From Spirochaetia bacterium (GTDB lineage Bacteria > Spirochaetota > Spirochaetia > CADAEX01), in the NCBI GenBank assembly GCA_963662795.1, contig OY759746.1:3867450-3931449 (forward strand): 64,000 nucleotides of DNA. Direction: 5' to 3'. The notes under the pieces were generated by a model that had not been told where the DNA came from, did no database searches, and saw only the letters and a list, made by a program, of their open reading frames with translations. Of this stretch, positions 1 through 64,000 are shown one piece after another; within the stretch, counting starts at the first letter, position 1, and each line of letters opens with the position of its first letter. The position numbers and the translations under genes were made by a program.

Positions 1-515
1 CTGAATATTTTTATCCTCACCAGTGCGAATATGTCCTCCGCAAAAATATTTATCATGCCGGAAACAGTTCCGGGATAGCGGAATGAAAAACTGAATCTGA
101 AAGTCCCTTTGCTGTCTGATCTGTGCCTGCCTGTAGATAAGGGAGAAACAGAACCGGAAGTTCTCCCCTGTGCCTTGATGACAAGAGCGTAACGGGAAAA
201 CAGCGGCGGTTTCTTCCCCTCAGCTGTTACTGTCTGCCTGTTTAAAGGAGTGTCATCATTATCATTTAAAGGGGCGGAATCAATTATACCCTCAGATTTC
301 CATACAATCCTTTCAACAGGCGAAACTCTTGTGTAAAAAAAAATCAGCCCCCACACTGAAAGGATAAATACTATAAAAAATGAGGAAACTGATACAGCTG
401 TATAGTTGGATACAGTGAGTCCCCTTCCAAGCGAATAAAGTGAAAAGAAAAACATTACAGTTCCGGGAAGAGTAAAAGGATAACTGTTGATAAAAGCTTT
501 AAAAAGCTTCTTCAT
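1..515 (-). CDS. DUF58-like membrane protein, N-terminal part (runs off the window edge)
   Basis: ATG at 515-513 overlaps the MoxR stop (ATGA). The frame MKKLFKAFINSYPFTLPG...EDIFALVRIKIF is open to the edge with two hydrophobic segments. DUF58 genes typically follow MoxR. Confidence 0.6.
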   Translation of the reverse strand, partial: MKKLFKAFINSYPFTLPGTVMFFFSLYSLGRGLTVSNYTAVSVSSFFIVFILSVWGLIFFYTRVSPVERIVWKSEGIIDSAPLNDNDDTPLNRQTVTAEGKKPPLFSRYALVIKAQGRTSGSVSPLSTGRHRSDSKGTFRFSFSFRYPGTVSGMINIFAEDIFALVRIKIF

Positions 516-1519
516 CTCGCGACTTTAATTGATTCGATTATATCAGCAAGTATGCCGGCAGGAACTCCCGCGCTTTCCCTTACTGTAACCCTGTGGCTGA
601 TTGCAGGAACAAACAGCTCCTTGATTATATCAGGTGTAACATAGTTAAGCCCTCTCACCAGTGCAAGCGCTCTTGCAAGACGTGAAAGCTTGACGCCTGC
701 CCGCGGGCTTGCGCCCTGAAGCAGATAGGGATTCTCCCGGGTTGCCCTTATGGCTTTCACAATATAATCAACAAGCTCATTATGAATAGTAACCTTGTCT
801 ACCATCTCCTGCCATCCGATAAGTTCTTCCGCCTTTACAACCTGTTTGAAGGATGCCCACCCGTCGCTCCTGCTGTGCTGAATTACAATGCTTTTTTCAT
901 CATCAAAACCGGGAATGCCCATTGATATCTGTATCATAAACCTGTCAAGCTGCGGTGCGGGAAGAGGAAAGAGGTGCGCCCCTTCGAGGTTCATTGTGGC
1001 AATAATAAAAAACGGGGAAGGAAGATTATATGTCTTTCCTTCAACAGTTACCTTCTGTTCTTCCATAGCCTGGAAAAAAGAACCCTGTGTTTTGGGTGTA
1101 AGGAGGTTTATCTCATCACAGAGGACAAAATTTGCGAAAATCGGCCCCTTGCTGAACATGAAATTACCATCTTTGCCGTCAAGACGTGTATAACCGATTA
1201 TATCCTGAGGCAGCAGATCGACGGTACACTGTATCCTGCTGAACGGGTCGATCTGTATCGTGCTGTCTCCCGTATCAACAGTTTTATAGTGGGAATTATC
1301 GATTGAGCCTGCAAGGGCTCTTGCGAGTGATGTTTTACCGACACCGTGTGTATCTGCAAGGATGACATGACCGCCCGCTATCTTTGAGGCGATTATATAT
1401 TCGAGCCGCAGCCTGTTCACATAGATAACACTTTTAATATTATCTATAAGTGCTGCAATTTTTCCGCTTATTTCTACTGCCCGCTCTTCATGCAGGGCTT
1501 TTGACATGCTTTCTTCCAT
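512..1519 (-). CDS. MoxR-family AAA+ ATPase
   Basis: Walker A HGVGKT, RIQCTVDLLPQDIIG, Walker B LCDEIN, QLDRF, GASPR. Confidence 0.92.
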   Translation of the reverse strand: MEESMSKALHEERAVEISGKIAALIDNIKSVIYVNRLRLEYIIASKIAGGHVILADTHGVGKTSLARALAGSIDNSHYKTVDTGDSTIQIDPFSRIQCTVDLLPQDIIGYTRLDGKDGNFMFSKGPIFANFVLCDEINLLTPKTQGSFFQAMEEQKVTVEGKTYNLPSPFFIIATMNLEGAHLFPLPAPQLDRFMIQISMGIPGFDDEKSIVIQHSRSDGWASFKQVVKAEELIGWQEMVDKVTIHNELVDYIVKAIRATRENPYLLQGASPRAGVKLSRLARALALVRGLNYVTPDIIKELFVPAISHRVTVRESAGVPAGILADIIESIKVAR

Positions 1520-1703
1520 AATGTCTAGAATTTAATTCAAATTTCTTTTCTAATCAATCATTATTGTCAGGAGAAAGGAAAAGTGCCGCAATATTCCGGA
1601 GGGCTGCAAAAACTGAACCTGTAATGAAATATACAGGTCTCTGTATGATTTTAAAAAAGTAGAACATTACGAAAAGCTGTTGTATACTTAAGCAGATACA
1701 AAT

Positions 1704-3305
1704 ATGAACAAAATCGATATCATAAATCCGCCCAGCAATATCAAAACAAAAATCACCCTGCTTTCAACAGGAGTCGTTTTCATATCGCTCATCATGGTTG
1801 CGCTTCTTCTCGGCCAGTTTTCCTTTGTAAAGGTGGAAACCCTGCTTGATAACCATGTCATGAATATAGCGAGAACAGTTTCGCTTATCCCTGATATAAA
1901 AAAGAATATCGGAACGGAAAACGGGGATGAGATAATCCAGCCTATAACAGAGAACATCAGGAAAAAGACAGGAACAGAATACATAATTGTATTTGACTAT
2001 CAGAGAAAAAAATATTCAGATCCGGTTGTTTCAGAGATAGGAAAGGAGATATCGGGATGGGACTGGATGGATGTGCTTCTGGGGAGAGAATACATTCTTA
2101 AGGCATCAACACCTGCAGGTCCCATCCTTAAAGCCTATGTGCCTGTAGTCAACAATGAAAACAGACAGACAGGAGCAGTTCTTGTTGGAATGATGCTCAA
2201 AAATATAAACGACCTGTCTGTTGAAATCAGGTTCAGCATAACAGCTGTAACAATTATCGGGCTTTTTATCGGGATGATCGGCTCATCCATCCTTGCAGAC
2301 AATATCAAAAACACAATGTTTAACCTCGAACCCTATGAAATTGCCACATTTTTCATGGAATTCGAAGCAGTACTTGAATCAGTCAGGGATGCGATTATAG
2401 CTGTTGATGAGAACTGCATGATTACAATGGCAAACGGGGAAGCCAGAAGGATGCTCAATGTTGAAAAAATAAACAGGGGAGAAGACCTTAAACTGCTTAT
2501 GCCCAATTCCAGGCTTCCTGAAGTTATCGAGTCAGGAGAACCCGAGTTTGACCAGGAACAGACAATCGGTAACTTCAGGGTAATAGGAAACAAGATCCCG
2601 ATTGTTATCAAAGGAAAAATTACAGGCGCCATTGCAAGCTACAGGGACATAACTGAGATGCTCTCTCTTGCCGAAGAGCTCACCGGAGTAAAGGAATATG
2701 TTGAGGCGCTTCGGATCCAGAATCACGAATTCTCAAACAAGATGCACACTCTTTCGGGGCTTATCCAGCTCGAAGAATACGGCAAGGCGCTTGAATACAT
2801 ATCATCCCAGACAGATATTCACACAAACATCCTTTCTTTTGTCTCAAGAAAAATCCACAGCGCGGCAGTAGCCGGACTTCTGCTGGGGAAAAGAGGCAAA
2901 TGCCTTGAGCTGGGCGTTGACTTTACGATTGACCAGGACAGCAACCTTGGAAGAATAGGCTCAACTGACAGCAGTTCTCTGGTAGTCATAATAGGCAACC
3001 TGCTTGAAAACGCCATAACAGCTGTATCAGATAATGAGAAAGATAAGCGTAAAGTTATTTTCTCCATATTCCATGAACTTGATAAAGTATATATAACTGT
3101 AGCTGATAACGGAATCGGGGTTACCTCTGAAGTTGCAAAAAACATTTACAACAAGGGGTTCACTACCAAAAAGAACTATAACAGCGGCTACGGACTTTAT
3201 CTTACAAAATCAATAGTTGACTCCTATGACGGAGAAATCAATTTTGACAGGAACAAGGACGGAATGACAGAGTTTTTTATAATCCTTCCGATAAAAGAGG
3301 TATAG
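1704..3305 (+). CDS. CitA/DcuS-family sensor histidine kinase
   Basis: Two TM segments around a Cache-like domain, PAS, HEFSNKMH, GNLLENA, DNGIG, GYGL. Confidence 0.9.
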   Translation: MNKIDIINPPSNIKTKITLLSTGVVFISLIMVALLLGQFSFVKVETLLDNHVMNIARTVSLIPDIKKNIGTENGDEIIQPITENIRKKTGTEYIIVFDYQRKKYSDPVVSEIGKEISGWDWMDVLLGREYILKASTPAGPILKAYVPVVNNENRQTGAVLVGMMLKNINDLSVEIRFSITAVTIIGLFIGMIGSSILADNIKNTMFNLEPYEIATFFMEFEAVLESVRDAIIAVDENCMITMANGEARRMLNVEKINRGEDLKLLMPNSRLPEVIESGEPEFDQEQTIGNFRVIGNKIPIVIKGKITGAIASYRDITEMLSLAEELTGVKEYVEALRIQNHEFSNKMHTLSGLIQLEEYGKALEYISSQTDIHTNILSFVSRKIHSAAVAGLLLGKRGKCLELGVDFTIDQDSNLGRIGSTDSSSLVVIIGNLLENAITAVSDNEKDKRKVIFSIFHELDKVYITVADNGIGVTSEVAKNIYNKGFTTKKNYNSGYGLYLTKSIVDSYDGEINFDRNKDGMTEFFIILPIKEV

Positions 3306-3308
3306 GAA

Positions 3309-3989
3309 ATGGATATTCAGGTTCTGATAGTGGAAGACGACCCGATGGTTTCCGACATCCACAGAAAATTCATCACTTCAATTGATGGTTTTACTGTAAC
3401 AGGGATAGCGTCAACAGGTAAGGAAGCTCTTGAGATTCTTGATACAAAGGATATTAATTTAATCATTCTTGATATATTCATGCCGACAATGGACGGAATT
3501 GAGACAATGATAAAGATAAGGGAATCGGGAAAGGATGTTGATATTATCCTGATCACTGCCGCTATGGAAGGAGATACTGTAAAACGGTGCCTCAGGTTCG
3601 GCGCACTTGACTATATATTGAAACCTTTCAAATTTGAAAGGCTCTGCGCTTCACTTGAAAATTACAAAAAGATGTATCAGAAAAGATTTGAATATTCGGA
3701 TAAATATGCCCAAAGCGATATCGATAATCTTCTGCTTACAGCAAGGGATTTAAACAGCAGCAGTGAACTTCCGAAAGGATTGCAGAACTCGACACTTGAA
3801 AAAATTATTGAGAAGATGATTGAACTTGAACATCCCCTTTCAGCAGATGAAGTCGCAGTAATATGCGGAATTTCAAGAGTGACTGCAAGACGGTATCTTG
3901 AGTATCTTTTATACTACGGGAAAGCGGTTATTGAACCTCAGCACCTGAAAGTCGGAAGGCCTGTAAACAAGTACAGATATCTGAAATAA
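3309..3989 (+). CDS. CitB/DcuR-family response regulator
   Basis: VEDD...LDIFMP receiver domain; C-terminal SRVTARRYLEYL...GRP. Confidence 0.9.
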   Translation: MDIQVLIVEDDPMVSDIHRKFITSIDGFTVTGIASTGKEALEILDTKDINLIILDIFMPTMDGIETMIKIRESGKDVDIILITAAMEGDTVKRCLRFGALDYILKPFKFERLCASLENYKKMYQKRFEYSDKYAQSDIDNLLLTARDLNSSSELPKGLQNSTLEKIIEKMIELEHPLSADEVAVICGISRVTARRYLEYLLYYGKAVIEPQHLKVGRPVNKYRYLK

Positions 3990-4024
3990 TTTTTGCTGCT
4001 TCACATCAGTTACGGAGACTATAA

Positions 4025-5854
4025 ATGGAAATAAACTCAATATTCAAAGATATTTTCACAAACAAAAAAACCTTTGTAAACGCTGCAGGTTCAAATGAAG
4101 GGACATCTTCGGTTTCTTCATCCGGTCTTGCGGCAGCGGCAGAGAAGATGATACTTTCCGCCTCGGGATGGAGAAAAATATTTGCAGGCGGTACGGAAAA
4201 CAGCGGCCGGAATGTAACTGACGAGGATAAATTGCTCATAGCCGGTGCGGCAAATGTGTTTCATGCATGGATAAAAAAACGGTACGGAAAAGAAAGGGTG
4301 TGTATTGCCGCGGCGCTTGATTCAAGGCCAACCGGAGCGCTCCTCGGGGAAGCGGCTGTAAGAACGCTTTTATCTCTCGGGGCCGAGGTAAGATATCTTT
4401 ATATCTGTGCGGCGCCTGAGGTGATGGCATGGGTAAAGCAGAGTGAGGAAATTGACGGGTTTATCTATATCTCAGCAAGCCACAATCCTATAGGATATAA
4501 CGGGATCAAATTCGGGCCTGAGACCGGGGCAGTTCTCGGCGGAAGCGGCTCCGCGGAAATTATAAATAACTTTAAAGCGCTTATCAATGACAAGGGGTCA
4601 CCCATCCTGCTATCACATCTTCTGAACAATGCAGATCCTGATAAACTTGAAAAAGCGGCAGCGGATGCTGTCAAATGGAAAAGAGCTTCATATAAAACCT
4701 ATCTTGATTTTTCACTTCAAATATTCAATCCCGAAAGATCAAGCCTCTCCGCAGGCAGCGCCGGGAAGCGGAAAAGCGTTATAGGAATCGCGGGAGACCT
4801 TAACGGCAGCGCCAGATGCACTTCCATTGATAAAGAATTTTTCTCATCAATCGGGGTAAAATCTTTATTCGTAAACACAGAAGCGGGGAATATAAAGCAT
4901 CCTATCCTTCCTGAAGGGGAAAACCTCTCCTGGTGCAGGAATACACTGGAGGATGCCCATGCAAAAGACAGTTCATTCACCATCGGATATATGCCGGATA
5001 ACGACGGAGACAGGGGGAACCTTGTCTGGTTCGATGAGGATTCGCTTTCAGTCCGTATACTGAAAGCACAGGATGTCTTTGCCCTCACCTGTCTTGCAGA
5101 GCTTTCATTCATGACAGAATCAGGCATGCTTGAAGGGAAAAAAGGAGCTGTAGTCGTTAACGGCCCTACTTCCTGCCGGATTGAGAGAATCGCCTCCTCT
5201 TTCGGAGTCAAGGTCTTCCGCGCGGAAGTGGGAGAAGCAAACGCCGTAAGCCTTGCGCAGAAGCTTATTAATGAAGGCTGGGTTATCCGCTACCTGGGTG
5301 AAGGTTCAAACGGAGGCAGCATAACATTTCCGGCTACAGTACGGGACCCGCTTAACACAATCGGTGCCATAGTAAGACTGCTGCGCAGCAGAGGAAAAAA
5401 AGGAGAGACACTTAAGGAAATTATAAAAAGCCTCCCCCCGTTTACAACGACAGAGACAGACGACCCTCTCGCAAAAATGCATATTAAAACAGCCGATCAG
5501 GCCTTGCTGAAAGAAAGGTATGAAAATATTTTTCTAAGTGAATGGGAGGAAAAAAAATCCTATCTTGAAAAAGAGGCCGGCATAGCATCCTGGGAGGAAG
5601 TAAACTATATGCAGACCGATGCTGTAAAAGGCATGGGAAAAGAGTCACGCGGCAGCAGGGTTTCCGGGGGCCTGAAAATTCTCTTCAAAGACTCAGGTAA
5701 TAATGATAAAGGGTTTATCTGGATGAGAGGGTCCGGCACAGAGCCCGTTTTCCGCGTAATGGCTGACATCGAAGGGGAAAACAGCCCGCTTGAACGTTTT
5801 CTTGTTAAATGGCAGCGGGAGATGATAGAGAAAGCGGACTCATTTGCAAAATGA
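4025..5854 (+). CDS. Phosphoglucomutase/phosphomannomutase family protein
   Basis: SASHNP phosphoserine loop, DNDGDR metal loop, MRGSGTEP. Confidence 0.88.
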   Translation: MEINSIFKDIFTNKKTFVNAAGSNEGTSSVSSSGLAAAAEKMILSASGWRKIFAGGTENSGRNVTDEDKLLIAGAANVFHAWIKKRYGKERVCIAAALDSRPTGALLGEAAVRTLLSLGAEVRYLYICAAPEVMAWVKQSEEIDGFIYISASHNPIGYNGIKFGPETGAVLGGSGSAEIINNFKALINDKGSPILLSHLLNNADPDKLEKAAADAVKWKRASYKTYLDFSLQIFNPERSSLSAGSAGKRKSVIGIAGDLNGSARCTSIDKEFFSSIGVKSLFVNTEAGNIKHPILPEGENLSWCRNTLEDAHAKDSSFTIGYMPDNDGDRGNLVWFDEDSLSVRILKAQDVFALTCLAELSFMTESGMLEGKKGAVVVNGPTSCRIERIASSFGVKVFRAEVGEANAVSLAQKLINEGWVIRYLGEGSNGGSITFPATVRDPLNTIGAIVRLLRSRGKKGETLKEIIKSLPPFTTTETDDPLAKMHIKTADQALLKERYENIFLSEWEEKKSYLEKEAGIASWEEVNYMQTDAVKGMGKESRGSRVSGGLKILFKDSGNNDKGFIWMRGSGTEPVFRVMADIEGENSPLERFLVKWQREMIEKADSFAK

Positions 5855-5922
5855 CTTAAAAAACCTCCGGATCTTTTAAGCACATTGCCCGGTCTGCATC
5901 CCCCGCCGCTGTATGCACTTTA

Positions 5923-8625
5923 CTATTTTACGCTTAAGTTGAAAACACCGTCCCAGTTTTTGGGAGGCGGAGTCTTCTTGAAATCAACGCATCTTTTAAT
6001 ATAGGTAACCGCCGGCCCGTCATCGGGTGAAATACCTAATACCTTATTGAACAGATCGGCACACCCGTCCCAGTCCTGCCCCTGGAATTTCTCAAGCGCG
6101 CTGTGCGAAAGCTCAATAATTTCAAGTGTCTTATCCGATGCTTCCTTTTTCTCATCAATAAGCTCAAAAAGCTGTACCGGCCTGTTTATGCCCACTACCC
6201 TTACAGGATCAAGCTTCCTGCAGGCAAACCGGTTTTTTGTCTGGCTGATTGTATACTCGCTTGCAAGGATCCAGGTGCCGTACTGTTTGTTTACCCCTTC
6301 AAGGCGGGCGGCAAGGTTTACAGCGTTGCCCATAATTGTATAGTCCATCTTCCGTGCCGTACCCATGTTGCCGACAACCATCTCGCCGGTATTAATCCCT
6401 ATTCTTGTCATCAGGGGGCTCGGCGCAATCTGTTTATCAAGAAACACCTTGTTTATTTCCATCTCCATCTTCTTCATCTTTACTGCCGCCGAGCATGCCT
6501 GCTGCGCGTGGTCCGGAAACTCTACCGGCGCTCCGAAAAAGGAGATAATCGCGTCGCCCTCATATTTATCGATAGTACCCCTGCTGTCGAGTATGATATC
6601 ACTCATGGCAGTGAGATACTCGTTAAGAAGTTTTACAAGGTCTGACGGGTCAAGAGACTCTGAAATTGTGGAAAAGCCCCTTACATCAGTAAAAATCGCA
6701 GTAAGCTCTTTTTTATCTCCCCCGAGTTTAAGTTTTTCAGGATCGTTCATCAGCTGTGAGATTACATCCTGTGAAAGATAATGGCCGAATGCGTTTCTGA
6801 TAAATATTTTTTCCTTTGATGTGGTTATCAGGTTTACCATTGTATAGATAATAAATGTAACAAATACTGATGCTGCAGGTGTAATAACATTTACATACAT
6901 ACCGGTATATCTGAAAACAGCTGCGGCAGATGCAAGTATTAAAGCGATAAAAGAGAGCCCGATAATTATGGAAGTGCCGGCGCTTCTTCTTTTAATAACA
7001 GCAAAAACAAGAAGTGAAAACAGAAATGAGGCAAGTATTGGAATCCAGAAAGGAGCAATTGAAATAAACTGCCTGCTTAATATTGTGTTTGCAACTGAAG
7101 CATGAGTTCCTACATTCATATACTCTTTCTCAAAAGGGTTTACGCCAATATCGGTAGTTGATGTTCCGGTATGCCCGATAATGCAGAAAGACCCTTCGAC
7201 ATTTTCCCTTATAATCCGTCTTGCCTCCGCAAGTTCCGTGGATATTGAAATTGTCTTTGCGAATATATCAGGTACATCCTTTTTAAGCTCTGTATACTCA
7301 TTTTTAACGTCAGCAGGAATTGAATCAGAATTAATTACCGCATCAATATCGTTAAGAATCCTTTTTTCCGCATCCCCTGACAAAAAAGAGGCTGTTTCAA
7401 GAAGGAAATATTCCCTTACCTGCGCATATTCATCGAAATTTGATGTATCGCCTGACTCAACCATCCGGCTGAGAAGATCATCAGCATATTGATAGAGATC
7501 ATAAAGAGGAGTATCGCCGTTATAATATTCAAGATATCCTGCATGTTTCATAAGCTTAAGATTCTCGGCAAGCGACTTATAAAGCCTGTTGTGCATCTCA
7601 AGATACCAGTAAGTCATGTGCCTGAAACTTTTTTCATAGCTTTTTACAGGCCAGTTGATAAGAAGCTGACCGTCAACAAGTGGTATTGAGATATCCTCGG
7701 TTTTACCGTCAGGAAGGACCGCCCCTTTTAACAGAAGACTTCCTTTTCCTGCCTTAATCTCAGGCTTTCCCAGCCAGTCATAAAGCGGCGAAAAAGCAAG
7801 CTGGGGAAAGTACCTGCCCTTATAAACCCTTAACAGGTCTATCCTTCTCCTTACCCCGTCGTTATCGATAAACACATTGGGAAACCCAGCTCCCCTGCCG
7901 TTTTTAAGTACAGGTGCTATCGCGGGACGCAGGTCATCAGCCCGGAAAAAAATATCTCCCCCTGAATCAATTTTTATGGAGGAAATCGGGATATTTTCAG
8001 ATGCCCACTCTTTCAGTTCCGCAGGAACGCTGTCGTCAGTCCCTTTAAACATATTAACAGTAAAAAAAGCCTTGCCGAAATACCTTGCAGCCTTTCCCAG
8101 GTACTCATCATTATCCCGAGCCACACTGCCCATGGTATCGAGCAGATTAAGCTTTATGCTGTTGTTGATCTCCTTAAGCTGGGAAGCAAAATCAGATGCA
8201 TCCCGCACACGCAGCTGCCCTGAGGAAATCGCCCCGAAAAGGTCTGAAATATTGCTGTTAATTGTATCAAACTGCTGGTTTAAGGTATCAGGTATTTTAT
8301 TTTCAAGAAATTCTGCATTAATCCCTCTTGGGCTTTTTTCCGTATATTCAATATCAAATACAGCATATTCAGCCCTGAATTCTTTCAGGAGAAGCAGCCC
8401 GTCCGCCATTATGCTCCTGCTCCAGGGCCACACTCCTACTTTTGAGATAGCAAGATCATCAACGTCAATCAATACAATCTTCTTCTCTTCCGGAACTTCC
8501 GGCTTTATTCTTAAAAAAAGGTCATAAGCCCTGTGTTCATTGTCCTCCATGATCTGGGTAAAACTTAATATGGTAAATACAGCCGCAACAGCAAATGGCA
8601 TAAAATAAAGCAGATTTTTTTTCAT
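5923..8625 (-). CDS. CHASE2-domain class III adenylate cyclase (copy A)
   Basis: CHASE2 motifs WPWSR, FDI, DNDGVRR; 3 TM; FTDVRGFS, IDKYEGDA, DYTIMGNAVNLAARLE; helical C-terminal tail. Start placed at the ATG after a G-rich SD. Confidence 0.92.
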   Translation of the reverse strand: MKKNLLYFMPFAVAAVFTILSFTQIMEDNEHRAYDLFLRIKPEVPEEKKIVLIDVDDLAISKVGVWPWSRSIMADGLLLLKEFRAEYAVFDIEYTEKSPRGINAEFLENKIPDTLNQQFDTINSNISDLFGAISSGQLRVRDASDFASQLKEINNSIKLNLLDTMGSVARDNDEYLGKAARYFGKAFFTVNMFKGTDDSVPAELKEWASENIPISSIKIDSGGDIFFRADDLRPAIAPVLKNGRGAGFPNVFIDNDGVRRRIDLLRVYKGRYFPQLAFSPLYDWLGKPEIKAGKGSLLLKGAVLPDGKTEDISIPLVDGQLLINWPVKSYEKSFRHMTYWYLEMHNRLYKSLAENLKLMKHAGYLEYYNGDTPLYDLYQYADDLLSRMVESGDTSNFDEYAQVREYFLLETASFLSGDAEKRILNDIDAVINSDSIPADVKNEYTELKKDVPDIFAKTISISTELAEARRIIRENVEGSFCIIGHTGTSTTDIGVNPFEKEYMNVGTHASVANTILSRQFISIAPFWIPILASFLFSLLVFAVIKRRSAGTSIIIGLSFIALILASAAAVFRYTGMYVNVITPAASVFVTFIIYTMVNLITTSKEKIFIRNAFGHYLSQDVISQLMNDPEKLKLGGDKKELTAIFTDVRGFSTISESLDPSDLVKLLNEYLTAMSDIILDSRGTIDKYEGDAIISFFGAPVEFPDHAQQACSAAVKMKKMEMEINKVFLDKQIAPSPLMTRIGINTGEMVVGNMGTARKMDYTIMGNAVNLAARLEGVNKQYGTWILASEYTISQTKNRFACRKLDPVRVVGINRPVQLFELIDEKKEASDKTLEIIELSHSALEKFQGQDWDGCADLFNKVLGISPDDGPAVTYIKRCVDFKKTPPPKNWDGVFNLSVK

Positions 8626-8757
8626 GTCCCCTCCCCCGGGATTTTTTATATTATTCAATTTTTAATTTCATTCTACAGTAATTTATATTATAATTGTATA
8701 ATGTAATTATTAGAAATGAAATTACAAAAAGATATTTTAAAAAAACAAAGGAGTTTA

Positions 8758-9207
8758 ATGATGAAAAGAGCATTTTTATCTGCAGCTCTTTTTCTGACCG
8801 CGATGCTCATTTACAGTCAATCCAACGAGGAAATAGACGCATTTATGGCTAAAAAACAGGCGGATGTAGCAACAGCAGCTTACTTCACCCTTTCAGCAGC
8901 CGGAATGCAGAACGCCGCATCCACAGCAGAGGCAGCTCCCGGATACCTTAATGAGAACAAGTGGTTTAAGGAAGAGCTTAAAGGGGATGAGCTGCTTAAA
9001 GCAAGTGACGCATCATACCTTATCATGAAGGCATTCGCGCAGAAAGGCGGCCTTATGTATACAATCGCACCGGGACCGCGCTATGCGCTTAAGGAGATCA
9101 AGTACCTCAAACTCATTGATCAGAAAACAGACCCCGCAAAGATAATGACCGGGGAAGAGTTCATGATACTTCTTTCTGAATTCCTGTCATGGAAGGAGAC
9201 AAACTGA
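8758..9207 (+). CDS. Small secreted protein (SLH-like?), paralog of 23589..24071
   Basis: Signal peptide; GGLMYTIAPGPRYALKE motif shared with the paralog; stop overlaps the next start (TGATG). Confidence 0.7.
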   Translation: MMKRAFLSAALFLTAMLIYSQSNEEIDAFMAKKQADVATAAYFTLSAAGMQNAASTAEAAPGYLNENKWFKEELKGDELLKASDASYLIMKAFAQKGGLMYTIAPGPRYALKEIKYLKLIDQKTDPAKIMTGEEFMILLSEFLSWKETN

Positions 9208-10523
9208 TGAAAAAAGCACTTTTTATTTTACTTGCGGCATTTGCCGCAGTATCGTTAGCATCAGCTGTCGATTTCGGGGGAAACCTTGAAAATTATTCAC
9301 TTATAACCAGCGATGATGATTCACAGAAACAGACAGACAAGGCAGCCCTCTGGTTTGGCGTATCCCCGTCTGAAACAATATATATCAAGGGACAGGGAAG
9401 CGTTGCCTACTCACTCGATGATTACGACTTTCTTGCCGATATTGACTACCTCTATATCACACAGGATTTCCCGGGAGCAATAAATGAGCAATCAGCTTTC
9501 ACCTACAAGGCGGGAAGGTTTTTCCAGTCGGAATTCACAGGTAAAGTATTTGCCCACAGGCTTGACGGGGCTCTTTTTACTCTTGCGCTTCCGATAGCAA
9601 ACTTTTCACTCGGAGCAGGCTATACAGGTCTTTTACTCAAGCCGGTTTCCGGCGTAAACAATACAGCGGCAGATATGGTTGATGATTCTGATGATGATGT
9701 AAAACTTGCACCCAAAAAGATGATAGTAAGACTTGGCGCAAGCTTTATTGATATTATGCCTGCGCAGCAGCTTGATGTTTCGTTTGTAACCCAGTTTGAC
9801 ATGAGAAGCGACGACCTGCTTGAAGACGGCGATGCTGCAACAGAAGACGGCAACGGCGGAAAACTCAACACATACTATATAGGAGCAGGGCTTTCCGGGG
9901 CAATTACAGGTTCATTTATATATGACACATACCTTTATTATCAGCTTGGGAAAACCCTTACCCTGATTGATGACGAATTTACCGATAAACCCATAAGCGC
10001 AATTCTCCTGGGCGGAAGCCTGAGCTACCTTAACAGGGAGTTCTACAGGTCAAAGGTGACCGGGTCTCTGCTTTACGCAAGCGGCGATGACGATAATACC
10101 TCGGTTTATGAAGGCAACACAAAGGGAAGCGGCACACAGTTCATGCCGGTGTCCTCATCTTCAACCGGGCTTATATTCTCCCCAACTCCGTCTAATTTAC
10201 TTAAGGCAGGGCTTGAATACTCAATGAAGCCTTTTGCGGAAAGCAAAAATATGATGAAAAACTTCCAGGCTGCAGTCAGCGCCGGAATTTTCTACAAGGC
10301 ATCTGAAGGAGCTGTTTCGGAGTCCAAGGCTTCGGCAGTCTCTGATGAAAAATACCTTGGAACTGAAGCGCTGCTGACGCTCAACTTCAGGCCGGTATCG
10401 GATTTCGGTCTCACGCTCGCAGGAGGAGCTTTCTTCCCGAACGACAGCAAAGACGGCCCAATGGGTGAGGATTACAGGGATACTGAGGCAGGCGTAATGA
10501 TCAACGTCTCTCTCAGTTTCTAG
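9207..10523 (+). CDS. Outer-membrane beta-barrel protein (copy A)
   Basis: Signal peptide, alternating amphipathic strands, C-terminal beta-signal INVSLSF. Confidence 0.78.
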   Translation: MKKALFILLAAFAAVSLASAVDFGGNLENYSLITSDDDSQKQTDKAALWFGVSPSETIYIKGQGSVAYSLDDYDFLADIDYLYITQDFPGAINEQSAFTYKAGRFFQSEFTGKVFAHRLDGALFTLALPIANFSLGAGYTGLLLKPVSGVNNTAADMVDDSDDDVKLAPKKMIVRLGASFIDIMPAQQLDVSFVTQFDMRSDDLLEDGDAATEDGNGGKLNTYYIGAGLSGAITGSFIYDTYLYYQLGKTLTLIDDEFTDKPISAILLGGSLSYLNREFYRSKVTGSLLYASGDDDNTSVYEGNTKGSGTQFMPVSSSSTGLIFSPTPSNLLKAGLEYSMKPFAESKNMMKNFQAAVSAGIFYKASEGAVSESKASAVSDEKYLGTEALLTLNFRPVSDFGLTLAGGAFFPNDSKDGPMGEDYRDTEAGVMINVSLSF

Positions 10524-10577
10524 CTTTTATACAGATATGATTATGGATGAATTGCATCCAAGTTTTTGGAGGACAAA

Positions 10578-11267
10578 TTGAGATTACATAAAATACACAT
10601 TCCAATGATAATTCTGCTGTTGCTTACATCATCAGCTGTTTTCGCAGCAGATGCAGTAATAAAGAATTTCACAGGAAGGGTTGAGATTCAAAATGCAGGC
10701 TCTTCTGCATGGAGCGCCGTCTCGCAGGGACAGAGCATAAAAACCGGAACACTGATATCAACAGGTTTTAATTCAAACGCAGTACTTGACCTTGGCAGCT
10801 CCGAGATTTTCCTGAAACCGCTTACAAGGGTTTCTGTCGACGATCTTGAGACAAGCGGCAGTACAATCAAGACAGACCTCAACCTGAAGCTCGGCAAAAT
10901 AAGGGCGGATGTAAAAACGACAGAAGGACTCAAGCACAACTTCACCCTGCGCACCCCTGTATCCACTGCCGCTGTACGCGGAACAGTATTTGAAGCCGGA
11001 GTCTCATCCCTTGATGTAATTCAGGGAATGATTGCATATTCAAATAAAATAGGACAGAAACGCAGTGTTGGAGGCGGCTCTTCCTCTTCCATGCCTGGAA
11101 CAGGGTTCAGCTCGCCTGAATCAGCGCTTGAGGCAATAGCCGCAAGTTTCAGCATAGACACAACAACAGCTGTTGAAACCGGTGCCGAAATTATAAGCGA
11201 TTATGTAAAAATCAGGACCACAGGCGAAGGTACAGTTGTCGTTACAGTTATAAGTAAGCCGTATTAA
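10578..11267 (+). CDS. Secreted FecR-domain protein 1
   Basis: TTG start after GGAGG; signal peptide ending VFA; STGFNS, LKLGKI, TPVSTAAVRGTVF. Confidence 0.85.
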   Translation: MRLHKIHIPMIILLLLTSSAVFAADAVIKNFTGRVEIQNAGSSAWSAVSQGQSIKTGTLISTGFNSNAVLDLGSSEIFLKPLTRVSVDDLETSGSTIKTDLNLKLGKIRADVKTTEGLKHNFTLRTPVSTAAVRGTVFEAGVSSLDVIQGMIAYSNKIGQKRSVGGGSSSSMPGTGFSSPESALEAIAASFSIDTTTAVETGAEIISDYVKIRTTGEGTVVVTVISKPY

Positions 11268-11279
11268 AGGAGGTCAGAA

Positions 11280-11747
11280 ATGAAAAAATTATTTTTTTTA
11301 TTTTTACTATTATCAATTTTTTTTATTTCCTGTTATATAACCCCTGAAAGTGATCAGGAAGACAGTGTATTATCTCTGCGGTTACCTGCAGACAGCATTC
11401 CACAAAGAGAGATTGGGGTAGATGAAGCCGGGTTTATGGCAATAATTACAAATGTTAATTTTGAGACTGAAGAGGTAGATGCAAGTTTTTTTAATAATCC
11501 CGAAAATGCATTATATATTGAAGAAGTCACAATCAGTTCTTCATCAGAAGATACCTTCATGGACAATTTACCAATTGAAATCCGTCTTGAAAAGGTTCCA
11601 GAGGGCGATAAAATGTACATCTATCTAATGTATCTTGGGAGTTTAGCATCTGACAATCCTTTTGGATTCTTTTATTCTGAAACCCCATTTTCAATAAAAA
11701 AGGGTGAGATCACTTATATAGAACTAACTGGATATGTTTTATATTAG
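11280..11747 (+). CDS. Lipoprotein (Cys-Tyr type) 1
   Basis: Lipobox FISC; SD AAGGAGG; C-terminal PFSIKKGEITYIEL. Confidence 0.75.
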   Translation: MKKLFFLFLLLSIFFISCYITPESDQEDSVLSLRLPADSIPQREIGVDEAGFMAIITNVNFETEEVDASFFNNPENALYIEEVTISSSSEDTFMDNLPIEIRLEKVPEGDKMYIYLMYLGSLASDNPFGFFYSETPFSIKKGEITYIELTGYVLY

Positions 11748-11774
11748 CTATATTCCGGAAGTATAGTTATCACT

Positions 11775-11804
11775 AAAAAGCCGGCTGTAACACCGGCTTT
11801 TTTT
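11775..11804. terminator. Bidirectional intrinsic terminator
   Basis: AAAAAGCCGG-ctgtaaca-CCGGCTTTTTTT between convergent genes. Confidence 0.85.
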
Positions 11805-11823
11805 ATACACCTGATAACTGTTC

Positions 11824-12252
11824 TCAATTCCGATCCTTCTTTTCAGCTTCCTTCACCATTATACGTTCCTTCACAACAACACTGTCCCGTGTATAGCCGT
11901 GTCTTTCGTAAAAACCATGCGCGAAACGTGTCGTTAAATAACCTCGAATTGTTTTAAGCTCATCAATATTATCTATATAGCACATCAGTTGCTCTCCTAT
12001 ACCCTGTCCCTGATATTCAGGTAAAACAAAGAATTCTGCAAGGTAATACATGGTTGAAAAATCAGTTACAATCCGTGCAAAGCCGACCTGCTTTCTGTCA
12101 AGATACACTCCGATGCAGAAAGAGTTTTCAATAGACTTAACAATAACCTCATCAGGCCTGTCCTTTGCCCAGTAAGACTCTTTATGCAGAAAATCTTTAA
12201 TCATTTCTATATCAAGCCTTGATTTGTCTGTGCTGAATTCAATTTCTTTCAT
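11824..12252 (-). CDS. GNAT-family N-acetyltransferase
   Basis: SYWA, QVGFAR, VLPEYQGQGIG (acetyl-CoA motif), HGFYERHG. Confidence 0.9.
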   Translation of the reverse strand: MKEIEFSTDKSRLDIEMIKDFLHKESYWAKDRPDEVIVKSIENSFCIGVYLDRKQVGFARIVTDFSTMYYLAEFFVLPEYQGQGIGEQLMCYIDNIDELKTIRGYLTTRFAHGFYERHGYTRDSVVVKERIMVKEAEKKDRN

Positions 12253-12491
12253 AAAACCAATCTGCAATAACATAATATAAGTGTCAACCTTCCGTGCAAG
12301 AGATATTCATTCAATTTATTTTCAGAAATTCCTTTTATTTTCATTTTTTCTAAATTATAATTAAATCATTGACTAATGTTTGGTTTAATTTATTTATAAG
12401 TGAATAAAACTGTTTTACCTTTTTTTTCAACTTGAACCGGTTTTACCCAAACTATTCTACTTCTGTCATTTTTTTTATTCAGGAGGGATAA

Positions 12492-13190
12492 ATGATTAAA
12501 GTTAAATTTCCCTTTATAGTCCTGCTTCTTTTTTTACTGTCATCAACTGCGGGATTTGCAGCAGATCAGGCAATTCTGAAAACTCTTTCCGGCAAAGTGG
12601 AACTTAACACAGGAGGCACTTCATGGATCCCGGCAAAACAGGGACAGACAATAGCCAAAGGGACAGTTATTTCTACCGGATTCAATTCAAATGCTGTTGT
12701 AGACCTCGGAAGCTCGGAAATTTTTTTAAAACCTCTTACAAGAATAGCGCTCGAAGATCTTTCAACAAGCGGCAATACAATAAAAACAAACCTTAACCTG
12801 AGGCTCGGCAGAATTGACGCAGATGTTAAAACAACTGAAGGGCTTAAGCATAACTTCACTCTGAGAACACCTGTCTCGACTGCCGCGGTCCGGGGAACCA
12901 GATTCACAGCAGGGGTTGCAATGCTTGAAGTAAAAACCGGCAGGATTTCCTATTCAAATAAAATAGGACAGAAGAGAAGTGTTTCAGGCGGATCATCCTC
13001 TTCTGTTTCAGGCGGCGGCTATACAGCACCTGAGTCAGCGGCTGAAGCAGTTGTCCAGACATTCAGCACTTTAACAACAACAGTTACAGAAACCGGCACA
13101 AGCATTATTGTAAGACCGCCTCCGGCCCTTCCCACAACAGGTACAGTAACAGTCACATGGGATCTGGATGAATCCGGTCTCCCGATGTGA
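12492..13190 (+). CDS. Secreted FecR-domain protein 2
   Basis: Signal peptide; core very similar to 10578..11267 (LKHNFTLRTPVSTAAVRGT). Confidence 0.85.
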   Translation: MIKVKFPFIVLLLFLLSSTAGFAADQAILKTLSGKVELNTGGTSWIPAKQGQTIAKGTVISTGFNSNAVVDLGSSEIFLKPLTRIALEDLSTSGNTIKTNLNLRLGRIDADVKTTEGLKHNFTLRTPVSTAAVRGTRFTAGVAMLEVKTGRISYSNKIGQKRSVSGGSSSSVSGGGYTAPESAAEAVVQTFSTLTTTVTETGTSIIVRPPPALPTTGTVTVTWDLDESGLPM

Positions 13191-13209
13191 AGAAGATAAG
13201 GAGTAATTT

Positions 13210-14076
13210 ATGAAAATAAATATATTTTTATTTATTTTACTAATATTTATTATTTTAATATCCTGTTACCAGCAGCCTGAATCAGCAGATTCAGGATCAG
13301 TATCTATCAGACTTCAGTCAGATATAATGAGGGATGCTCCTGCTGGTTATGACGGGGAACTGGTACTTGCAGTTTTCAAGGCTGGAGATCTTGATTCTTT
13401 GATAGGTTATTCAGGAGGCAGTATAGCTTCAACAGAAATTTCTTACCTCGGTGATTTCCCGACTCCGTTGCTGGCAAACAATTCAGTACCTTTTACCGGT
13501 AGATCAGGAGTAATCTCATTACTGAATGTACCTTCTGACAGATCTCTTTCGCTTCTTGTCGAACATTATGGCGGATTATACGGAGTAGAGGGAACATATT
13601 ATCATTCATATTCCGGAGTATCTGATACATTTGAAGTTAAGGGGGGCGGAACCGCTGAAGTAGCAATTACTCTTACCCCAACAACATATGCTGCCGGGAT
13701 GAGTGTAAATAAATATACTTCCTATACTGCTTCTCATTTCAGATTATATGATCCTACACATCTGAGTACAATTTTACATTTCAACGGTAATGAAATTGAA
13801 TTAATAGATCCCAGTTTTTATGAAACATTTAATATGGAGGATAGGTACGGAACAACAGGAACTGTATCTGGAAATAATGCTATTGTCACATTTGATGTTG
13901 CGGATGCTATTCTTCCAGGAAGAAAGACACGTGTACTTGTCAGTGAAAATCAAACCATCTCTCAAAATAATTTCATAGGAATATCTAATGAATTTGAACT
14001 GAGACCTGGATTATCAGATTATGTAACTGTAACATATTATCAGTACACTTCAAGCAGTTCCTGGAACTACAGCTAA
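13210..14076 (+). CDS. Lipoprotein (Cys-Tyr type) 2, probably two beta-sandwich domains
   Basis: Lipobox LISC; two terminal motifs SDTFEVKGGGTAEVAITL and SNEFELRPGLSDYVTVTY. Confidence 0.75.
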   Translation: MKINIFLFILLIFIILISCYQQPESADSGSVSIRLQSDIMRDAPAGYDGELVLAVFKAGDLDSLIGYSGGSIASTEISYLGDFPTPLLANNSVPFTGRSGVISLLNVPSDRSLSLLVEHYGGLYGVEGTYYHSYSGVSDTFEVKGGGTAEVAITLTPTTYAAGMSVNKYTSYTASHFRLYDPTHLSTILHFNGNEIELIDPSFYETFNMEDRYGTTGTVSGNNAIVTFDVADAILPGRKTRVLVSENQTISQNNFIGISNEFELRPGLSDYVTVTYYQYTSSSSWNYS

Positions 14077-14087
14077 AGCTGACTCAA

Positions 14088-15875
14088 GTGATTAAAGAAA
14101 AATATATCCCGGGTCCTGCAGCATTTTTCGCTGTAGATCCCGGGAATTTTATTGTTTATAATTTTTTAACAAAAAAAATATCTAAAATAACTAAAACCAA
14201 GGCTTACAAATATTCACAATTATCAGGTATTAAAACCATTGATCAGCACAAAAAAAATCAGGTTAATCAATCTGAATCCATTTCAACAATCAATGATTAT
14301 GATTATTTATTTTCAACTTTTATTAAAAATAAACTTCTCTGTCCTCTGTCTTTTTTTAAAGATTCTAATAAGAATTTAGATACTAATTATACAATAACAT
14401 TTATTACATCAAACAGACCGGAATTACTTACAAATGCGTTAAATAGTCTTGCAGAAAAAATATATATCAATCATAAAGATCTGCCTATCATGGTATTTGA
14501 TGACTCATCTGAACCAGAAATAACGGAAATAAACAAAAGTTTAAGTAATGAGATTAAAAATAAATTCGGAATAAAAACATTCTACTTTGGGATAAAGGAA
14601 AAACTACAATTTATTGATTTACTTAACTCAAAAACAGAAGGGAAAATAATCAATAAAGATATATTAAAATTTGCAATTCTGGGGTTTCAGCAGAATTCAC
14701 CCCTTAAAGGGCCGGGTGGAAACAGAAATACAGCTCTCTTAAAACTTGCCGGAAAAAAAGTAATCAGTTTTGATGATGATATACAATATCGTTTTGTCAC
14801 TCACCCTGAAATTAATCATGATATGGAAATAGCATATTTGAAAGATCCGGAAGGTGATCTGTTTTTAAATATATTCAGGGCAGGTGATAAAATTATTAAT
14901 TCTGAAATTGATCCCATTGGTTATATTAAAGAAATTCTGGGAAAAAGCATTAAAACACTCATAAAAAAAACAGAAATAAATAACGGGACTTTATTTACAG
15001 ATAATTTCAGACCAGAGCCTGTTTTTTCACTTGCAAACCAAGAAAGCTCAATAAAAGCTGCAATCTTTGGTATATATGGGGGAAGATGGTACAGCAGCCC
15101 TTTTGGAATCTATTTCAAAAACAATCCTGATAAAATAGTTTTCAAAAAAAAATCTGAATATACCAGCATAAAGGAAAAACCTGTATCTTTAATGCTTCCA
15201 CATCGCCTCACGTTGAGCAGAGCACCATTCTTTGTTGCAACAGCCATGGGAATGGATGCAGGGAATATCCTCCCGCCATTCCCGCCATATGGGAGAAATC
15301 AGGATGGAATTTGGGCAGCTGTAATGCTTGCATTAAACCAAAATGCATTTATATCACATATCCCTATTGCAATCTATCACGAGATGAGCAATAAAAATAT
15401 TTTTACAAATGATGACTATAAAGATGCTTCAGTAGGTTTCGGCATTATTACCGTGTTATTGATAGAACACTGCAGGAAAAAACTTATATCATTATACAGT
15501 AAAGCAACTTATGAAACACTGGGAAATCAGCTTTTCAATATATCTCAGATAACAGATAAACATTTTATTTCATTATGTCACGAGCTCTGGCTTGATTATA
15601 CAGGAAATACAATATGCAACATTGAAAAGAAACTTACTGATAATAAAAGAAAACCAAAACACTGGGCTGAAGATATGGATAAATTTATCGATTTGCTGGA
15701 AAAACAATCATTAGACCCTGGAAACGCACTTCCGAGAGAACTAAGAGACAATTACCCAATAGAGAAGACAATAAGGATATACAAATTATTTTTTAAAGAT
15801 TATGGAAATCTCTTAAAAAGCTGGCCCATTATATGGGAAGAAGCTTTTAATTTGAATATTGAAAAGGAAAACTGA
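14088..15875 (+). CDS. Hypothetical GT-A (GT2-like) glycosyltransferase with RRE/PqqD-like N-terminus, paralog 1
   Basis: FITSNRPELL, VFDDS, GGNRN, SFDDD, GRNQD; AT-rich. Confidence 0.6.
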   Translation: MIKEKYIPGPAAFFAVDPGNFIVYNFLTKKISKITKTKAYKYSQLSGIKTIDQHKKNQVNQSESISTINDYDYLFSTFIKNKLLCPLSFFKDSNKNLDTNYTITFITSNRPELLTNALNSLAEKIYINHKDLPIMVFDDSSEPEITEINKSLSNEIKNKFGIKTFYFGIKEKLQFIDLLNSKTEGKIINKDILKFAILGFQQNSPLKGPGGNRNTALLKLAGKKVISFDDDIQYRFVTHPEINHDMEIAYLKDPEGDLFLNIFRAGDKIINSEIDPIGYIKEILGKSIKTLIKKTEINNGTLFTDNFRPEPVFSLANQESSIKAAIFGIYGGRWYSSPFGIYFKNNPDKIVFKKKSEYTSIKEKPVSLMLPHRLTLSRAPFFVATAMGMDAGNILPPFPPYGRNQDGIWAAVMLALNQNAFISHIPIAIYHEMSNKNIFTNDDYKDASVGFGIITVLLIEHCRKKLISLYSKATYETLGNQLFNISQITDKHFISLCHELWLDYTGNTICNIEKKLTDNKRKPKHWAEDMDKFIDLLEKQSLDPGNALPRELRDNYPIEKTIRIYKLFFKDYGNLLKSWPIIWEEAFNLNIEKEN

Positions 15876-15877
15876 AT

Positions 15878-17686
15878 TTGACTGATAAATATTATCCTGC
15901 TTTTCTTGAATTTAAAAAAGCAGGTGAAAACAAATATTTCGTTTTAAACAGAAATGATCAAACAACACATATCATTAGTAGTTTTGAAGGAGAACTTTTG
16001 AGGAGTCTTTCAGGTTGTAAAACATGGGAAGAACATCTGGAGAATATCAGGGAAACTGATAAATATGGAATAGCAGATGCTGTTTTACTAAAAAGCTTCA
16101 ACAATTGGATTGATAGAGGATTTCTCCGAAATGAAATACTTATTTCAAACCCAGGAATAAACAAATATTCAGACAATGAGAAGCAGCAAATTATTTCTGG
16201 ATGCATAACCTGTAATCGCCCTGACATGCTGGACAGATGGCTGAAATCGAGGGTAAGAACACCAGATTATAAAGAGAAAAAAACCCAAATTCTGATATGC
16301 GATGATACTATAAATTCCAAAATATCTGAAAGAAATAAAAATATTATAAACAATCATAAAAAAGATTATGCCGGAAAAATTGCATACGTTGATAACAGAA
16401 AAAAGAAAATACTATCAGAATTGATAACACAATCAATATCTCATGATTTGCCAGAAGGCCTTGTTGATTTTGGTTTGTCTTTAGATGAAAATTTACATGT
16501 CAAAAACACAAGAGGCGGAAATAGAAATACAATGACACTTGCATCTGCCGGATTCACTCTGTATTCAAGTGATGATGATATTGAATACAGTTTTTTCTCA
16601 CGTCAAAACCAGCAATCAGATGAATATCATTTTGTTGATAATTTCAATTCGCCAACAACTTTTTATCCAGATATGAACTCCCTGAATTCAGGTATTACCT
16701 CTTTAGAGAAAATCAATCTATTAAAATGTTTTGAATCATTTATAGATTCAGATATATCATCTCTTTTTAAAAACAATGCTTCTGTTTTTCTTGATAATAT
16801 AACAGCAGAATCTGCCATGTTTGCTGAACAAAATATACTCCAGATCAGGGCAATTGGTGCAGGTTATTGCGGCGGCAGATGGTATCAGAATCCATTTATA
16901 CCGCTGTTCCAGCAGGATAGAGAGAGAGAACTTTTTTTTTACGACTATGAAAATTATAAATTTATCAGGAATAATGGATTGAATATAAAATCAGCAGACA
17001 ACTATACCCTTCACAACGACAATTTTCTAATGGGTGGGACCTTTTGTATAAATAATAAGAATATCATTTCACCGTGCCTTCCCAGAGGAAGAAGGGATGA
17101 TACGAACTTTGCAATTATCCTTAACAAGTGCCTTGAGCCTGGACTTACACTTCATCTCCCTTTTGCTTTGTATCACAATCCTGATGAAAAACCTCCGTTT
17201 TCAAAGAAGAATTTTATGGATGTATCTCTGGAAACAGGAATATACTCTAATCTACTTCTTGAAAAACTTACTTCATCGTTTCTAAATCCGGGGAGAAAAG
17301 AACGCTTACAAGAACTTGGCTTTCGTTTTCAGGAATTCGGGAAGCTTAAAACACCTGATTTTGAAGAGCAGCTTAAACTCATGCAGCTGGGATTTTTAAC
17401 AAAGATAATGAATCACATAAGTTATCTTCTTGATCTTTATGAAAGAGAGCCCATCTGGTGGGCGGAGGATATGGAAAAATATTACGAGCTGCTTAAAAAG
17501 GAAGCATTGTCATCTGAGAGTGTAGTGCCGAGTGAACTTCGCAGTTCAGGCACAAAAGAGGAAAGCCTTGCAGCTTTTCAGAATTACATTTTCAAATGCG
17601 GTGAGATGCTGCAATGGTGGCCGGAAATATGGGAAGCTGCCAGAGTGATAAACCAGGAAGGAAGAGGTCCAATAGATATTGATTAA
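15878..17686 (+). CDS. Hypothetical GT-A (GT2-like) glycosyltransferase with RRE/PqqD-like N-terminus, paralog 2
   Basis: ITCNRPDML, ICDDT, GGNRN, SSDDD, GRRDD; WAEDM and WPxIWE shared with paralog 1. Confidence 0.6.
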   Translation: MTDKYYPAFLEFKKAGENKYFVLNRNDQTTHIISSFEGELLRSLSGCKTWEEHLENIRETDKYGIADAVLLKSFNNWIDRGFLRNEILISNPGINKYSDNEKQQIISGCITCNRPDMLDRWLKSRVRTPDYKEKKTQILICDDTINSKISERNKNIINNHKKDYAGKIAYVDNRKKKILSELITQSISHDLPEGLVDFGLSLDENLHVKNTRGGNRNTMTLASAGFTLYSSDDDIEYSFFSRQNQQSDEYHFVDNFNSPTTFYPDMNSLNSGITSLEKINLLKCFESFIDSDISSLFKNNASVFLDNITAESAMFAEQNILQIRAIGAGYCGGRWYQNPFIPLFQQDRERELFFYDYENYKFIRNNGLNIKSADNYTLHNDNFLMGGTFCINNKNIISPCLPRGRRDDTNFAIILNKCLEPGLTLHLPFALYHNPDEKPPFSKKNFMDVSLETGIYSNLLLEKLTSSFLNPGRKERLQELGFRFQEFGKLKTPDFEEQLKLMQLGFLTKIMNHISYLLDLYEREPIWWAEDMEKYYELLKKEALSSESVVPSELRSSGTKEESLAAFQNYIFKCGEMLQWWPEIWEAARVINQEGRGPIDID

Positions 17687-17740
17687 GTGTTCCCGGTGAT
17701 TTTTTAAAAAACCCCCGGCAGAAAAATAAGGAAAATAAAA

Positions 17741-18718
17741 TTGAAAAAAATACTTGTTACAGGCGGCGGCGGTTTTATCGGCTCGCACCTGTGTGAAAAA
17801 CTTTTAAATGACGGTAATTCTGTTATCTGCCTTGATAATTTTTACACCGGCAGCAGATATAATGTTGAGCACTTAACCGGTAATAAATATTTTAAACTCC
17901 TGATTCATGATGTAACTGTTCCGGTCAATATTGAAACAGATCAGATATATAATCTTGCATGCCCGGCAAGTCCTGTTCATTATCAGTCCGATCCGGTACA
18001 GACAATAAAAACGTCTGTTCAGGGCGCAATTAATATGCTTGAACTCGCTAAAATAACCGGAGCGCGAATTCTTCAGGCTTCAACATCAGAGGTTTACGGA
18101 GATCCGGAAGTTCATCCCCAGAAAGAAGATTACTGGGGCAGGGTCAATCCTATTGGTATCAGAAGCTGCTATGACGGAGGGAAAAGGTGCGCGGAAACCC
18201 TTTTTTTCGATTATCACCGCCAGTACGGCGTTCAAATAAAAATTGCAAGAATTTTCAATACCTATGGACCAGGTATGCAGTCGAATGATGGAAGAGTTGT
18301 AAGCAATTTTATTGTACAGGCACTAAAAAATGAAAATCTTACGATTTTTGGTACAGGGAAACAGACCAGAAGTTTCTGTTATGTTGATGATATCGTAGAT
18401 GGTTTGGTTAAGCTAATGAACAGCCGGGATAATTTTACAGGCCCTGTCAATATCGGCAATCCTGATGAAATTTCAATACTTGAACTGGCTGAAAAAGTAA
18501 TCTCGCTGACCGGTTCCTATAGCAGCCTTGTTTACAACCCTCTGCCGGCCGATGATCCTCAGAGAAGGAAACCGATAATTGACCTTGCTGTGAATGAGCT
18601 GGGATGGCAGCCTGAAACAAAAATGCAGGAAGGGTTAAAGAAAACGATTGAATATTTTAACGGCGTCCTTTCCCGGAAAAATCAGGCTGGGCCGGTTCAA
18701 TTCAAACCGGCCCATTAA
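17741..18718 (+). CDS. UDP-glucuronate decarboxylase (UDP-xylose synthase), SDR family
   Basis: [47 protein letters not shown]. Confidence 0.92.
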
Positions 18719-18734
18719 TATTCTATTTAAGGAT

Positions 18735-21467
18735 TTACTTAACTCCCAGGTTGAATACTCCGTCCCAGTTGGCTGCCGGCGGGGTTTTCCTGTATTTCTG
18801 ACACCTGTCCATAAATGTTGAGGCCGGCCCGTCTTCCGGCAGGAGTTTTAATATCTCGCTGAAAAGTTTTTCCGCCTTCTCCCATTCTTTTTCCTCAAAA
18901 GCATCAAGCGCGCCGTGAAACAGTTCAACACCTTCAACAGTTTTACGGTCTGCGGCCGACTTTTCCTCCAGTATTTCATAAAGCCTTACCGGAGTATTTA
19001 TTCCGACAACCCTTACCCTGTCGAGCTTTCTGAATAGAAAAGCATCCCCTGCCTGGTCTGCTGTTGATTCGCTTGTAAGCAGCCATGTTCCGTACTGCTT
19101 GTTGACTCCTTCAAGCCGGGCCGCGAGGTTTACAGCGTTTCCCATTATTGTATAGTCCATCTTCCTGGGAGTTCCCATGTTGCCGACAACCATCTCGCCT
19201 GTATTGACTCCTACCCTGGTAAGAAGAGGTGAAGGAGTAAGAGAATCACGCATGAATCTTTCATTAAGTTCCTTTTCCTCCCTCTTCATTCTTATCGCGG
19301 ACATACATGCCTTGTATGCGTGGTCTTCAAGATCAATCGGGGCACCGAAGAAGGAGATAATCGCGTCCCCTTCATATTTATCAATTGTCCCCTTGTATTC
19401 AAGGATAATGTCGCTCATCGCGGAAAGATAATAGTTAAGAAGCTTTACAAGGTCCTGCGGATCAAGGTTTTCAGATATTGTCGAGAACCCCTTAACATCG
19501 GTAAATACAGCTGTAAGGTTTTTCTTTTCCCCTCCGAGGTTCAGCCTGTCCGGGTTAAGGATAAGCTGGCTGATAACGTCAGCCGACAGGTATCTTGAAA
19601 AGGCGTTTCGCAAGAAACTTTTCTCGCTTTCGCTCTTTATGAATTTCATTATTGAAAGCGCAAGAAATGTAAAAAAGATTACAAGGACAGGAGTCAGAAT
19701 CGGAAGATATATTTTAAGAAAAATAAAGATTCCTGCTCCCGCGAGTATTACAATAAAAAGGAAAATCAAACCAATAAATACAACCTTTTTAGGGTCTGTT
19801 TTTCTGGTTGTGAATGTTACAAGAAAAGCAAATATTGAAGCTATAATTCCGGAAATTGAAACAGGCAGCTCTGTAATAAAATCACCGGAAAGGATTGTGT
19901 TTGCGACTGCCGCGTGTGTGCCGACATTCATGTAGTTTTTTTCAAACGGGTTTACGCCGATATCTGTTGTTGATATACCAGTATAGCCCATAATCGCAAA
20001 TGAACCGGCAAGTTCTTTTTCAAGTATTCCCCTTATTTCCATAAGCTTTCTGTAATCACCGTCTACAGCGTCGAATACAGTTTCCACTTCACTGCGGATT
20101 GCAAGATATTCATCCTTTTTCGAGATATCAAAATCAGGATGGGCAATAATTTCATCTATACGGCCGATAATCGCTTTTTCGGCGTTCCCGTCAAGCAGCT
20201 CTCCCAATCCCTCAAAAAACATTTTCCTCACACTGCGGTATTCTTCCATCTCTTCCGGGGCCCTTAACTCTTCCAGTATATCGTCCCTGATGCCGTCGCT
20301 GTACCTGTAAAGATCAAGCAGCGGGGTATCGCCTCCGTAAAATGATAAATATCCAGCCTTATCCATTATTTCAAGGTTCATCATGATGTTATCCAGAAGC
20401 TTGTCATGAACTACAAGGTTGTTGAAGGAAAGCTGTCTGAAGCTGTCAGCGAAAAGTTTTTTCGGCCAGTGGATGAGCATTTTGCCCTCTTCCGTAAGAG
20501 GGATTGTGATATCACGTAAAGAACCGTCAGGATATTTCGCTCCTTTTAAAGTAACGCGGCTGCCTGTTACAGATATATCCGGATTCCCAAGGTAATCAAA
20601 AAGAGGGGCAGCTACAAGCTGGGGATAGAGTTTGCCTTCGTATTCTTTAAAGACATCAATCCGCCGCCTTACGCCGTCATCATCAACGACAACGTTGGGG
20701 AACCCAGCCCCCTTCCCTTTTGAAATGATGGGAAGAATTGCGGGCTGAAGAGATTTTGCCTTTTCAAAAATTTTATTTTTTTCAGGATCAAAGCCTGATA
20801 CTTTAACAGGTATGTTTGATTTAACATAATCGGTAAGATCTTCCCTGACATTGATGAGCTGAATATCATCAGGGAGCATATTGACCGTAAAGAAAGCCGT
20901 ATCAAAAAGTCTTGCAGTTTTTCCAAGATAGATATCATTATCCCTGGCAATATGCTGTACTGCATCCAGCAGCTGTTCTTTCAGGGAATCTGTAAGTCCC
21001 GCAAGGTCGTTGACATAGTCTTCGGCATCCCTCACATGAATTGATCCGTTTGCAATTGCGGTAAAAAGGCCGGTGATATTGTCCTTAAGCCCTGCGAACT
21101 GGCTGCTGAACAGATCAGGGATAATTTCCTCAAGGTAGCGGGAATCTATCCCCTGGGGGCTTCTGTCCACATACTCAATATCAAAAACAACATAGGCAGT
21201 TTCAAACTCCTTCATCAGTATAAGACCGTCAGCGACAATGTCGCGGCTCCACGGCCAGACTCCTACCTGGGCTATGGCAAGATCATCTATGTTAAGCAAG
21301 AGTATTTCCTGTCTTTCTTCAATTGTTGGTTTTATATTAAGCAGCACATCATAAATCCTTTTTTCCGCTACCCTGTATACAGGCAGTAGGAGCAGAAGCG
21401 CGAAAAAACCGGAGACGACTGCCGGAATTATAAAGAGTTTCCATTTATCCAGGATTATTTTTTTCAT
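18735..21467 (-). CDS. CHASE2-domain class III adenylate cyclase (copy B)
   Basis: Full-length paralog of 5923..8625 with the same catalytic motifs. Confidence 0.92.
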   Translation of the reverse strand: MKKIILDKWKLFIIPAVVSGFFALLLLLPVYRVAEKRIYDVLLNIKPTIEERQEILLLNIDDLAIAQVGVWPWSRDIVADGLILMKEFETAYVVFDIEYVDRSPQGIDSRYLEEIIPDLFSSQFAGLKDNITGLFTAIANGSIHVRDAEDYVNDLAGLTDSLKEQLLDAVQHIARDNDIYLGKTARLFDTAFFTVNMLPDDIQLINVREDLTDYVKSNIPVKVSGFDPEKNKIFEKAKSLQPAILPIISKGKGAGFPNVVVDDDGVRRRIDVFKEYEGKLYPQLVAAPLFDYLGNPDISVTGSRVTLKGAKYPDGSLRDITIPLTEEGKMLIHWPKKLFADSFRQLSFNNLVVHDKLLDNIMMNLEIMDKAGYLSFYGGDTPLLDLYRYSDGIRDDILEELRAPEEMEEYRSVRKMFFEGLGELLDGNAEKAIIGRIDEIIAHPDFDISKKDEYLAIRSEVETVFDAVDGDYRKLMEIRGILEKELAGSFAIMGYTGISTTDIGVNPFEKNYMNVGTHAAVANTILSGDFITELPVSISGIIASIFAFLVTFTTRKTDPKKVVFIGLIFLFIVILAGAGIFIFLKIYLPILTPVLVIFFTFLALSIMKFIKSESEKSFLRNAFSRYLSADVISQLILNPDRLNLGGEKKNLTAVFTDVKGFSTISENLDPQDLVKLLNYYLSAMSDIILEYKGTIDKYEGDAIISFFGAPIDLEDHAYKACMSAIRMKREEKELNERFMRDSLTPSPLLTRVGVNTGEMVVGNMGTPRKMDYTIMGNAVNLAARLEGVNKQYGTWLLTSESTADQAGDAFLFRKLDRVRVVGINTPVRLYEILEEKSAADRKTVEGVELFHGALDAFEEKEWEKAEKLFSEILKLLPEDGPASTFMDRCQKYRKTPPAANWDGVFNLGVK

Positions 21468-21617
21468 AAGTACCTATCCCCTTAATTAAAAAGTATATGT
21501 GATTTTCTTATTTATTTACAACCAATAATTTTGTTTTTCCGGCACGGGGTATATTTTTGAGCATTATGGGTTTATAATAATTTTATAATAAATTAATTCG
21601 GGAGGATTATCTTAGAC

Positions 21618-22641
21618 GGCCAGAAATTCCTAGCGCAATAAACTAATATTGTGACAGGAGTTTTAAGTGAGTTACAAAAGAATGAATCTCAATGAAAGAA
21701 TGGCCATTTTTCAGATGATTTACACCAAAAGATTAAAGCTATCACAAATAGCAAGTAATCTTGGCCGAAGAGCTTCAAGTATTACAAGAGAAATAAAACG
21801 CGGTACTGATGAAGGATATTACAATCCTTTAATTGCAGAGTATGAGCATTTAAGGCAAAGAAAAAATCAGAGCCCCAAATTAAAAATAGACAACAAGTCA
21901 TGGCAGCTTATAAAACCCAAACTCCAACTCCGGTGGTCCCCACAGCAAATTGCCAAATGGCTGGAAATAAATTATCCTTCAGATAAAGTGAGTGATAAAA
22001 CAATTTATAACTATGTCCATTTCCACATGAGGGGAGAGCTTAAAAAACTAGCGCTTAAAGATTTAAGACTCAAAGGAAAGAAAAGAAAGAGTGCAAATAA
22101 GGACGAAAAACGGGGTAAATTAAAAGATATTACCCTTATAGACGAAAGGCCTGCTGAAATTAACTCACGGAAAGTTCCAGGACACTGGGAAGGAGATCTT
22201 CTCATTGGAAAGGACCATAAATCAGCAATCTGCGTAATAGTTGAACGTAAAACTAGGTTTATCCAGCTTGATCTGTTAAAAACATATGATGCAAATACAG
22301 TAAGAAAAACAATAGAGAAAAGGTTTAAGAAGATATCTCCTCTTCTAAGAAAATCTCTGACTCTTGATCAGGGTAAAGAGAACAGTGAGTTCAAAAAACT
22401 CAAAGAAAATCTTAATATTGATGTATACTTTTGCCATCCGGCATCTCCCTGGGAAAAGGGAACATGTGAAAACACAAATGGCTTGATTCGTGATATGCTT
22501 GATGAAGTAGATGATTTCAGAAAGCTTTCGCAGTATGATGTATCACGAGTAGCAAGGCTATTGAATGAGAGGCCAAGAAAAACTCTTGACTTCATAACAC
22601 CTAAAGAAGCTATTGCCAATTTGCGCTAGGAATTTCTGTGC
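21618..22641 (+). mobile_element. IS30-family insertion sequence
   Basis: Perfect 18-bp inverted repeat CAGAAATTCCTAGCGCAA (21621-21638 and 22621-22638); probable 2-bp target duplication AC (21616-17 and 22642-43). Exact ends are slightly uncertain. Confidence 0.88.
21667..22629 (+). CDS. IS30-family transposase
   Basis: HTH, WSPQQI, GHWEGD, TLDQGKE, PWEKGTCENTNGLIR, LNERPRKTL. Confidence 0.95.
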   Translation: MSYKRMNLNERMAIFQMIYTKRLKLSQIASNLGRRASSITREIKRGTDEGYYNPLIAEYEHLRQRKNQSPKLKIDNKSWQLIKPKLQLRWSPQQIAKWLEINYPSDKVSDKTIYNYVHFHMRGELKKLALKDLRLKGKKRKSANKDEKRGKLKDITLIDERPAEINSRKVPGHWEGDLLIGKDHKSAICVIVERKTRFIQLDLLKTYDANTVRKTIEKRFKKISPLLRKSLTLDQGKENSEFKKLKENLNIDVYFCHPASPWEKGTCENTNGLIRDMLDEVDDFRKLSQYDVSRVARLLNERPRKTLDFITPKEAIANLR

Positions 22642-22646
22642 ACATT

Positions 22647-23454
22647 ATGAAAAAGATTATTTCCTCGCCTTTAATGCTTATCTTTTCAATTCTAATACTT
22701 ACAGGCGTATTTTTCTCAGGATGCAATTCAGATACCACATCCGACGGCGGGAGATGTTATCGGGACATGGATCAAGGTCTGGGAAGGTGACCCTTACCAG
22801 ATTCCTTCGGAAGGTGAAGGGCCCTTCGCAGATACCCTGATCTTTGATGTCGGGGACACCGCACTCGAAGCTGTTTTTTATATGAATACCGAACAGGTAG
22901 GCGGGTTTAAGGGAACATATTCAATTAGTGATGATGAAATTGTTGTTTCAGTGACCCATACATGGAATGAGGAATGGGATTGGGAAGGAGAGAACGATCC
23001 TGTGTGGAATGAAGAATCCGATGAATATGTTTTCCTTTTTACTCCCGGCAGCAGCACTCTTGCAGTAACAGATTTCTATGAAGAAGTTATTGTAATGGAT
23101 AAGATAACATTTGGAAAACCGGACTTTCTCTCCGATCCGCCGTTTGGATGGTTTGACGGGGAAAGTGTATATTTAGCATTTGAAGTGACTGGTGAAAATC
23201 CTTATAGTTATGTGTGGGGTTCTCAATACAAACTTGGCACATGGGATGCATCCGGGACAGAGAACGGATATATACGCACTGTTGTGACTAGTTATAGTAT
23301 AGGAGACACCGCGCCATACTTAAATCTGAATTGGGGGTTTCTAAATCCTTATAGTTATTATAAGGGTGAAGGTATTCAGCTTGATATAGAGATGTATTAC
23401 GGTGATGGTATTACCACTATCACATTCGAACCTGATACGGCATCCATCGAATAA
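22647..23454 (+). pseudogene. Frameshifted lipoprotein (lipocalin-like)
   Basis: ATG 22647 gives MKKIISSPLMLIFSILILTGVFFSGC (lipobox). The mature part PTAGDVIGTW...VFYMNTEQ continues in the +1 frame into ORF 22882..23454. Confidence 0.7.
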
Positions 23455-23588
23455 TCAGTATGTTCATGATAAACAGCATTTTTTTCACTCTTTTCTGGTT
23501 TTTACTGGAAAAGCATTTTATAATTATAGGAAGCATTATTGCGTTTAAATACGGAATTGATAGAGATTTTAACTTAGGAGGTAGTTTA

Positions 23589-24071
23589 ATGCCTTTTTTT
23601 ACTGGCAAAAGGATTCTGAGAGCAGCTTTAATTGCAGTTATCTTCTGCTGTGCTGTGTTCACGGTTTCCGCGGATTTTAATACGATACTTGATTCTATCC
23701 TTACAGAGGATAAGATATCCTTCGGCAGCGCGTCATATATTCTTCTGACAGGTTCAGGAGCACTGAGTGAAGACGCAACCATCGAAGAGGCGGCCGCTAA
23801 AATGGCTGAAATGATTCCGCAGGCAGACGCATCGGCGGATAAACCTGTAACTATGGGTGAATTTTCCTATATGGCTATGAAAACATACGGGATAAGCGGA
23901 GGAATAATGTACCGCTTTTTTCCAGGCCCACGCTACGCAATCCGCGAACTGAGATACAAAAAAATAGTACAGGGAAACGCATACAGCGGTATGAACCTTT
24001 CATCTGAAAGGGCCTTGAGGATTATGGGCAGGGTACTTGACAGGGAGGAGTCGAAAAATGCGGAAAAATAG
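23589..24071 (+). CDS. Small secreted protein (SLH-like?), paralog of 8758..9207
   Basis: SD AGGAGG; signal peptide; GGIMYRFFPGPRYAIRE. Confidence 0.7.
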   Translation: MPFFTGKRILRAALIAVIFCCAVFTVSADFNTILDSILTEDKISFGSASYILLTGSGALSEDATIEEAAAKMAEMIPQADASADKPVTMGEFSYMAMKTYGISGGIMYRFFPGPRYAIRELRYKKIVQGNAYSGMNLSSERALRIMGRVLDREESKNAEK

Positions 24072-25356
24072 AATTATTTTTACAACAGTAATAGTGATGA
24101 TGCTTCTCGCTCCGTCATGTATCTTTGCGATTAGTATGGAAGCAGGCGGCACTTTTTATAACAGCACGGGTTTTGTCTCAGACGGTATTGAAGATACAGA
24201 CCTTGAGCAGCTTAATACACTTACCTTGCGTTTTGATGCGTACACGGAATCGGAAACAGGGGCCAACGGCACATTCACAGCTCAGGGAAGGTATGAATAT
24301 ACTGATGAAAGATCATTCCTCCTTGACGCCGAAATATTACGTCTTAAAGGGGCATTCCCCGGCGCAATGGGAGAAACATCAATAATTGAGGCATCTGCCG
24401 GAAGATTTTTCTTCAGCGACCCGGCAGGGATGATACTCACCCATACCGCAGACGGAGCTTCCTTTGAGCTGATGTATCCGAAGGTAAGGCTTATGGCAGC
24501 AGGAGGATATACCGGATTGATTATCAATCCTTCGAGCGATATAAGGATGACCCGTATAGACTTAAGCGAAACAGATCTTGAAATGGAAGATAATTTTTAC
24601 GGGCCGAAAAGAGCTTTCGGCCAGTTCGGCTTAACATTTCCTGAACTCTGGTGGCTCAACTCCCTATCTCTTTTTACCCTTGCACAGTTTGACCTGCGGG
24701 ATGAGGATGAAGGAACTGTTATGAATACACAGTACCTTGGAGTACAGACTGAAAGAAGCTACGGCAGGAACCTTTATCAGGACCTTTTTTTAATCCTTCA
24801 GGCCGGACAGCTGAAAACACCTGACCTCGAAGACAGGGTCGGCTACGGACTGCTTTTAGGGCTCCGCCTCAGATACCTTAAAGAGAATTTTTTCGGTTCA
24901 AGGTTTGAATTCAGGGCCCTTGGTGCCCCTCCCGATATTTCTACAGACGATCTTTCAGACAAGATTCCATTCGGAGTTCTCGGATTTGTCCCCATGAATC
25001 AGCCTGATCTCGGGGAAGCGGTTTCACCGTCACTTTCAGGTCTCGGGCTTTTTGACCTCAATTATTCCTTCAGGCCGTTTTACAACAGCAAATCAGAAAC
25101 TGCGGCAGGAATTCAGCCTGGTTTAGGGGCAAAAGGATATTTTAGGACATACTCGGTTAAAGTTGACTGGATAGACACAGATCCTGATTCAGACTCTCTT
25201 TATCTCGGCACTGAAATTAATGCCTCGCTGGTCTGGAGAATTTTTTCCGATCTCGGAATTGACATAAATGGCGCTTATTTTATTCCTTCAAGCACAATCT
25301 CTGAAGACATGGATACAATATGGGCGCTCAATTTTAATTTATCTGTAAGTTTTTAG
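24058..25356 (+). CDS. Outer-membrane beta-barrel protein (copy B)
   Basis: Signal peptide; AGRFF, H..DGA, GYTGL, YLGTE, SDxG shared with copy A; ends FNLSVSF. Confidence 0.78.
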   Translation: MRKNRIIFTTVIVMMLLAPSCIFAISMEAGGTFYNSTGFVSDGIEDTDLEQLNTLTLRFDAYTESETGANGTFTAQGRYEYTDERSFLLDAEILRLKGAFPGAMGETSIIEASAGRFFFSDPAGMILTHTADGASFELMYPKVRLMAAGGYTGLIINPSSDIRMTRIDLSETDLEMEDNFYGPKRAFGQFGLTFPELWWLNSLSLFTLAQFDLRDEDEGTVMNTQYLGVQTERSYGRNLYQDLFLILQAGQLKTPDLEDRVGYGLLLGLRLRYLKENFFGSRFEFRALGAPPDISTDDLSDKIPFGVLGFVPMNQPDLGEAVSPSLSGLGLFDLNYSFRPFYNSKSETAAGIQPGLGAKGYFRTYSVKVDWIDTDPDSDSLYLGTEINASLVWRIFSDLGIDINGAYFIPSSTISEDMDTIWALNFNLSVSF

Positions 25357-25373
25357 TTTAGGAGGTATCAGGT

Positions 25374-26075
25374 ATGATACGTAAAATGTTTATTTTTTAT
25401 TTGTTATTGTTGATAGTATCTGCTTCTGCGCTCTACGGGGCAGCACAAAACGCAGTTGTTGTTTCAGCTTCAGGAAAGGTCGAGTACAAGGCGGAAGGGG
25501 CCGCATGGACCGCTGTAAAAGAGGGAACAGAGATTCCGCCCGGCTCAACAATTTCTACCGGTTTTAATTCAAAAGCAGTTATTGAGATGGGCTCATCCAC
25601 CCTTGAAGTTAAGCCCCTTACAAGGATGAGGCTTGATAAACTTGCGGAACAGGACGGAGTTATATCTACAGACCTCTTCCTCAGAGTCGGCAGGGTAAAA
25701 GCGGAAGTAAAGGCAGTTGAAGGGCTGCAGCACAGTTTTACCTTAAAAAGCCCGGTTACCACTGCGTCCGTTAGGGGAACAGGATTTGATTTTGACGGCG
25801 TAAACCTAAAGGTAAGAAACGGCGTTGTAAAAATGAGCAACAGGTTCAGGCATTCAGCATCGTATAAAGCCGGTGAATCCGGCTCTTCCACCGGTATAAC
25901 TCCTCCGAAGGGAGGCTCTGAAGGACGGGAAAGTGATATAGTTGTGAGCGCAGACACATCCGATGTTTTAGGCGGAGGAGAAGATACCGATCCCACAACG
26001 TCAGGGGGCGGAAGCTCTTCCGGTGTCCAGTACGGCAGCATTGGCGTCAACTGGACCGTCTACATTGTTGAATAA
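25374..26075 (+). CDS. Secreted FecR-domain protein 3
   Basis: STGFNS, KPLTR, SPVTTASVRGT; Ser/Gly-rich tail. Confidence 0.85.
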   Translation: MIRKMFIFYLLLLIVSASALYGAAQNAVVVSASGKVEYKAEGAAWTAVKEGTEIPPGSTISTGFNSKAVIEMGSSTLEVKPLTRMRLDKLAEQDGVISTDLFLRVGRVKAEVKAVEGLQHSFTLKSPVTTASVRGTGFDFDGVNLKVRNGVVKMSNRFRHSASYKAGESGSSTGITPPKGGSEGRESDIVVSADTSDVLGGGEDTDPTTSGGGSSSGVQYGSIGVNWTVYIVE

Positions 26076-26092
26076 TAGGCAGGGAGGTTTAT

Positions 26093-26806
26093 ATGTTTAA
26101 TAAAAATTTTATTTTAAAAACAGTTTTGCTGTTTTTTGTCATACTGGCATTCGGCGGGTGCTATCAGATGATTGAATCATCTGAAGGAGACCTTGTTCTT
26201 AATGCTTCAATTCCAGCCCGCGCAGCAGAAAACCTGTCGGGAGATATATGGGTCGTAGGTATTGTCCTTGATGCCGCGTTTGAAGAACAGCTTAAAGAAA
26301 TCAACAGGATAGGCGATATCCAGGATGCAGATGACGGAATTGAGGATTATCTTGATGACGATCTGGATGATCTGTGGCAGGATGCAATTCAGAAAGGGGC
26401 TGTCCGCTTTGACGGAGGACGTTTTTATTTCCAGTTCAAAATGACTATACCCGATTCTGATACAGGGAATTTTACAATTTCAGGAATCCCTGCAAATAAA
26501 AAATATTTTCTCTATGTAGCAGTCTTTGATAATGAAGTTACATCTCTTGATGAGTTTGATGAAGACCCTGGTCTTGTTATGGATATAAGGTATTATGACC
26601 CTGCTGATATTGCTGATCCCTTTAACAGAATACCTGACAGTACTCCTGCCGGATGGTATTGTTTCAAGGATTGGGATTTTGAATATAACAACGGAAATCC
26701 TCGGCTTGGTACCGACACTGAAATCTGGACAACTGCATCAGAGCAGCCGTTTACCGTGGAAGCAGGTAAAGCTACATCGGTCGATATACTTCTTGTAGAT
26801 TTTTAG
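26093..26806 (+). CDS. Lipoprotein (Cys-Tyr type) 3
   Basis: Lipobox FGGC; acidic; C-terminal PFTVEAGKATSVDILL. Confidence 0.75.
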   Translation: MFNKNFILKTVLLFFVILAFGGCYQMIESSEGDLVLNASIPARAAENLSGDIWVVGIVLDAAFEEQLKEINRIGDIQDADDGIEDYLDDDLDDLWQDAIQKGAVRFDGGRFYFQFKMTIPDSDTGNFTISGIPANKKYFLYVAVFDNEVTSLDEFDEDPGLVMDIRYYDPADIADPFNRIPDSTPAGWYCFKDWDFEYNNGNPRLGTDTEIWTTASEQPFTVEAGKATSVDILLVDF

Positions 26807-26827
26807 CTTGTTTTTTAATTCAATCAG

Positions 26828-26854
26828 AGCGGGGCTTTGTCCCCGCTTTTTTTT
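26828..26854 (+). terminator. Intrinsic terminator
   Basis: AGCGGGG-ctttgt-CCCCGCT followed by a T run. Confidence 0.85.
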
Positions 26855-26878
26855 CATTTCCTGATGTCTGTGCAGCTG

Positions 26879-27310
26879 TCATTCGGGAATTATCAGTTCC
26901 CTCTTCCCTCCCCTCCTCCGTACCCAGTTGATAGCATCAGCTATCTTTTTCTTCCGGATTATTCTTTTCTGCAAATTCCATTTGCCGGGAAAATCTATAA
27001 GGATAAGAGAAAGAAAGATTGTCAGCAATCCCTGACCAGGGATGAATAGAAGCGCTATACCGATAAAAAAAAGGACCAGCCCGGTGAGGTTTTTTATTGC
27101 AAGCAAAATATAAAATGCCAGGGGGGCAGATGCCGGCCTTGTAAAGGATTCTCTCCTTTTTTCTTTAAGAAAATAATCTTCAGGAAGCAGATTAATCAAA
27201 AAAGGAACAGCAAGCGCTGTCCCGATAAATGCTGCCGCGGAAACAACTCCAGCGGCAAGCAGCAGTATTTCATTAGACTCAATCCAGTTTATTAACTGAT
27301 CAAGGTTCAT
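26879..27310 (-). CDS. PGPGW-family membrane protein
   Basis: LPEDYF, IKN..G, IPGQGLL, DFPGK. Confidence 0.75.
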   Translation of the reverse strand: MNLDQLINWIESNEILLLAAGVVSAAAFIGTALAVPFLINLLPEDYFLKEKRRESFTRPASAPLAFYILLAIKNLTGLVLFFIGIALLFIPGQGLLTIFLSLILIDFPGKWNLQKRIIRKKKIADAINWVRRRGGKRELIIPE

Positions 27311-27328
27311 ATCTTTATATCAAGGGGT

Positions 27329-28384
27329 TTAAGCCCGCTCTCTTTTTTTTCTGGCTTCTTCAGCTTTTCTGCTGATTTTATTCCATACGCCTGAAAGCCC
27401 CATTGCCTTTTTCATCTCTTTCAATGTAAAGGCTGCTTCCTGCCTCATTTTCATGGTGCCTTCAAAAAGTATTTCCTCAACAAGGCCTTTCTGTCCTTCA
27501 TACTGCGATCTTCTCTCCCTGATAGGTCCAAGAAAGTTATTTATTGCAACAGAAAGCTTCTGTTTTACCTCTACATCGCCTACCTTGCCTTTTTTATATC
27601 TTTCTTTCAGATCATCAACTTCCGCTGTATCAGAATTAAAAATATCGTGGTAGATAAAAACAGGGTTGCCTTTGACCTTCCCCGGGATATCCGCCCGTAT
27701 TCTGGCAGGGTCTGTATACATTCCCGCAACTTTTTTCTCAACCTCTTTGGCGCTGTCTGAAAGCATTATAGAGTTGTTCAGGGATTTGGACATTTTCGCG
27801 TTTCCGTCAGTCCCCACAAGGGTTGGAACATCGCCGATCATTGCATCAGGAACAGGGAAAACTTCTCCGTAGAGGGTATTGAATCTTCTCGCAATCTCCC
27901 GGGTAAGCTCCACATGGGACTCGTTATCCTTTCCAACAGGCACAAGATGGGCCCTTGGCATAAGAATATCTGCTGCCTGAAGCACCGGATAACCCAGAAG
28001 TCCAAACGGGATTTCAGTGAGGTTTGCCGACTTTGCCATATCCTTGATGCTGGGCACCCTCTGAAGGCGTGGAACAGTAACCAGGTTTTCGAAAATTAGG
28101 TTCATTTCACACACTTCATGAACAGCAGATTGAAGGTAAATAACGCTTTTTGCAGGATCTATCCCGCAGGCAAGGTAGTCAAGGACAAGCTCGTGCGCGT
28201 TCTGGCCTATGGCTTCAATAGCTTCCCGTGAAGGCTTTGTTGTAAGCATGTGGAGATCAGCAATAATGAAAAAACACTCATATTTATCCTGAAGAGCCAC
28301 CCTGTTTTTTAATGAACCGACATAATGTCCAAGATGCAATTTACCTGTCGGCCTGTCGCCGGTTAAAATTCTTTTTTTGCTCAT
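27329..28384 (-). CDS. trpS: Tryptophan--tRNA ligase
   Basis: TGDRPTGKLHLGH, YPVLQAADI, KMSKS. Confidence 0.97.
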   Translation of the reverse strand: MSKKRILTGDRPTGKLHLGHYVGSLKNRVALQDKYECFFIIADLHMLTTKPSREAIEAIGQNAHELVLDYLACGIDPAKSVIYLQSAVHEVCEMNLIFENLVTVPRLQRVPSIKDMAKSANLTEIPFGLLGYPVLQAADILMPRAHLVPVGKDNESHVELTREIARRFNTLYGEVFPVPDAMIGDVPTLVGTDGNAKMSKSLNNSIMLSDSAKEVEKKVAGMYTDPARIRADIPGKVKGNPVFIYHDIFNSDTAEVDDLKERYKKGKVGDVEVKQKLSVAINNFLGPIRERRSQYEGQKGLVEEILFEGTMKMRQEAAFTLKEMKKAMGLSGVWNKISRKAEEARKKRERA

Positions 28385-28402
28385 TTATTTTCCTTAAAAT
28401 TA

Positions 28403-29494
28403 TTATTTTTTCGTTTTTCTGCGTTTAGGTCCCGGTTTAGGCTTTTTCCGCAGACTGCCGGTTCCCATCATTACTGCAACCGGCCTTAAAAACGATATAT
28501 TCTGACATACAATTTTTATTGTTACTGTAATGGGGACAGAAAGAAGAGCTCCAACTGCCCCCCAGAGCCAGCCCCAGAAGACAAGTGAAAACAGTATTAT
28601 TACCGGACTCAGGTTAAGCTTGTTCCCCTGCATTTCAGGTTCAACAATATTGCCGAGTACCATCTGAATTGAAGTCATAGTAAGTGCTACAAGGACAACC
28701 ATGCCCACAGAAGGATAAAACTGGACGACGGATTGTATTGAGATAAAGAAAACTACAAGTATCGAACCGATATTCGGGATAAAGTTCAGAAAAAAAGCAA
28801 GTACCCCCCAGACAAGCGGGAAATCAAGGCCGATTATAAGTAACACCATCCAGACAAGAAAACCGGTAATTGTGCTTATAAGCAGTTTTATTGAAAGATA
28901 TTTCCCGACTTCCCTTGTTATATGCCCGATTACTATAAAGAACTTTTTACTTGTTCTTACAGGAAAGGCTTTTTTAAGCTTGATCCTGAAAAGGGGAAAT
29001 TCAAGGAAAAGGAAAATAAGGAAAATAAAGACCATCAATATATATCCGACAAGTTTGGTCAGCGAGTTGGAAAGGGACAAAAGATATCCACGGGAAACCT
29101 TGGCCCAGTTATAGTCAAGAAGAAAATCTGAGGTTGACACATTGAATCGGGTCATAAGCTGGTAGGAAAAATCCTTGTAAATATCCTTGAACTGCTCAAG
29201 ATACCATGGATACTGATCACTGAAAGCATTTATGCTGCTGTAGAGAATCATTACTATCAGATAGCAGAATCCGAAAAGAATGATAATGACAAAAGAAATG
29301 GCGATAATTCGTGGCATTTTTATGCTTTGCAGCGCAATAATGAGCGGATAAAGCATAAATGAAAAAAGAATGGCAATTACCATGGGAATAAAGACTGATT
29401 TCGCGACACTCAGCACAAAACCAAGAGCTATGAGTACTATTATACCTAAAAAAGCTGTCGCCAGTTTGTTTTTGAGCATGCCGAATAATATCAT
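28403..29494 (-). CDS. AI-2E family transporter
   Basis: Multi-TM; NFIPNIG, GNIVEP, LSPVII, WGWLWG. Confidence 0.9.
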   Translation of the reverse strand: MILFGMLKNKLATAFLGIIVLIALGFVLSVAKSVFIPMVIAILFSFMLYPLIIALQSIKMPRIIAISFVIIILFGFCYLIVMILYSSINAFSDQYPWYLEQFKDIYKDFSYQLMTRFNVSTSDFLLDYNWAKVSRGYLLSLSNSLTKLVGYILMVFIFLIFLFLEFPLFRIKLKKAFPVRTSKKFFIVIGHITREVGKYLSIKLLISTITGFLVWMVLLIIGLDFPLVWGVLAFFLNFIPNIGSILVVFFISIQSVVQFYPSVGMVVLVALTMTSIQMVLGNIVEPEMQGNKLNLSPVIILFSLVFWGWLWGAVGALLSVPITVTIKIVCQNISFLRPVAVMMGTGSLRKKPKPGPKRRKTKK

Positions 29495-29587
29495 AATTGG
29501 AATATTTGATTAATAGTGTTAATATCTTTTTTACATTTTTGTATGATTATAGTAGATTATAGTTGGTTACGATTAACGGAGGATTTT

Positions 29588-30106
29588 ATGATTTACAAAT
29601 ACGGGGAAATTACACCTGATACAGATAAGGCGGCTTTTATTGCTGAAAGCGCTGATATTATCGGTGATGTGACACTTGGAGAAGATTCCAATATATGGTT
29701 TAACACTACACTGAGGGGAGATATTGCCCCTATAAAAGTAGGGAAAGGATCAAACATACAGGACGGGGCAATACTGCATGTAAACCACAATATGCCCTGC
29801 GTTGTAGGGGATAATGTAACGGTCGGTCACGGGGCAATTATACACGCCGCAACAGTCAAAGACGGCTGTCTGATCGGAATGGGGGCCATTCTGCTTAACG
29901 AATGTGAAATAGGCGAAGACAGTGTTGTTGGTGCAGGCTCTCTTGTTACAGAGAGAAAGAAGTTCCCGCCCCGTTCCCTTATAATCGGGTCGCCTGCAAG
30001 AAAAGTTAAAGACATCAGCGATGATGACATTAAAAATATCAGGGCCAATGCATCTGAATATATTGCCCTTGGCAAAAAGACAGCAGAGAGCAATAAAAAA
30101 ATGTAA
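29588..30106 (+). CDS. Gamma carbonic anhydrase-like protein
   Basis: Hexapeptide repeats, LRGD, NIQD, H...VGH..IIH. Confidence 0.9.
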   Translation: MIYKYGEITPDTDKAAFIAESADIIGDVTLGEDSNIWFNTTLRGDIAPIKVGKGSNIQDGAILHVNHNMPCVVGDNVTVGHGAIIHAATVKDGCLIGMGAILLNECEIGEDSVVGAGSLVTERKKFPPRSLIIGSPARKVKDISDDDIKNIRANASEYIALGKKTAESNKKM

Positions 30107-30112
30107 TTATTA

Positions 30113-31375
30113 TCAGGATGTTGTACCCCAGATAGCGGCCATTATGTTCTTAAGCCTGGTTCTGGCAACAGCGAATGAATAATATTTAAGGCCCAGAAGA
30201 TAGTTTTTCTCAACCATGCGTGTTCTTGCTTCTGTGCTGTCGATTATCCTGTCTACGGCACTAACAGTTTCATCTGAAACATAATCATCCATCTCTATGG
30301 CACGGAAACCCTTGGGTCTTATATCGTGATAATAGATTGAATAGTTATTGACGAAAACAGGCTTTTTGTAATAAATAGCTTCGAGAAAAGCATTTCCGAA
30401 ACCTTCAAATACAGAAGGATAGGTTACGATATCGCAGGAATTATAGACATCCCCAAGTGTATAAACCTTCCGGCCGTTCTCCCTGGTATAGCGTTTTTTA
30501 TCCGTAATCAAATCGTCAGCAAAAACAGCTTTTATACCCATCAGGTTTATGTAATCCTTGACCCTGTTCTGGTATTCATAGCCTTCATCGCCTGAAGCAT
30601 GTGAAATAACCAGCGCTGCCTTTCTTTTCATTCTTGCTACAAGCTCAATTGCATGTTCGATACCCTTCCTCTGCACAACCCTTGTCGGCTGAAGGAACAG
30701 CAGCTCATCTTCATCTATCCCGAAATCTTTTTTGAGATCATCTATGTAGCCATCCCTTGGAGACGGCGGAGTTGAAAAATCCATAACATTGGGAATGAGT
30801 ACTCCGGCAATTCCGGTTCTGAGTCCAAGCTGGTTCTGTCCTGATGAGTTAATGACCACATGATACATTGAAGGAAGGTGCGGCGGACAGCTGGAGTTAA
30901 GATAATCCCAGATACAGTTTCGCAGGAAACGTTTCCTTTCCCAGAAAAAATCATGGTGGTGCGCAATTACCGGTATTCCGGTTTCCGCTATGAAATCAGT
31001 TACAGCCAGGGAAAGCGGTATATTGAGCGGAATTGTTATAATATTTTCAGGAACTATAATATCAATATCATATTTATTTACAAATTCATAAATCTTGTCT
31101 TTAATCAGTTTTCTGTATTCATGTATTTTTTCTGTTGTCTCTTTTGTTCTGATACTGTGATCGAAAATTTTATTGTTCAGTTTACGTATATCCGGATGTT
31201 TGAAATGAATAAGATCATAGAACATCGATTTTTCCGGCGGTGTTTCAATTTCTCCAGCCAGATAATAACATTCATATCCTTCATTCTCAAGAATATTTAC
31301 CCATTTTTCAGTCTCAAGCGATACACCGTCAGTCCCTGCAAAGCGGAAAGAAATAAAGCCAACTTTTTTATTCAT
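30113..31375 (-). CDS. GT4 glycosyltransferase (mannosylglucosylglycerate synthase-like)
   Basis: TDGVSLE, HHHDFFWER, RVVQRKGIE, YPSVFEGFGN. Confidence 0.8.
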   Translation of the reverse strand: MNKKVGFISFRFAGTDGVSLETEKWVNILENEGYECYYLAGEIETPPEKSMFYDLIHFKHPDIRKLNNKIFDHSIRTKETTEKIHEYRKLIKDKIYEFVNKYDIDIIVPENIITIPLNIPLSLAVTDFIAETGIPVIAHHHDFFWERKRFLRNCIWDYLNSSCPPHLPSMYHVVINSSGQNQLGLRTGIAGVLIPNVMDFSTPPSPRDGYIDDLKKDFGIDEDELLFLQPTRVVQRKGIEHAIELVARMKRKAALVISHASGDEGYEYQNRVKDYINLMGIKAVFADDLITDKKRYTRENGRKVYTLGDVYNSCDIVTYPSVFEGFGNAFLEAIYYKKPVFVNNYSIYYHDIRPKGFRAIEMDDYVSDETVSAVDRIIDSTEARTRMVEKNYLLGLKYYSFAVARTRLKNIMAAIWGTTS

Positions 31376-31493
31376 AGATCAACTCCAAAATACTGTAATA
31401 ATCTAAGCTTAAAATTATTTTATGCATTTCGCAATGTTTTTTTAATTTAATTCAGAATCATTTATATCATTTTGAAGTTTAATGGGGAAAAAT

Positions 31494-31524
31494 AAAAGGG
31501 GCTGTCCGCCTCGCGGGACAGCCC
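31494..31524 (-). terminator. Intrinsic terminator downstream of hsp20
   Basis: GGGCTGTCC/GGACAGCCC stem followed by a T-rich tract on the minus strand. Confidence 0.75.
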
Positions 31525-31554
31525 TTCTGCTCAGTCAGTTTTTAAAACTGGTTT

Positions 31555-31980
31555 TTATTTCTTAATTTCAATTCTTTTTGGCAGTTCTTTTTCTTTTTTG
31601 CTTACTTCGAGTGAAAGAACCCCGTTTTCAAATTTAGCAGATATTTTTTCTCCATCTGCATTTTCCGGAAGAATAAAAGATCTGTAATACTTTTCAAGTC
31701 TTTCTGATATAATATTCCTGCTGCCCTCATTCTTTTCCTCTCTGGCTGCTTTTTCGGCTTTTATTGTCAGAACATCCTTTTCAAGCCTTACATCTATTTC
31801 ATCTTCACTGAAACCGGGAAGTTCAATTGCAAAATCAAAAGATCCTTCTTTCTCTACAATATCTGTAAGTGGTTTTTTGAACTCATCATTAAGATTAAAG
31901 TCAAAAAAATCATCAAACAGATTGCCCCATACCGGCCTCAACCCTGACCTCAAAGGTCTGTAAGTAACTATGCTGTTCAT
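31555..31980 (-). CDS. Hsp20/alpha-crystallin small heat-shock protein
   Basis: ELPG, RSFILP, AKFENGVL, C-terminal IEI motif. Confidence 0.93.
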   Translation of the reverse strand: MNSIVTYRPLRSGLRPVWGNLFDDFFDFNLNDEFKKPLTDIVEKEGSFDFAIELPGFSEDEIDVRLEKDVLTIKAEKAAREEKNEGSRNIISERLEKYYRSFILPENADGEKISAKFENGVLSLEVSKKEKELPKRIEIKK

Positions 31981-32027
31981 ATATTTCCTCCTAAAAATTA
32001 TTTATTTAATATTTCATTTATTATATT

Positions 32028-32042
32028 GCAAATACTGTGCCA
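32028..32042 (-). promoter_or_regulatory. Sigma54 (-24/-12) promoter of hsp20
   Basis: Minus strand reads TGGCAC-AGTAT-TTGC with consensus spacing. Confidence 0.8.
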
Positions 32043-32275
32043 ACCTTTTATAATTATTGATAATTACTTATAATACAAAGATTTATAAATATTTTCCCCG
32101 CAATGGCCTCTATAATTAAAATGTGTAATCACTACTTGCTGTGTCATTATTTCTCATGGGTCAAATAGTCTCTATTATATGTGTCACATTGTCACACTTA
32201 TCGCAAAATAATTATACTTTGACCTGCCTTGAATCAATACGGGATATAATGTTTAATAGTCTGGAATTAAAATAA

Positions 32276-33598
32276 ATGATATCAGAAAAAAAACTTGATT
32301 ACACAGATATATTAAAATTCTGGGCGCCGCTTGCAATGATGTGGGTGGTCATGTCACTTGAAATGCCTGTTATCAACGCAGTCGTTGCCAGAATGAGTTT
32401 CCCGAAAGAAAATCTTGCTATTTTCGGCGTAGTGTTTTCAATCAGCCTGATAATTGAAGGGCCGATTATACAGATGCTCTCTGCTGCTACAGCGCTTTCA
32501 TCGAATTACAGCAGCTATAAAAAACTGTCCCGCTTTCTGTTTTTTTCCGTTTTCTTTTTAACTTCCATCCATCTTTTATGCGCAGCTCCGCATGTATTTA
32601 ATTTTATAGCAAAAAATCTTTTGAATTTGCAGGATGATTTTATTCATCCTGCGCGGATTTCATTTCTTATAATGTTTCCCTGGACATCAGCTATCGGCTA
32701 CAGAAGAATGTGGCAGGGCGTTCTTATCCGGGACGGCCGAACATACGCAGTGACCGCAATAATGATATTCAGGATCTTAGTGACAATATCAGTTCTTTTT
32801 GCAGGTTTTTTTCTCACTGAAATGAGGGGCTCATATATAGCCGCCCTTTCGTTAAGCGCAGGAGTAACTGCAGGAGCTTTAGCCGCAGGATTACTTGCTT
32901 CTTCTACAATCAGGAAAAGAAAAGCTGAGGAAAATGCCGGCTCTAATAATTCATGCGTTACCTGGAGTTACCTTTTTATTTTTTACGCCCCTCTTGCCCT
33001 TACCTCTTTTGTAACTATGGCAAACAGGCCTATCATCTCTGCCGGTATTACAAGGGGTCTTTTTCCGGTTGAATCACTGGCTGCATGGCCTGTAGTACTA
33101 TCATTTGTGTTTCTTTTCCAGAGTATCCCGCTTTCTTTTCAGGAAGCCGCAATAGCTCTTATTTCCGATAATAACAGAAAGACGCTTAAAAGAAGTATTA
33201 CAGTAATTGGAGCGGCAAGCGCTGCAGTATTTCTTGCCGCAGTAATTACCCCATTTGGAAGAAAAATATTTCTTTCACTGATTTCAGGCCTTCCTGATTA
33301 TCTGATTGATATTTCTCTGCTGCCTCTTTTGCTCATGACGCTGGTCTCCTTTGCCGCCCCTGCGATAGCATGGCTAAGGGCTGTCAATATAAGAAAAGGG
33401 ACAACTGCGAACATCGCCTGGGCTGTCGCGGTTAACCTGACTTTTGTCTCGCTGACTTTGGCAGTAATAAATCTTTTCTTTTCAATTTCCGGAATCATGG
33501 CTGCCGCATTAAGCTATACAACTGCTGTATGCGCAGAAGCGCTCTTTTTAACTGTAATGACAGGGAAAAAGATTATATCAGACAGCCCCCAGGCTTAA
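32276..33598 (+). CDS. MATE/ANKH-like multi-pass membrane protein
   Basis: About 12 TM with an internal repeat (FWAPLA...P.INA / FYAPLA...PIISA). Confidence 0.7.
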   Translation: MISEKKLDYTDILKFWAPLAMMWVVMSLEMPVINAVVARMSFPKENLAIFGVVFSISLIIEGPIIQMLSAATALSSNYSSYKKLSRFLFFSVFFLTSIHLLCAAPHVFNFIAKNLLNLQDDFIHPARISFLIMFPWTSAIGYRRMWQGVLIRDGRTYAVTAIMIFRILVTISVLFAGFFLTEMRGSYIAALSLSAGVTAGALAAGLLASSTIRKRKAEENAGSNNSCVTWSYLFIFYAPLALTSFVTMANRPIISAGITRGLFPVESLAAWPVVLSFVFLFQSIPLSFQEAAIALISDNNRKTLKRSITVIGAASAAVFLAAVITPFGRKIFLSLISGLPDYLIDISLLPLLLMTLVSFAAPAIAWLRAVNIRKGTTANIAWAVAVNLTFVSLTLAVINLFFSISGIMAAALSYTTAVCAEALFLTVMTGKKIISDSPQA

Positions 33599-33979
33599 GT
33601 CCCCGTGAATTTTAAGAACATGATTGTCAAAGTCTACGTACAGCTTTCTTTCAGGAAATACTTCTTCAAGTTTTTTCTGAAGCAGCTTTTTCACATCATC
33701 CTCGATTTCCCGGATATGCTCAGGATCAATTGTTTCAAGAGTCACCATCCTGATCTCAATCGCATAACCCTTTCCGTAAACAGAGCCGAAGCCTGCCGTA
33801 TAGCTGGCCCCGACATTGAAAAGACCGTCATGTGATTTATTGGAAGCTTTTCCTCTTTCAAGTCTGGAAGGATGCAGGCCGTAGAGCATGCCGTAGTTCT
33901 CTTCGAGATAATCATCTATATCATCGAATACCTTTTTAAGCTTATCATCAAATTCAGCCATCCTGGGATGGTAAACCAT
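33578..33979 (-). CDS. Hypothetical protein
   Basis: Overlaps the phnE stop; plausible soluble protein. Confidence 0.65.
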   Translation of the reverse strand: MVYHPRMAEFDDKLKKVFDDIDDYLEENYGMLYGLHPSRLERGKASNKSHDGLFNVGASYTAGFGSVYGKGYAIEIRMVTLETIDPEHIREIEDDVKKLLQKKLEEVFPERKLYVDFDNHVLKIHGDLSLGAV

Positions 33980-35448
33980 TAGATAAATTTTCTCCTGATC
34001 TCCGCGCTTACATAATCAAGTATCGCGACTGTTACAGCGATGAACCATACTGCAATACCGGCAGCATGATAATCAAGCAGCCTGATATACTGAACAAGGA
34101 GAAACCCTATACCTCCGCCGCCGACAAGACCGATTACAGTCGACATCCTTACGTTTATGTCCCACCTGTAAATCGAAAAGGAAACAAACGGGGGGATCAT
34201 CTGGGGGATGATTGCAAACATTATTGTCTGGATGCTGTTGGCTCCTGTTGCCTTAATTGCCTCGATAGGACCCGGATCAATGCTTTCGATTCCCTCGGAA
34301 TAAAGCTTGCCCAGCGCTGCGACTGAATGAATTGTCAAAGCGAGAATACCGGCAAACGGACCAAGGCCTACCCAGACTACAGCAATCAGTGCCCAGATTA
34401 AAGGCTCGATAGAGCGGATAATATTAAGTACAGTCCTTACAAAATAGTAAACAGCAACTGTAATCCATGAACCAGACATAATATTCCTTGCAGCAAGAAA
34501 ACTGACCGGGATTGAAAGTATGATGCCGAAGATTGTCGCCATCATTCCCATGAATATTGTTTCCACCATTCTCGCGATAGTAAGCTTAAGGGGGTCAGCC
34601 GGAATGGGACCGCCTACCCTGCGGATCTGTCTTACTTCCACCCTGTTAAGCTGCACCCCTTCCGCGCTTGGAGGGATCAGCCGGTAAGGCAATGTCATTG
34701 TAAACTCAAATTTTCCTTCAGCGTCAGGGGTTACTGAAAGATACTGCCCCCCTTCCCTTGGTCTGAACTCATTCTTGATAGAATCAAGCCACCATACTTC
34801 ACCAATTTCTCCCGGTGTAAATCCGCTTCCCCTTACCGTAATTTCTGTCCCTTTTACAATTTCATTGTTTTTATCAAGTGTCGAGAGAGAACCCCATCCG
34901 GGATCGGTTTCAACATAAGGTTTCCCTTCTGTCCTGATCTGCGCAGGAAGAACATAATCGGGATCATCAATTACCAGATCCGCACCGCCAGTTAGTTCTT
35001 CGGTTTTATAGGTTATTGCAGCTTTCCACGGCCAGAGTACTTTAGATAGTGGTTTCCAGGCATCCGGCATCTGGACTGCTGCTTTAACAACATCAATCTC
35101 GCTTATCTGCCAGCCGAGGCCGAAAAAGATAACAAGAATTAAGACAAAGACTCCGGGCCGTTTCTTTTTGGCGTTGTATTTAACCGAATCAATTGCTACC
35201 CATACCCAGAGAAGTAAGGTCAATACTATTAAAAATATAATAAAGCCTGGATTGTTCGAAAACGCTTTTTTAAGTACAGGAAAAAATCCTTCATATCTAT
35301 GGGCAAGAAGTGAGACTCTTGAGATTGAAAGGCCTATAATGCTTGTAAATGAAAGAATTATGAGGAGGCCTCTCTGAATATGCTTTCTGTAAAGATGACC
35401 GGCCCCGGGAAAGATAAGGGATAAAACGATCGGAGCAATATTTTTCAT
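33979..35448 (-). CDS. phnE: Phosphonate-type ABC permease with N-terminal extension
   Basis: ETIFMG, RSIEPL, GLGPFAG, LGKLYSE, RWDINVR, VGGGGIG. Confidence 0.85.
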   Translation of the reverse strand: MKNIAPIVLSLIFPGAGHLYRKHIQRGLLIILSFTSIIGLSISRVSLLAHRYEGFFPVLKKAFSNNPGFIIFLIVLTLLLWVWVAIDSVKYNAKKKRPGVFVLILVIFFGLGWQISEIDVVKAAVQMPDAWKPLSKVLWPWKAAITYKTEELTGGADLVIDDPDYVLPAQIRTEGKPYVETDPGWGSLSTLDKNNEIVKGTEITVRGSGFTPGEIGEVWWLDSIKNEFRPREGGQYLSVTPDAEGKFEFTMTLPYRLIPPSAEGVQLNRVEVRQIRRVGGPIPADPLKLTIARMVETIFMGMMATIFGIILSIPVSFLAARNIMSGSWITVAVYYFVRTVLNIIRSIEPLIWALIAVVWVGLGPFAGILALTIHSVAALGKLYSEGIESIDPGPIEAIKATGANSIQTIMFAIIPQMIPPFVSFSIYRWDINVRMSTVIGLVGGGGIGFLLVQYIRLLDYHAAGIAVWFIAVTVAILDYVSAEIRRKFI

Positions 35449-36236
35449 AGCCTGGTTCCTTTTACAGGTTTGCCTGCATTAACCCTTTCGGCTTCTTCCC
35501 CGTATATTTCCTTGAATTCGCGGTCTGTCATTTGTCTGATATCCTCGCCTGTTCCCCTGTAGACAATCTCTCCATCCTTAAGCCCTATTACCCTTGTTGC
35601 GTACCTCTGAACAAGATCAAGGTAATGGAGGCTGCAGATAACTGTAATATTCTGTTCCTGATTCATTTTTTCAATATAGCCCAGAATTGTATGGGCAAGT
35701 ACCGGATCAAGACTCGCTACCGGCTCGTCAGCCAGCACCATCAGAGGCTCCTGCATGATTGCCCTTGCAATACCTACCCTCTGCTGCTGCCCTCCTGAAA
35801 GCTCATCCGCCCTTTTATATGCCTGCTCAGTGATTCCTACTCTTTTAAGTGCTGAAAACGCATCCTGATAATCTTTTTTGGAGAATTTATAATAAAGGCT
35901 TTTCCACGTGTTAACACGGCCCAAGCGACCGGAAAGGACATTATTGAGAACACTCAGTCTTTTAACAAGATTAAAATGCTGAAAAACCATGCCTATCTGC
36001 GATCTGATTTTGCGGAGCTCTGCTCCCTTTGCAGTGCATACATCTGCTCCGTTCCAGATTATACTTCCCGAAGTAGGTTCCACAAGCCTGTTTATGCACC
36101 TGAGAAGTGTCGACTTTCCAGAGCCGCTGAGTCCGATTATTACAAGGAATTCCCCATGTTCGAGATTAAAGCTCACATTTTTCAGGGCCTGTGTCCCGTC
36201 TCCGTAGGTTTTTGACAGATTTTTTATTTCAAGCAT
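35445..36236 (-). CDS. phnC: Phosphonate-type ABC ATP-binding protein
   Basis: GLSGSGKS, LSGGQQQRV, ADEPVASLDP. Confidence 0.9.
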   Translation of the reverse strand: MLEIKNLSKTYGDGTQALKNVSFNLEHGEFLVIIGLSGSGKSTLLRCINRLVEPTSGSIIWNGADVCTAKGAELRKIRSQIGMVFQHFNLVKRLSVLNNVLSGRLGRVNTWKSLYYKFSKKDYQDAFSALKRVGITEQAYKRADELSGGQQQRVGIARAIMQEPLMVLADEPVASLDPVLAHTILGYIEKMNQEQNITVICSLHYLDLVQRYATRVIGLKDGEIVYRGTGEDIRQMTDREFKEIYGEEAERVNAGKPVKGTRL

Positions 36237-36320
36237 TTTTCCTGTTATCCGTTATTTTATTTAAAATATAAAGGGAGAAAAGCATAATGCGTCTCTCCCT
36301 TCGGTTTTCATAGTTCTTAA

Positions 36321-37226
36321 TTATTTTGTCAGATCGCTGATCTTAAGACCCGCAGCCTGGAGTACCTGACGGAACGGATCGTAGAATGTGTCATCCTTCT
36401 CTGTCAGATCGTTCCACTGATAGGCTGTCTTAAGAGCTTCTTTCCCTTCATCCGTCTTGACAATCTCAAGAAGGGCTTTAACAATTGTGGATCTCATTTC
36501 CTTCGGCATTGATTTTACGAACTGGACACCGTCATTGGGAATATCTGGTGTTACTTCAATAACTACAATTTTTTCCATAACATCCGGAAAGTTTTTTTCA
36601 ACCCTGGTTCTGGCATCAACATATGTAGCGCCTGCATCGACATCGCCGTTATAAACCGCGGCAACGACTGCGTCATGACTTCCGGCGTCAATTACTTCCT
36701 TTAAGTCCTTATCAGGATTAACACCGGCTGCCCTCAGGGTAAGCATGGGGATTATCCAGCCGCTTGTTGAAAGGGGATCCGGCCTTCCGAAAGATTTGCC
36801 TTTAAGGTCTGCAATTTTGGAAATTCCGCTGTCTTTTTTTACGATAATCTGTCCGTTGTAGGTAGGAGTACCGAATCTTACAGAAACAAGGGCGGCTTCC
36901 GCAACCCCTCTTTCTGCAGCAAGTACATAGGCAAAAGTCGCAAGGGATGCCATATGAGCGGCAGGAGGTTTTGCCGACATCGCCTCAATAACGCCGGCGT
37001 ATTCTGTCGCTACATTTGTCTTGAAATAAAGACCTGTCTTGTCATGCAGAAGATCCGCAACCGCCTGTGCGCCGGAAGCGACCCTTTCCATCTCACCGGA
37101 AGGAACAAAAGACCATATTATCGGGTTAGACTCTGAACCTAACGGCATTTCTTTTTTACCGCCTGCAAATAATGCTGAAGAAATCAGCAGAACTAAAACA
37201 ACAAGGATTGTAATTCTTTTCATCAA
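36321..37226 (-). CDS. phnD: Phosphate/phosphite/phosphonate ABC substrate-binding protein
   Basis: Signal peptide LFA-GG, STSGW, GSHDA, IPND. Confidence 0.85.
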   Translation of the reverse strand: MMKRITILVVLVLLISSALFAGGKKEMPLGSESNPIIWSFVPSGEMERVASGAQAVADLLHDKTGLYFKTNVATEYAGVIEAMSAKPPAAHMASLATFAYVLAAERGVAEAALVSVRFGTPTYNGQIIVKKDSGISKIADLKGKSFGRPDPLSTSGWIIPMLTLRAAGVNPDKDLKEVIDAGSHDAVVAAVYNGDVDAGATYVDARTRVEKNFPDVMEKIVVIEVTPDIPNDGVQFVKSMPKEMRSTIVKALLEIVKTDEGKEALKTAYQWNDLTEKDDTFYDPFRQVLQAAGLKISDLTK

Positions 37227-37266
37227 TATTCTCCTTTTTTTAAATTATATATTGAACATTCAAATA

Positions 37267-37815
37267 TCACAACTGAAGCTTTACTGAAAATTGAGGCCTG
37301 TAGCATAAAAGGCCCTTTTCCCTGACACTTTCCATGAGGGTAATCTCTTCTGCATTAACATTGATTTCAGGTATTGCTATATTCCCGGCCGCTTCCCTGA
37401 AATCCTTGCGCAGACGCACCTTTCTGCCCAGGGTAATATGGGGGGTAAAGCTCTTTTTTTCTTTATCAAATCCTGCTTTTACCAGTTCATCATTAAGATA
37501 GCTTGAAAGTTTCCACAGCTCCTCAGAGCCTTTATCTATCCCGAGCCAGAGGATTAAACCCTCCCTTCCTGAAAAATAACCCGGCATCCCTGCACTGAAT
37601 GTAAAAGGGGAGGATTCGCCTGCCGCCCTTTCCATCGCAAACCTTATTTCAGGGAGAAGGTCATCCTTTACTTCACCCAGGAATCTCAATGTAATGTGAT
37701 AATTTTCCCTGCGGGTAAAATTACCCCCTAAGGAGGAGCCTTTAAATTTTTCCTGTATCTGATGAATGATTTTTTTGTTTTTACTGTCTATTTCCGCAGC
37801 TATAAAAAGCCTCAA
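37267..37815 (-). CDS. thpR: RNA 2',3'-cyclic phosphodiesterase (2H family)
   Basis: MRLFIA; two HxT motifs (HITLRF, PHITLGR). Confidence 0.9.
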   Translation of the reverse strand: MRLFIAAEIDSKNKKIIHQIQEKFKGSSLGGNFTRRENYHITLRFLGEVKDDLLPEIRFAMERAAGESSPFTFSAGMPGYFSGREGLILWLGIDKGSEELWKLSSYLNDELVKAGFDKEKKSFTPHITLGRKVRLRKDFREAAGNIAIPEINVNAEEITLMESVREKGLLCYRPQFSVKLQL

Positions 37816-37839
37816 AGCCGCTCTCCCTTTTTAAATCGG

Positions 37840-39048
37840 CTAAAATTGGAGTCCATAGGTAAGTGTAACAGACATAGCCCTGCCGTCAATCCTGCTACCG
37901 GCAAGTGGAAAGCAGACATACATAGTGGCAGTCCCTACCGACAGGATTTCCGAGAACAAGCCCAATCCGGCTGATGAAATCTCCCCTCCGTCTTCAAGCC
38001 ATCCTCCGTCCCCGTCTGAGGAGGATTCATCATATCCGTCAAGCCGGCCGAATACTGCATAATCAAGGAAAGCAAGAAATCCTGGACGGAGCAGTTTTCT
38101 TCCGGCATTGTCTTTTATCTGTCTCATGATAAAACGGAGTTCAATATTGTTTATCGCCTTGATTTCTCCGTCAAACCGTCTTGATTCAAAGCCCCGGACC
38201 ATGCCGCCGGCGCCGTTTTTGGGCCGCAGGATACCGTAAGTCTGCCTCGCGGTAAGCGGTATCAAATCACCTTTTACGAAGTCAATGCCCGCATAGTCGG
38301 AAAGATATACTGCCTGCAGAAAATCCTGTTTCGCGCCAGCCTCATAAAAAGGGATAAACGCTTTGGCGCCGGCGAAATACTTGATAAAGTCCGACTCCCC
38401 TGTTACATCGTTTAAAAACCACTTCGGACCTGATTCAAGCGCAAATTCTGCGTAATATCCTTCCTTAAGGCCGCTTTCCCTGTTAAAAAAAACATCATCA
38501 TAAACCAGGGCTGCGATAATTGTATTTAGAAGAATCCCGTCCCTGTCCGGGCGGAGTGAGTCAAAAATAACGGAATCCTGCTGCGCCAGATTAAAGTTCC
38601 ACTCACGGAGACCGCGGTATTTAAGACGTAGTGACAGAAGATTTTTTTCGCTGCTGCTGTTCCACAACAGCCCCTGCTCTATCCCGGCACCCCAGTTGGT
38701 ATTCAATCGTGTGTAAAGGTAATCCGCGCTGCTGCTGTCTGCGTAAAGATCAGCCTCATCCCTGTAGTATCCCAGCTCCCTTACCGCGCCTCCGGCAGAA
38801 AGAAAGAGTATTGTATCAGTTTTATCAGAAATACCGTTCTCAAGTATCCTGCAGAAATCAAAATCCATTCCCCAGAACCTCAAGTGGCTGTCAATGTAAA
38901 AACTGTCCCTCTCTGAGGAAATCATCTCTTTGGGAAGTGTCCAGGCGGGAAGGGCTGTGAGTATTATAATGATATAAAAGAAGATGCGGGGGATCCTGAG
39001 CCTATTATCTGCCGAGGATCTCCCTGAAAAACTTAAAGAAAAGCTCAT
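37840..39048 (-). CDS. Omp85/BamA-TamA superfamily beta-barrel protein
   Basis: VRGF motif, ELRF, FLD, terminal Phe (YGLQF). Confidence 0.7.
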   Translation of the reverse strand: MSFSLSFSGRSSADNRLRIPRIFFYIIIILTALPAWTLPKEMISSERDSFYIDSHLRFWGMDFDFCRILENGISDKTDTILFLSAGGAVRELGYYRDEADLYADSSSADYLYTRLNTNWGAGIEQGLLWNSSSEKNLLSLRLKYRGLREWNFNLAQQDSVIFDSLRPDRDGILLNTIIAALVYDDVFFNRESGLKEGYYAEFALESGPKWFLNDVTGESDFIKYFAGAKAFIPFYEAGAKQDFLQAVYLSDYAGIDFVKGDLIPLTARQTYGILRPKNGAGGMVRGFESRRFDGEIKAINNIELRFIMRQIKDNAGRKLLRPGFLAFLDYAVFGRLDGYDESSSDGDGGWLEDGGEISSAGLGLFSEILSVGTATMYVCFPLAGSRIDGRAMSVTLTYGLQF

Positions 39049-40105
39049 TTTCCCTTCTCCTTCCTATGGTAACCCTTATACAGGAGGGGAAATTGTAGCT
39101 TCCGGCAGGGCGCACAATAATCCCTTTTTTTGTAAGTTTATCCGCTATCTCCCTGCCGTCCTTCCCTGTATCGATAAGTATATAGTTAGTCTGGCTCTTG
39201 TAGTACTTAAGGTCCATATCATCAAGGCTGCTGTAATAATATTTTTTTTCCTCTGCCGTTTCCATGATTGTAGTGCTGAAAAATTCATCATCATCAAGCG
39301 CTTCGAGGGCAAGGTTTTCCGCGATAATCGAAACATCAAACGGCGGCTTTACCCTCTGCACAAGACCGATAAGCTCAGGGCTGCTGATTCCGTATCCCAT
39401 CCTGACTCCTGCAAGGCCGTATATTTTCGAAAAGGTTCTTAAAATAAACAGGTTTTTCATCCCTTCCCGGATCATTTTAACTGAAGACGGCCTGTATTTT
39501 TCCTCTGTAAACTCGATATATGCCTCATCAAGAAAGATTATAATCCTTTCAGGCACTTTTCTAATAAAATCTTCAAGCTGATCAACAGGCAGAACTTCTC
39601 CTGTCGGATTATTGGGATTGCAGATATAGATCATCTTTGTTTTATCAGTAATTTTGCTCCGGATATCATCAAGGTCAATCCCTGTTCCCTTCATTTTGGT
39701 AAAGACAGGCACTCCCCTCATTATCCTTGTAATGGTTTCATACACGGAAAAGGTTATTTCAGGAATCAGCGTCTCATCGCCCTGCTCTATGAAGGCCATC
39801 CCCGAGTTGTAGATAATACCGTCACCGCCGTTTCCTGTCGTGATATTTTCAGGCGAAAGGGCAAGTTTTTCAGCGAATTTACCCATCAGATCAGGGTTGT
39901 ATATTTCAGGATAGATATGAAGTGATTTTTCAAGTTCCCTGTATAGTTTCCTTGCTTTGGTTGATGCGCCGCGCGGGTTTTCATTTGACGCCATTTTATG
40001 TATTTCAGGGACGCTTATTTCCCTTTCAACCTGTTTTTTTGATTTGCCGGGAACATATTCCTTAATACTGAGTATCCCGCTGTTTGCGTAATCTTCAATC
40101 TTCAA
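39005..40105 (-). CDS. hisC: Histidinol-phosphate aminotransferase
   Basis: ASNENP, NPNNPTG, DEAY, RTFSKIYGLAGVRMG. Confidence 0.9.
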   Translation of the reverse strand: MKIEDYANSGILSIKEYVPGKSKKQVEREISVPEIHKMASNENPRGASTKARKLYRELEKSLHIYPEIYNPDLMGKFAEKLALSPENITTGNGGDGIIYNSGMAFIEQGDETLIPEITFSVYETITRIMRGVPVFTKMKGTGIDLDDIRSKITDKTKMIYICNPNNPTGEVLPVDQLEDFIRKVPERIIIFLDEAYIEFTEEKYRPSSVKMIREGMKNLFILRTFSKIYGLAGVRMGYGISSPELIGLVQRVKPPFDVSIIAENLALEALDDDEFFSTTIMETAEEKKYYYSSLDDMDLKYYKSQTNYILIDTGKDGREIADKLTKKGIIVRPAGSYNFPSCIRVTIGRRRENELFFKFFREILGR

Positions 40106-40286
40106 TTTTCTACTCCATTCAGGCGGCCGGCGCTCAGCTTTTTGATGCCGCACAGTTAATATTTTATGAATATACCTTATATTGTCAGGCAGGAAAACTC
40201 AATAATTGCCTGCCTGCAGTCTCTCTTTTAATTACGGCGGAGGCGTAATAGTTAAATCAATAAGCAGAATAATTATCAGCCTTCAG

Positions 40287-40772
40287 TTATTTTATAAAAA
40301 AACGCGCAATTACCGGATAGAAGATAACCACACTTAATATTCTTGAAAGATGGATTATCGCGACTGTCGGCACATGCGCCTTGTATGAATCTGCTATTAT
40401 AGTCATCTCGTTAAGGCCGCCGGGACTGCAGCTGAAGAGTGCCGTAACAAGGTCAAGGTCAGTAAATTTTGTAAGCACGATTGCTGAAAAAAGAGAGAAA
40501 ACAAACAAAAGCCCCACAAATATGGCAACAGGTATAACAAGTTCCCTGAATCCCCGCAACACAGTCATGGAGAGACCTGTACCTATTATTCCTCCCAGTA
40601 TTATCTGGGCAAGTATCTTTAACTGGGAAGGTATTACAGCATTCCCGGTAAGAATATTATAAGCGGCAACAGCAGTCATTGCACCCATAAATGTGCCGGC
40701 AGGAAGCCCGAGTTTATAGCCGGCAAGTCCTCCGGCTGCAGCGACAAAACATGTTATAATTATCTTTTCCAA
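40287..40772 (-). CDS. AbrB-family membrane protein (single repeat)
   Basis: PAG..G, QIILG..IG, SPGGLNEM, HLSR. Confidence 0.8.
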   Translation of the reverse strand: MEKIIITCFVAAAGGLAGYKLGLPAGTFMGAMTAVAAYNILTGNAVIPSQLKILAQIILGGIIGTGLSMTVLRGFRELVIPVAIFVGLLFVFSLFSAIVLTKFTDLDLVTALFSCSPGGLNEMTIIADSYKAHVPTVAIIHLSRILSVVIFYPVIARFFIK

Positions 40773-40978
40773 TGTGGTTCCTCTTTAAGCGTTTCCGCGT
40801 TGTTATTTAAAATTTGTTTTATTTCCAGAAACCGGCTTTAAACATAAGGCAAAGCCGACGCTATATGTCCATTCTATTATATTCAAAGAAAAGTTTACAG
40901 CAAAGTCTTGAAATTGTTAGCCAAAATTTAATAATTATTGATATACTCAATATCAGCATTGTTTTTCAGGGGGGAGAT

Positions 40979-42820
40979 TTGCATTTACAACATTCAAAAC
41001 CTTTTAAGCCGGGAATCAGTAAGCTCTTGCCTTTAAAATTCATGGCCCTGATCATACCCGCACTTATTATATCATCCTGTTCAGACCCCGAGGCTATAAC
41101 CGGAAACCCCCTCCATAGCGTAAAAACCATTCCAGGAACAGCATCTTCCATTCTTCCCGTAAGATGGGAGATAGGAAAATACGGTGGAATCTGGAGAGAC
41201 ACCTACAGCGAAGATCCAAAGAGCTATAACCCTTTTTCAAACCTTGACGGAACCCACTCGATAGTAACAGGGCTTATTCTTGATTACCTTTTTGATTACG
41301 ACCCTTATTCGAGAGAGTGGAAAGGTAATATCATTGAGGACTACAGCGTGGAATTTGATGAGACAAAAGATACCATGGAGCTTCTTTGCACACTCAGGAG
41401 CAATATTTTCTGGAGCGACGGAATTCAGATGACTTCAGATGATGTCCTCTGGTGGTTTGAAAACATAGACGGGGATGCGGAAATTGACCCCATAGGAGCA
41501 AGCGGACAGTTTATTACAATGCCTGACGGGTCAAGGGAAAAATACCGTATGGAAAAAACAGGAAAACTTTCCTTTAAGTATATATTTCCCCGGATCATAG
41601 GAAATCCGCTGCTTGTCGTAAATACCGGTTCTGTAATCCCTAAGCATATATGGGAGCCTGTGCTTGCCAAAGGAAAGGATGCTGTAAAGGCATTCTGGGG
41701 CATTACTACAAAACCTGAAGACCTCGTAGGCAACGGACCTTTTCTTCTTGAGGAAAACAAACCGGGAGAAAGGCTTGTTTTCAAGCGCAATCCGAATTAC
41801 TGGATGACTGACGCGAGAGGGAACAAGCTTCCCTATATTGACAGGATGATTCTTTCCCAGATTCCCGACAGCAATGCAGAGCTCCTGAAATTCCAGAAGG
41901 GAGAGACTGAGGCCTATCCGATGAGGGGGCAGGATATGGCAACCCTTCTCCCTGAATCTGAAAAAGGGGATTTCACGATATGGAACGGAGGTCCTTCATC
42001 AGGCTACCCTGCCCTTATCTTTAATCATAAAAAAGAAGCCCTTTCTCCCGGCAGATACGCCCTTTTCACAAATCCTTCATTCAAAAAAGGGATAAGCTGC
42101 CTCATAGACAGGGAGACAATAATCAACCAGACAATAAACGGCCTTGCAGAGCCTCTTTACCATATTATTTCTGAGACCAATAAATACTATAACCCTGAAT
42201 TCGCATCAAGGTACTCCTACAACCCTGCCGAAGCCGCAAGACTTTTCGAAGAAGCAGGCTTGAGAGAAAAAAACAGGGAAGGTTATTTTCTTGACTCTGA
42301 AGGAAACACAGTAGCTTTCGATATTCTCACAAGCAGCAGCGACCCGATACTGCATGATTACCTCAATATCATCATTACAGACATGAAAAAAGCCGGAATC
42401 AAGGCAAATTTGACAGTCGCTGATTTTAACGTAATTGTGCAGAAACTGCTTTACACAGGAGAGTGGGACTGTTACCTCGCAAGCTTCAGTTTCCCGACCT
42501 TCCCTGAACAGTGGAATAACTTATGGCTTTCAAGCGGTAACCTGCATTACTGGAACCCGTCGCAGGAAACACCCGCCCTTGAATGGGAAAAAAAGATAGA
42601 CAAACTCTACAACGCGCTGATTTATACATTCAGGGATGATAAAATCAGGGAATACTATGATGATTTCCAGAAAACACTTATAGATGAAATGGTAATAATA
42701 CCGATATTCCGGAAATACACCTTCAGCGCGTTCAGAAACAAATGGGGCAACATTAACTGGGGCTTCGGATATTCTGCCGGTGACGGGTACAGAAGGATTT
42801 ATCTCAAGGAAGAAGAATGA
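40979..42820 (+). CDS. Peptide/nickel ABC substrate-binding lipoprotein (family 5)
   Basis: Lipobox ISSC, DPKSYNP, WSDG..TSDDV, GNGPF, RNPNYW; start uncertain. Confidence 0.88.
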   Translation: MHLQHSKPFKPGISKLLPLKFMALIIPALIISSCSDPEAITGNPLHSVKTIPGTASSILPVRWEIGKYGGIWRDTYSEDPKSYNPFSNLDGTHSIVTGLILDYLFDYDPYSREWKGNIIEDYSVEFDETKDTMELLCTLRSNIFWSDGIQMTSDDVLWWFENIDGDAEIDPIGASGQFITMPDGSREKYRMEKTGKLSFKYIFPRIIGNPLLVVNTGSVIPKHIWEPVLAKGKDAVKAFWGITTKPEDLVGNGPFLLEENKPGERLVFKRNPNYWMTDARGNKLPYIDRMILSQIPDSNAELLKFQKGETEAYPMRGQDMATLLPESEKGDFTIWNGGPSSGYPALIFNHKKEALSPGRYALFTNPSFKKGISCLIDRETIINQTINGLAEPLYHIISETNKYYNPEFASRYSYNPAEAARLFEEAGLREKNREGYFLDSEGNTVAFDILTSSSDPILHDYLNIIITDMKKAGIKANLTVADFNVIVQKLLYTGEWDCYLASFSFPTFPEQWNNLWLSSGNLHYWNPSQETPALEWEKKIDKLYNALIYTFRDDKIREYYDDFQKTLIDEMVIIPIFRKYTFSAFRNKWGNINWGFGYSAGDGYRRIYLKEEE

Positions 42821-43866
42821 AAACAGCATCAAATATTCTAAAGGGTGTCAATGAATCGCTTTTCATGAGAGTGCTTTACAGTTTTTCATCAGGACACCCT
42901 CTGCTCTCATTTATTTTGAGGCGGTTTGCCGCTATGATTCCGGTTCTGCTTATAACTGTTTTCTTTTTCTTTTTTTTCATGAGTCTCGCTCCGGGAGATT
43001 TTTTTACCGCATATTACCAGAACCCGGAAATAAACCCGGATGTAATAAATTATTACAGGGATGAGTTTGGCCTTGACAAGCCGTTTTTTACCCAGTTTGC
43101 CCTCTGGCTCAAGAAAGTCATCTTTGACCATGATCTCGGGATGTCTTTTTCATACAGACAGCCGATACTCGACCTTGTAAACACAAGGATATGGAACACT
43201 GTCTTTCTCAATTTTTTCTCCCTTATTTTTTCAATAATCTTCTCATATCCTGTCGCGTTCTATTTCTCCTATAAACCCAACAGGGCGCTTGAGAAGGGGG
43301 TCAATTTTGTCACACTGCTTCTCTACTCTGTCCCGGCCTTTTTCCTTGCGCTTTTGGGTCTGATAATAGCAGCCAAAACAGGTCTTTTCCCTATAGGAGG
43401 GGCTACAAGCGAAACATACGGGACACTATCCTTAGCGGGCAAGTTCTATGACAGGCTCCACCATATAGCGCTCCCTGTTCTGATCGGGTTTATAGGAGGG
43501 ATAGCAGGTTCAATCCGGAGCATGAAAGTGCTCTTAAGCGAAGAGTTTAATAAACCCTACATAACTGCGGTGAGGGCAAAGGGAGGGACAAAACCTGTTA
43601 TTATAAAGCACGCTTTCAGAAACGCCCTTATCCCGTTCATCACAGGAATATCGGGAATGTTTGCGGGGCTGATCGGAGGCTCTCTCTTTGTCGAGATAAT
43701 TTTTGCCTATCCCGGGATCGGGAGACTCATGTATGATGCCACACTGCGGCAGGATTACTATCTTGTCCTCACAAACATGATATTAAGCGACCTGCTTGTC
43801 CTTGCAGGGATTATGATATCGGATATTCTTCTTGCAGCGGCTGACCCAAGGGTGAGGATAAAATGA
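42817..43866 (+). CDS. Peptide ABC permease (OppB/DppB-like)
   Basis: APGD, GLDKP, RAKG, HAFRNALIP, DPRVR. Confidence 0.92.
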   Translation: MKTASNILKGVNESLFMRVLYSFSSGHPLLSFILRRFAAMIPVLLITVFFFFFFMSLAPGDFFTAYYQNPEINPDVINYYRDEFGLDKPFFTQFALWLKKVIFDHDLGMSFSYRQPILDLVNTRIWNTVFLNFFSLIFSIIFSYPVAFYFSYKPNRALEKGVNFVTLLLYSVPAFFLALLGLIIAAKTGLFPIGGATSETYGTLSLAGKFYDRLHHIALPVLIGFIGGIAGSIRSMKVLLSEEFNKPYITAVRAKGGTKPVIIKHAFRNALIPFITGISGMFAGLIGGSLFVEIIFAYPGIGRLMYDATLRQDYYLVLTNMILSDLLVLAGIMISDILLAAADPRVRIK

Positions 43867-44939
43867 GGGAAGTCATCAACCGGATCAGACACAGTATTCC
43901 GTACCTTAAATTCAAAAAACAGAAATGGGCAGTGTTAAGCCTTTTCATCCTTCTTATCATGTACGCCGCCATTCCTTTTGAGGGCTTTTTTTCTCCCTTC
44001 GCCCCCAATACCAAGTTCAAGACAAAATCGTACCATCCGCCCCATGTTATCCATCTTTTCCATGAAAACCGCTTTTTAGGCCCCTTTGTCTATGAGTATG
44101 AAATGGTTAATCCATATTTCAAGACTTACCAGACAGACAGGAGCAGGATTCACAGGATAAAACTGTTTGTAAAAGGTGACAGCTATAAACTCTTCTTTTT
44201 TATACCGTCTGATATTCACCTTTTCGGGACAGATGACGGCTCACAGTATTTCCCGCTCGGGACAGACCGGCTTGGAAGGGACATGTTTTCAAGGATCATA
44301 TACGGGGCAAAGGTATCACTCAGCATAGGATTTGTAAGTATCTTCATGGCTCTCTTCGGAGGGATAATTGTCGGCGGAATCTCGGGATACGCTGGCGGAT
44401 TTGCCGACTGGATAATAATGAGGGTCTGCGAGGTTATTATACTTCTGCCGACCTTCTATTTTTTCCTCTTTCTAAGGTCAGTTCTCCCTTCAGACATATC
44501 CCCTGCCCAGAAGTTTTTCTATATAACATTGATTCTTGCTGTCCCGAGCTGGGCAGGCAGTGCCCGGGGGATCAGGAACTGGACACTCTCACTTAAACAC
44601 GCCGATTACGTGACATCGGCAAGAATCAGCGGAGTAAGCCCGATTATCATAATACTGCGCCACATAATACCCCAGATAAGGAACATCCTTATCCTGAGCA
44701 TCACATTAAGCATTCCGGGCGTTATTCTCGGAGAGGCGGGCTTGAGCTTTCTTAATCTCGGCATAACAGAGCCCTCTGTCAGCTGGGGAATGCTGATGAG
44801 CGCGGCAATGGATATAAACATACTTATTCAGTACCCATGGGTGCTTTATCCCGCTTTTGTCATAATAATAACTGTATTCTGCTTTTTCTCGCTCGGATAC
44901 AGCCTGAAGAGCGCATTTGACCCGAAAGGAGAGGTTTGA
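43863..44939 (+). CDS. Peptide ABC permease (OppC/DppC-like)
   Basis: LGTDRLGRD, HIIP, EAGLSFL, SWG. Confidence 0.92.
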   Translation: MREVINRIRHSIPYLKFKKQKWAVLSLFILLIMYAAIPFEGFFSPFAPNTKFKTKSYHPPHVIHLFHENRFLGPFVYEYEMVNPYFKTYQTDRSRIHRIKLFVKGDSYKLFFFIPSDIHLFGTDDGSQYFPLGTDRLGRDMFSRIIYGAKVSLSIGFVSIFMALFGGIIVGGISGYAGGFADWIIMRVCEVIILLPTFYFFLFLRSVLPSDISPAQKFFYITLILAVPSWAGSARGIRNWTLSLKHADYVTSARISGVSPIIIILRHIIPQIRNILILSITLSIPGVILGEAGLSFLNLGITEPSVSWGMLMSAAMDINILIQYPWVLYPAFVIIITVFCFFSLGYSLKSAFDPKGEV

Positions 44940-45919
44940 TGATGAATGATGAAATTATTCTTGAAGTTAAAAACCTCACCACAAGATTCGATGTGCTTGA
45001 TAAAACAATTACAGCGGTTGACGGAATCAGCTTTGAGCTTTACAAAAATGAAATCCTCGCGATTGTAGGGGAATCCGGAAGCGGCAAAAGCGTAACCAAT
45101 TACTCAATAATGAACCTGATCGACCCTCCGGGCATCATTGAAAAGGAATCCGGTATTTTTTACAGAAGAGAGAATCTTCTAAGTTTTGATGAGAAAAAAA
45201 TGGCGGACATTAGGGGGAACAAGATCGCGATGATTTTCCAGGAGCCCTCATCTTCTTTTAACCCGCTATTCAGGATAGGGCCGCAGATCGGGGAAGGGCT
45301 GCGCCTTCACATGAAAAAAACCCGCGAAGAAGCAGTGGACAGGGCAGGAGAACTGCTTGAAAGCGTTCACATTCCGGGCGCAAAAGGGCGGGTTCTTGAC
45401 TTTCCGTTTCAGATGTCGGGGGGAATGCTGCAGAGGGCAATGGTTGCACAGGCCCTTGCCTGCTCTCCTGATATTCTCCTTGCAGATGAGCCTACAACAG
45501 CCCTTGATGTTACAACTCAGGCGCAGATCCTCGCCCTTTTAAAGGAAAAATCAGGGGAAAAAGGGATGTCGATTATATTTGTAACGCACGATCTAGCGCT
45601 TGTTGAAAACTTTGCAGACAGGGTAATAATCCTTTATAACGGAAGGATTATGGAAAAAGGTAAAGCATCGGATGTTTTTTCTTCTCCCAAAAACCCCTAT
45701 ACCGAAGATCTTCTTAAAGCTGTACCCAGGATGGGAATATTTAAAGACAGCCATCTCCTTTATACAATCAAGGGAAAAACCCCTGCTCCTGAAGAGATAA
45801 TCCCCGGATGCAGATACTCTCCAAGATGCGGAAAGTGTTTTGATTTGTGTTTGAAAAAAGAGCCTGAACTGTACAGGTCAGGAAACCAGTATACGAGGTG
45901 CCATCTTGCAGTCAAATAA
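44936..45919 (+). CDS. Peptide ABC ATP-binding protein (OppD/DppD-like)
   Basis: GESGSGKS, MSGGMLQR, DEPTTALD, C-terminal Cys cluster. Confidence 0.93.
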   Translation: MMMNDEIILEVKNLTTRFDVLDKTITAVDGISFELYKNEILAIVGESGSGKSVTNYSIMNLIDPPGIIEKESGIFYRRENLLSFDEKKMADIRGNKIAMIFQEPSSSFNPLFRIGPQIGEGLRLHMKKTREEAVDRAGELLESVHIPGAKGRVLDFPFQMSGGMLQRAMVAQALACSPDILLADEPTTALDVTTQAQILALLKEKSGEKGMSIIFVTHDLALVENFADRVIILYNGRIMEKGKASDVFSSPKNPYTEDLLKAVPRMGIFKDSHLLYTIKGKTPAPEEIIPGCRYSPRCGKCFDLCLKKEPELYRSGNQYTRCHLAVK

Positions 45920-46997
45920 AACCATGCCGGATTCATTACAAAGCAGATACAGAAAAATCCTTTCCGCGCAAAATATTGTAAAGAGGTTCCCGGTTAAGGC
46001 CGGAGGATTCTCAAGCTCGGCAATGTATGTTCACGCCCTGAACTCTGTATCGTTTGATATCTACGAAAACAGCACACTCGGCCTTGTAGGTGAGTCGGGA
46101 AGCGGTAAAACAACAACTGCAAGAACAATACTCAGGGTGCACGAGCCGGACAGCGGCAGGCTGTTTTTCAATCTACCTGATAAGCTGATGCAGGGAGAAC
46201 CGGATACAGAGGCTTCTGATGAGCATGATTTTTTCAAATACGACCGGATCAAACTTAAAAAAGAGCGTACCGGGATGCAGTATATCTTTCAGGACCCTTA
46301 TCTTGCCCTTAATCCCAAGATGGAGATAGGAGATATTATTACAGAACCGGCTTCCTCTGCGAAAAAGATGACCCGGGAAGAGAGGGATAAACTGGCGAAA
46401 CACCTGCTTGATATAGTGGGGATTACATCTGCATCTTTTTCAAAGTTTCCCCACGAATTTTCAGGAGGCCAAAGACAGAGGATATCGATTGCAAGATCAA
46501 TATCGGTAAATCCGAAGCTTATAATATGCGATGAGCCTGTCTCGTCGCTTGATGTTTCTATACAGTCCCAGATATTGAATCTTCTGATAGAGCTCCAGAG
46601 GGAATCAGGCATATCCTATCTTTTTATAGCCCATAACCTTGCGGTAGTTTTTTACATGAGCGATTTTGTGGCAGTTATGTATGCGGGAAGAATTGTCGAA
46701 TATTCATCTTCAAGAGAGCTGTACGACAATCCTCTGCATCCCTATACACAGCTTTTAAGAAGCGTAGTCCCCGAAATAGGTAAAGGCAAAAAGATTTATG
46801 ATAAAAAAGCCCAGGGTGAAGTTCCCTCGCTTGTAAATCTCCCCCCGGGGTGCCCGTTTTACAACAGGTGCATAAAAAGGATTGACGACATCTGCGATAA
46901 AGTTCTGCCGCCTCTCGTCAAAGTTTCAGATAACGGCGGTCCTTCGGGGCATCTTTGCGCCTGTCATGCTGTCCGTAGGTGCAGCCATCTGAGTTAA
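45906..46997 (+). CDS. Peptide ABC ATP-binding protein (OppF/DppF-like)
   Basis: GESGSGKT, FSGGQRQR, DEPVSSLD, HPYT, ACH. Confidence 0.93.
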   Translation: MQSNKTMPDSLQSRYRKILSAQNIVKRFPVKAGGFSSSAMYVHALNSVSFDIYENSTLGLVGESGSGKTTTARTILRVHEPDSGRLFFNLPDKLMQGEPDTEASDEHDFFKYDRIKLKKERTGMQYIFQDPYLALNPKMEIGDIITEPASSAKKMTREERDKLAKHLLDIVGITSASFSKFPHEFSGGQRQRISIARSISVNPKLIICDEPVSSLDVSIQSQILNLLIELQRESGISYLFIAHNLAVVFYMSDFVAVMYAGRIVEYSSSRELYDNPLHPYTQLLRSVVPEIGKGKKIYDKKAQGEVPSLVNLPPGCPFYNRCIKRIDDICDKVLPPLVKVSDNGGPSGHLCACHAVRRCSHLS

Positions 46998-47107
46998 AGG
47001 CTGTCCGTAGGTGCAGCCATCTGAGTTAAAGGCTGTCCGTAGGTGCAGCCATCTGAGTTAAAGGCTGTCCGTAGGTGCAGCCATCTGAGCTAAAGGCTGT
47101 CCGTAGG
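46968..47107. repeat. 32-bp tandem repeat, 4 full copies plus a 12-bp partial copy
   Basis: GCTGTCCGTAGGTGCAGCCATCTGAGTTAAAG at 46968, 47000, 47032 and 47064 (one T>C); partial copy at 47096. Confidence 0.97.
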
Positions 47108-47122
47108 ATAAGTCTGTAGGAC

Positions 47123-48040
47123 TTATCCTAGCCTGATCGCGCTCTTGTCACAGCATTTATTCACTTCTGCCTGCAATGTGACATGGCTTACTCCGTGATG
47201 TTCAACAAGAAAATGTTCTATTTCCTCATAAAGCTTTTCTGCTTCCGAGACTTTCATATCCTCAAGATCGATGTGTGCTTCGAAATAAATTGTCTTTTCA
47301 TTTCCAAGCCACGAATGAATGTGATGGATATTTTTGACCTTATCGATTTCTTCACTCTGTTTTTTAATTTCATCATAGTCAATATCAGCAGATGCCTGCA
47401 TCAGGATATTTATTGTTTTTTTAATTACATGCCATGTTTCCCTTAGAATATAAAAAGATATTAATATTGTTATAACCGGATCTATCCATACAACTGACCA
47501 TATTTTTATTGCAACTCCACCTGCCAAAACACCAATAGAAGATACTGTATCGCTTAAAAGATGAAGATAACTTGATTTTATATTCAGGTTTTCATTTGAA
47601 TCTTTTTCAAGAAGAAAAACAGAAATAAAATTGGCGGCAAGTCCGATTGAGGCAACTATGATCATAAGTGTTCCGTTAATTGTTTCAGGAAATTTAAATC
47701 TTTTAAATGCTTCAACAACAAGCCAGATAGAAATAGAAAACAGGGCTGTAGAGTTTATAAATGCAGAAATAATTTCTGCTCTTTTATAACCATACGTTTT
47801 TTTAATATCTTTGGGCTTTTGCGCAATTTTATTGGCAAAATATGATAGGGCAATTGCTACACAATCTCCCATGTTATGAAATGCGTCTGAGAGCAGGGCA
47901 AGACTGCCCGAAAGTACTCCTCCGATAATTTCTGTAATGGTTATTAGCGCATTTAAGACAGTAACCCAGAATATTTTTCTGCCGGATAAATTTGAAACAT
48001 CGTGGACATGCCCGGATTCTGTATGATTGTGATCACTCAT
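47123..48040 (-). CDS. Cation diffusion facilitator (CzcD-like)
   Basis: His-rich N-terminus, SLALLSDAFH, TYGYKRAE, HLLSD, HVTLQ. Confidence 0.92.
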   Translation of the reverse strand: MSDHNHTESGHVHDVSNLSGRKIFWVTVLNALITITEIIGGVLSGSLALLSDAFHNMGDCVAIALSYFANKIAQKPKDIKKTYGYKRAEIISAFINSTALFSISIWLVVEAFKRFKFPETINGTLMIIVASIGLAANFISVFLLEKDSNENLNIKSSYLHLLSDTVSSIGVLAGGVAIKIWSVVWIDPVITILISFYILRETWHVIKKTINILMQASADIDYDEIKKQSEEIDKVKNIHHIHSWLGNEKTIYFEAHIDLEDMKVSEAEKLYEEIEHFLVEHHGVSHVTLQAEVNKCCDKSAIRLG

Positions 48041-49398
48041 TTGGTGTTAACATCCCTGATTAACCACTCCGAGGCTGCCATCTGAAGGGGGTCCCAGGGG
48101 CTGCCAAGAGGCGGCGTATAACTTAAATCCATCTGAACAAATTCAGAAACTGTAACTCCTTTATGAATTGCAACAGCAATAATGTCAATTCTCTTTGAAA
48201 TTTCGGCTTTTATTGAACCTATAATCTGACATCCAAGAATTTTTTTAGTTTTTCTGCAGGCAGTAAATCTTATTCTTGTGCTGTAGGCAGGCTGGTAATA
48301 AACCTTGTGATCCCATGTTGTAAAATCTATTGTTAAAGGGCTGTAACCGGCAGCAGAGGCTTCCCTGTAATTAAAACCTGTTCTTGCAATTACTGTATCA
48401 AAAAGCTTGATCGACTGAGTCCCGAGTGTACCAGGATATACACTTACATGTCCGCAGATATTCTCACCAATAATCCTTCCCTGTCTATGTGCAGAAGTGC
48501 CGAGTGCAATATATACGGGTTTTTTTGTAATTACATGTACAGACTCTGCACAGTCTCCTCCTGCATATATATCCCTGATATTTGTTTCCATTTTTCTGTT
48601 TACTTTTATAGCGTCTTTAATACCTGTTTCTATACCTGCAGTTTTGGCAAGTGAGGTTTCAGGAAGCGCCCCGACTGCAACCAGGGCCATATCAGCTGTC
48701 AATGCAAGATCAGGTGAAGCAGTTATATGAAGCCTTCCGTCTTTTTTTGTAATTTTCTCTATTTTTCTTCCGGTAAAGATTTGTGCGCCTTTTTTTTCCA
48801 GCTCATTTTTAACCAGTTCACTGAACTCTTTATCAACAGTTGTTAAAATCCTGTCAAAGAATTCTACAACTCTTACCTTTATTCCACGACGGAGAAGAGC
48901 CTCTGTCATCTCAAGGCCAATATACCCTCCGCCTATTATGACAGCATCTTTAGGTTTCCTTTCTTTTATGAAATTATCTATAGAGAGTGCTTCATCAATC
49001 CACCTCAGTACAAACACACCTTCAAGATCCATACCTTCAAAATCAGGCCTGATTGATTTACCGCCGGTCCCAAATACAAGCTTGTCATAAACAAGTATTT
49101 CATTTTTACCTTCTGATGCAATATATGAGATCTCTTTTTTTTCAGGATCAATTGATGTTACTTTTGAATCAAGAAAAAGTTTTAATCCTGTTGCCCGGAT
49201 ATCATCAGCAGTTCTGTGAGCCAGATTTTTATAATTATCTATCTCGCCGCCAAGAAAAAAAGGAATACCGCAGATGCTGAAATTAGGAAAGTGATTATTT
49301 GAAACAATTGAAACATCTGAATCCCTATCAAGCTCACGGATCCTGAGTCCTGCAATAATTCCGACATCGCTTCCGCCTATAATTACAGTTTTATTCAT
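48037..49398 (-). CDS. CoA-disulfide reductase/NADH oxidase-family flavoprotein
   Basis: SICGIP redox Cys, GGGYIGLE, YAGGDC, YTPP. Confidence 0.88.
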   Translation of the reverse strand: MNKTVIIGGSDVGIIAGLRIRELDRDSDVSIVSNNHFPNFSICGIPFFLGGEIDNYKNLAHRTADDIRATGLKLFLDSKVTSIDPEKKEISYIASEGKNEILVYDKLVFGTGGKSIRPDFEGMDLEGVFVLRWIDEALSIDNFIKERKPKDAVIIGGGYIGLEMTEALLRRGIKVRVVEFFDRILTTVDKEFSELVKNELEKKGAQIFTGRKIEKITKKDGRLHITASPDLALTADMALVAVGALPETSLAKTAGIETGIKDAIKVNRKMETNIRDIYAGGDCAESVHVITKKPVYIALGTSAHRQGRIIGENICGHVSVYPGTLGTQSIKLFDTVIARTGFNYREASAAGYSPLTIDFTTWDHKVYYQPAYSTRIRFTACRKTKKILGCQIIGSIKAEISKRIDIIAVAIHKGVTVSEFVQMDLSYTPPLGSPWDPLQMAASEWLIRDVNTK

Positions 49399-49400
49399 TA

Positions 49401-49748
49401 TTAATTCCTCAGCACTGTCTTATTTTCAGAAAACAAATATCTTGAACTTCTTTCAAAATTCATTCTGATTACATTCTCAATACATCCAATGAAATCCAGT
49501 AGACACTTGCAGCGCAGGGAGTAGTAAACAGTAGTCCCCTTTTTTGTATCATCAATTATTCCTGCGTTTTTAAGAATTGATAGATGCTTTGATGTAGTTG
49601 ACTGATCAATTCCAATTAGCGCCGCAAGTTCGCAAACGCAGTATGGCTTTTCATTGAGTTTGTCTACAATAAAAATCCTCGAAGGGTGGGCAATTGCTTT
49701 AAGTATTATTGCCCTGCTTTCACTTTTAAATTTTTCTTCTTCTGTCAT
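49401..49748 (-). CDS. ArsR/SmtB-family repressor
   Basis: KAIAHPSR, CVCELA, QSTTSKHL; start placed at MTEEE. Confidence 0.9.
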   Translation of the reverse strand: MTEEEKFKSESRAIILKAIAHPSRIFIVDKLNEKPYCVCELAALIGIDQSTTSKHLSILKNAGIIDDTKKGTTVYYSLRCKCLLDFIGCIENVIRMNFERSSRYLFSENKTVLRN

Positions 49749-49801
49749 TTTAAATCCTTTAATAATGATACATATAAAAATTACTATTATCAATAAGGTT
49801 A

Positions 49802-49837
49802 TTGACATTTTAATGGTTTTATGGCTATTTTACCATA
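49802..49837 (+). promoter_or_regulatory. Probable sigma70 promoter with an overlapping ArsR-type operator
   Basis: TTGACA at 49802-07; inverted repeat TATGG-N8-CCATA at 49820-37 over the -10 region, between divergent arsR and permease genes. Confidence 0.5.
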
Positions 49838-49862
49838 TAAGAATGATAAGAAAAGGAGCGAT

Positions 49863-50342
49863 ATGACTTTAGCAGCATATATTCTTACAGTATTTCTGTT
49901 AATTTTTTCCTTTTTTAAAAACAGGGATAATACAAAAAAAGCAGTAAAAAAGGCATGGAAAGCTTTTGAGAATATTTTACCGCAGTTTCTGGTAGTTATA
50001 CTGCTGGTTGGAATACTGCTAACCGCTCTGGATGCGGAAACCATATCAAAGCTTATAGGAAATAAATCAGGCTGGTACGGAACAGTGATTGCTTCAATTA
50101 TCGGCGCAATAACACTTATCCCTGGATTTGTAGCTTTCCCTGCAGCTTCATTGCTGCTTCAGAATGGTGCCGGATATATGCAGACAGGAGCATTTATATC
50201 ATCACTTATGATGGTGGGTGTTGTTACCATACCAATTGAACGAAAATATTTCGGCTTAAAGATAACGATTTTAAGGAATTTATTTGCGTTTATATTTTCA
50301 TTTATCGTTGCAGGTGTAATTTATGGAGTATTTTTTGTATGA
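49863..50342 (+). CDS. DUF318/ArsP-like half permease
   Basis: IPGFVAFP, GAG, E..YFG, RN. Confidence 0.8.
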   Translation: MTLAAYILTVFLLIFSFFKNRDNTKKAVKKAWKAFENILPQFLVVILLVGILLTALDAETISKLIGNKSGWYGTVIASIIGAITLIPGFVAFPAASLLLQNGAGYMQTGAFISSLMMVGVVTIPIERKYFGLKITILRNLFAFIFSFIVAGVIYGVFFV

Positions 50343-50557
50343 AATATTTTTTAATTCGCTATAGAGCGTTTATTCTGACCTCTTTTTTAATTGCTGTTAT
50401 TACTTTAATTAACCGTGAATTCGGAATAAGGGCAGTCAAATTATCTTTTTACAGTACAAAAGAGATGCTTTTAATCATTCCCCCGGTGTTAAGGAAACTA
50501 TTCTGGCCAATCTGCCGGATTAATAAATATCATATTTATTACAGGAGAATAAAATGA
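50339..50557 (+). pseudogene. Truncated partner half permease
   Basis: Family-like N-terminus up to KEMLLIIPPV, then sequence that looks unrelated. Confidence 0.55.
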
Positions 50558-50796
50558 AAATACAGATTTTAGGGACAGGGTGTCCAAAATGCAAAATGCT
50601 TGAAGCAAATGCACAGGCAGCTATCGGTGAAATTAATCTTGATGCTGTAATTCTGAAAGTAACAGATATCAATGAAATCATGGATTTCGGTGTAATGATG
50701 ACACCTGCGCTTGCAATTGACGGTGATGTAAAAAGCGTCGGCAAGGTTTTGTCAAAGAAGCAGATAATCGAAATACTTCAAAAGGAGGATAAATAA
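50554..50796 (+). CDS. Small redox-active disulfide protein (MTH895-type thioredoxin)
   Basis: GTGCPKC, GVMMTPALAIDG. Confidence 0.9.
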   Translation: MKIQILGTGCPKCKMLEANAQAAIGEINLDAVILKVTDINEIMDFGVMMTPALAIDGDVKSVGKVLSKKQIIEILQKEDK

Positions 50797-50797
50797 T

Positions 50798-51169
50798 ATG
50801 GCTGAATGCTGCTGCGGAAATAATGGAGTGAAGCTTATTTATTCATGTTCGGGAGCTGCCAATACAGGATATCTGGCTGATCAGACCGCAAGAAAAATGA
50901 TGAAAAACGGAAAAGGGAAGATGACATGCCTTGCGGCGATTGGAGCTGATCTTTCAGGATTTATTGAATCTGCAAAATGTGCGCAGGAGAACATAGTTAT
51001 TGACGGTTGTCCTGTGGGATGCGGGGAAAAAATATTTAAAAAGATGGGTCTTAACTATACACATTTTGTTACTACAGATTTTGGTGTTGAAAAGGGTAAA
51101 ACAGAAATTACTGAAGAGATTGTGGAAAATACTTCTGATAAAATTATTTATTTGGTAAATCAAAGGTAA
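50798..51169 (+). CDS. DGC-domain putative zinc-binding protein
   Basis: CSGAANTG, CLA, IDGCPVGC. Confidence 0.88.
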   Translation: MAECCCGNNGVKLIYSCSGAANTGYLADQTARKMMKNGKGKMTCLAAIGADLSGFIESAKCAQENIVIDGCPVGCGEKIFKKMGLNYTHFVTTDFGVEKGKTEITEEIVENTSDKIIYLVNQR

Positions 51170-51173
51170 AAAA

Positions 51174-52364
51174 ATGACTAAAAAAGAAATTTCTCCCAAT
51201 GTAAATCTTTTAATTCTTTTTTCAGTTTTTATTGCTGCATATTTTATTCCTTTTTCGGATAAAACAGTTCAGGCAGGACTGAGTGAAGCATTTTACATGC
51301 TTCAGGAATATGCACAGCAGCATGTGATTTTGTGCCTCATCCCCGCTTTTTTTATCGCAGGGGCGATAATGGTTTTCTTAAACCAGCAGGCAGTAATTAA
51401 ATACCTGGGACCTAACGCAAAAAAAGTTACAGCATACTCAGTCGCATCTGTATCAGGAGCAATTCTTGCAGTTTGCTCATGCACGGTCCTGCCGCTGTTC
51501 AAGGGTATATATAAAAAAGGCGCAGGCATAGGTCCTGCTATTTCTTTTCTTTATTCAGGTCCAGCAATCAATATACTTGCGATAATTCTTACAGCAAAAG
51601 TGCTTGGCTGGCAGATCGGACTAGCGCGTGCTGTTGGCGCTATTGCTTTTGCATTTATTATCGGCCTTTTAATGCATCTGATCTTTAAAAAAGAAGATGC
51701 AAAAAGACTTGCGGATGAGCGGATGTTCCGGAACATGGATGAGGACAGTACAGGGAGAACACTTTCCATGAACTCTTTATATCTTTTTTCCATGGTGGCA
51801 ATTCTTGTATTTTTAAACTGGGCTCCTTCCGGCGGAACACTATCTGTATGGGATTTTATATATAAATATAAATTCATGATATCAGGTCTGCTTTTTGCAG
51901 CGCTTATTATTATGTTGATAAAATGGTTTACAAAAGAAGAACTTAAAAACTGGACAGTCTCAACAAGGGATTTTGCAATACAGATTTTGCCACTGCTTTT
52001 TTCAGGTGTACTTGTTGCAGGATTTCTATTGGGAAGGCCGGGTCACAGGGCGCTCATCCCTACTGAATGGGTTGCGTCTCTTGTCGGCGGAAACTCAATC
52101 GCCTCAAATTTAATTGCTTCTGTTTCAGGTGCATTCATGTATTTTGCAACTCTTACTGAAGTTCCGATAATGCAGGGTCTAATAGGCGCAGGAATGGGGA
52201 AAGGACCTGCTCTTGCGCTGCTTCTTGCAGGCCCGTCTCTATCCCTGCCTTCAATGCTTGTAATAGGCGGAGAACTGGGTTTCAGGAAAACCTTTGTCTA
52301 TGTAAGTCTTGTAATAATTATGTCTACCTTTGCAGGAATGGGATTCGGACTTCTGTTCCAGTAA
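51174..52364 (+). CDS. ArsP/DUF318-family permease
   Basis: HVILCLIPAFFIAG, VCSCTVLP, YFATLTEVP. Confidence 0.88.
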   Translation: MTKKEISPNVNLLILFSVFIAAYFIPFSDKTVQAGLSEAFYMLQEYAQQHVILCLIPAFFIAGAIMVFLNQQAVIKYLGPNAKKVTAYSVASVSGAILAVCSCTVLPLFKGIYKKGAGIGPAISFLYSGPAINILAIILTAKVLGWQIGLARAVGAIAFAFIIGLLMHLIFKKEDAKRLADERMFRNMDEDSTGRTLSMNSLYLFSMVAILVFLNWAPSGGTLSVWDFIYKYKFMISGLLFAALIIMLIKWFTKEELKNWTVSTRDFAIQILPLLFSGVLVAGFLLGRPGHRALIPTEWVASLVGGNSIASNLIASVSGAFMYFATLTEVPIMQGLIGAGMGKGPALALLLAGPSLSLPSMLVIGGELGFRKTFVYVSLVIIMSTFAGMGFGLLFQ

Positions 52365-52592
52365 AAAGCTGCATCTTTTTCAGAAGGAGTAATTCCTGTC
52401 AAATACAAAGAATAACTGGCCCTTTCAGCAGATGCAGCACTTGATTCGCAGTCATGCATTATGAATAACGTAAAAGCAGGAGCTACAAAGGCAGAAATAA
52501 TGGAAACAATTGGTGTAGCGAAATTTTCGAAATCCGCTACTGTAATTTCATCTTCTGCTGCAGCATTTGATTGGATTTATTCACAAGTATAA
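52365..52592 (+). pseudogene. Carboxymuconolactone decarboxylase/AhpD-like fragment
   Basis: SEGVIPVKYKE*LALSA...CIM...AGATKAEIMETIGVA; no start codon; internal TAA at 52413-15. Confidence 0.65.
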
Positions 52593-52623
52593 TATAATTT
52601 TTTTCAGATAAGGGGGAATTCAT

Positions 52624-52964
52624 ATGACGATAAAACTGATTCTTGACGGCGGTTTTAAAACTTGCTGCTCTGTAACATCCACAGAAACCATAGGGAGACA
52701 CTTAAAACCTGGATTCCTGAAAAAGCAGAACTGATTGTTATTGATAAAAAAACAGATAAATGGGAACCTGATGAGGCGGCATTACTTGCTGAAAAATATT
52801 TAAAGGATAAGGCTTATCCCCTTCTTTACTTAAACGGGACCCTGGCCATGACCAGCGGACTGCCAAACCGTAAAAACCTTTATGCCATGATTAACGGAGA
52901 ACAGCAGTACGGAGTCGATGAAAAAGACATTATCGCCGCTGCAAAAATCATGGAAATACAATAG
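52624..52964 (+). pseudogene. Frameshifted thioredoxin-fold/ArsD-like small protein
   Basis: SD plus ATG 52624 gives MTIKLILDGGFKTCCSV; it continues in another frame near 52692 as ETLKTWIP...YPLLYLNG. Confidence 0.5.
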
Positions 52965-53008
52965 ACGCTTTGTGCAGACAAGAAAATAAATTATGCGCAG
53001 GAGAAATA

Positions 53009-53590
53009 ATGCAGAAAATAAAATTAAACAGATCGCTTGTTATTAAAATTTCAGTCCCTTTTCTGGTGTTGATTCTTATAGCCGGGGTTTTTTCTCTGAA
53101 AAAAATGAAAAACCGAATTCCGGAAAAAACTTTAACCGCTGCGGAATCAGATGAAACAGATACACAGGCAATTGTGCAAGGGAATGTGGAATCCGCCAGT
53201 TTACATGTTATATCCCCTATAGATTTTGAGGCAATACGCTCATCCGGGCTTCCTGTCATAGTAGATTTCGGTGCTGATTCCTGTATCCCATGCAGGGAGA
53301 TGGCTCCGGTCCTTTTAGAACTTAACAAGTCTCTTGAAGGTAAAGCAATTATAAAATTTGTCGATGTGTGGAAATACCGTGATCTTGCAGATGGTATCCC
53401 ACTACAGGTAATTCCTACCCAGATTTTTTTCGATTCAAGCGGCAGGCCTTTCTCTCCCCCTGAATCACTTGAGATTCCATTTAATCTGTTCAATATAAAA
53501 GATACAAACGAACATGTTTTTACAACACATGAAGGGGGGCTTGACAAGGGCCAGATGCTAGCTATTTTGACTGCGATGGGAATGAAGTAA
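53009..53590 (+). CDS. Membrane-anchored thioredoxin-family protein
   Basis: N-terminal TM, DFGADSCIPC, IPTQIFFD, HEG. Confidence 0.88.
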   Translation: MQKIKLNRSLVIKISVPFLVLILIAGVFSLKKMKNRIPEKTLTAAESDETDTQAIVQGNVESASLHVISPIDFEAIRSSGLPVIVDFGADSCIPCREMAPVLLELNKSLEGKAIIKFVDVWKYRDLADGIPLQVIPTQIFFDSSGRPFSPPESLEIPFNLFNIKDTNEHVFTTHEGGLDKGQMLAILTAMGMK

Positions 53591-54294
53591 TGAATGCATT
53601 TATCAATTCATCTCTTCAGAATCTTTCTCTTTTGATTGAAACTAACCTGTGGATGGCTCCCTTATTTGCGCTTTCAGCCGGAATGCTTACAAGTGTCTCA
53701 CCCTGTTCCCTTTCAAGCATACCTCTGATAATTGCGTATGTAGGCGGAACAGGACGGGCAAATCCGGCTGCAGCTTTCCGTTTTTCACTTGTTTTTGCAC
53801 TCGGCATGTCAATAACCTTTACAGCGCTCGGCACATTTGCGGCTCTTCTTGGAAGGCTGTTCAATTTCGGCACTTCTTCCTGGTGGTATCTTCTGCTTGG
53901 GGCACTCATGATTGCGATGGCGCTGCAGATGTGGGGGATCATCACATTTATTCCAGCAAGCTATGCGCAGAATAAAAACAGCAGACGCGGATATTTTGGC
54001 GCTTTCATAACAGGAATACTCGGAGGACTATTCTCTTCTCCCTGCTCTACTCCGGTTTTAATTGCTCTTCTTGCACTGGTTGCACGCGGTGCAAATCCTC
54101 TCTGGGGTATTATTCTCCTGCTGTTATATTCGATCGGGCACAGTGTTCTTGTAATTATAACAGGTACATTTATGGGACTGACGGGAAAACTGACAAAAAG
54201 TTCCGGTTACGGTTTTTTTGCCAGGATTGTAAATATACTTCTCGGCGGCGGTATTCTACTCGCCGGTTTATACCTTTTTTATCTCGGATTTTAA
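53590..54294 (+). CDS. ccdA: CcdA/DsbD-type transmembrane electron carrier
   Basis: SPCSLSSIP and SPCSTP motifs, about 6 TM. Confidence 0.85.
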   Translation: MNAFINSSLQNLSLLIETNLWMAPLFALSAGMLTSVSPCSLSSIPLIIAYVGGTGRANPAAAFRFSLVFALGMSITFTALGTFAALLGRLFNFGTSSWWYLLLGALMIAMALQMWGIITFIPASYAQNKNSRRGYFGAFITGILGGLFSSPCSTPVLIALLALVARGANPLWGIILLLLYSIGHSVLVIITGTFMGLTGKLTKSSGYGFFARIVNILLGGGILLAGLYLFYLGF

Positions 54295-54299
54295 AATAA

Positions 54300-55174
54300 T
54301 TTCTGTCAGAATGATGTAACCTTTTTTTGGGAAACCAGTGAACTGTGCTGTTTGCTATCTTTACCAGTATAAGCATAACAGGAACCTCAACAAGCACCCC
54401 GACAATTGTTGCAAGAACAACCGGAGAAGATGCGCAAACAGCGATATTGCCACAGCTACTGCCAATTCAAAAAAATTGGAAGCACCGATCATCCCTGCAG
54501 GTGCTGCAATATCGTGGCTCATCCTGCATTTTTTACTTAAAAGATAAGCAATAAAAAATATTAAGAATGTCTGTATCGTCAGCGGAACTGCGATTAAAAT
54601 AATATGCAGAGGATTATTAATTATTACATCTCCCTGAAATGAGAAGATAATTATCAAAGTCAGCAACAGCCCGACGATTGTAATATCATTGAATTTTGCC
54701 AGAAATACTTTATTAAAATATACTTCTCCCTTATTTTTTATAACGCTGATCCGTGTCGGGATTCCTCCGGCAAGAGGAATAACCACAAAAAGGACAACAG
54801 AAAGCAGCAATGCTGCCCAGGGGATACTGATTCCGCCGATACCCAGCAAAAATGCAACTATTGGAGTAAAAGCAACTAATATTATCAAATCATTTGTTGC
54901 AACCTGCACAACAGTATACGCAGGATTACCTCTTGTAAGAAAACTCCAGACAAATACCATGACAGTACAGGGAACTGCTCCCAGAAGAATTGCACCTGCC
55001 AGATAATCTCTTGCAAAATTTTCTGAAATAAATGGGCGGAAAACGATGAAAAAGAAAAAAATAGGCAATTATATACATGGAAAACGGCTTTATCAGTCAG
55101 TTGGTTATCCATGTGATATAAAGTCTGCCGGGATTTTTACCGACATTTTTTATGCTTGTAAAATCAACTTTCAT
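54300..55174 (-). pseudogene. acr3: Acr3 arsenite efflux transporter, degraded
   Basis: MKVDFTSIKNVGKNP...ITN*LIKPF (TGA at 55097-99), PCTVMVFVWS, SNFFELAVAVA, LVEVPVML; two frameshifts; N-terminus missing. Confidence 0.85.
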
Positions 55175-55199
55175 ATTATTTTAAGGTCATCAATATTTT

Positions 55200-55958
55200 T
55201 TAGATACCTGTATTCCAGGTAGTCCGGCCGCGGAAGACAATATGCCCGCTCTCGGTGTTCTTAAGCTCATGATAAAAGATGCTCTCCTCTGTATCCGGAA
55301 GCGGAATAACAGTCGATTCAATATTTGTTTCTGAAGATATCTCTTCTATAAATTCAGCATATATTTCGCTCAACGTATTGTTTTTATAAAAATCATAAGG
55401 CATGGTATCAAGCGCCCACCTGATATAGCAGAGATTGTTGACATGGGAATTAATATCAAAATCACTTGCCCTTACACGGAATAAAGTGCTTATTCTTTCC
55501 CCGCCTTCATCATCTCCCGGTTTTTCCACCTTGATTTTAAAGTCATCCGCCATGACGGATTTTTCCACTACCGTTATATGGCTGATGGTTTCATCGACTC
55601 TGCAAAGCCTTCTGCTTCTGGTGTCTATCAGCATCCAGTTTGTTACAGAGCGGGCAACCTCATTCCCGGCCTCATCTGTTACCAGATAGTCACGGAGTGC
55701 GCGGAGCCCGGTCTTGCTGCGCGGCCATGTTTCAACAGTTACAAGGCTTCTCCATGAAGGAAAAGCAGAGAATTTTACATACTGCCTTGCAAGCATCCAG
55801 GTAAGGCTGTTCTTCGCGAGATCGTCAATACCGATATTGTTTTCCAGGCAGTAAAGGGAAGCGCATTCCTGCATCATCCCGAAAAGGACGGCAGGGGTAA
55901 CCTTGTTTTTCCCGTCTACCTGAAATGAGTTAACTGTAAAAGTGTCTTTATGTATCAT
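55200..55958 (-). CDS. Acyl-ACP thioesterase
   Basis: VETW, RDY, DFDINSHVNN..YIRW. Confidence 0.88.
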   Translation of the reverse strand: MIHKDTFTVNSFQVDGKNKVTPAVLFGMMQECASLYCLENNIGIDDLAKNSLTWMLARQYVKFSAFPSWRSLVTVETWPRSKTGLRALRDYLVTDEAGNEVARSVTNWMLIDTRSRRLCRVDETISHITVVEKSVMADDFKIKVEKPGDDEGGERISTLFRVRASDFDINSHVNNLCYIRWALDTMPYDFYKNNTLSEIYAEFIEEISSETNIESTVIPLPDTEESIFYHELKNTESGHIVFRGRTTWNTGI

Positions 55959-55988
55959 AGCGCGGTAATAATAAAGCCCAGGGGCAAA

Positions 55989-58136
55989 TCAAGTCAACCT
56001 TGGCAGGTCAACTGTAAAATACTTTTTAAACCTCTCAGGCAGAGGATCTGTTTCAATTGTCCCGAGTACGCTGTCCATTTCTTTTTGTCCCGAAAAAAGA
56101 TTTTTTCTTATTCCGTCTTTAAAGTCCTTTTCTCTTGTCCTCTTTATTTCTTTTTCTATCATCACAAGAACATCAAGATAGTCACATTTAAGTTTTTCAA
56201 GCAGTGATATATCAAAACCGGATTCATCATAAAGGTGCATTGCTACAGAGACCGCATGGGAAAGTTTTCTTGATTCATATAAATCGAATTCTTTTTCAAA
56301 CCTGTCATGAACTTCCTCCCAGGAATTAAGGGATTTGTCATTAACTGATTTTACAATCTCTTTTACAACCTTTTCAGGCAGGAGGTGTCCGCCGACATTT
56401 ACCCAGTTTTTCTCCCGCTGCGGAGTAAAAACCGCTTTTAAAAGCAAGTCAAGGTTTCCTGACGCGCTTTTTATAAACCGGGAAATTACATAACCGCTGT
56501 AGAAAATAAGCATTTCCCTGTATGCCCTTTCCGCTTTATCTACGCGCATAAGCTTTACGCCCCTCCCTGACCCTTCAATTTCATCCGGAGGGAGCTCAAG
56601 GTTTATGGATTTGGATTCTGTCTCAATTCCAACAGCCTTTTTTCTCCTTTCTTCAATCAGGGAAACAGCATTTATTACCTCTTCTGCGGTATCAGGGGCC
56701 ATAAAATCAAGTTCAACCCCTTCCATTTCCTTTATCCCTGCGCTGCGGTCTTTATATTTGAAAAAATTCCTGAAAAGGGCATACATATTATAGAGCCACC
56801 AGTAAGCCGGAATTATATCAAGACAGTTTTCCGCAGTGTTGTTGCTTACAAGCGAAAACGGGAATTTTATATCCATTTCATATGGAAAGTCAGATTTAGC
56901 CAGCAGACAGAATGAGGCAAATCTTGAATTAAACCTCACAGATGATGAAAGTCCGGGCCAGAAACCCCGGCCCGCCCACATTTCGCAGTCATTCATCCTC
57001 CCGTTATGGTTTGACCCAAGTGTCGCCCCTGCCGCGATATTGCTCTGACCCATTACGGCGGATGCAATAAGAAAAGAATTATTATGGTGCTGTTCATGGC
57101 ATGATAAAATAAAACTGCTCTGCACCTCGCAGCAGGAGATATTTGAGCTGCAGCCGAGATATGAGTGGATAAATCTTGCCCCCAGTTTCAGGGTGCTTCC
57201 GCCTGCCATCATAAAGTCCTCTGCAACAGAAGAACTTTCAATCCTGCACCCTTCAGTGAGAATTCCCCTCCTCACAACAGCATTGTCAAGAATAAAAGTC
57301 GGATTCAATACAGATGATCCGGCAGTAACATCATCAACGCAGGAAGCCCTCTCTATGGTACATTTCCTGCCTGTCATTGTATTTCTTACAAGAGAAGTTC
57401 CCTTGATAATCGTATAGTCGTCGAAAAAACTGTAATAACCGTTACTGCTGTCAAAACTCTTAAGTGTGAAATCCAGCAGTCTTTCAGAAAAGGCACCCTC
57501 TCCCCTGTATTTTAACCAGAGCACTATATCAAAAGCAGTAATTCCGCTGAAAAGCGCAACACTTCTTCCTCCCCGTTCGTTAACAAGGTTAACTTTACGC
57601 AGAGAAGAAACATTTTCTCCTTCTTTAATTATGCAGTTGCCGAATTTGGCGTTTTCGGTGGTAAATATTTCATTATTGTCTGTAAATACTACAAAATTTC
57701 CTGTTATAACCGCGGATATCAGGCTGTTATTGTGTATAGCGCAGTAATCACCTATGTCAGATGAAACTACACGGCAATTTGTAATTCCGCAGGGATAGCT
57801 TTGCTCCTTATCTGATAAAAACCCTTTTTCAAGGCATCCTATACGGACTACCCCTTCAAAAACAGTATTTTTTAAAATCCCGGGATCAAACGGGTCTTTT
57901 ACCTGCAGCAGTTTCCAGTCAGCAGAGCTGCATCCGTTTTTTTCCAGTACTGTAATTTCTGCAGCACTCAGGGACCTGGCATTGTTATATCGTGTTCCTG
58001 TTTGTCTCATCCTGATTTCACTCAAGGTGTTCCCTGGGAAAATCCCTGTTTCGCTCTGCTGCACCAGGCCGGCAGGGAAAAAACTCTGTTTGGCTCTTTC
58101 TTTCATTCTGATATCCTGTACTACATATTTTAACAC
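55989..58136 (-). CDS. DUF4954-family protein (beta-helix)
   Basis: SCCEV, HEQHHNNSFLIA, AGATLGSNHN, RGFWPG, PAYWW.YNMYAL.RN. Confidence 0.75.
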   Translation of the reverse strand: MLKYVVQDIRMKERAKQSFFPAGLVQQSETGIFPGNTLSEIRMRQTGTRYNNARSLSAAEITVLEKNGCSSADWKLLQVKDPFDPGILKNTVFEGVVRIGCLEKGFLSDKEQSYPCGITNCRVVSSDIGDYCAIHNNSLISAVITGNFVVFTDNNEIFTTENAKFGNCIIKEGENVSSLRKVNLVNERGGRSVALFSGITAFDIVLWLKYRGEGAFSERLLDFTLKSFDSSNGYYSFFDDYTIIKGTSLVRNTMTGRKCTIERASCVDDVTAGSSVLNPTFILDNAVVRRGILTEGCRIESSSVAEDFMMAGGSTLKLGARFIHSYLGCSSNISCCEVQSSFILSCHEQHHNNSFLIASAVMGQSNIAAGATLGSNHNGRMNDCEMWAGRGFWPGLSSSVRFNSRFASFCLLAKSDFPYEMDIKFPFSLVSNNTAENCLDIIPAYWWLYNMYALFRNFFKYKDRSAGIKEMEGVELDFMAPDTAEEVINAVSLIEERRKKAVGIETESKSINLELPPDEIEGSGRGVKLMRVDKAERAYREMLIFYSGYVISRFIKSASGNLDLLLKAVFTPQREKNWVNVGGHLLPEKVVKEIVKSVNDKSLNSWEEVHDRFEKEFDLYESRKLSHAVSVAMHLYDESGFDISLLEKLKCDYLDVLVMIEKEIKRTREKDFKDGIRKNLFSGQKEMDSVLGTIETDPLPERFKKYFTVDLPRLT

Positions 58137-58161
58137 AAAATACTTTATATTAAATATTAAA

Positions 58162-58190
58162 TTGACAAAAAAATCTGCCTCACATACAAT
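58162..58190 (+). promoter_or_regulatory. Sigma70 promoter of trkAH
   Basis: TTGACA-17 bp-TACAAT. Confidence 0.75.
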
Positions 58191-58199
58191 ACAGCTGTT

Positions 58200-59612
58200 A
58201 TGCTAATTGTCATCGTGGGCGCAGACAGGGTTGGTTCAAGGCTTGCAAGAAAGCTTATTGAACAGAATTATGATGTAATAATCATCGAAAAAGACATTGA
58301 AAAAGCAAATAATGCAGCGAACAGCCTTGACTGTCTTGTCCTCAATGCCGACGGGACAAACCTTGACGACCTTAAAAGGGCAGGAATAAGCAAAGCAGAC
58401 TATTTTATCAGTGTAACAGGCTCTGACGAGAGAAACATGATTGCCTGCGGACTTGTAAGCAGGGAGTTTAACATCCCATACAAAATTGCCAGGGTCCAGA
58501 ATATATATTTTTCCAACGCAAACTTTCTGGAAAACGCATTTCTCGGTATTGATTATATTGTTAACCCCTCAATGGAAGCCGCCAAAAATATAATCTCAGG
58601 GATTGATCACGGTGCTATCAGCGATATAATGCTGTTTGAAAACACCCATCTTCAGATGAGAAATCTCCCTGTAACCCAGGGTTCTATTTTTGAAAATAAA
58701 ATGCTTATAGAACTCCATGAAATAGTAAAAGAAAAATTTCTTATTGCTGTAATCATGCGGGGCAATCAGTATATAATTCCCAAAGGCGATACGATGATAA
58801 GGGAAATGGATAATCTCTATATTGTCGGATCCCAGGAAGCGCTTGACGAAATATTTTCCAAAATGGGAAAAGTCAGGATTGATTTCAGGAAAATTGTTAT
58901 TATCGGCGGCAGCGACATAGGCCAGTTTGTAATAGAACACCTGCGGGGAGAGGACAGGACACATGTAAACGAAACACTCCTCGGGAAATTCACTTCCATA
59001 TTCACAAAAATTAAAACCAAAAATCGCGGGATAACAGTGATAGACCGGGATTATGAGAAATGCAAGCAGCTTTCCGCAAAATTCCCGGGAATAAACGTTA
59101 TCAATGTCGATATCGCTGATGAAGGGCTTTTTGAGGAAGAGGGGCTTATCGACAGCGATCTGATAATTACATGCACCTATAACCAGGAGCTTAACATAGT
59201 TACAGCTGTTTATGGAAAAGCGCTCGGGATAAAACGTTCCATAGCGCTTGTAGGTAAAACAAGCTATCTTGGTGTTGCGCTTAACCTTGGCATCGATGTT
59301 CCCATAAGCCTTAACAACAGCATGATTCAGGGAATACTGCGTTTTATCAAGAAAGACAAGATACAGTCATTTCACAGTATTTCAAGCAGCAATATAGAGG
59401 TAATTCAGCTCAAAGTAACATCATCAAGCAGACTGCTCGGCAAAAGAATAAAAGAAATCAAATTTCCGCTTCACTCTCTCATAATATCAGTTAAAAACGG
59501 AGAAAACGACATCCTGCCTGACGGAGAATATATGATACAGGGAAATGACAATGTAATAATGATTGTGAGAAAAGAGTCGCTTGAAAAAATTGAAAATATG
59601 TTTACAAGCTGA
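58200..59612 (+). CDS. trkA: Trk K+ uptake regulatory subunit
   Basis: Two RCK_N/RCK_C pairs. Confidence 0.9.
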   Translation: MLIVIVGADRVGSRLARKLIEQNYDVIIIEKDIEKANNAANSLDCLVLNADGTNLDDLKRAGISKADYFISVTGSDERNMIACGLVSREFNIPYKIARVQNIYFSNANFLENAFLGIDYIVNPSMEAAKNIISGIDHGAISDIMLFENTHLQMRNLPVTQGSIFENKMLIELHEIVKEKFLIAVIMRGNQYIIPKGDTMIREMDNLYIVGSQEALDEIFSKMGKVRIDFRKIVIIGGSDIGQFVIEHLRGEDRTHVNETLLGKFTSIFTKIKTKNRGITVIDRDYEKCKQLSAKFPGINVINVDIADEGLFEEEGLIDSDLIITCTYNQELNIVTAVYGKALGIKRSIALVGKTSYLGVALNLGIDVPISLNNSMIQGILRFIKKDKIQSFHSISSSNIEVIQLKVTSSSRLLGKRIKEIKFPLHSLIISVKNGENDILPDGEYMIQGNDNVIMIVRKESLEKIENMFTS

Positions 59613-59621
59613 TGGCCATAA

Positions 59622-61073
59622 ATGAACACTAAACTTGTCATCAAGGTAATATCAATACTGCTGCTTATAATAGCCGGGTTTATGATTTTTCCTGTTTTTT
59701 TTGCCCTTTATTACGGTGAATTTAATATGATCAGGTTTTTCCTGATTCCGATAACGGCCTCGCTTCTCTTTTACATCATTATCAGGGTATTCATAAGCGA
59801 CCGTCAGCGTAAAAATTTATCAACAAAAGACGGGTTTCTTCTTGTCTCTTCAAGCTGGATAAGCGCCTCGTTTCTCGGCTGTCTGCCGTTTTTTCTGTCA
59901 GGTGCAGTGCCTTCCCTTACCGATGCCTTTTTTGAGACAATGTCCGGCTTTACGACTACCGGGGCCTCAATTCTCACAGAAATTGAATCACTTCCGAAAT
60001 CTCTTTTATTCTGGAGATCGCTTACCCACTGGCTCGGCGGCATGGGTATAGTAGTCCTTACTGTCGCCATCTTTCCCCTGCTCGGGATAGGAGGGCTTCA
60101 GCTCATAAAGGCAGAAGCGCCGGGGCCGACAGTTGACAAAATAACACCAAAAATAACAGAGACTGCCAAAATTCTCTGGATGATTTATATAACTCTCACA
60201 ATTATCGAAACCGGGCTGCTGATGGCAGGAGGGCTTAACCTGTTCGATTCACTTACTCACACATTCGGGACACTTGCTACAGGCGGTTTCTCCCCCAAAA
60301 ACACCTCGGTCGGATTTTACAATTCTCCTTTTGTCGACTGGGTAATTACTATATTCATGCTGATGGCAGGTATCAACTTTATCCTCTATTTCAAGCTGGT
60401 AACAGGACAGCTGAAAAGTATAATGCGGAACAGCGAATTCAAGGCATATCTCGGAATATTCGCGGTTGCCACGCTGATTGTTACACTTAACCTGCACGGA
60501 AAAACCTACGCGACGTTTGCGGACAGCCTGCGGTATGCGGGTTTCCAGGTTTCATCAATCCTTACAACTACAGGATTTGCGACAGCCGATTATGAGAAAT
60601 GGCCCATGCTCTCTCAGATAATCCTGTTTGTAGTCATGTTCATCGGTGGCTGCTCAGGCTCAACCGGAGGCGGCATCAAGGTAATAAGGATAATAACCCT
60701 CTTCAAGCAGGGAATAAACGAAATGAAACTTCTTATCAGGCCCAGGGGAATATTCAGCATAAGAATTGACGGAAAGGTTGTAAGGAAACAGCTTGTCTAT
60801 GCCGTATCCGGCTTTGTTCTTCTCTATATCTTCCTGCTGCTGCTTACAACTACAGTTGTCGCATCAGGTGAATACGATATTGTAACATCTCTTTCCACCG
60901 CACTTGTAACACTCGGGAATATCGGCCCGGGCTTCGGTCTTATCGGCCCGACTGAGAACTACAGCTTCTATCAGGACTACATAAAGTGGTTTTTAAGCTT
61001 CGCGATGATGGCAGGGAGACTTGAAATTTATACAGTCCTTGTAATGCTGCTGCCGGCGTTCTGGAGAAAATGA
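59622..61073 (+). CDS. trkH: Trk K+ uptake permease
   Basis: FETMSGFTTTG, WLGGMG, TGGFS, GSTGGG, GNIGPG, GRLE. Confidence 0.95.
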   Translation: MNTKLVIKVISILLLIIAGFMIFPVFFALYYGEFNMIRFFLIPITASLLFYIIIRVFISDRQRKNLSTKDGFLLVSSSWISASFLGCLPFFLSGAVPSLTDAFFETMSGFTTTGASILTEIESLPKSLLFWRSLTHWLGGMGIVVLTVAIFPLLGIGGLQLIKAEAPGPTVDKITPKITETAKILWMIYITLTIIETGLLMAGGLNLFDSLTHTFGTLATGGFSPKNTSVGFYNSPFVDWVITIFMLMAGINFILYFKLVTGQLKSIMRNSEFKAYLGIFAVATLIVTLNLHGKTYATFADSLRYAGFQVSSILTTTGFATADYEKWPMLSQIILFVVMFIGGCSGSTGGGIKVIRIITLFKQGINEMKLLIRPRGIFSIRIDGKVVRKQLVYAVSGFVLLYIFLLLLTTTVVASGEYDIVTSLSTALVTLGNIGPGFGLIGPTENYSFYQDYIKWFLSFAMMAGRLEIYTVLVMLLPAFWRK

Positions 61074-61228
61074 CTAATATCTGCAGCCGGCTTTCCGTCA
61101 AATATAACATTATAGTCACTGTTGTTGTTTTTGATTACACCTAAAATGCACTTCAGGTAATCCGGGTAAACCGCGCAGGAAAAAAGCCGATAATCTAATC
61201 AAATACTTATTTTTCACAGGAAGTTTAA

Positions 61229-62848
61229 ATGTCTGCAAAAAAAAGGAAACAGGAAAGCATAAAAAACAGGATTGCCGTAGGTTCGGGCAAAGGGGGCGTC
61301 GGTAAGTCGACAACTTCTGTAAACCTCGCAGTCTATTACGCCAAAAAAGGGAAAAAAACATTGCTGGCGGACCTTGATCCACTCTCAGACATCAAAACAA
61401 TTATAGACAGGGAAGATTTAAAAGAGGGGGGAAAAGAGCCGGTACAGATTTTTGAAAACCTCTATCTTCTCACTCCCTTTCAGAATGCCGGAAAGGTTTC
61501 ACCTGTAAAAGTTCATGAGAATCTGGCATCTGACAGTTATAAGATTACAAAAAATCAATTTGACATAATAATATTCGATCTTCCCGCAGGCTCTGATGAG
61601 ACCGAGAATCTGGCGTTTCTTGATTTTGCAGATATTCTCCTCGTTGTGACAAACCCTGAGCCTGCATCCCATGTCGCATCCGGAGGTTATATAAAAAAGA
61701 CCGCAGATAAAAGGCCTGATCTTCCTGTTTTTATCTGGCATAACAGGTATGAAAAAAACCTTGAATCGGATTTCAATCCGGATGATGTCGCTGGCAACTA
61801 CAACAGAAATGTTCCTGATGATGAAAAACTTAAACCCTCCATGGCAGGAAGATTTTTAAATGTCGCCAAGATCCCGCGGGACAGTTCGCTTGATCTTTTA
61901 GGCACCGATACAACTTTCGGCGCGGTAGCGCTCAGAAATATCGTAATACTGCTTGAGCTGCTTTACAGCGAACTGACGATGCCTATAGTAAACAAGGCAG
62001 CTCCCGGCGGCAGAATCGGAGGTCTTATAAACAGCTATCTTGGCTCCAGCAAAAAGATTGATGATCCGGATGAGGTTATAGAGGACCTTTTCAGATACAT
62101 AGGCGCATTTATTTCAAGACTCGGAAGGACTACCGATACAAAAATAAATCTATCAATGCTTTTGTCTGATGAGGAAAGAGCTCGCATAACTGAATGCCTT
62201 GATACTGTAAGAAAGGATAAAAAACTTATAGACCTCCGGAAAGCTATAACAGTAACAAAAGACGCACTTCAGTCGCTTGAAAATTCATCCCGGCAGTTTT
62301 ATGCCGACCTTGTCCCTGATAAATACAACACGGTAGCAAGGGAAATTTCAGCTGTTATAAAAGATGCTGAAGAGGGTAACCCGGAAGGGGACGCAATTAA
62401 CATAGCGGGAACAGTCCTTTTTTACCTTGCCGTATTTAATCTTGTCAAAAAAGAAGAGTATCATAACGCGATGATTGATTTCCTCCCCGTAAAAGCAAAA
62501 ACAGGCGGAAAAAAAGAAAGGGACAGAAACACACAGATAAAACAGCTTGTTGAAAAAAACATGGAATACCAGAAGAAATATGTCAATCTTGTGAAATACC
62601 TTCAACTTCCACTTATCGGCGAAATTGAAAAGGTCTCATCTGATTTGAAGCTTAAAAAAATATTATTCATGGAAAATAAAAACGGAAAAACAAAGATAAA
62701 TACCGCCATCTATGCAAAGCTTCTTGGAAACTACCTCCATGATTCACTTAACAGCGGTTTAAGTATTATAATAGGGTTTCCGTACAGGACAGCTTCAATG
62801 AGTTTTCAGAAATCAGCCGCTCTTGTTCTGGGGCTCCTGAATGATTAG
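61229..62848 (+). CDS. MinD/FlhG-like P-loop ATPase with long helical C-terminal extension
   Basis: KGGVGKST, DLD, DLPAG, VTNPEP. Confidence 0.75.
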   Translation: MSAKKRKQESIKNRIAVGSGKGGVGKSTTSVNLAVYYAKKGKKTLLADLDPLSDIKTIIDREDLKEGGKEPVQIFENLYLLTPFQNAGKVSPVKVHENLASDSYKITKNQFDIIIFDLPAGSDETENLAFLDFADILLVVTNPEPASHVASGGYIKKTADKRPDLPVFIWHNRYEKNLESDFNPDDVAGNYNRNVPDDEKLKPSMAGRFLNVAKIPRDSSLDLLGTDTTFGAVALRNIVILLELLYSELTMPIVNKAAPGGRIGGLINSYLGSSKKIDDPDEVIEDLFRYIGAFISRLGRTTDTKINLSMLLSDEERARITECLDTVRKDKKLIDLRKAITVTKDALQSLENSSRQFYADLVPDKYNTVAREISAVIKDAEEGNPEGDAINIAGTVLFYLAVFNLVKKEEYHNAMIDFLPVKAKTGGKKERDRNTQIKQLVEKNMEYQKKYVNLVKYLQLPLIGEIEKVSSDLKLKKILFMENKNGKTKINTAIYAKLLGNYLHDSLNSGLSIIIGFPYRTASMSFQKSAALVLGLLND

Positions 62849-63467
62849 ACTTCTTTTTCTCAAGGGGGGCATCCTGATGTATCCCCTGCTTCTTTTTTCA
62901 CTGGTCTCAGCTGCAGTTATTCTCGAAAAAACAGCAGACCTTTGCCGGGTTATGATAAAAGGCACTGTTTTCAAAACAATTACGGAAATGGGTGAGAAAA
63001 ATGATTTAAAAGGGATCATTGCCTATATTGAGAAATTAAAAACCGACAGAAGGAGATACGGAAAGGGAAATGCTTCCCTTGAGCTTATAAATAAAACCGC
63101 TGCCGGTAATTTCAGAACTGAAAAGGATTACAGCTCGGCAATTTCCGCCTTGTCACTTCAAAGCTCTGAAAAAATCCATCTGCTTGATCTTGTGGGAAAA
63201 ATATCTCCCATGACAGGCCTTACAGGAACAGTTATAGGGCTTGCCAGGGCTTTTCAAAGCGTCTCGGAATCAGGAAAAACAGGAGACGCTGCCCTGCTTG
63301 CCGGAGGGATATGGGAAGCCATGATAACAACAATCGCAGGACTTCTTATAGCAATCCCCGCGATAATCGCGGCGCACATCCTTAGAAACAGCTTCAGGAA
63401 GCATATTGAAAGGCTTAAAATCTGCTGTGATGAAGTCTTTACAGATACGGGAAATAAAAACCTGTGA
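62841..63467 (+). CDS. exbB: MotA/TolQ/ExbB proton-channel protein
   Basis: KGG.LM.PL, SPMTGLTGTV.G, GIWEAMITT..GL..AIP. Confidence 0.88.
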   Translation: MIRLLFLKGGILMYPLLLFSLVSAAVILEKTADLCRVMIKGTVFKTITEMGEKNDLKGIIAYIEKLKTDRRRYGKGNASLELINKTAAGNFRTEKDYSSAISALSLQSSEKIHLLDLVGKISPMTGLTGTVIGLARAFQSVSESGKTGDAALLAGGIWEAMITTIAGLLIAIPAIIAAHILRNSFRKHIERLKICCDEVFTDTGNKNL

Positions 63468-63916
63468 ACAACTATTTTGACGAAGGGACAGATTATCATC
63501 TCCCTGATCTCACGCCTCTCATCGATGTAATCTTTATTTTAATAGTATTTTTTCTCCTTACCCCCTCAATGAGGGAGAGATCAATTGATGTTACACTTCC
63601 CTCCTCTGAATCAGGTAATGTGCAGAATATGGAAAGTCTTGTTATTGAAATTGACAGCAGCAATATGATTTATTTCAATGAAGAGAAAACAGATTTCACG
63701 GGGATAAGGAAAATTCTTGAAAATGAGCTTACAGCTGCCGGCATGAAAGACGTTCTTGTCAGAAGCGACAGGGAAAGCAGCTTCGGGACAATTGTCCGTC
63801 TTATGGATATAATAAACAGCGCGGGCTATGATTCAGTCTCTTTTTCTGTTTTAAACGGCGGAGGAGATGGTTCACCCGGCAACGGGGAAACAGACAATCC
63901 CCCTTATCGACCGTAA
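63464..63916 (+). CDS. exbD: ExbD/TolR biopolymer transport protein
   Basis: DLTPLIDVIFIL.VFFLL, V.LP, RSD...FG. Confidence 0.9.
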   Translation: MNNYFDEGTDYHLPDLTPLIDVIFILIVFFLLTPSMRERSIDVTLPSSESGNVQNMESLVIEIDSSNMIYFNEEKTDFTGIRKILENELTAAGMKDVLVRSDRESSFGTIVRLMDIINSAGYDSVSFSVLNGGGDGSPGNGETDNPPYRP

Positions 63917-64000
63917 ATCCGCAGCATCATACCGGGAACAAAGGAAGAGATGCTAACGGTAATCCTTTAAATTAAAATTGACAGCAATCCTCAGCCTGTC

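Follow-up and report, generated by a model that had tools for sequence, protein, structure and literature searches.

Three pairs of FecR and lipoprotein genes in the window, by which we mean the whole 64,000-nucleotide stretch of Spirochaetia DNA that was analysed, belong to a conserved five-gene cassette of free-living spirochaetes. Its genes are, in order, a divergent CHASE2 adenylate cyclase, a small periplasmic protein, an AlgE-like outer-membrane barrel, a FecR protein with a signal peptide and a variable lipoprotein. We read the cassette, with a little better than even confidence, as a trans-envelope signalling system in which a one-subunit, type-V-like tether feeds the cyclase. The initial annotation, which had suggested that the last strand of FecR mimics and replaces the first strand of the lipoprotein as in type V pili, was partly supported.

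Gene content and distribution of the cassette

A spirochaete, and not a member of the Bacteroidia that host type V pili, was named for 75 of the 78 related records, and the carriers include cultured strains of the Marispirochaeta type. All homologue counts given here are among the matches listed; 125 of the 205 related stretches lie outside these. Both CHASE2 adenylate/guanylate cyclases in the window are on the reverse strand. Cyclase 1 (5923..8658, likely start 8625; Pfam CHASE2 9e-28, Guanylate_cyc 7e-21) is divergent from cassette 1, whose output we propose it to be, and cyclase 2 (18735..21467; Pfam match) is divergent from cassette 3. A cyclase lies at most 10 kb from 58 of 79 FecR segments and is divergently adjacent in 44, while the other 21 have none within 10 kb.

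All other genes described here are on the forward strand. Small signal-peptide proteins, of about 150 aa and with a conserved PGPRYA motif in the first, are encoded at 8716..9207 (likely start 8758) and 23460..24071 (likely start 23586). Such a protein is found upstream in 67 of 84 FecR segments; it matched no family, and a PDB sequence search with its profile returned no match. The barrels (9189..10523, with a C-terminal Phe, and 24037..25356) resemble alginate-export proteins: PF13372 matched 11 of 57 homologues (best 8.5e-6), the Atlas values were 0.97–0.98 and a crude scan counted 17 candidate strands. A PDB sequence search with the barrel profile gave one weak partial match only (E 0.012). 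The barrel is a stand-alone protein of about 440 aa located directly upstream of FecR in 76 of 92 segments, and FecR-lipoprotein pairs without an adjacent barrel also exist, with FecR2 of the window lacking a barrel of its own. Apparent barrel-FecR fusions in loci L058 and L060 proved to be frame artefacts.

Lipoprotein 2 is followed at its 3' side by a pair of GT2-like genes of about 600 aa each (14088..17686; first gene Glycos_transf_2 1.7e-5). Such a cluster is present in a subset of cassettes (12 of 79 loci); we consider the pair accessory, possibly modifying the lipoprotein C-terminus. No protease candidate gene was found in the cassette, no TolC or ABC genes recurred in it and an Rfam search of the window returned zero matches.

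FecR tails and the lipoproteins that follow them

FecR1 (10566..11267, likely start 10605; PF04773 3e-7) consists of a signal peptide, a FecR domain with a G-T site, a spacer and a tail. FecR2 is encoded at 12492..13190, with G135-T136 at 12894-12899 and the spacer at 13083-13139, and FecR3 at 25374..26075. The tail motifs quoted in the initial annotation are all present in the translations: GEGTVVVTV (11223..11249), a proposed donor strand on the basis of sequence and family conservation; GTVTVTW (G217-W223, 13140..13160), which the complex model places in the lipoprotein 2 groove; and YGSIGVNW (26031-26054). FecR homologues likewise end, after the spacer, in an isolated strand G-[ST]-V-x-V-x-W. 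This exceeds chance: in 110/119 homologues the final 22 residues contain an h-x-h-x-h strand, compared with 11/119 and 0/119 for the two preceding blocks of 22 residues and 14.6% for shuffled sequences. In 109 aligned rows, the tail columns V219, V221 and W223 are 94–100% hydrophobic.

The linker had been described as flexible and rich in Ser, Gly and Thr. This applies to a spacer of about 20 G/P/T/S residues, but the region before it is partly structured (G-[YF]-x-x-P, a helix, then F-x-V-x-x-x-T). The distance from T197 to V219 is 15–27 residues in 109/109 rows (median 20), while sequence identity in the spacer is 12% versus 54% in the FecR domain. With its length fixed and its sequence free, the spacer behaves as expected of a ruler. 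The G135-T136 dipeptide is invariant (109/109 rows) and equals the self-cleavage dipeptide described for E. coli FecR (PMC12036975).

Residues 27-99 of the FecR1 model (pLDDT 70) align to 5ix9 with a Z of 9.0 (rmsd 2.2 over 72 residues), the sole match to the FecR N-half with a Z of at least 5 among 48,161 structures compared. This structure is described as the periplasmic plug of the RTX adhesin MpIBP (PMC5550230). Foldseek returned zero matches to FecR at E ≤ 0.001, and the RTX retention plug was matched at E 0.042 (probability 1.00). The likeness is probably general to FecR domains rather than specific to this cassette. Together with the barrel and CHASE2 cyclase genes nearby, it favours a putative threading of FecR through the barrel.

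The gene after FecR encodes a lipoprotein, with signal and Cys, in 74 of the 77 cases in which the FecR gene is closed and sequence continues beyond it, including the three in the window, where the lipoprotein gene starts 12–19 nt 3' of each FecR. Lipoprotein 1 (11280..11747; Cys 11331, first strand 11361-11384, Arg 11406) is predicted to be a single sandwich domain. Lipoprotein 2 (13210..14076; Cys 13264, anchor-like first strand 13291-13317, Arg 13330) has two tandem transthyretin-like domains, and lipoprotein 3 (26093..26806; Cys 26159, first strand 26183-26206, Arg 26219) one predicted sandwich domain with long insertions. The Cys-Tyr start noted earlier holds for these three but for only 37/74 of the family. 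The first strands and Arg loops quoted in the initial annotation were confirmed in all three. So was the terminal motif F-x-[IVL]-x-x-G-x4-[IV]-x-[ILV], which occurs twice, once per domain, in lipoprotein 2, whose second domain also opens with the same G-x-V-x-V-type pattern as its first. Across the family, the N-domain is constant and the C-terminal parts vary (NHL/SGL propeller, fn3). The high variability of the lipoprotein genes and their AT-richer sequences (GC3 lower in 56/72) suggest surface exposure. Short lipoproteins stop 5–18 residues after the last-strand motif without a donor strand (28/29 listed), as tip pilins do.

As had been predicted, the lipoprotein 2 model (pLDDT 84, pTM 0.82) consists of transthyretin-like sandwiches with pilins among the top fold matches. 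The pilotins ExsB (Z 8.5) and 5wec (7.8) led or tied with pilins at around 7: Mfa2 (Z 7.3, rmsd 11.2, 188 aa), BACOVA_04078 (Z 7.2, rmsd 4.3, 101 aa) and BDI_3522 (Z 7.1, rmsd 3.4, 92 aa). These Z values are middling. Strand 10-18 aligned with the start of Mfa2, BACOVA_04078, BDI_3522 and FimA. Foldseek retrieved a mixture of Gram-positive and type V pilins at low TM-scores (0.16–0.26). Sequence searches gave DUF4493 in 3/56 lipoproteins and Mfa2 in 1/56, all below cut-offs (E 0.006–0.04), partial fibronectin-III stretches only in the PDB with the lipoprotein profile and 6 relatives by word index. The nearest named Atlas clusters of lipoprotein 1, DUF4458, DUF4493 and Mfa2 at 0.84–0.85, serve as a lead only.

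Proposed tail capture, cleavage and pairing

We modelled one pair, whole FecR2 with lipoprotein 2 from which the first strand had been deleted by design. The tail filled the groove as proposed, with an ipSAE of 0.73 versus 0.01 for the best of three controls, which were folded unrelated proteins and not strand peptides. Of the benchmark complexes, 116 of 157 solved ones and 2 of 215 mismatched ones attained the ipSAE mark. Runs shared at least 59% of contacts, with a partner pLDDT of at least 66. On the FecR2 side, the interface comprises residues 213-231 only, in the vacated slot, where V219-W223 run antiparallel to lipoprotein strand 82-86 and parallel to 130-134, and only the first lipoprotein domain is engaged. 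Because the first strand was removed by design, the modelled fit may be no more than a generic strand completing the domain. The model does not distinguish cleavage of the first strand from its displacement.

The loop after the first strand had been proposed to carry a processed Arg. The window's three lipoproteins do have an Arg there, but the family has Lys or Arg, in 52/70 loops versus 32.5 expected by an automatic count with wrong boundaries in several rows, and Arg alone in 26/70. By the same count, 18/70 loops, and whole sub-families, have no basic residue. The pair [KR][AGS] occurs in 38/70 loops versus 10.8 expected, and in the two-domain family Lys or Arg is present in 22/22 first-domain loops versus 9/22 equivalent second-domain loops. 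The loop is a low-confidence part of the lipoprotein 2 model (pLDDT 60).

The mimicry itself holds as a generic likeness of tail and first strand but not pair by pair: cognate similarity was 4.47 versus 4.37 when permuted (p=0.43, with automatic registers of which several are wrong). Nor was pair-specific mimicry found within families (p=0.63) or by Gly concordance (p=0.20), and only in 9/70 lipoproteins was it the first strand that matched the tail best. In L056, two tandem copies differ at 9/2284 nt up to mid tail codons, past which the tail end and lipoprotein diverge and GC drops from 60% to 42–44%. In L004, three tail strands accompany three lipoproteins, whereas four loci (L008, L014, L037 and L051) have two lipoproteins per one single-strand tail, so one strand per lipoprotein is not a rule. 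Lipoprotein families cluster on the FecR tree (13 changes versus 41.4 shuffled), which shows co-inheritance only. No natural fusion of FecR to a lipoprotein domain was found among 37 longer matches, which is weak evidence as only 7999 candidates were scored.

In the tether that we favour, Sec would export FecR, the folded domain of which would be retained in the periplasm as a stopper, while the spacer of some 20 residues would traverse the cognate barrel and present the tail strand outside. The lipoprotein would get to the surface on its lipid anchor and, judging from conservation, be cut in the loop past its first strand, mostly after Lys or Arg. The tail would then occupy the slot of the first strand, as modelled, and the variable remainder of the lipoprotein (second sandwich, beta-propeller or Fn3 repeats) would be the sensor. 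Binding to or pulling on this sensor may alter the FecR domain, perhaps across the self-cleavage G-T site, and so alter the cAMP output of the CHASE2 cyclase. A fuller version, in which a self-cleaved, barrel-threaded FecR plug captures a processed and horizontally swapped tip lipoprotein and acts as a pull cord, operated by tension or ligand, that switches the cyclase, is conceivable but on balance doubtful. The cassette is neither a pilus nor an anti-sigma system: without donor strands, the lipoproteins form no polymer.

It is unlikely that the tail binds without proteolysis, displacing or adding to the first strand of a pilotin-like and possibly periplasmic lipoprotein that keeps its lipid anchor. 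The pilotins as best or tied fold matches, the loops without Lys or Arg and a complex model that fits displacement equally agree with this, but the bias of basic residues to first-domain loops, the co-occurring barrel, the length-fixed spacer and the signs of surface exposure speak for the processed tether. We regard as improbable that the tail really partners the barrel, by docking or as a plug strand, or some other protein of the cassette, in which case the G-x-V-x-V likeness would be generic and the modelled fit mere domain completion. This would suit the failure of pair-specific mimicry, the identical pattern opening the second domain of lipoprotein 2 and the tail end, often Trp, which we take to be like an outer-membrane motif. 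Conversely, in L056 tail end and lipoprotein diverge jointly while barrel and FecR body are unchanged, pairs occur without an adjacent barrel and FecR has a second short conserved strand, F-x-V-x-x-x-T, that the barrel could use; the three strands and three lipoproteins of L004 point the same way, as one case that the four other loci do not follow.

The cassette could instead be an export or display device, with barrel, small protein and FecR delivering and holding an adhesin beside a merely co-regulated cyclase. The plug-like FecR N-half and the segments with no nearby cyclase agree with such a device, which we still find quite improbable given the divergent adjacency in 44/79 segments, the adjoining CHASE2 and FecR genes described in a Burkholderia operon (PMC5192318) and the outer-membrane barrel that Sinorhizobium CHASE2 cyclases are described to require (PMC13001267, PMC7529298). 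A tail folded back on its own FecR domain is scarcely credible: the tail pairs locally in the FecR1 model (pLDDT 64–73), but with 110 sequences there is no confident packing, and in the complex model whole FecR2 sends its tail to lipoprotein 2, with no FecR-domain strand in the groove.

Relation to known systems

Each part of the cassette has a known analogue, and their combination was not found in full-text searches of open-licence papers. ExsB/YscW-type pilotins, which serve secretins, share the single transthyretin-like lipoprotein domain (Z 8.5 and 7.8), but here a secretin is absent and many lipoproteins have large variable C-terminal domains. In the type V pili of Bacteroidia (FimA/Mfa1-5 and tip adhesins), the N-terminal anchor strand and transthyretin-like sandwich are as in our lipoproteins, the basic-residue loop as in many of them, and the slot is filled by the C-terminal strand of another chain (PMC13655056), as in our model. 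Tip adhesins are also described with a constant N-domain and variable head (10.1101/2024.11.15.621889). Unlike these pili, the cassette occurs in Spirochaetia, stalk and anchor pilin genes are absent, most cassettes have no further pilin genes, the strand is donated by a periplasmic FecR protein that is not a pilin, and a barrel and cyclase are linked. Type V donor strands are described to also enter a second domain (PMC13655056), whereas the short tail engages one. This strand exchange has been described as unique to Bacteroidia, where it builds adhesive fibres (PMC13655056); in our model the same arrangement, in a different phylum, seems to connect a pair of unrelated proteins from one side of the outer membrane to the other. 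If the pull-cord reading is true, type V strand exchange would extend beyond Bacteroidia and be used for signalling, and the FecR domain would be tied to the RTX retention plug.

RTX adhesin retention modules (MpIBP RIN, LapA RM) share the RIN fold with the FecR N-half and are described with the plug-linker-pore layout that we propose here (PMC5550230, 10.1101/198937). The cassette differs in its Sec-type signal, 230-aa protein, AlgE-like barrel rather than TolC, and outer part that is a separate, captured chain. FecI-FecR-FecA shares the PF04773 domain with its G-T self-cleavage dipeptide, and its signal is described as fragments pulled apart (PMC12036975). Here, FecR starts with a signal peptide and has neither a cytoplasmic anti-sigma domain nor a retained membrane helix, and the cassette has no ECF sigma factor or TonB-dependent receptor. 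It is predicted to offer a TonB-free route from a surface signal to an inner-membrane cyclase.

An exported FecR-domain protein beside a CHASE2 sensor is also described for Burkholderia BiofilmReg and PA4035-PA4036 (LysM-FecR and CHASE2 histidine kinase; PMC5192318), with kinase output, LysM and Ig domains and no barrel or tail strand. The same source states that the signal perceived by CHASE2 domains is unknown; the cassette supplies a candidate for it that can be tested, and FecR-type proteins would be their long-sought protein ligand if the pull cord is real. Sinorhizobium meliloti CHASE2 cyclases CyaD1, CyaD2 and CyaK are described as signalling from the outer-membrane beta-barrel NsrA, one protein of about 1200 aa in which sensing has been proposed for the barrel loops (PMC13001267, PMC7529298), and the FecR-domain protein SMc02177 is placed within the regulon (PMC5498481). 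Here, the connection is one of gene linkage only, and the putative sensor, a swappable lipoprotein, is encoded apart from barrel and FecR, which are themselves two proteins. Even if the cassette is correct but the tether is not, it would still represent an NsrA-CyaK-like system with these differences.

FecR-lipoprotein pairs and the conserved cassette

The window DNA is spirochaetal and encodes three pairs: FecR1 (10566-11267) with lipoprotein 1 (11280-11747), FecR2 (12492-13190) with lipoprotein 2 (13210-14076) and FecR3 (25374-26075) with lipoprotein 3 (26093-26806). The FecR proteins match PF04773, have an N-terminal signal peptide and lack a cytoplasmic domain. All FecR-tail and lipoprotein motifs quoted in the initial annotation are present. 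A secreted protein of ~150 aa and a barrel of ~440 aa precede pairs 1 and 3, each of which faces a divergent CHASE2 adenylate cyclase. The small protein (8716-9207, 23460-24071) carries a conserved G-x-x-Y-x-x-F-P-G-P-R-Y-A motif and had no match in Pfam, NCBIfam or PDB.

Pairs 1 and 2 are separated by a minus-strand GNAT acetyltransferase gene (11824-12273), which also occurs in related loci L001 and L002. Between cyclase 2 and cassette 3 sits an IS30-family element (21621-22638) whose 18-nt inverted repeats are perfect. The lipoprotein-like gene at 22647-23454 has a frameshift near 22750; its relative in L001, where cyclase 2 is split, is an intact 272-aa ORF. ExbB/ExbD-family genes at the window end (62841-63916) are distant from the cassettes.

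Of the 205 related stretches confirmed by scanning GTDB, 78 loci supply the following figures, with a spirochaete named for 75. Including the window, there were 83 FecR ORFs, 78 of them closed and 77 with downstream DNA; a lipoprotein came next in 74 of these 77. The exceptions were two frameshifted members in L009 and a FecR without partner in L042. Counted on six-frame segments, fragments included, the barrel was directly upstream of FecR in 76/92 (additionally in L058 and L060), the small protein was upstream in 67/84, and a CHASE2 cyclase lay within 10 kb in 58/79, divergently adjacent in 44/79. The barrel family is alginate-export-like (11 of 57 rows match; Atlas score 0.97-0.98).

All lipoproteins share an N-domain, and the remainder is variable: some end there, and others have another copy of it, insertions, propellers or fn3 repeats. 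GC3 of the lipoprotein gene is below that of the FecR gene in 56 of 72 cases. In L056, two tandem cassette copies (5317-8159 and 8353-11171) show 9 differences over 2284 nt, a stretch that ends midway through the tail codons; assembly collapse may be a source of this near-identity. Beyond this point the tail end and lipoprotein gene diverge, and GC falls from 60% to 42-44%.

A pair of GT2-like genes (~600 aa each) follows the lipoprotein gene in the window (14088-17686), together with a nucleotide-sugar decarboxylase-like gene (17741-18718), and such pairs recur in L003, L004, L007-L010, L014, L037, L049, L056, L058 and L061. Lipoproteins end in Cys/Ser in 10/13 cases with the pair within 2.5 kb versus 3/42 without such a gene, kinship being ignored; C-terminal S/O-glycosylation is possible. 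By eye, the N-terminal part of the GT2-like protein may resemble a peptide-recognition module. A ~330-aa secreted protein (L069:7968-8969 and 13 other loci), with no Pfam match, lies near one lipoprotein family, mostly on the opposite strand.

The FecR tail and the lipoprotein groove

The C-terminal strand, or tail, is a FecR family feature. Among the best 120 of 768 homologues (119 used, one truncated entry omitted), an h-x-h-x-h strand lies within the last 22 residues in 110/119, compared with 11/119 and 0/119 in two upstream blocks and 14.6% in shuffles. Homologue P0107 carries the name of Marispirochaeta aestuarii, a free-living spirochaete available in culture. Column counts over 109 rows show that the FecR domain reaches about residue 167, with G135-T136 invariant, and is followed by G-[YF]-x-x-P180, a helix, F191-x-V193-x-x-x-T197, a G/P/T/S spacer and the tail, G217-[TS]-V-x-V-x-W223. 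The spacer measures 15-27 residues in 109/109 rows; its identity is 12% versus 54% in the FecR domain (every third row).

FecR residues 27-99 (model pLDDT 70) match 5ix9 at Z 9.0, the sole match above Z 5. According to PMC5550230, 5IX9 is the part of the MpIBP adhesin that stays in the periplasm, being too big for the pore, with the following ~40 A segment modelled within the pore; LapA is a further RTX adhesin compared (10.1101/198937). As other FecR domains probably share this likeness, we treat it as an analogy.

The lipoprotein 2 model (pLDDT 84, pTM 0.82; 69 sequences) comprises two sandwiches, with the first strand at 10-18 and then a low-confidence loop containing Arg23. Compared with 48,161 chains, its top match was the ExsB pilotin (Z 8.5, rmsd 3.0, 99 aa), followed by BT_1938 (Z 7.9) and a Vibrio pilotin (Z 7.8). 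Next came Mfa2 (Z 7.3), BACOVA_04078 (7.2), BDI_3522 (7.1), Mfa1 (6.4) and FimA (5.5-5.6), the pilin alignments beginning at the pilin first strand. The predicted fold is a transthyretin-like sandwich; at these low Z values the model does not single out pilins among such folds.

We co-folded mature FecR2 (24-232) with lipoprotein 2 lacking residues 1-23. The complex scored 0.73, against 0.01 for the best of three controls; the score mark, rough here as our own alignments were used, is reached by 116/157 solved complexes and 2/215 mismatched pairs. At least 59% of contacts agreed in the complex runs, and partner pLDDT was at least 66. The confident FecR interface comprised residues 213-231 only, V219-W223 running antiparallel to lipoprotein strand 82-86 and parallel to 130-134. 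We take the occupied groove, from transthyretin topology, to be the one that the first strand would normally fill. In this design the slot had been vacated beforehand, none of the controls was a strand peptide, one pair was modelled, and the high score may mirror likeness to solved sandwiches; the model indicates fit of tail to groove rather than proof of binding.

The tail was also said to mimic the lipoprotein's first strand. Tails scored 4.47 with the first strand of the cognate lipoprotein, 4.37 when partners were permuted (p = 0.43) and 0.26 with the second strand, and the first strand was the best-scoring window in 9/70. The likeness is therefore generic and not pair-specific, which suits interchangeable tips, as do five loci with extra lipoproteins per single FecR. 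One of these, L004, has three lipoprotein genes (7781-8791, 8845-9807, 10711-11748), and its FecR (9950-10693) carries three tail-like strands in succession.

Lys/Arg occurs in the loop after the first strand in 52/70 (32.5 expected from same-length windows) and [KR][AGS] in 38/70 (10.8 expected), with automatic boundaries, several of them wrong, and related sequences kept in. In a two-domain family, Lys/Arg is present in 22/22 first-domain loops versus 9/22 second-domain loops. This pattern suggests loop cleavage of the lipoprotein. Arg itself occurs in 26/70, and Gln or Met replaces the basic residue in some sub-families, so the idea of Arg processing was too narrow.

Candidate mechanism and known systems

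The cassette is conserved and real, and the strand fit has model support. With somewhat better than even confidence, we favour a mechanism in which the FecR domain would act as a stopper, its spacer would pass through the barrel, the tail would stand in for the anchor strand of a surface lipoprotein that has been processed, and the CHASE2 cyclase would read the tether state. Here we infer cleavage, threading and cyclase coupling. The tail might instead bind the lipoprotein without cleavage, perhaps in the periplasm, which we consider unlikely. Rather less probable is a tail meant for the barrel, and slightly less again display without signalling. That the tail folds back on FecR seems very improbable, as the pair 2 model places it in the lipoprotein groove.

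The favoured stopper-and-tether reading resembles several systems in part. An anti-sigma system was rejected for the cassette FecR, as was a type V pilus: the host class is wrong, stalk and anchor pilins are lacking, and the lipoproteins have no donor strand. Neither the cassette nor a donor strand on FecR was described in the open-licence listings and abstract starts searched, and the cassette is apparently undescribed. Distant FecR matches include FecR-TPR-barrel fusions (P0300). E. coli FecR cuts itself at the G-T dipeptide that is invariant here, and its signalling requires the two fragments to separate (PMC12036975). The cassette would work like type V strand exchange (PMC13655056), for which tip adhesins offer a comparison (10.1101/2024.11.15.621889). 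In its logic the cassette comes closest to Sinorhizobium NsrA with CHASE2 cyclases (PMC13001267, PMC7529298, PMC5498481) and to the LysM-FecR/CHASE2 kinase operon of Burkholderia (PMC5192318).

Follow-up and report, generated by a model that had tools for sequence, protein, structure and literature searches.

Tandem proteins joining an RRE-type domain to a GT75-like core in a spirochete: candidate polypeptide-directed glycosyltransferases encoded beside an envelope lipoprotein

Introduction

RiPP recognition elements (RREs) occur as discrete proteins, e.g., TbiB1, PbtF and PqqD, or as N-terminal domains of RiPP maturases such as TigE, TbtB, MccB, MibB/NisB and LynD/TruD, in which strands and three helices spanning approximately 90 residues precede the catalytic domain. 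The glycocin S/O-glycosyltransferase SunS, a GT-A enzyme with a helical peptide-binding part, attaches sugar to a ribosomal peptide; to our knowledge, it has no RRE. The GT75 family includes the plant UDP-arabinopyranose mutases, or reversibly glycosylated polypeptides (RGPs), such as rice UAM2, which in plants is a non-catalytic member of hetero-complexes, and bacterial MtdL.

The metal and sugar site of MtdL comprises D109-111, R257/D260 and H287, and the activities known for GT75 enzymes are those of mutases and of self-glycosylating proteins and do not include transfer to other acceptors (PMC9937993). Exported FecR-domain proteins are encoded next to CHASE2 sensors in the Burkholderia BiofilmReg operon (PMC5192318) and in S. 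meliloti, where CHASE2 cyclases accompany the FecR-domain protein SMc02177 (PMC5498481). RRE–glycosyltransferase fusions have been listed by genome mining (PMC12710340, mSystems 2025); a sentence on them there gives no function, GT75 link or FecR/CHASE2 context.

Here we describe two paralogous proteins, A and B, encoded in a spirochete genome (G000). The window is the whole 64-kb stretch of DNA that was analysed, and all coordinates refer to it.

Results

The apparent operon starts with the gene of FecR2 (12492..13190, + strand), an exported FecR-domain protein (Pfam FecR E 1.2e-7, above the cut-off) with a hydrophobic N-terminus and a Ser/Gly/Thr-rich C-terminal tail, 66% identical to FecR1 of a neighbouring module. 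It is followed on the same strand by lipoprotein 2 (13210..14076; 288 aa, lipobox LISC and then Tyr), protein A (14088..15875; 595 aa, GTG start), protein B (15878..17686; 602 aa, TTG start) and the UDP-xylose synthase UXS, a UDP-glucuronate decarboxylase (17741..18718). The consensus scan listed no terminator-like site on the + strand from 12492 to 18688, where a hairpin readable on both strands begins (18688..18714; 10–12 pairs, 7 of them G-C). This hairpin separates UXS from the convergent gene of CHASE2-adenylate/guanylate cyclase 2 (18735..21467, − strand; Pfam CHASE2 4.4e-23, Guanylate_cyc 1.3e-18), which belongs to the context as the sensor of the neighbouring modules. The third codon positions of lipoprotein 2, A and B are poor in GC (GC3 of 0.235–0.29, with 0.235 for lipoprotein 2) in comparison with FecR2, UXS and the cyclases (0.36–0.44).

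The gaps in the operon amount to 19, 11, 2 and 54 bp, with A starting 11 bp after the end of lipoprotein 2 (14076) and B 2 bp after A, therefore no space is left for a precursor gene. The sole larger gap (12273-12492) has only unconvincing ORFs of at most 31 aa. A preliminary description of this DNA, made before any database search, had given the same spacing of 11 and 2 bp, had likewise found no short precursor ORF nearby, and had named homologs in ordinary LPS/EPS clusters as something that would speak against its proposal. The operon encodes neither a flippase, a polymerase, an initiating transferase nor any other glycosyltransferase, and A and B do not lie in a cluster of the LPS/EPS type. 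A second transferase and a 4-epimerase are also missing from the operon, and no carrier-protein gene was found among the called ORFs of the window.

A and B could be aligned over their full lengths (24% identity in 606 columns, E 6e-50) and are, by this criterion, full-length paralogs, as proposed previously. In neither protein could we find a signal peptide or membrane segment: the maximal Kyte–Doolittle mean over 19 residues is 1.35 (A) and 1.08 (B), versus 2.1–2.7 for the products of the flanking FecR and lipoprotein genes. The lack of a signal peptide had been noticed before as well. The GT-A-type motifs noticed earlier (TSNRP, FDDSS, GGNRN, DDD and GRNQD in A; TCNRP, CDDT, GGNRN, DDD and GRRDD in B) are the columns with the highest conservation when 113 family members are aligned. 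In this alignment N217, D234 and G332 are invariant, and at least 90% of members retain R114, D142, D232, D233, R405, D408 and H433. A keeps every family-invariant residue (R110, D138, N214, D229-231, R403, D406, H431), and both proteins differ from most of the family at the semi-conserved positions H285, D333, R367 and R439 (B numbering). In Pfam, A gave only a weak GT2 match limited to residues 106–163 (25.3 bits, cut-off 23.3), and neither Pfam nor NCBIfam placed B in a family.

For B, AlphaFold2 (pLDDT 95, pTM 0.94) predicts strands (residues 5–34) followed by three helices (35–80), with a GT-A-like core next and finally a helical tail. The domains of B accordingly map to 15878-16147 (RRE-like, residues 1–90), 16190-17203 (GT-A/GT75-like core, 105–442) and 17204-17656 (tail, 443–593) on the + strand. 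Since only B was modelled, the corresponding limits in A (~14088-14357, ~14385-15407 and ~15408-15860, + strand) were set through its alignment with B.

The N-terminal domain of B was modelled with pLDDT 88.5, and nearly all of its best structural matches were RREs: TigE (Z 10.3, 86 residues aligned), TbtB (9.1), MccB (8.7), MibB (8.7) and TbiB1 with leader (8.0), with the PbtF RRE, lasso B1, NisB, CteB, PqqD and LynD lower down (Z 7.2 to 5.7). In Foldseek, all ten top rows were TbiB1, LynD, TruD, ThcOx or TigE (TM 0.53–0.66). By both structure searches the modelled domain is of the RRE type, as the proposal of a PqqD-like N-terminus had anticipated, despite no match of the Pfam PqqD profile to any of eight N-terminal segments at E<=10. 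The domain is conserved across the family, and its His is present in 95 of the 113 members.

The GT-A assignment of the core also stood, with a different closest relative than plain GT2. Residues 99–595 of the B model matched rice UAM2 (PDB 8CID; Z 21.8, 316/344 residues aligned) and MtdL (PDB 7XPU; Z 20.1, 315/371), the next row had Z 15.1, and generic GT-A enzymes scored approximately 15 or less. The predicted core is thus GT-A with GT75 (UAM/MtdL) as its closest fold. SunS (PDB 7MSP/7MSN; Z 11.3) was placed far below GT75 and differs from A and B in length and motifs. With GT75 proteins A and B share the GT-A core and the extra core and C-terminal helix domain, and the invariant DDD, the conserved R-x-x-D and, 28 residues further on, a His correspond, in the same order, to D109-111, R257/D260 and H287 of MtdL. 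Against this, identity to B in the structural alignment is 10%, the A/B core is larger by ~170 residues, and GT75 lacks the RRE domain. No counterpart of the nucleophilic Arg of GT75 could be identified in A or B in the 113-member alignment. Pfam RGP matched neither protein at E<=0.1 and gave no hits in a set of 401 genomes from the phylum, one of them G000.

Eight A-then-B pairs were found in six genomes. A lipoprotein 2 homolog lies immediately upstream in all six pairs for which upstream DNA was read, e.g., directly 5′ of A in G005 (twice), G008, G011 and G015. Lipoprotein, A and B form a fixed unit within the FecR/CHASE2-cyclase modules of this spirochete lineage; FecR is absent in G011. 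The single homologs at loci L060 and L068 and in G055 follow genes of unrelated lipoproteins, in G055 a collagen-like one 24 nt upstream; in the Spirochaetota, homologs are preceded by lipoproteins of three unrelated families. In the FastTree tree, A and B form separate clades, each with members from G005, G008 and G011 and local support of 99–100. One of the two G008 pairs has an intact A and a B in two pieces, the other an A with stops and an intact B. Judging from these sequences, A and B appear to be old, non-redundant paralogs.

The whole family comprises 2,013 cluster representatives, named solely "hypothetical protein". Its contexts in 79 loci from other phyla are diverse. Ktedonobacter loci have, next to a C39-ABC exporter, three to five precursor-like ORFs in tandem, which the mersacidin/lichenicidin lantibiotic model recognises (33.3 bits, cut-off 23.5). 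PapB-like radical-SAM maturases and MvdD-like ATP-grasp maturases adjoin family genes in three loci each, and family members are fused to NRPS C-A-T modules, to PP-binding domains and, in all four proteins tested, to FkbH-ACP. These contexts support a peptide- or carrier-directed family, in keeping with the peptide-directed enzyme postulated earlier, and favour such acceptors over mutase work of the GT75 kind. Some members carry a weak PF00535 match, and the family may be among the fusions listed in PMC12710340.

The linkage to FecR/CHASE2 modules recurs in three family clades and two phyla, in spirochetes and Chthoniobacterales, and we found no account of it in the literature. The module at the A/B locus has a cyclase as its output; for the Burkholderia and S. 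meliloti systems, the relevant parts of the reports describe no A/B-type enzyme (PMC5192318, PMC5498481).

UXS aligned with human UXS1 over residues 2–312 (E 1e-118), including the segment that opens with GGxGFx (a further 11 letters are not given here) and CYDxGKR, which bears out its earlier identification as UDP-xylose synthase. G000 has this one copy, which is missing from the polysaccharide cluster that carries UXS in G005; the single Ugd-like gene of G000 is distant (genome position 1479889). UXS adjoins B only in G000 and G008, and in BLAST against the ORFs of related loci it matched only the locus in G008, with no hit in the 79 loci from other phyla. UXS and the A/B family co-occur in five of nine family-bearing genomes. 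In G004, G005, G010 and G008 (contig 28), UXS orthologs reside in polysaccharide clusters, alongside Ugd, a Wzx-like flippase, GT1/GT2 enzymes and a glycerophosphotransferase, and G011 (97% complete) has A and B with no UXS at E<=1e-60. Because of these last two observations, the case for xylose as the transferred sugar, put forward from the position of UXS next to B, is weak.

Discussion

The unnamed enzymes described here join a peptide-gripping domain, of a type known from the making of modified peptide antibiotics, to a sugar-nucleotide enzyme core, and they probably add a sugar to one of the exported proteins that belong to an envelope sensor. With moderate confidence, we propose that A and B are RRE-guided cytoplasmic glycosyltransferases acting on a polypeptide before its export, most likely the upstream lipoprotein. 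The RRE would dock a recognition segment of the polypeptide, and the core, binding metal and NDP-sugar, would move the sugar onto the docked partner, which in other phyla would be either a carrier-tethered intermediate or the precursor of a RiPP. In the spirochete lineage, the pair would have been recruited into FecR/CHASE2-cyclase envelope-sensor modules. A and B could assemble into a hetero-oligomer or carry out two successive steps, and the co-transcribed UXS may provide UDP-xylose in G000.

The likeness to UAM2 and MtdL along almost the full chain, the MtdL-like metal/sugar site pattern, the UDP-pentose synthase gene next to B and a protein atlas lead to an RGP/STELLO cluster (score 0.83) would also suit metal-dependent NDP-sugar pyranose–furanose mutases or self-glycosylating RGP-like proteins. 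Their N-terminal domain would serve assembly or regulation only, and they would turn what UXS makes, or a similar sugar nucleotide, into an unusual donor that a different transferase uses. Such a role seems distinctly unlikely: Pfam RGP fails to match A or B, no conserved Arg can be matched to the GT75 nucleophile, the operon offers no second transferase or 4-epimerase, and a soluble sugar-nucleotide mutase would need neither an RRE fold kept family-wide nor RiPP-precursor neighbours and carrier fusions. A reading of A and B as ordinary glycosyltransferases for surface polysaccharides or glycolipids that use UDP-xylose, with the RRE-like fold as a generic winged-helix add-on, is highly improbable. 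The weak GT2 match in A and the polysaccharide-type clusters around UXS orthologs point that way, but A and B lack membrane segments, the operon lacks the other genes of such a pathway listed above, UXS matched only the G008 locus among the related loci and none of the 79 from other phyla, a GT4 gene recurs in only three of those 79, and the best matches of the N-terminal domain are specifically RREs, not DNA-binding winged helices.

The substrate might also be encoded outside the operon, as a peptide precursor elsewhere or a small or carrier-tethered molecule, with the lipoprotein and FecR linkage reflecting co-regulation only. The FkbH-ACP and NRPS fusions, the diversity of contexts and the absence of a precursor from the window speak for this option; we consider it unlikely in view of the conserved lipoprotein-A-B order (gaps of ~11 bp in the window), the three unrelated lipoprotein families 5′ of Spirochaetota homologs, the lack of any C39 peptidase found in G000 and of a carrier-protein gene among the called ORFs.

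Under the glycosyltransferase reading that we prefer, lipoprotein 2 would most likely be glycosylated in the cytoplasm, ahead of export. Both the FecR linker and the lipoprotein had been suggested as substrates; the lipoprotein is preferred, because its order with A and B is kept in 6/6 pairs, whereas FecR is missing in G011. Like the RRE-containing maturases, some family members adjoin lantibiotic-like precursors and RiPP maturases, but the catalytic partner of the RRE, a GT75-like domain, is absent from TigE, TbtB, MccB, MibB/NisB and LynD/TruD, and the neighbours of A and B in the window are exported proteins instead of a precursor peptide. As candidate substrates, exported proteins would be an unusual RRE target. 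The absence of a short precursor from the window and of a C39 peptidase from the genome, the failure of Pfam PqqD and RGP to recognise the domains, the departures of A and B from most of the family, the coincidence of UXS with the family in only five genomes of nine, and the activities known for GT75 also speak against our reading, as do modules 1 and 3, which have lipoproteins and no A/B-type gene. The lipoprotein 2 paralogs, lipoproteins 1 and 3, or FecR are possible further targets.

Lipoproteins 1 and 3 belong to neighbouring modules with no A/B-type gene. Module 3 (23460..26806, + strand), known from translations only, encodes a 203-aa protein, a 439-aa protein, FecR3 (25374-26075) and lipoprotein 3 (26093-26806). 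Lipoproteins 1–3 all have a Cys-Tyr N-terminus, which common descent alone may explain; Tyr directly follows Cys in three of 113 lipoprotein-like N-termini of the genome, lipoprotein 2 among them. Module 1 (5923..11747) comprises CHASE2 cyclase 1 (5923-8658, − strand), a 163-aa exported protein, a 444-aa protein, FecR1 and lipoprotein 1. The 444-aa protein has a hydrophobic N-terminus and no family match, and is possibly an outer-membrane barrel. The gene order of module 1 recurs in G015 and in the Spirochaetota loci L060, L061 and L068.

Organization of the A/B operon and of the sensor modules

ORF calling placed the adjacent genes A (14088–15875, 595 aa) and B (15878–17686, 602 aa) on the plus strand, preceded by the genes for FecR2 (12492–13190) and lipoprotein 2 (13210–14076) and followed by the UDP-xylose synthase gene, UXS (17741–18718, 325 aa). 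The gaps between these five genes are, in order, 19, 11, 2, and 54 bp, and a terminator-like hairpin readable on both strands (18688–18714) marks the end of the unit towards the convergent cyclase gene. Proteins A and B aligned over their full length with 24% identity (E 6e-50); hence the preliminary description of two paralogs of about 600 aa, separated by 2 bp and starting 11 bp after lipoprotein 2, proved accurate. Neither protein starts with a hydrophobic stretch or contains a membrane segment, in agreement with the claim that signal peptides are absent, whereas all flanking FecR and lipoprotein genes encode such a stretch. The operon of the window leaves no room for a short precursor gene, and the reported lack of such an ORF nearby was borne out.

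FecR1 and FecR2 scored above the Pfam cut-off, and two proteins of the window carry CHASE2 together with Guanylate_cyc domains. Module 1 comprises cyclase 1, a 163-aa protein, a 444-aa protein, FecR1, and lipoprotein 1. Module 3 (23460–26806), defined from translations, encodes a 203-aa protein, a 439-aa protein, FecR3 (25374–26075), and lipoprotein 3 (26093–26806), the last with Cys-Tyr after the signal peptide; it has no A/B-type gene. Besides modules 1 and 3, the third module of the window is partial and carries A, B, and UXS. The CHASE2 cyclases flank the modules, and the whole FecR–CHASE2 set recurs in relatives. A GNAT acetyltransferase gene on the minus strand (11824–12273) lies between module 1 and the FecR2 operon, and an ORF of 320 aa (21667–22629), judged by eye to be IS30-type transposase-like, separates CHASE2 cyclase 2 from module 3.

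Neither A nor B, nor the lipoproteins or FecR2, had a match in PADLOC, and the cyclase drew generic PycC matches only. A defence system and a plain EPS cluster were considered as readings of the locus and discarded. The A/B locus is not an LPS/EPS cluster, the kind of neighborhood that the preliminary description had held to speak against its own reading.

The modelled core of B resembles GT75 enzymes in fold

In an alignment of 113 members of the family (the homologs of A and B), the most conserved columns correspond to the motifs shared by both proteins, and the GT-A-type motifs listed in the preliminary description were all recovered there. Three residues are invariant (N217, D234, and G332 in B numbering), and T111, R114, D142, D232, D233, G329, R405, D408, P428, H433, and W581 are kept in at least 90% of the members. 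Both A and B retain all invariant residues. The DDD motif is kept in 112–113 of the 113 members.

B was modelled with AlphaFold2 on the 113-row alignment (pLDDT 95, pTM 0.94). The model begins with strands and helices (up to residue 80); a short linker leads to an alpha/beta core (105 to about 440), and a helical tail (443–593) follows. The whole model was searched against 48,161 PDB representatives, of which 130 were found at Z ≥ 8; those listed were nearly all GT-A enzymes. Two of them were well separated from the others, rice UAM2 (8CID; Z 21.8, rmsd 3.8, 316 of 344 residues, model 99–595) and MtdL (7XPU; Z 20.1, 315 of 371 residues), with generic GT-A enzymes following from Z 15.1 downward and SunS at 11.3. 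These top two matches are both enzymes of GT75, the RGP/UAM/MtdL glycosyltransferase family. The Foldseek search of the whole model likewise put MtdL, GlfT2, and UAM2 on top (E about 1e-5), with LynD and McbB also present. The GT-A core proposed from the sequence was thus recovered by structure comparison, and in the predicted structure it is nearest to GT75.

Sequence models contributed little. Pfam Glycos_transf_2 (PF00535) matched A at residues 106–163 with 25.3 bits against a cut-off of 23.3, over a short part of the profile (5–56 of 168); no Pfam family, PF00535 included, was found in B, and NCBIfam gave nothing useful for either protein. Pfam RGP (PF03214) matched neither A nor B at E ≤ 0.1 and none of the 401 genomes of the phylum, that of the window included, at E ≤ 1e-5, the positive control being matched in Haloferax. 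Hence, the likeness of A and B to GT75 is one of fold and not of membership in the sequence family.

The published MtdL work describes a GT-A domain together with a core termed novel and a helix domain at the C-terminus; the DXD motif (D109–111) and H287 hold Mn2+, R257 and D260 lie at the sugar, and R159 is named as the probable nucleophile (PMC9937993). Compared along the sequence, the family residues D232–D234, R405-x-x-D408, and H433 follow the same order as in MtdL with similar spacing. At this level of comparison, no conserved Arg of the 113-member alignment could be assigned as the counterpart of R159; of the Arg residues, R114 and R405 are shared by at least 90% of the members, and R216 is present in 99 of 113.

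An RRE-like domain precedes the core

RiPP enzymes locate their peptides through RRE (RiPP recognition element) domains. The N-terminal domain of B was also modelled alone (residues 1–98, 42 aligned N-termini, pLDDT 88.5), and both this and the whole model showed strands at 4–34 followed by helices at 35–80. Its top structural match was TigE (Z 10.3, 86 residues aligned, chain 3–91), followed by TbtB (9.1), MccB (8.7), MibB (8.7), TbiB1 with leader peptide (8.0), ThcOx (7.3), the PbtF RRE (7.2), McbB (7.0), and lasso B1 (6.9); MadB, NisB, CteB, PqqD (5.8), and LynD (5.7) were found at lower Z. DNA-binding winged helices ranked below the RRE proteins. In Foldseek, the first ten rows came from TbiB1, LynD, TruD, ThcOx, and TigE, all RRE-bearing, with TM of 0.53–0.66 and E of only 0.016–0.11. 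Several of the matched chains presumably carry their RRE at the aligned place, as judged partly from entry titles.

Pfam PqqD recognized none of eight N-terminal segments at E ≤ 10, giving scattered chance rows only, and a profile of the whole family compared with PDB sequences yielded only E 0.43 and 0.91, the latter being the N-terminus of 5WGG. Designed armadillo repeats, the best rows for the N-terminal alignment profile against PDB sequences, matched one helix four times and were regarded as spurious. The domain is called RRE-like by fold, since structures matched it and the sequence model did not; the PqqD-like N-terminus of the preliminary description therefore stood as a fold and failed as a sequence-model assignment. 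Altogether, the models lend good support to the combination of an RRE-type domain with a GT-A core in B, and the alignment with B suggests the same domains in A.

A family with peptide- and carrier-linked contexts

A word-indexed search with A as the query retrieved only 12 proteins. A full HMMER scan with B revealed a large unannotated family: 2,013 cluster representatives passed E ≤ 1e-3, and 1,123 of these also passed E ≤ 1e-10. A typical member had at least 120 relatives, and every source-given name among them was "hypothetical protein". The protein atlas placed the family in unnamed clusters, with DUF6271 (0.84) and an RGP/STELLO cluster (0.83) as weak leads.

Family loci were sought with a 21-row alignment in one genome per species. 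The 79 loci found span Acidobacteriota, Chloroflexota, Verrucomicrobiota, Spirochaetota, Myxococcota, and other phyla, and neighbor clustering together with family scans revealed four kinds of context: lantibiotic-like precursors, peptide maturases, fusions, and sensor modules. Candidate precursor peptides, looked for in the neighborhoods of homologs as the preliminary description had proposed, were encountered in two Ktedonobacter loci, one with three tandem precursor-like ORFs (L022, 412–3008) and the other with five (L024, 120–4112). Their likely true N-termini end in ...LSEAELEQITGTGG, and the mersacidin/lichenicidin lantibiotic model recognizes the ORFs with 33.3 bits against a cut-off of 23.5. 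They combine a lantibiotic-type leader that has GG at its end with a core, about 100 aa long, in which Gly, Asn, Arg, and Cys are abundant. A C39-peptidase ABC exporter and a family member adjoin them; the genome of the window has no C39 peptidase. A second Gly-rich ORF with a GG leader is located near the L024 precursors (13309–13644).

Elsewhere, the family gene stands beside PapB-like radical-SAM/SPASM maturases (L088, L090, and L094) or MvdD-like ATP-grasp maturases (L056, L059, and L063). In the fusion protein P0123 the family domain follows an NRPS C-A-T unit, and in P0081, P0099, and P0156 a PP-binding domain precedes a family domain with its RRE-like part. All four proteins tested for it, encoded in L039 (5733–9812), L083 (5871–9536), and L019 (4704–9827) and P0099 itself, showed the arrangement FkbH-ACP(-thioesterase)-family domain, which suggests that these fusions act on a glyceryl-type unit bound to a carrier protein. 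The N-terminal 620 aa of the L039 fusion showed no relation to the family and proved to be FkbH. In Chthoniobacterales, the family gene adjoins FecR (7 loci), a BBP2_2-type protein (9 loci), and a CHASE2 cyclase (8 loci), as identified by scanning one representative per cluster; the match to BBP2_2, the Pfam putative beta-barrel porin, covers the C-terminus of the neighbor.

The FastTree phylogeny of the family contained 86 rows, many of odd composition. Seven of these rows are NRPS-only proteins that single-linkage clustering had drawn in; they group in a clade apart and are to be disregarded. The rows labeled as fused for L053, L063, and L081 may be merely over-extended ORFs.

Since GT75 is the fold nearest to the core of A and B, the two may be mutases or self-glycosylating proteins, and we regard this as a real rival explanation. 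The lantibiotic-like, maturase, and fusion contexts fit a guided tailoring enzyme, and judged from them the family would be peptide- or carrier-directed. Were sugar transfer to a polypeptide true, the GT75 fold would gain a genuine acceptor-transferase activity.

A and B occur as pairs behind a lipoprotein gene

A match to A was found in 9 of 61 related genomes and, the genome of the window not counted, in 5 of 19 within its own family. A is always followed by B, with eight pairs in six genomes: one in the genome of the window, two each in G005 and G008, one in G011, and one each in G015 and G007, the last two cut by contig ends. In the FastTree phylogeny, the A-type and B-type proteins formed sister clades (local support 99–100), each with members from G005, G008, and G011, so the duplication that gave A and B is old. 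On contig 36 of G008 (L015, 7585–16391), one pair combines an undamaged A with a B split in two, and in the other B is undamaged and A carries several stops. This complementary decay fits a requirement for one copy of each protein; draft-assembly errors might account for the split B but not for the many stops in A.

A homolog of lipoprotein 2 lies directly upstream of A in all six pairs for which upstream DNA was read, and FecR precedes that lipoprotein in five of them, the exception being G011. In two distant Spirochaetota loci (L060 and L068), the single homolog follows the gene for an unrelated lipoprotein, about 400 aa long, that has a beta-propeller repeat. In G055 (L017, 7561–10146), a collagen-repeat lipoprotein with about 20 Gly-X-Y repeats is encoded 24 nt upstream of a lone family member, which suggests this collagen-like surface protein as another possible target. 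Mainly because three unrelated lipoprotein families precede the same enzyme, we prefer the lipoprotein as substrate or partner. The preliminary description had named both the FecR linkers and the lipoprotein; synteny points to the upstream lipoprotein as the likeliest local partner of A and B, and the FecR linker appears less likely, FecR being missing upstream in G011.

Two lesser observations, on base composition and on lipoprotein N-termini, point the same way. GC3 is 0.235–0.29 for lipoproteins 1 and 2, A, and B versus 0.36–0.44 for FecR2, UXS, and the cyclases, and the GC content of lipoproteins 1 and 2, A, and B (11280–17686) is 0.31–0.37 versus 0.42–0.45 for FecR1, FecR2, UXS, and the cyclases. 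Their AT-richness suggests a past common to the lipoprotein and enzyme genes and separate from that of the others. A heuristic whole-genome scan showed Tyr after the lipobox Cys in 3 of 113 lipoprotein-like N-termini; these three are lipoproteins 1, 2, and 3, all standing behind FecR genes. The Cys-Tyr may be a recognition feature or may reflect shared ancestry only. Complex prediction for A and lipoprotein 2, both entered as alignments, gave a score of 0.00, which is no verdict and not evidence either way.

UXS and the choice of the sugar

The product of UXS matched human UXS1 over residues 2–312 (E 1e-118) with the NAD-binding and catalytic motifs aligned, versus only 1e-21 to 1e-24 for ArnA and UDP-apiose/xylose synthase; no NCBIfam model scored above its cut-off. 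It is accordingly predicted from sequence to make UDP-xylose, as proposed before. Several observations link the gene to A and B. UXS is single-copy in the genome of the window, the sole copy standing behind B; the surface-polysaccharide cluster that holds UXS in G005 is present in the genome of the window without it (1.455–1.486 Mb); a second copy in G008 adjoins the A/B genes; and these two A/B-adjacent copies are the most divergent (65–71% identity), four of the five other copies showing 80–89% among themselves and that of G004 69–72%. A Ugd-like gene is located at 1.48 Mb in the genome of the window. In the UXS tree the A/B-adjacent copies grouped with an SH-aLRT of only 65, compatible with one or two recruitments.

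Other observations argue against a general need for xylose. G011 (97% complete) has A and B and no UXS at E ≤ 1e-60. UXS orthologs in G004, G005, G010, and on contig 28 of G008 lie among Ugd, Wzx-like, GT1, GT2, and glycerophosphotransferase genes. BLAST of the window genes against ORFs of the related loci found UXS in none of the 79 loci from other phyla and in the G008 locus only. At E ≤ 1e-60, UXS is present in five of the nine genomes with the family, and five genomes have UXS without it. Xylose is a possible sugar in the genome of the window, though less likely than not.

Possible role in signalling

A search of full texts found no paper on the family, on a GT75-like RRE enzyme, or on a link of either to FecR/CHASE2. 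One sentence of a 2025 survey states that RREs fused to glycosyltransferases (PF00535), in which RREs had not been known before, were retrieved (PMC12710340). A and B are probably RRE-guided tailoring enzymes, whose GT75-like partner fold and signalling context were not found described in the literature searched; that literature offered no characterized example of a GT75-like partner for an RRE.

A wider reading, speculative and rather unlikely to hold as a whole, is that RiPP leader-recognition machinery was repurposed for the glycosylation of signalling proteins. A non-redundant pair of RRE-guided, GT75-like enzymes would read the Cys-Tyr N-terminus of CHASE2-sensor lipoproteins (or FecR) before export, add a pentose in the cytoplasm, and so tune the perception of the sensor. 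The family, with at least 2,000 sequence clusters, would then constitute a new glycosyltransferase class, derived from the GT75 fold and guided by a leader or a carrier, that serves RiPP, NRPS, and FkbH-ACP pathways. Ribosomal precursors, NRPS carriers, and FkbH-ACP bring one family across three biosynthetic logics, and one assay could open many pathways.

FecR genes beside CHASE2 sensors are known, according to two papers, in Burkholderia and Sinorhizobium (PMC5192318, PMC5498481). The repeated linkage of the family to FecR and CHASE2 in two phyla offers a concrete entry to what CHASE2 sensors need to work. Absent from the window, a DUF6675 protein is encoded just upstream of the FecR/lipoprotein–A–B block in G005 (L013, 6471–7217) and G011 (L016, 14860–15648).
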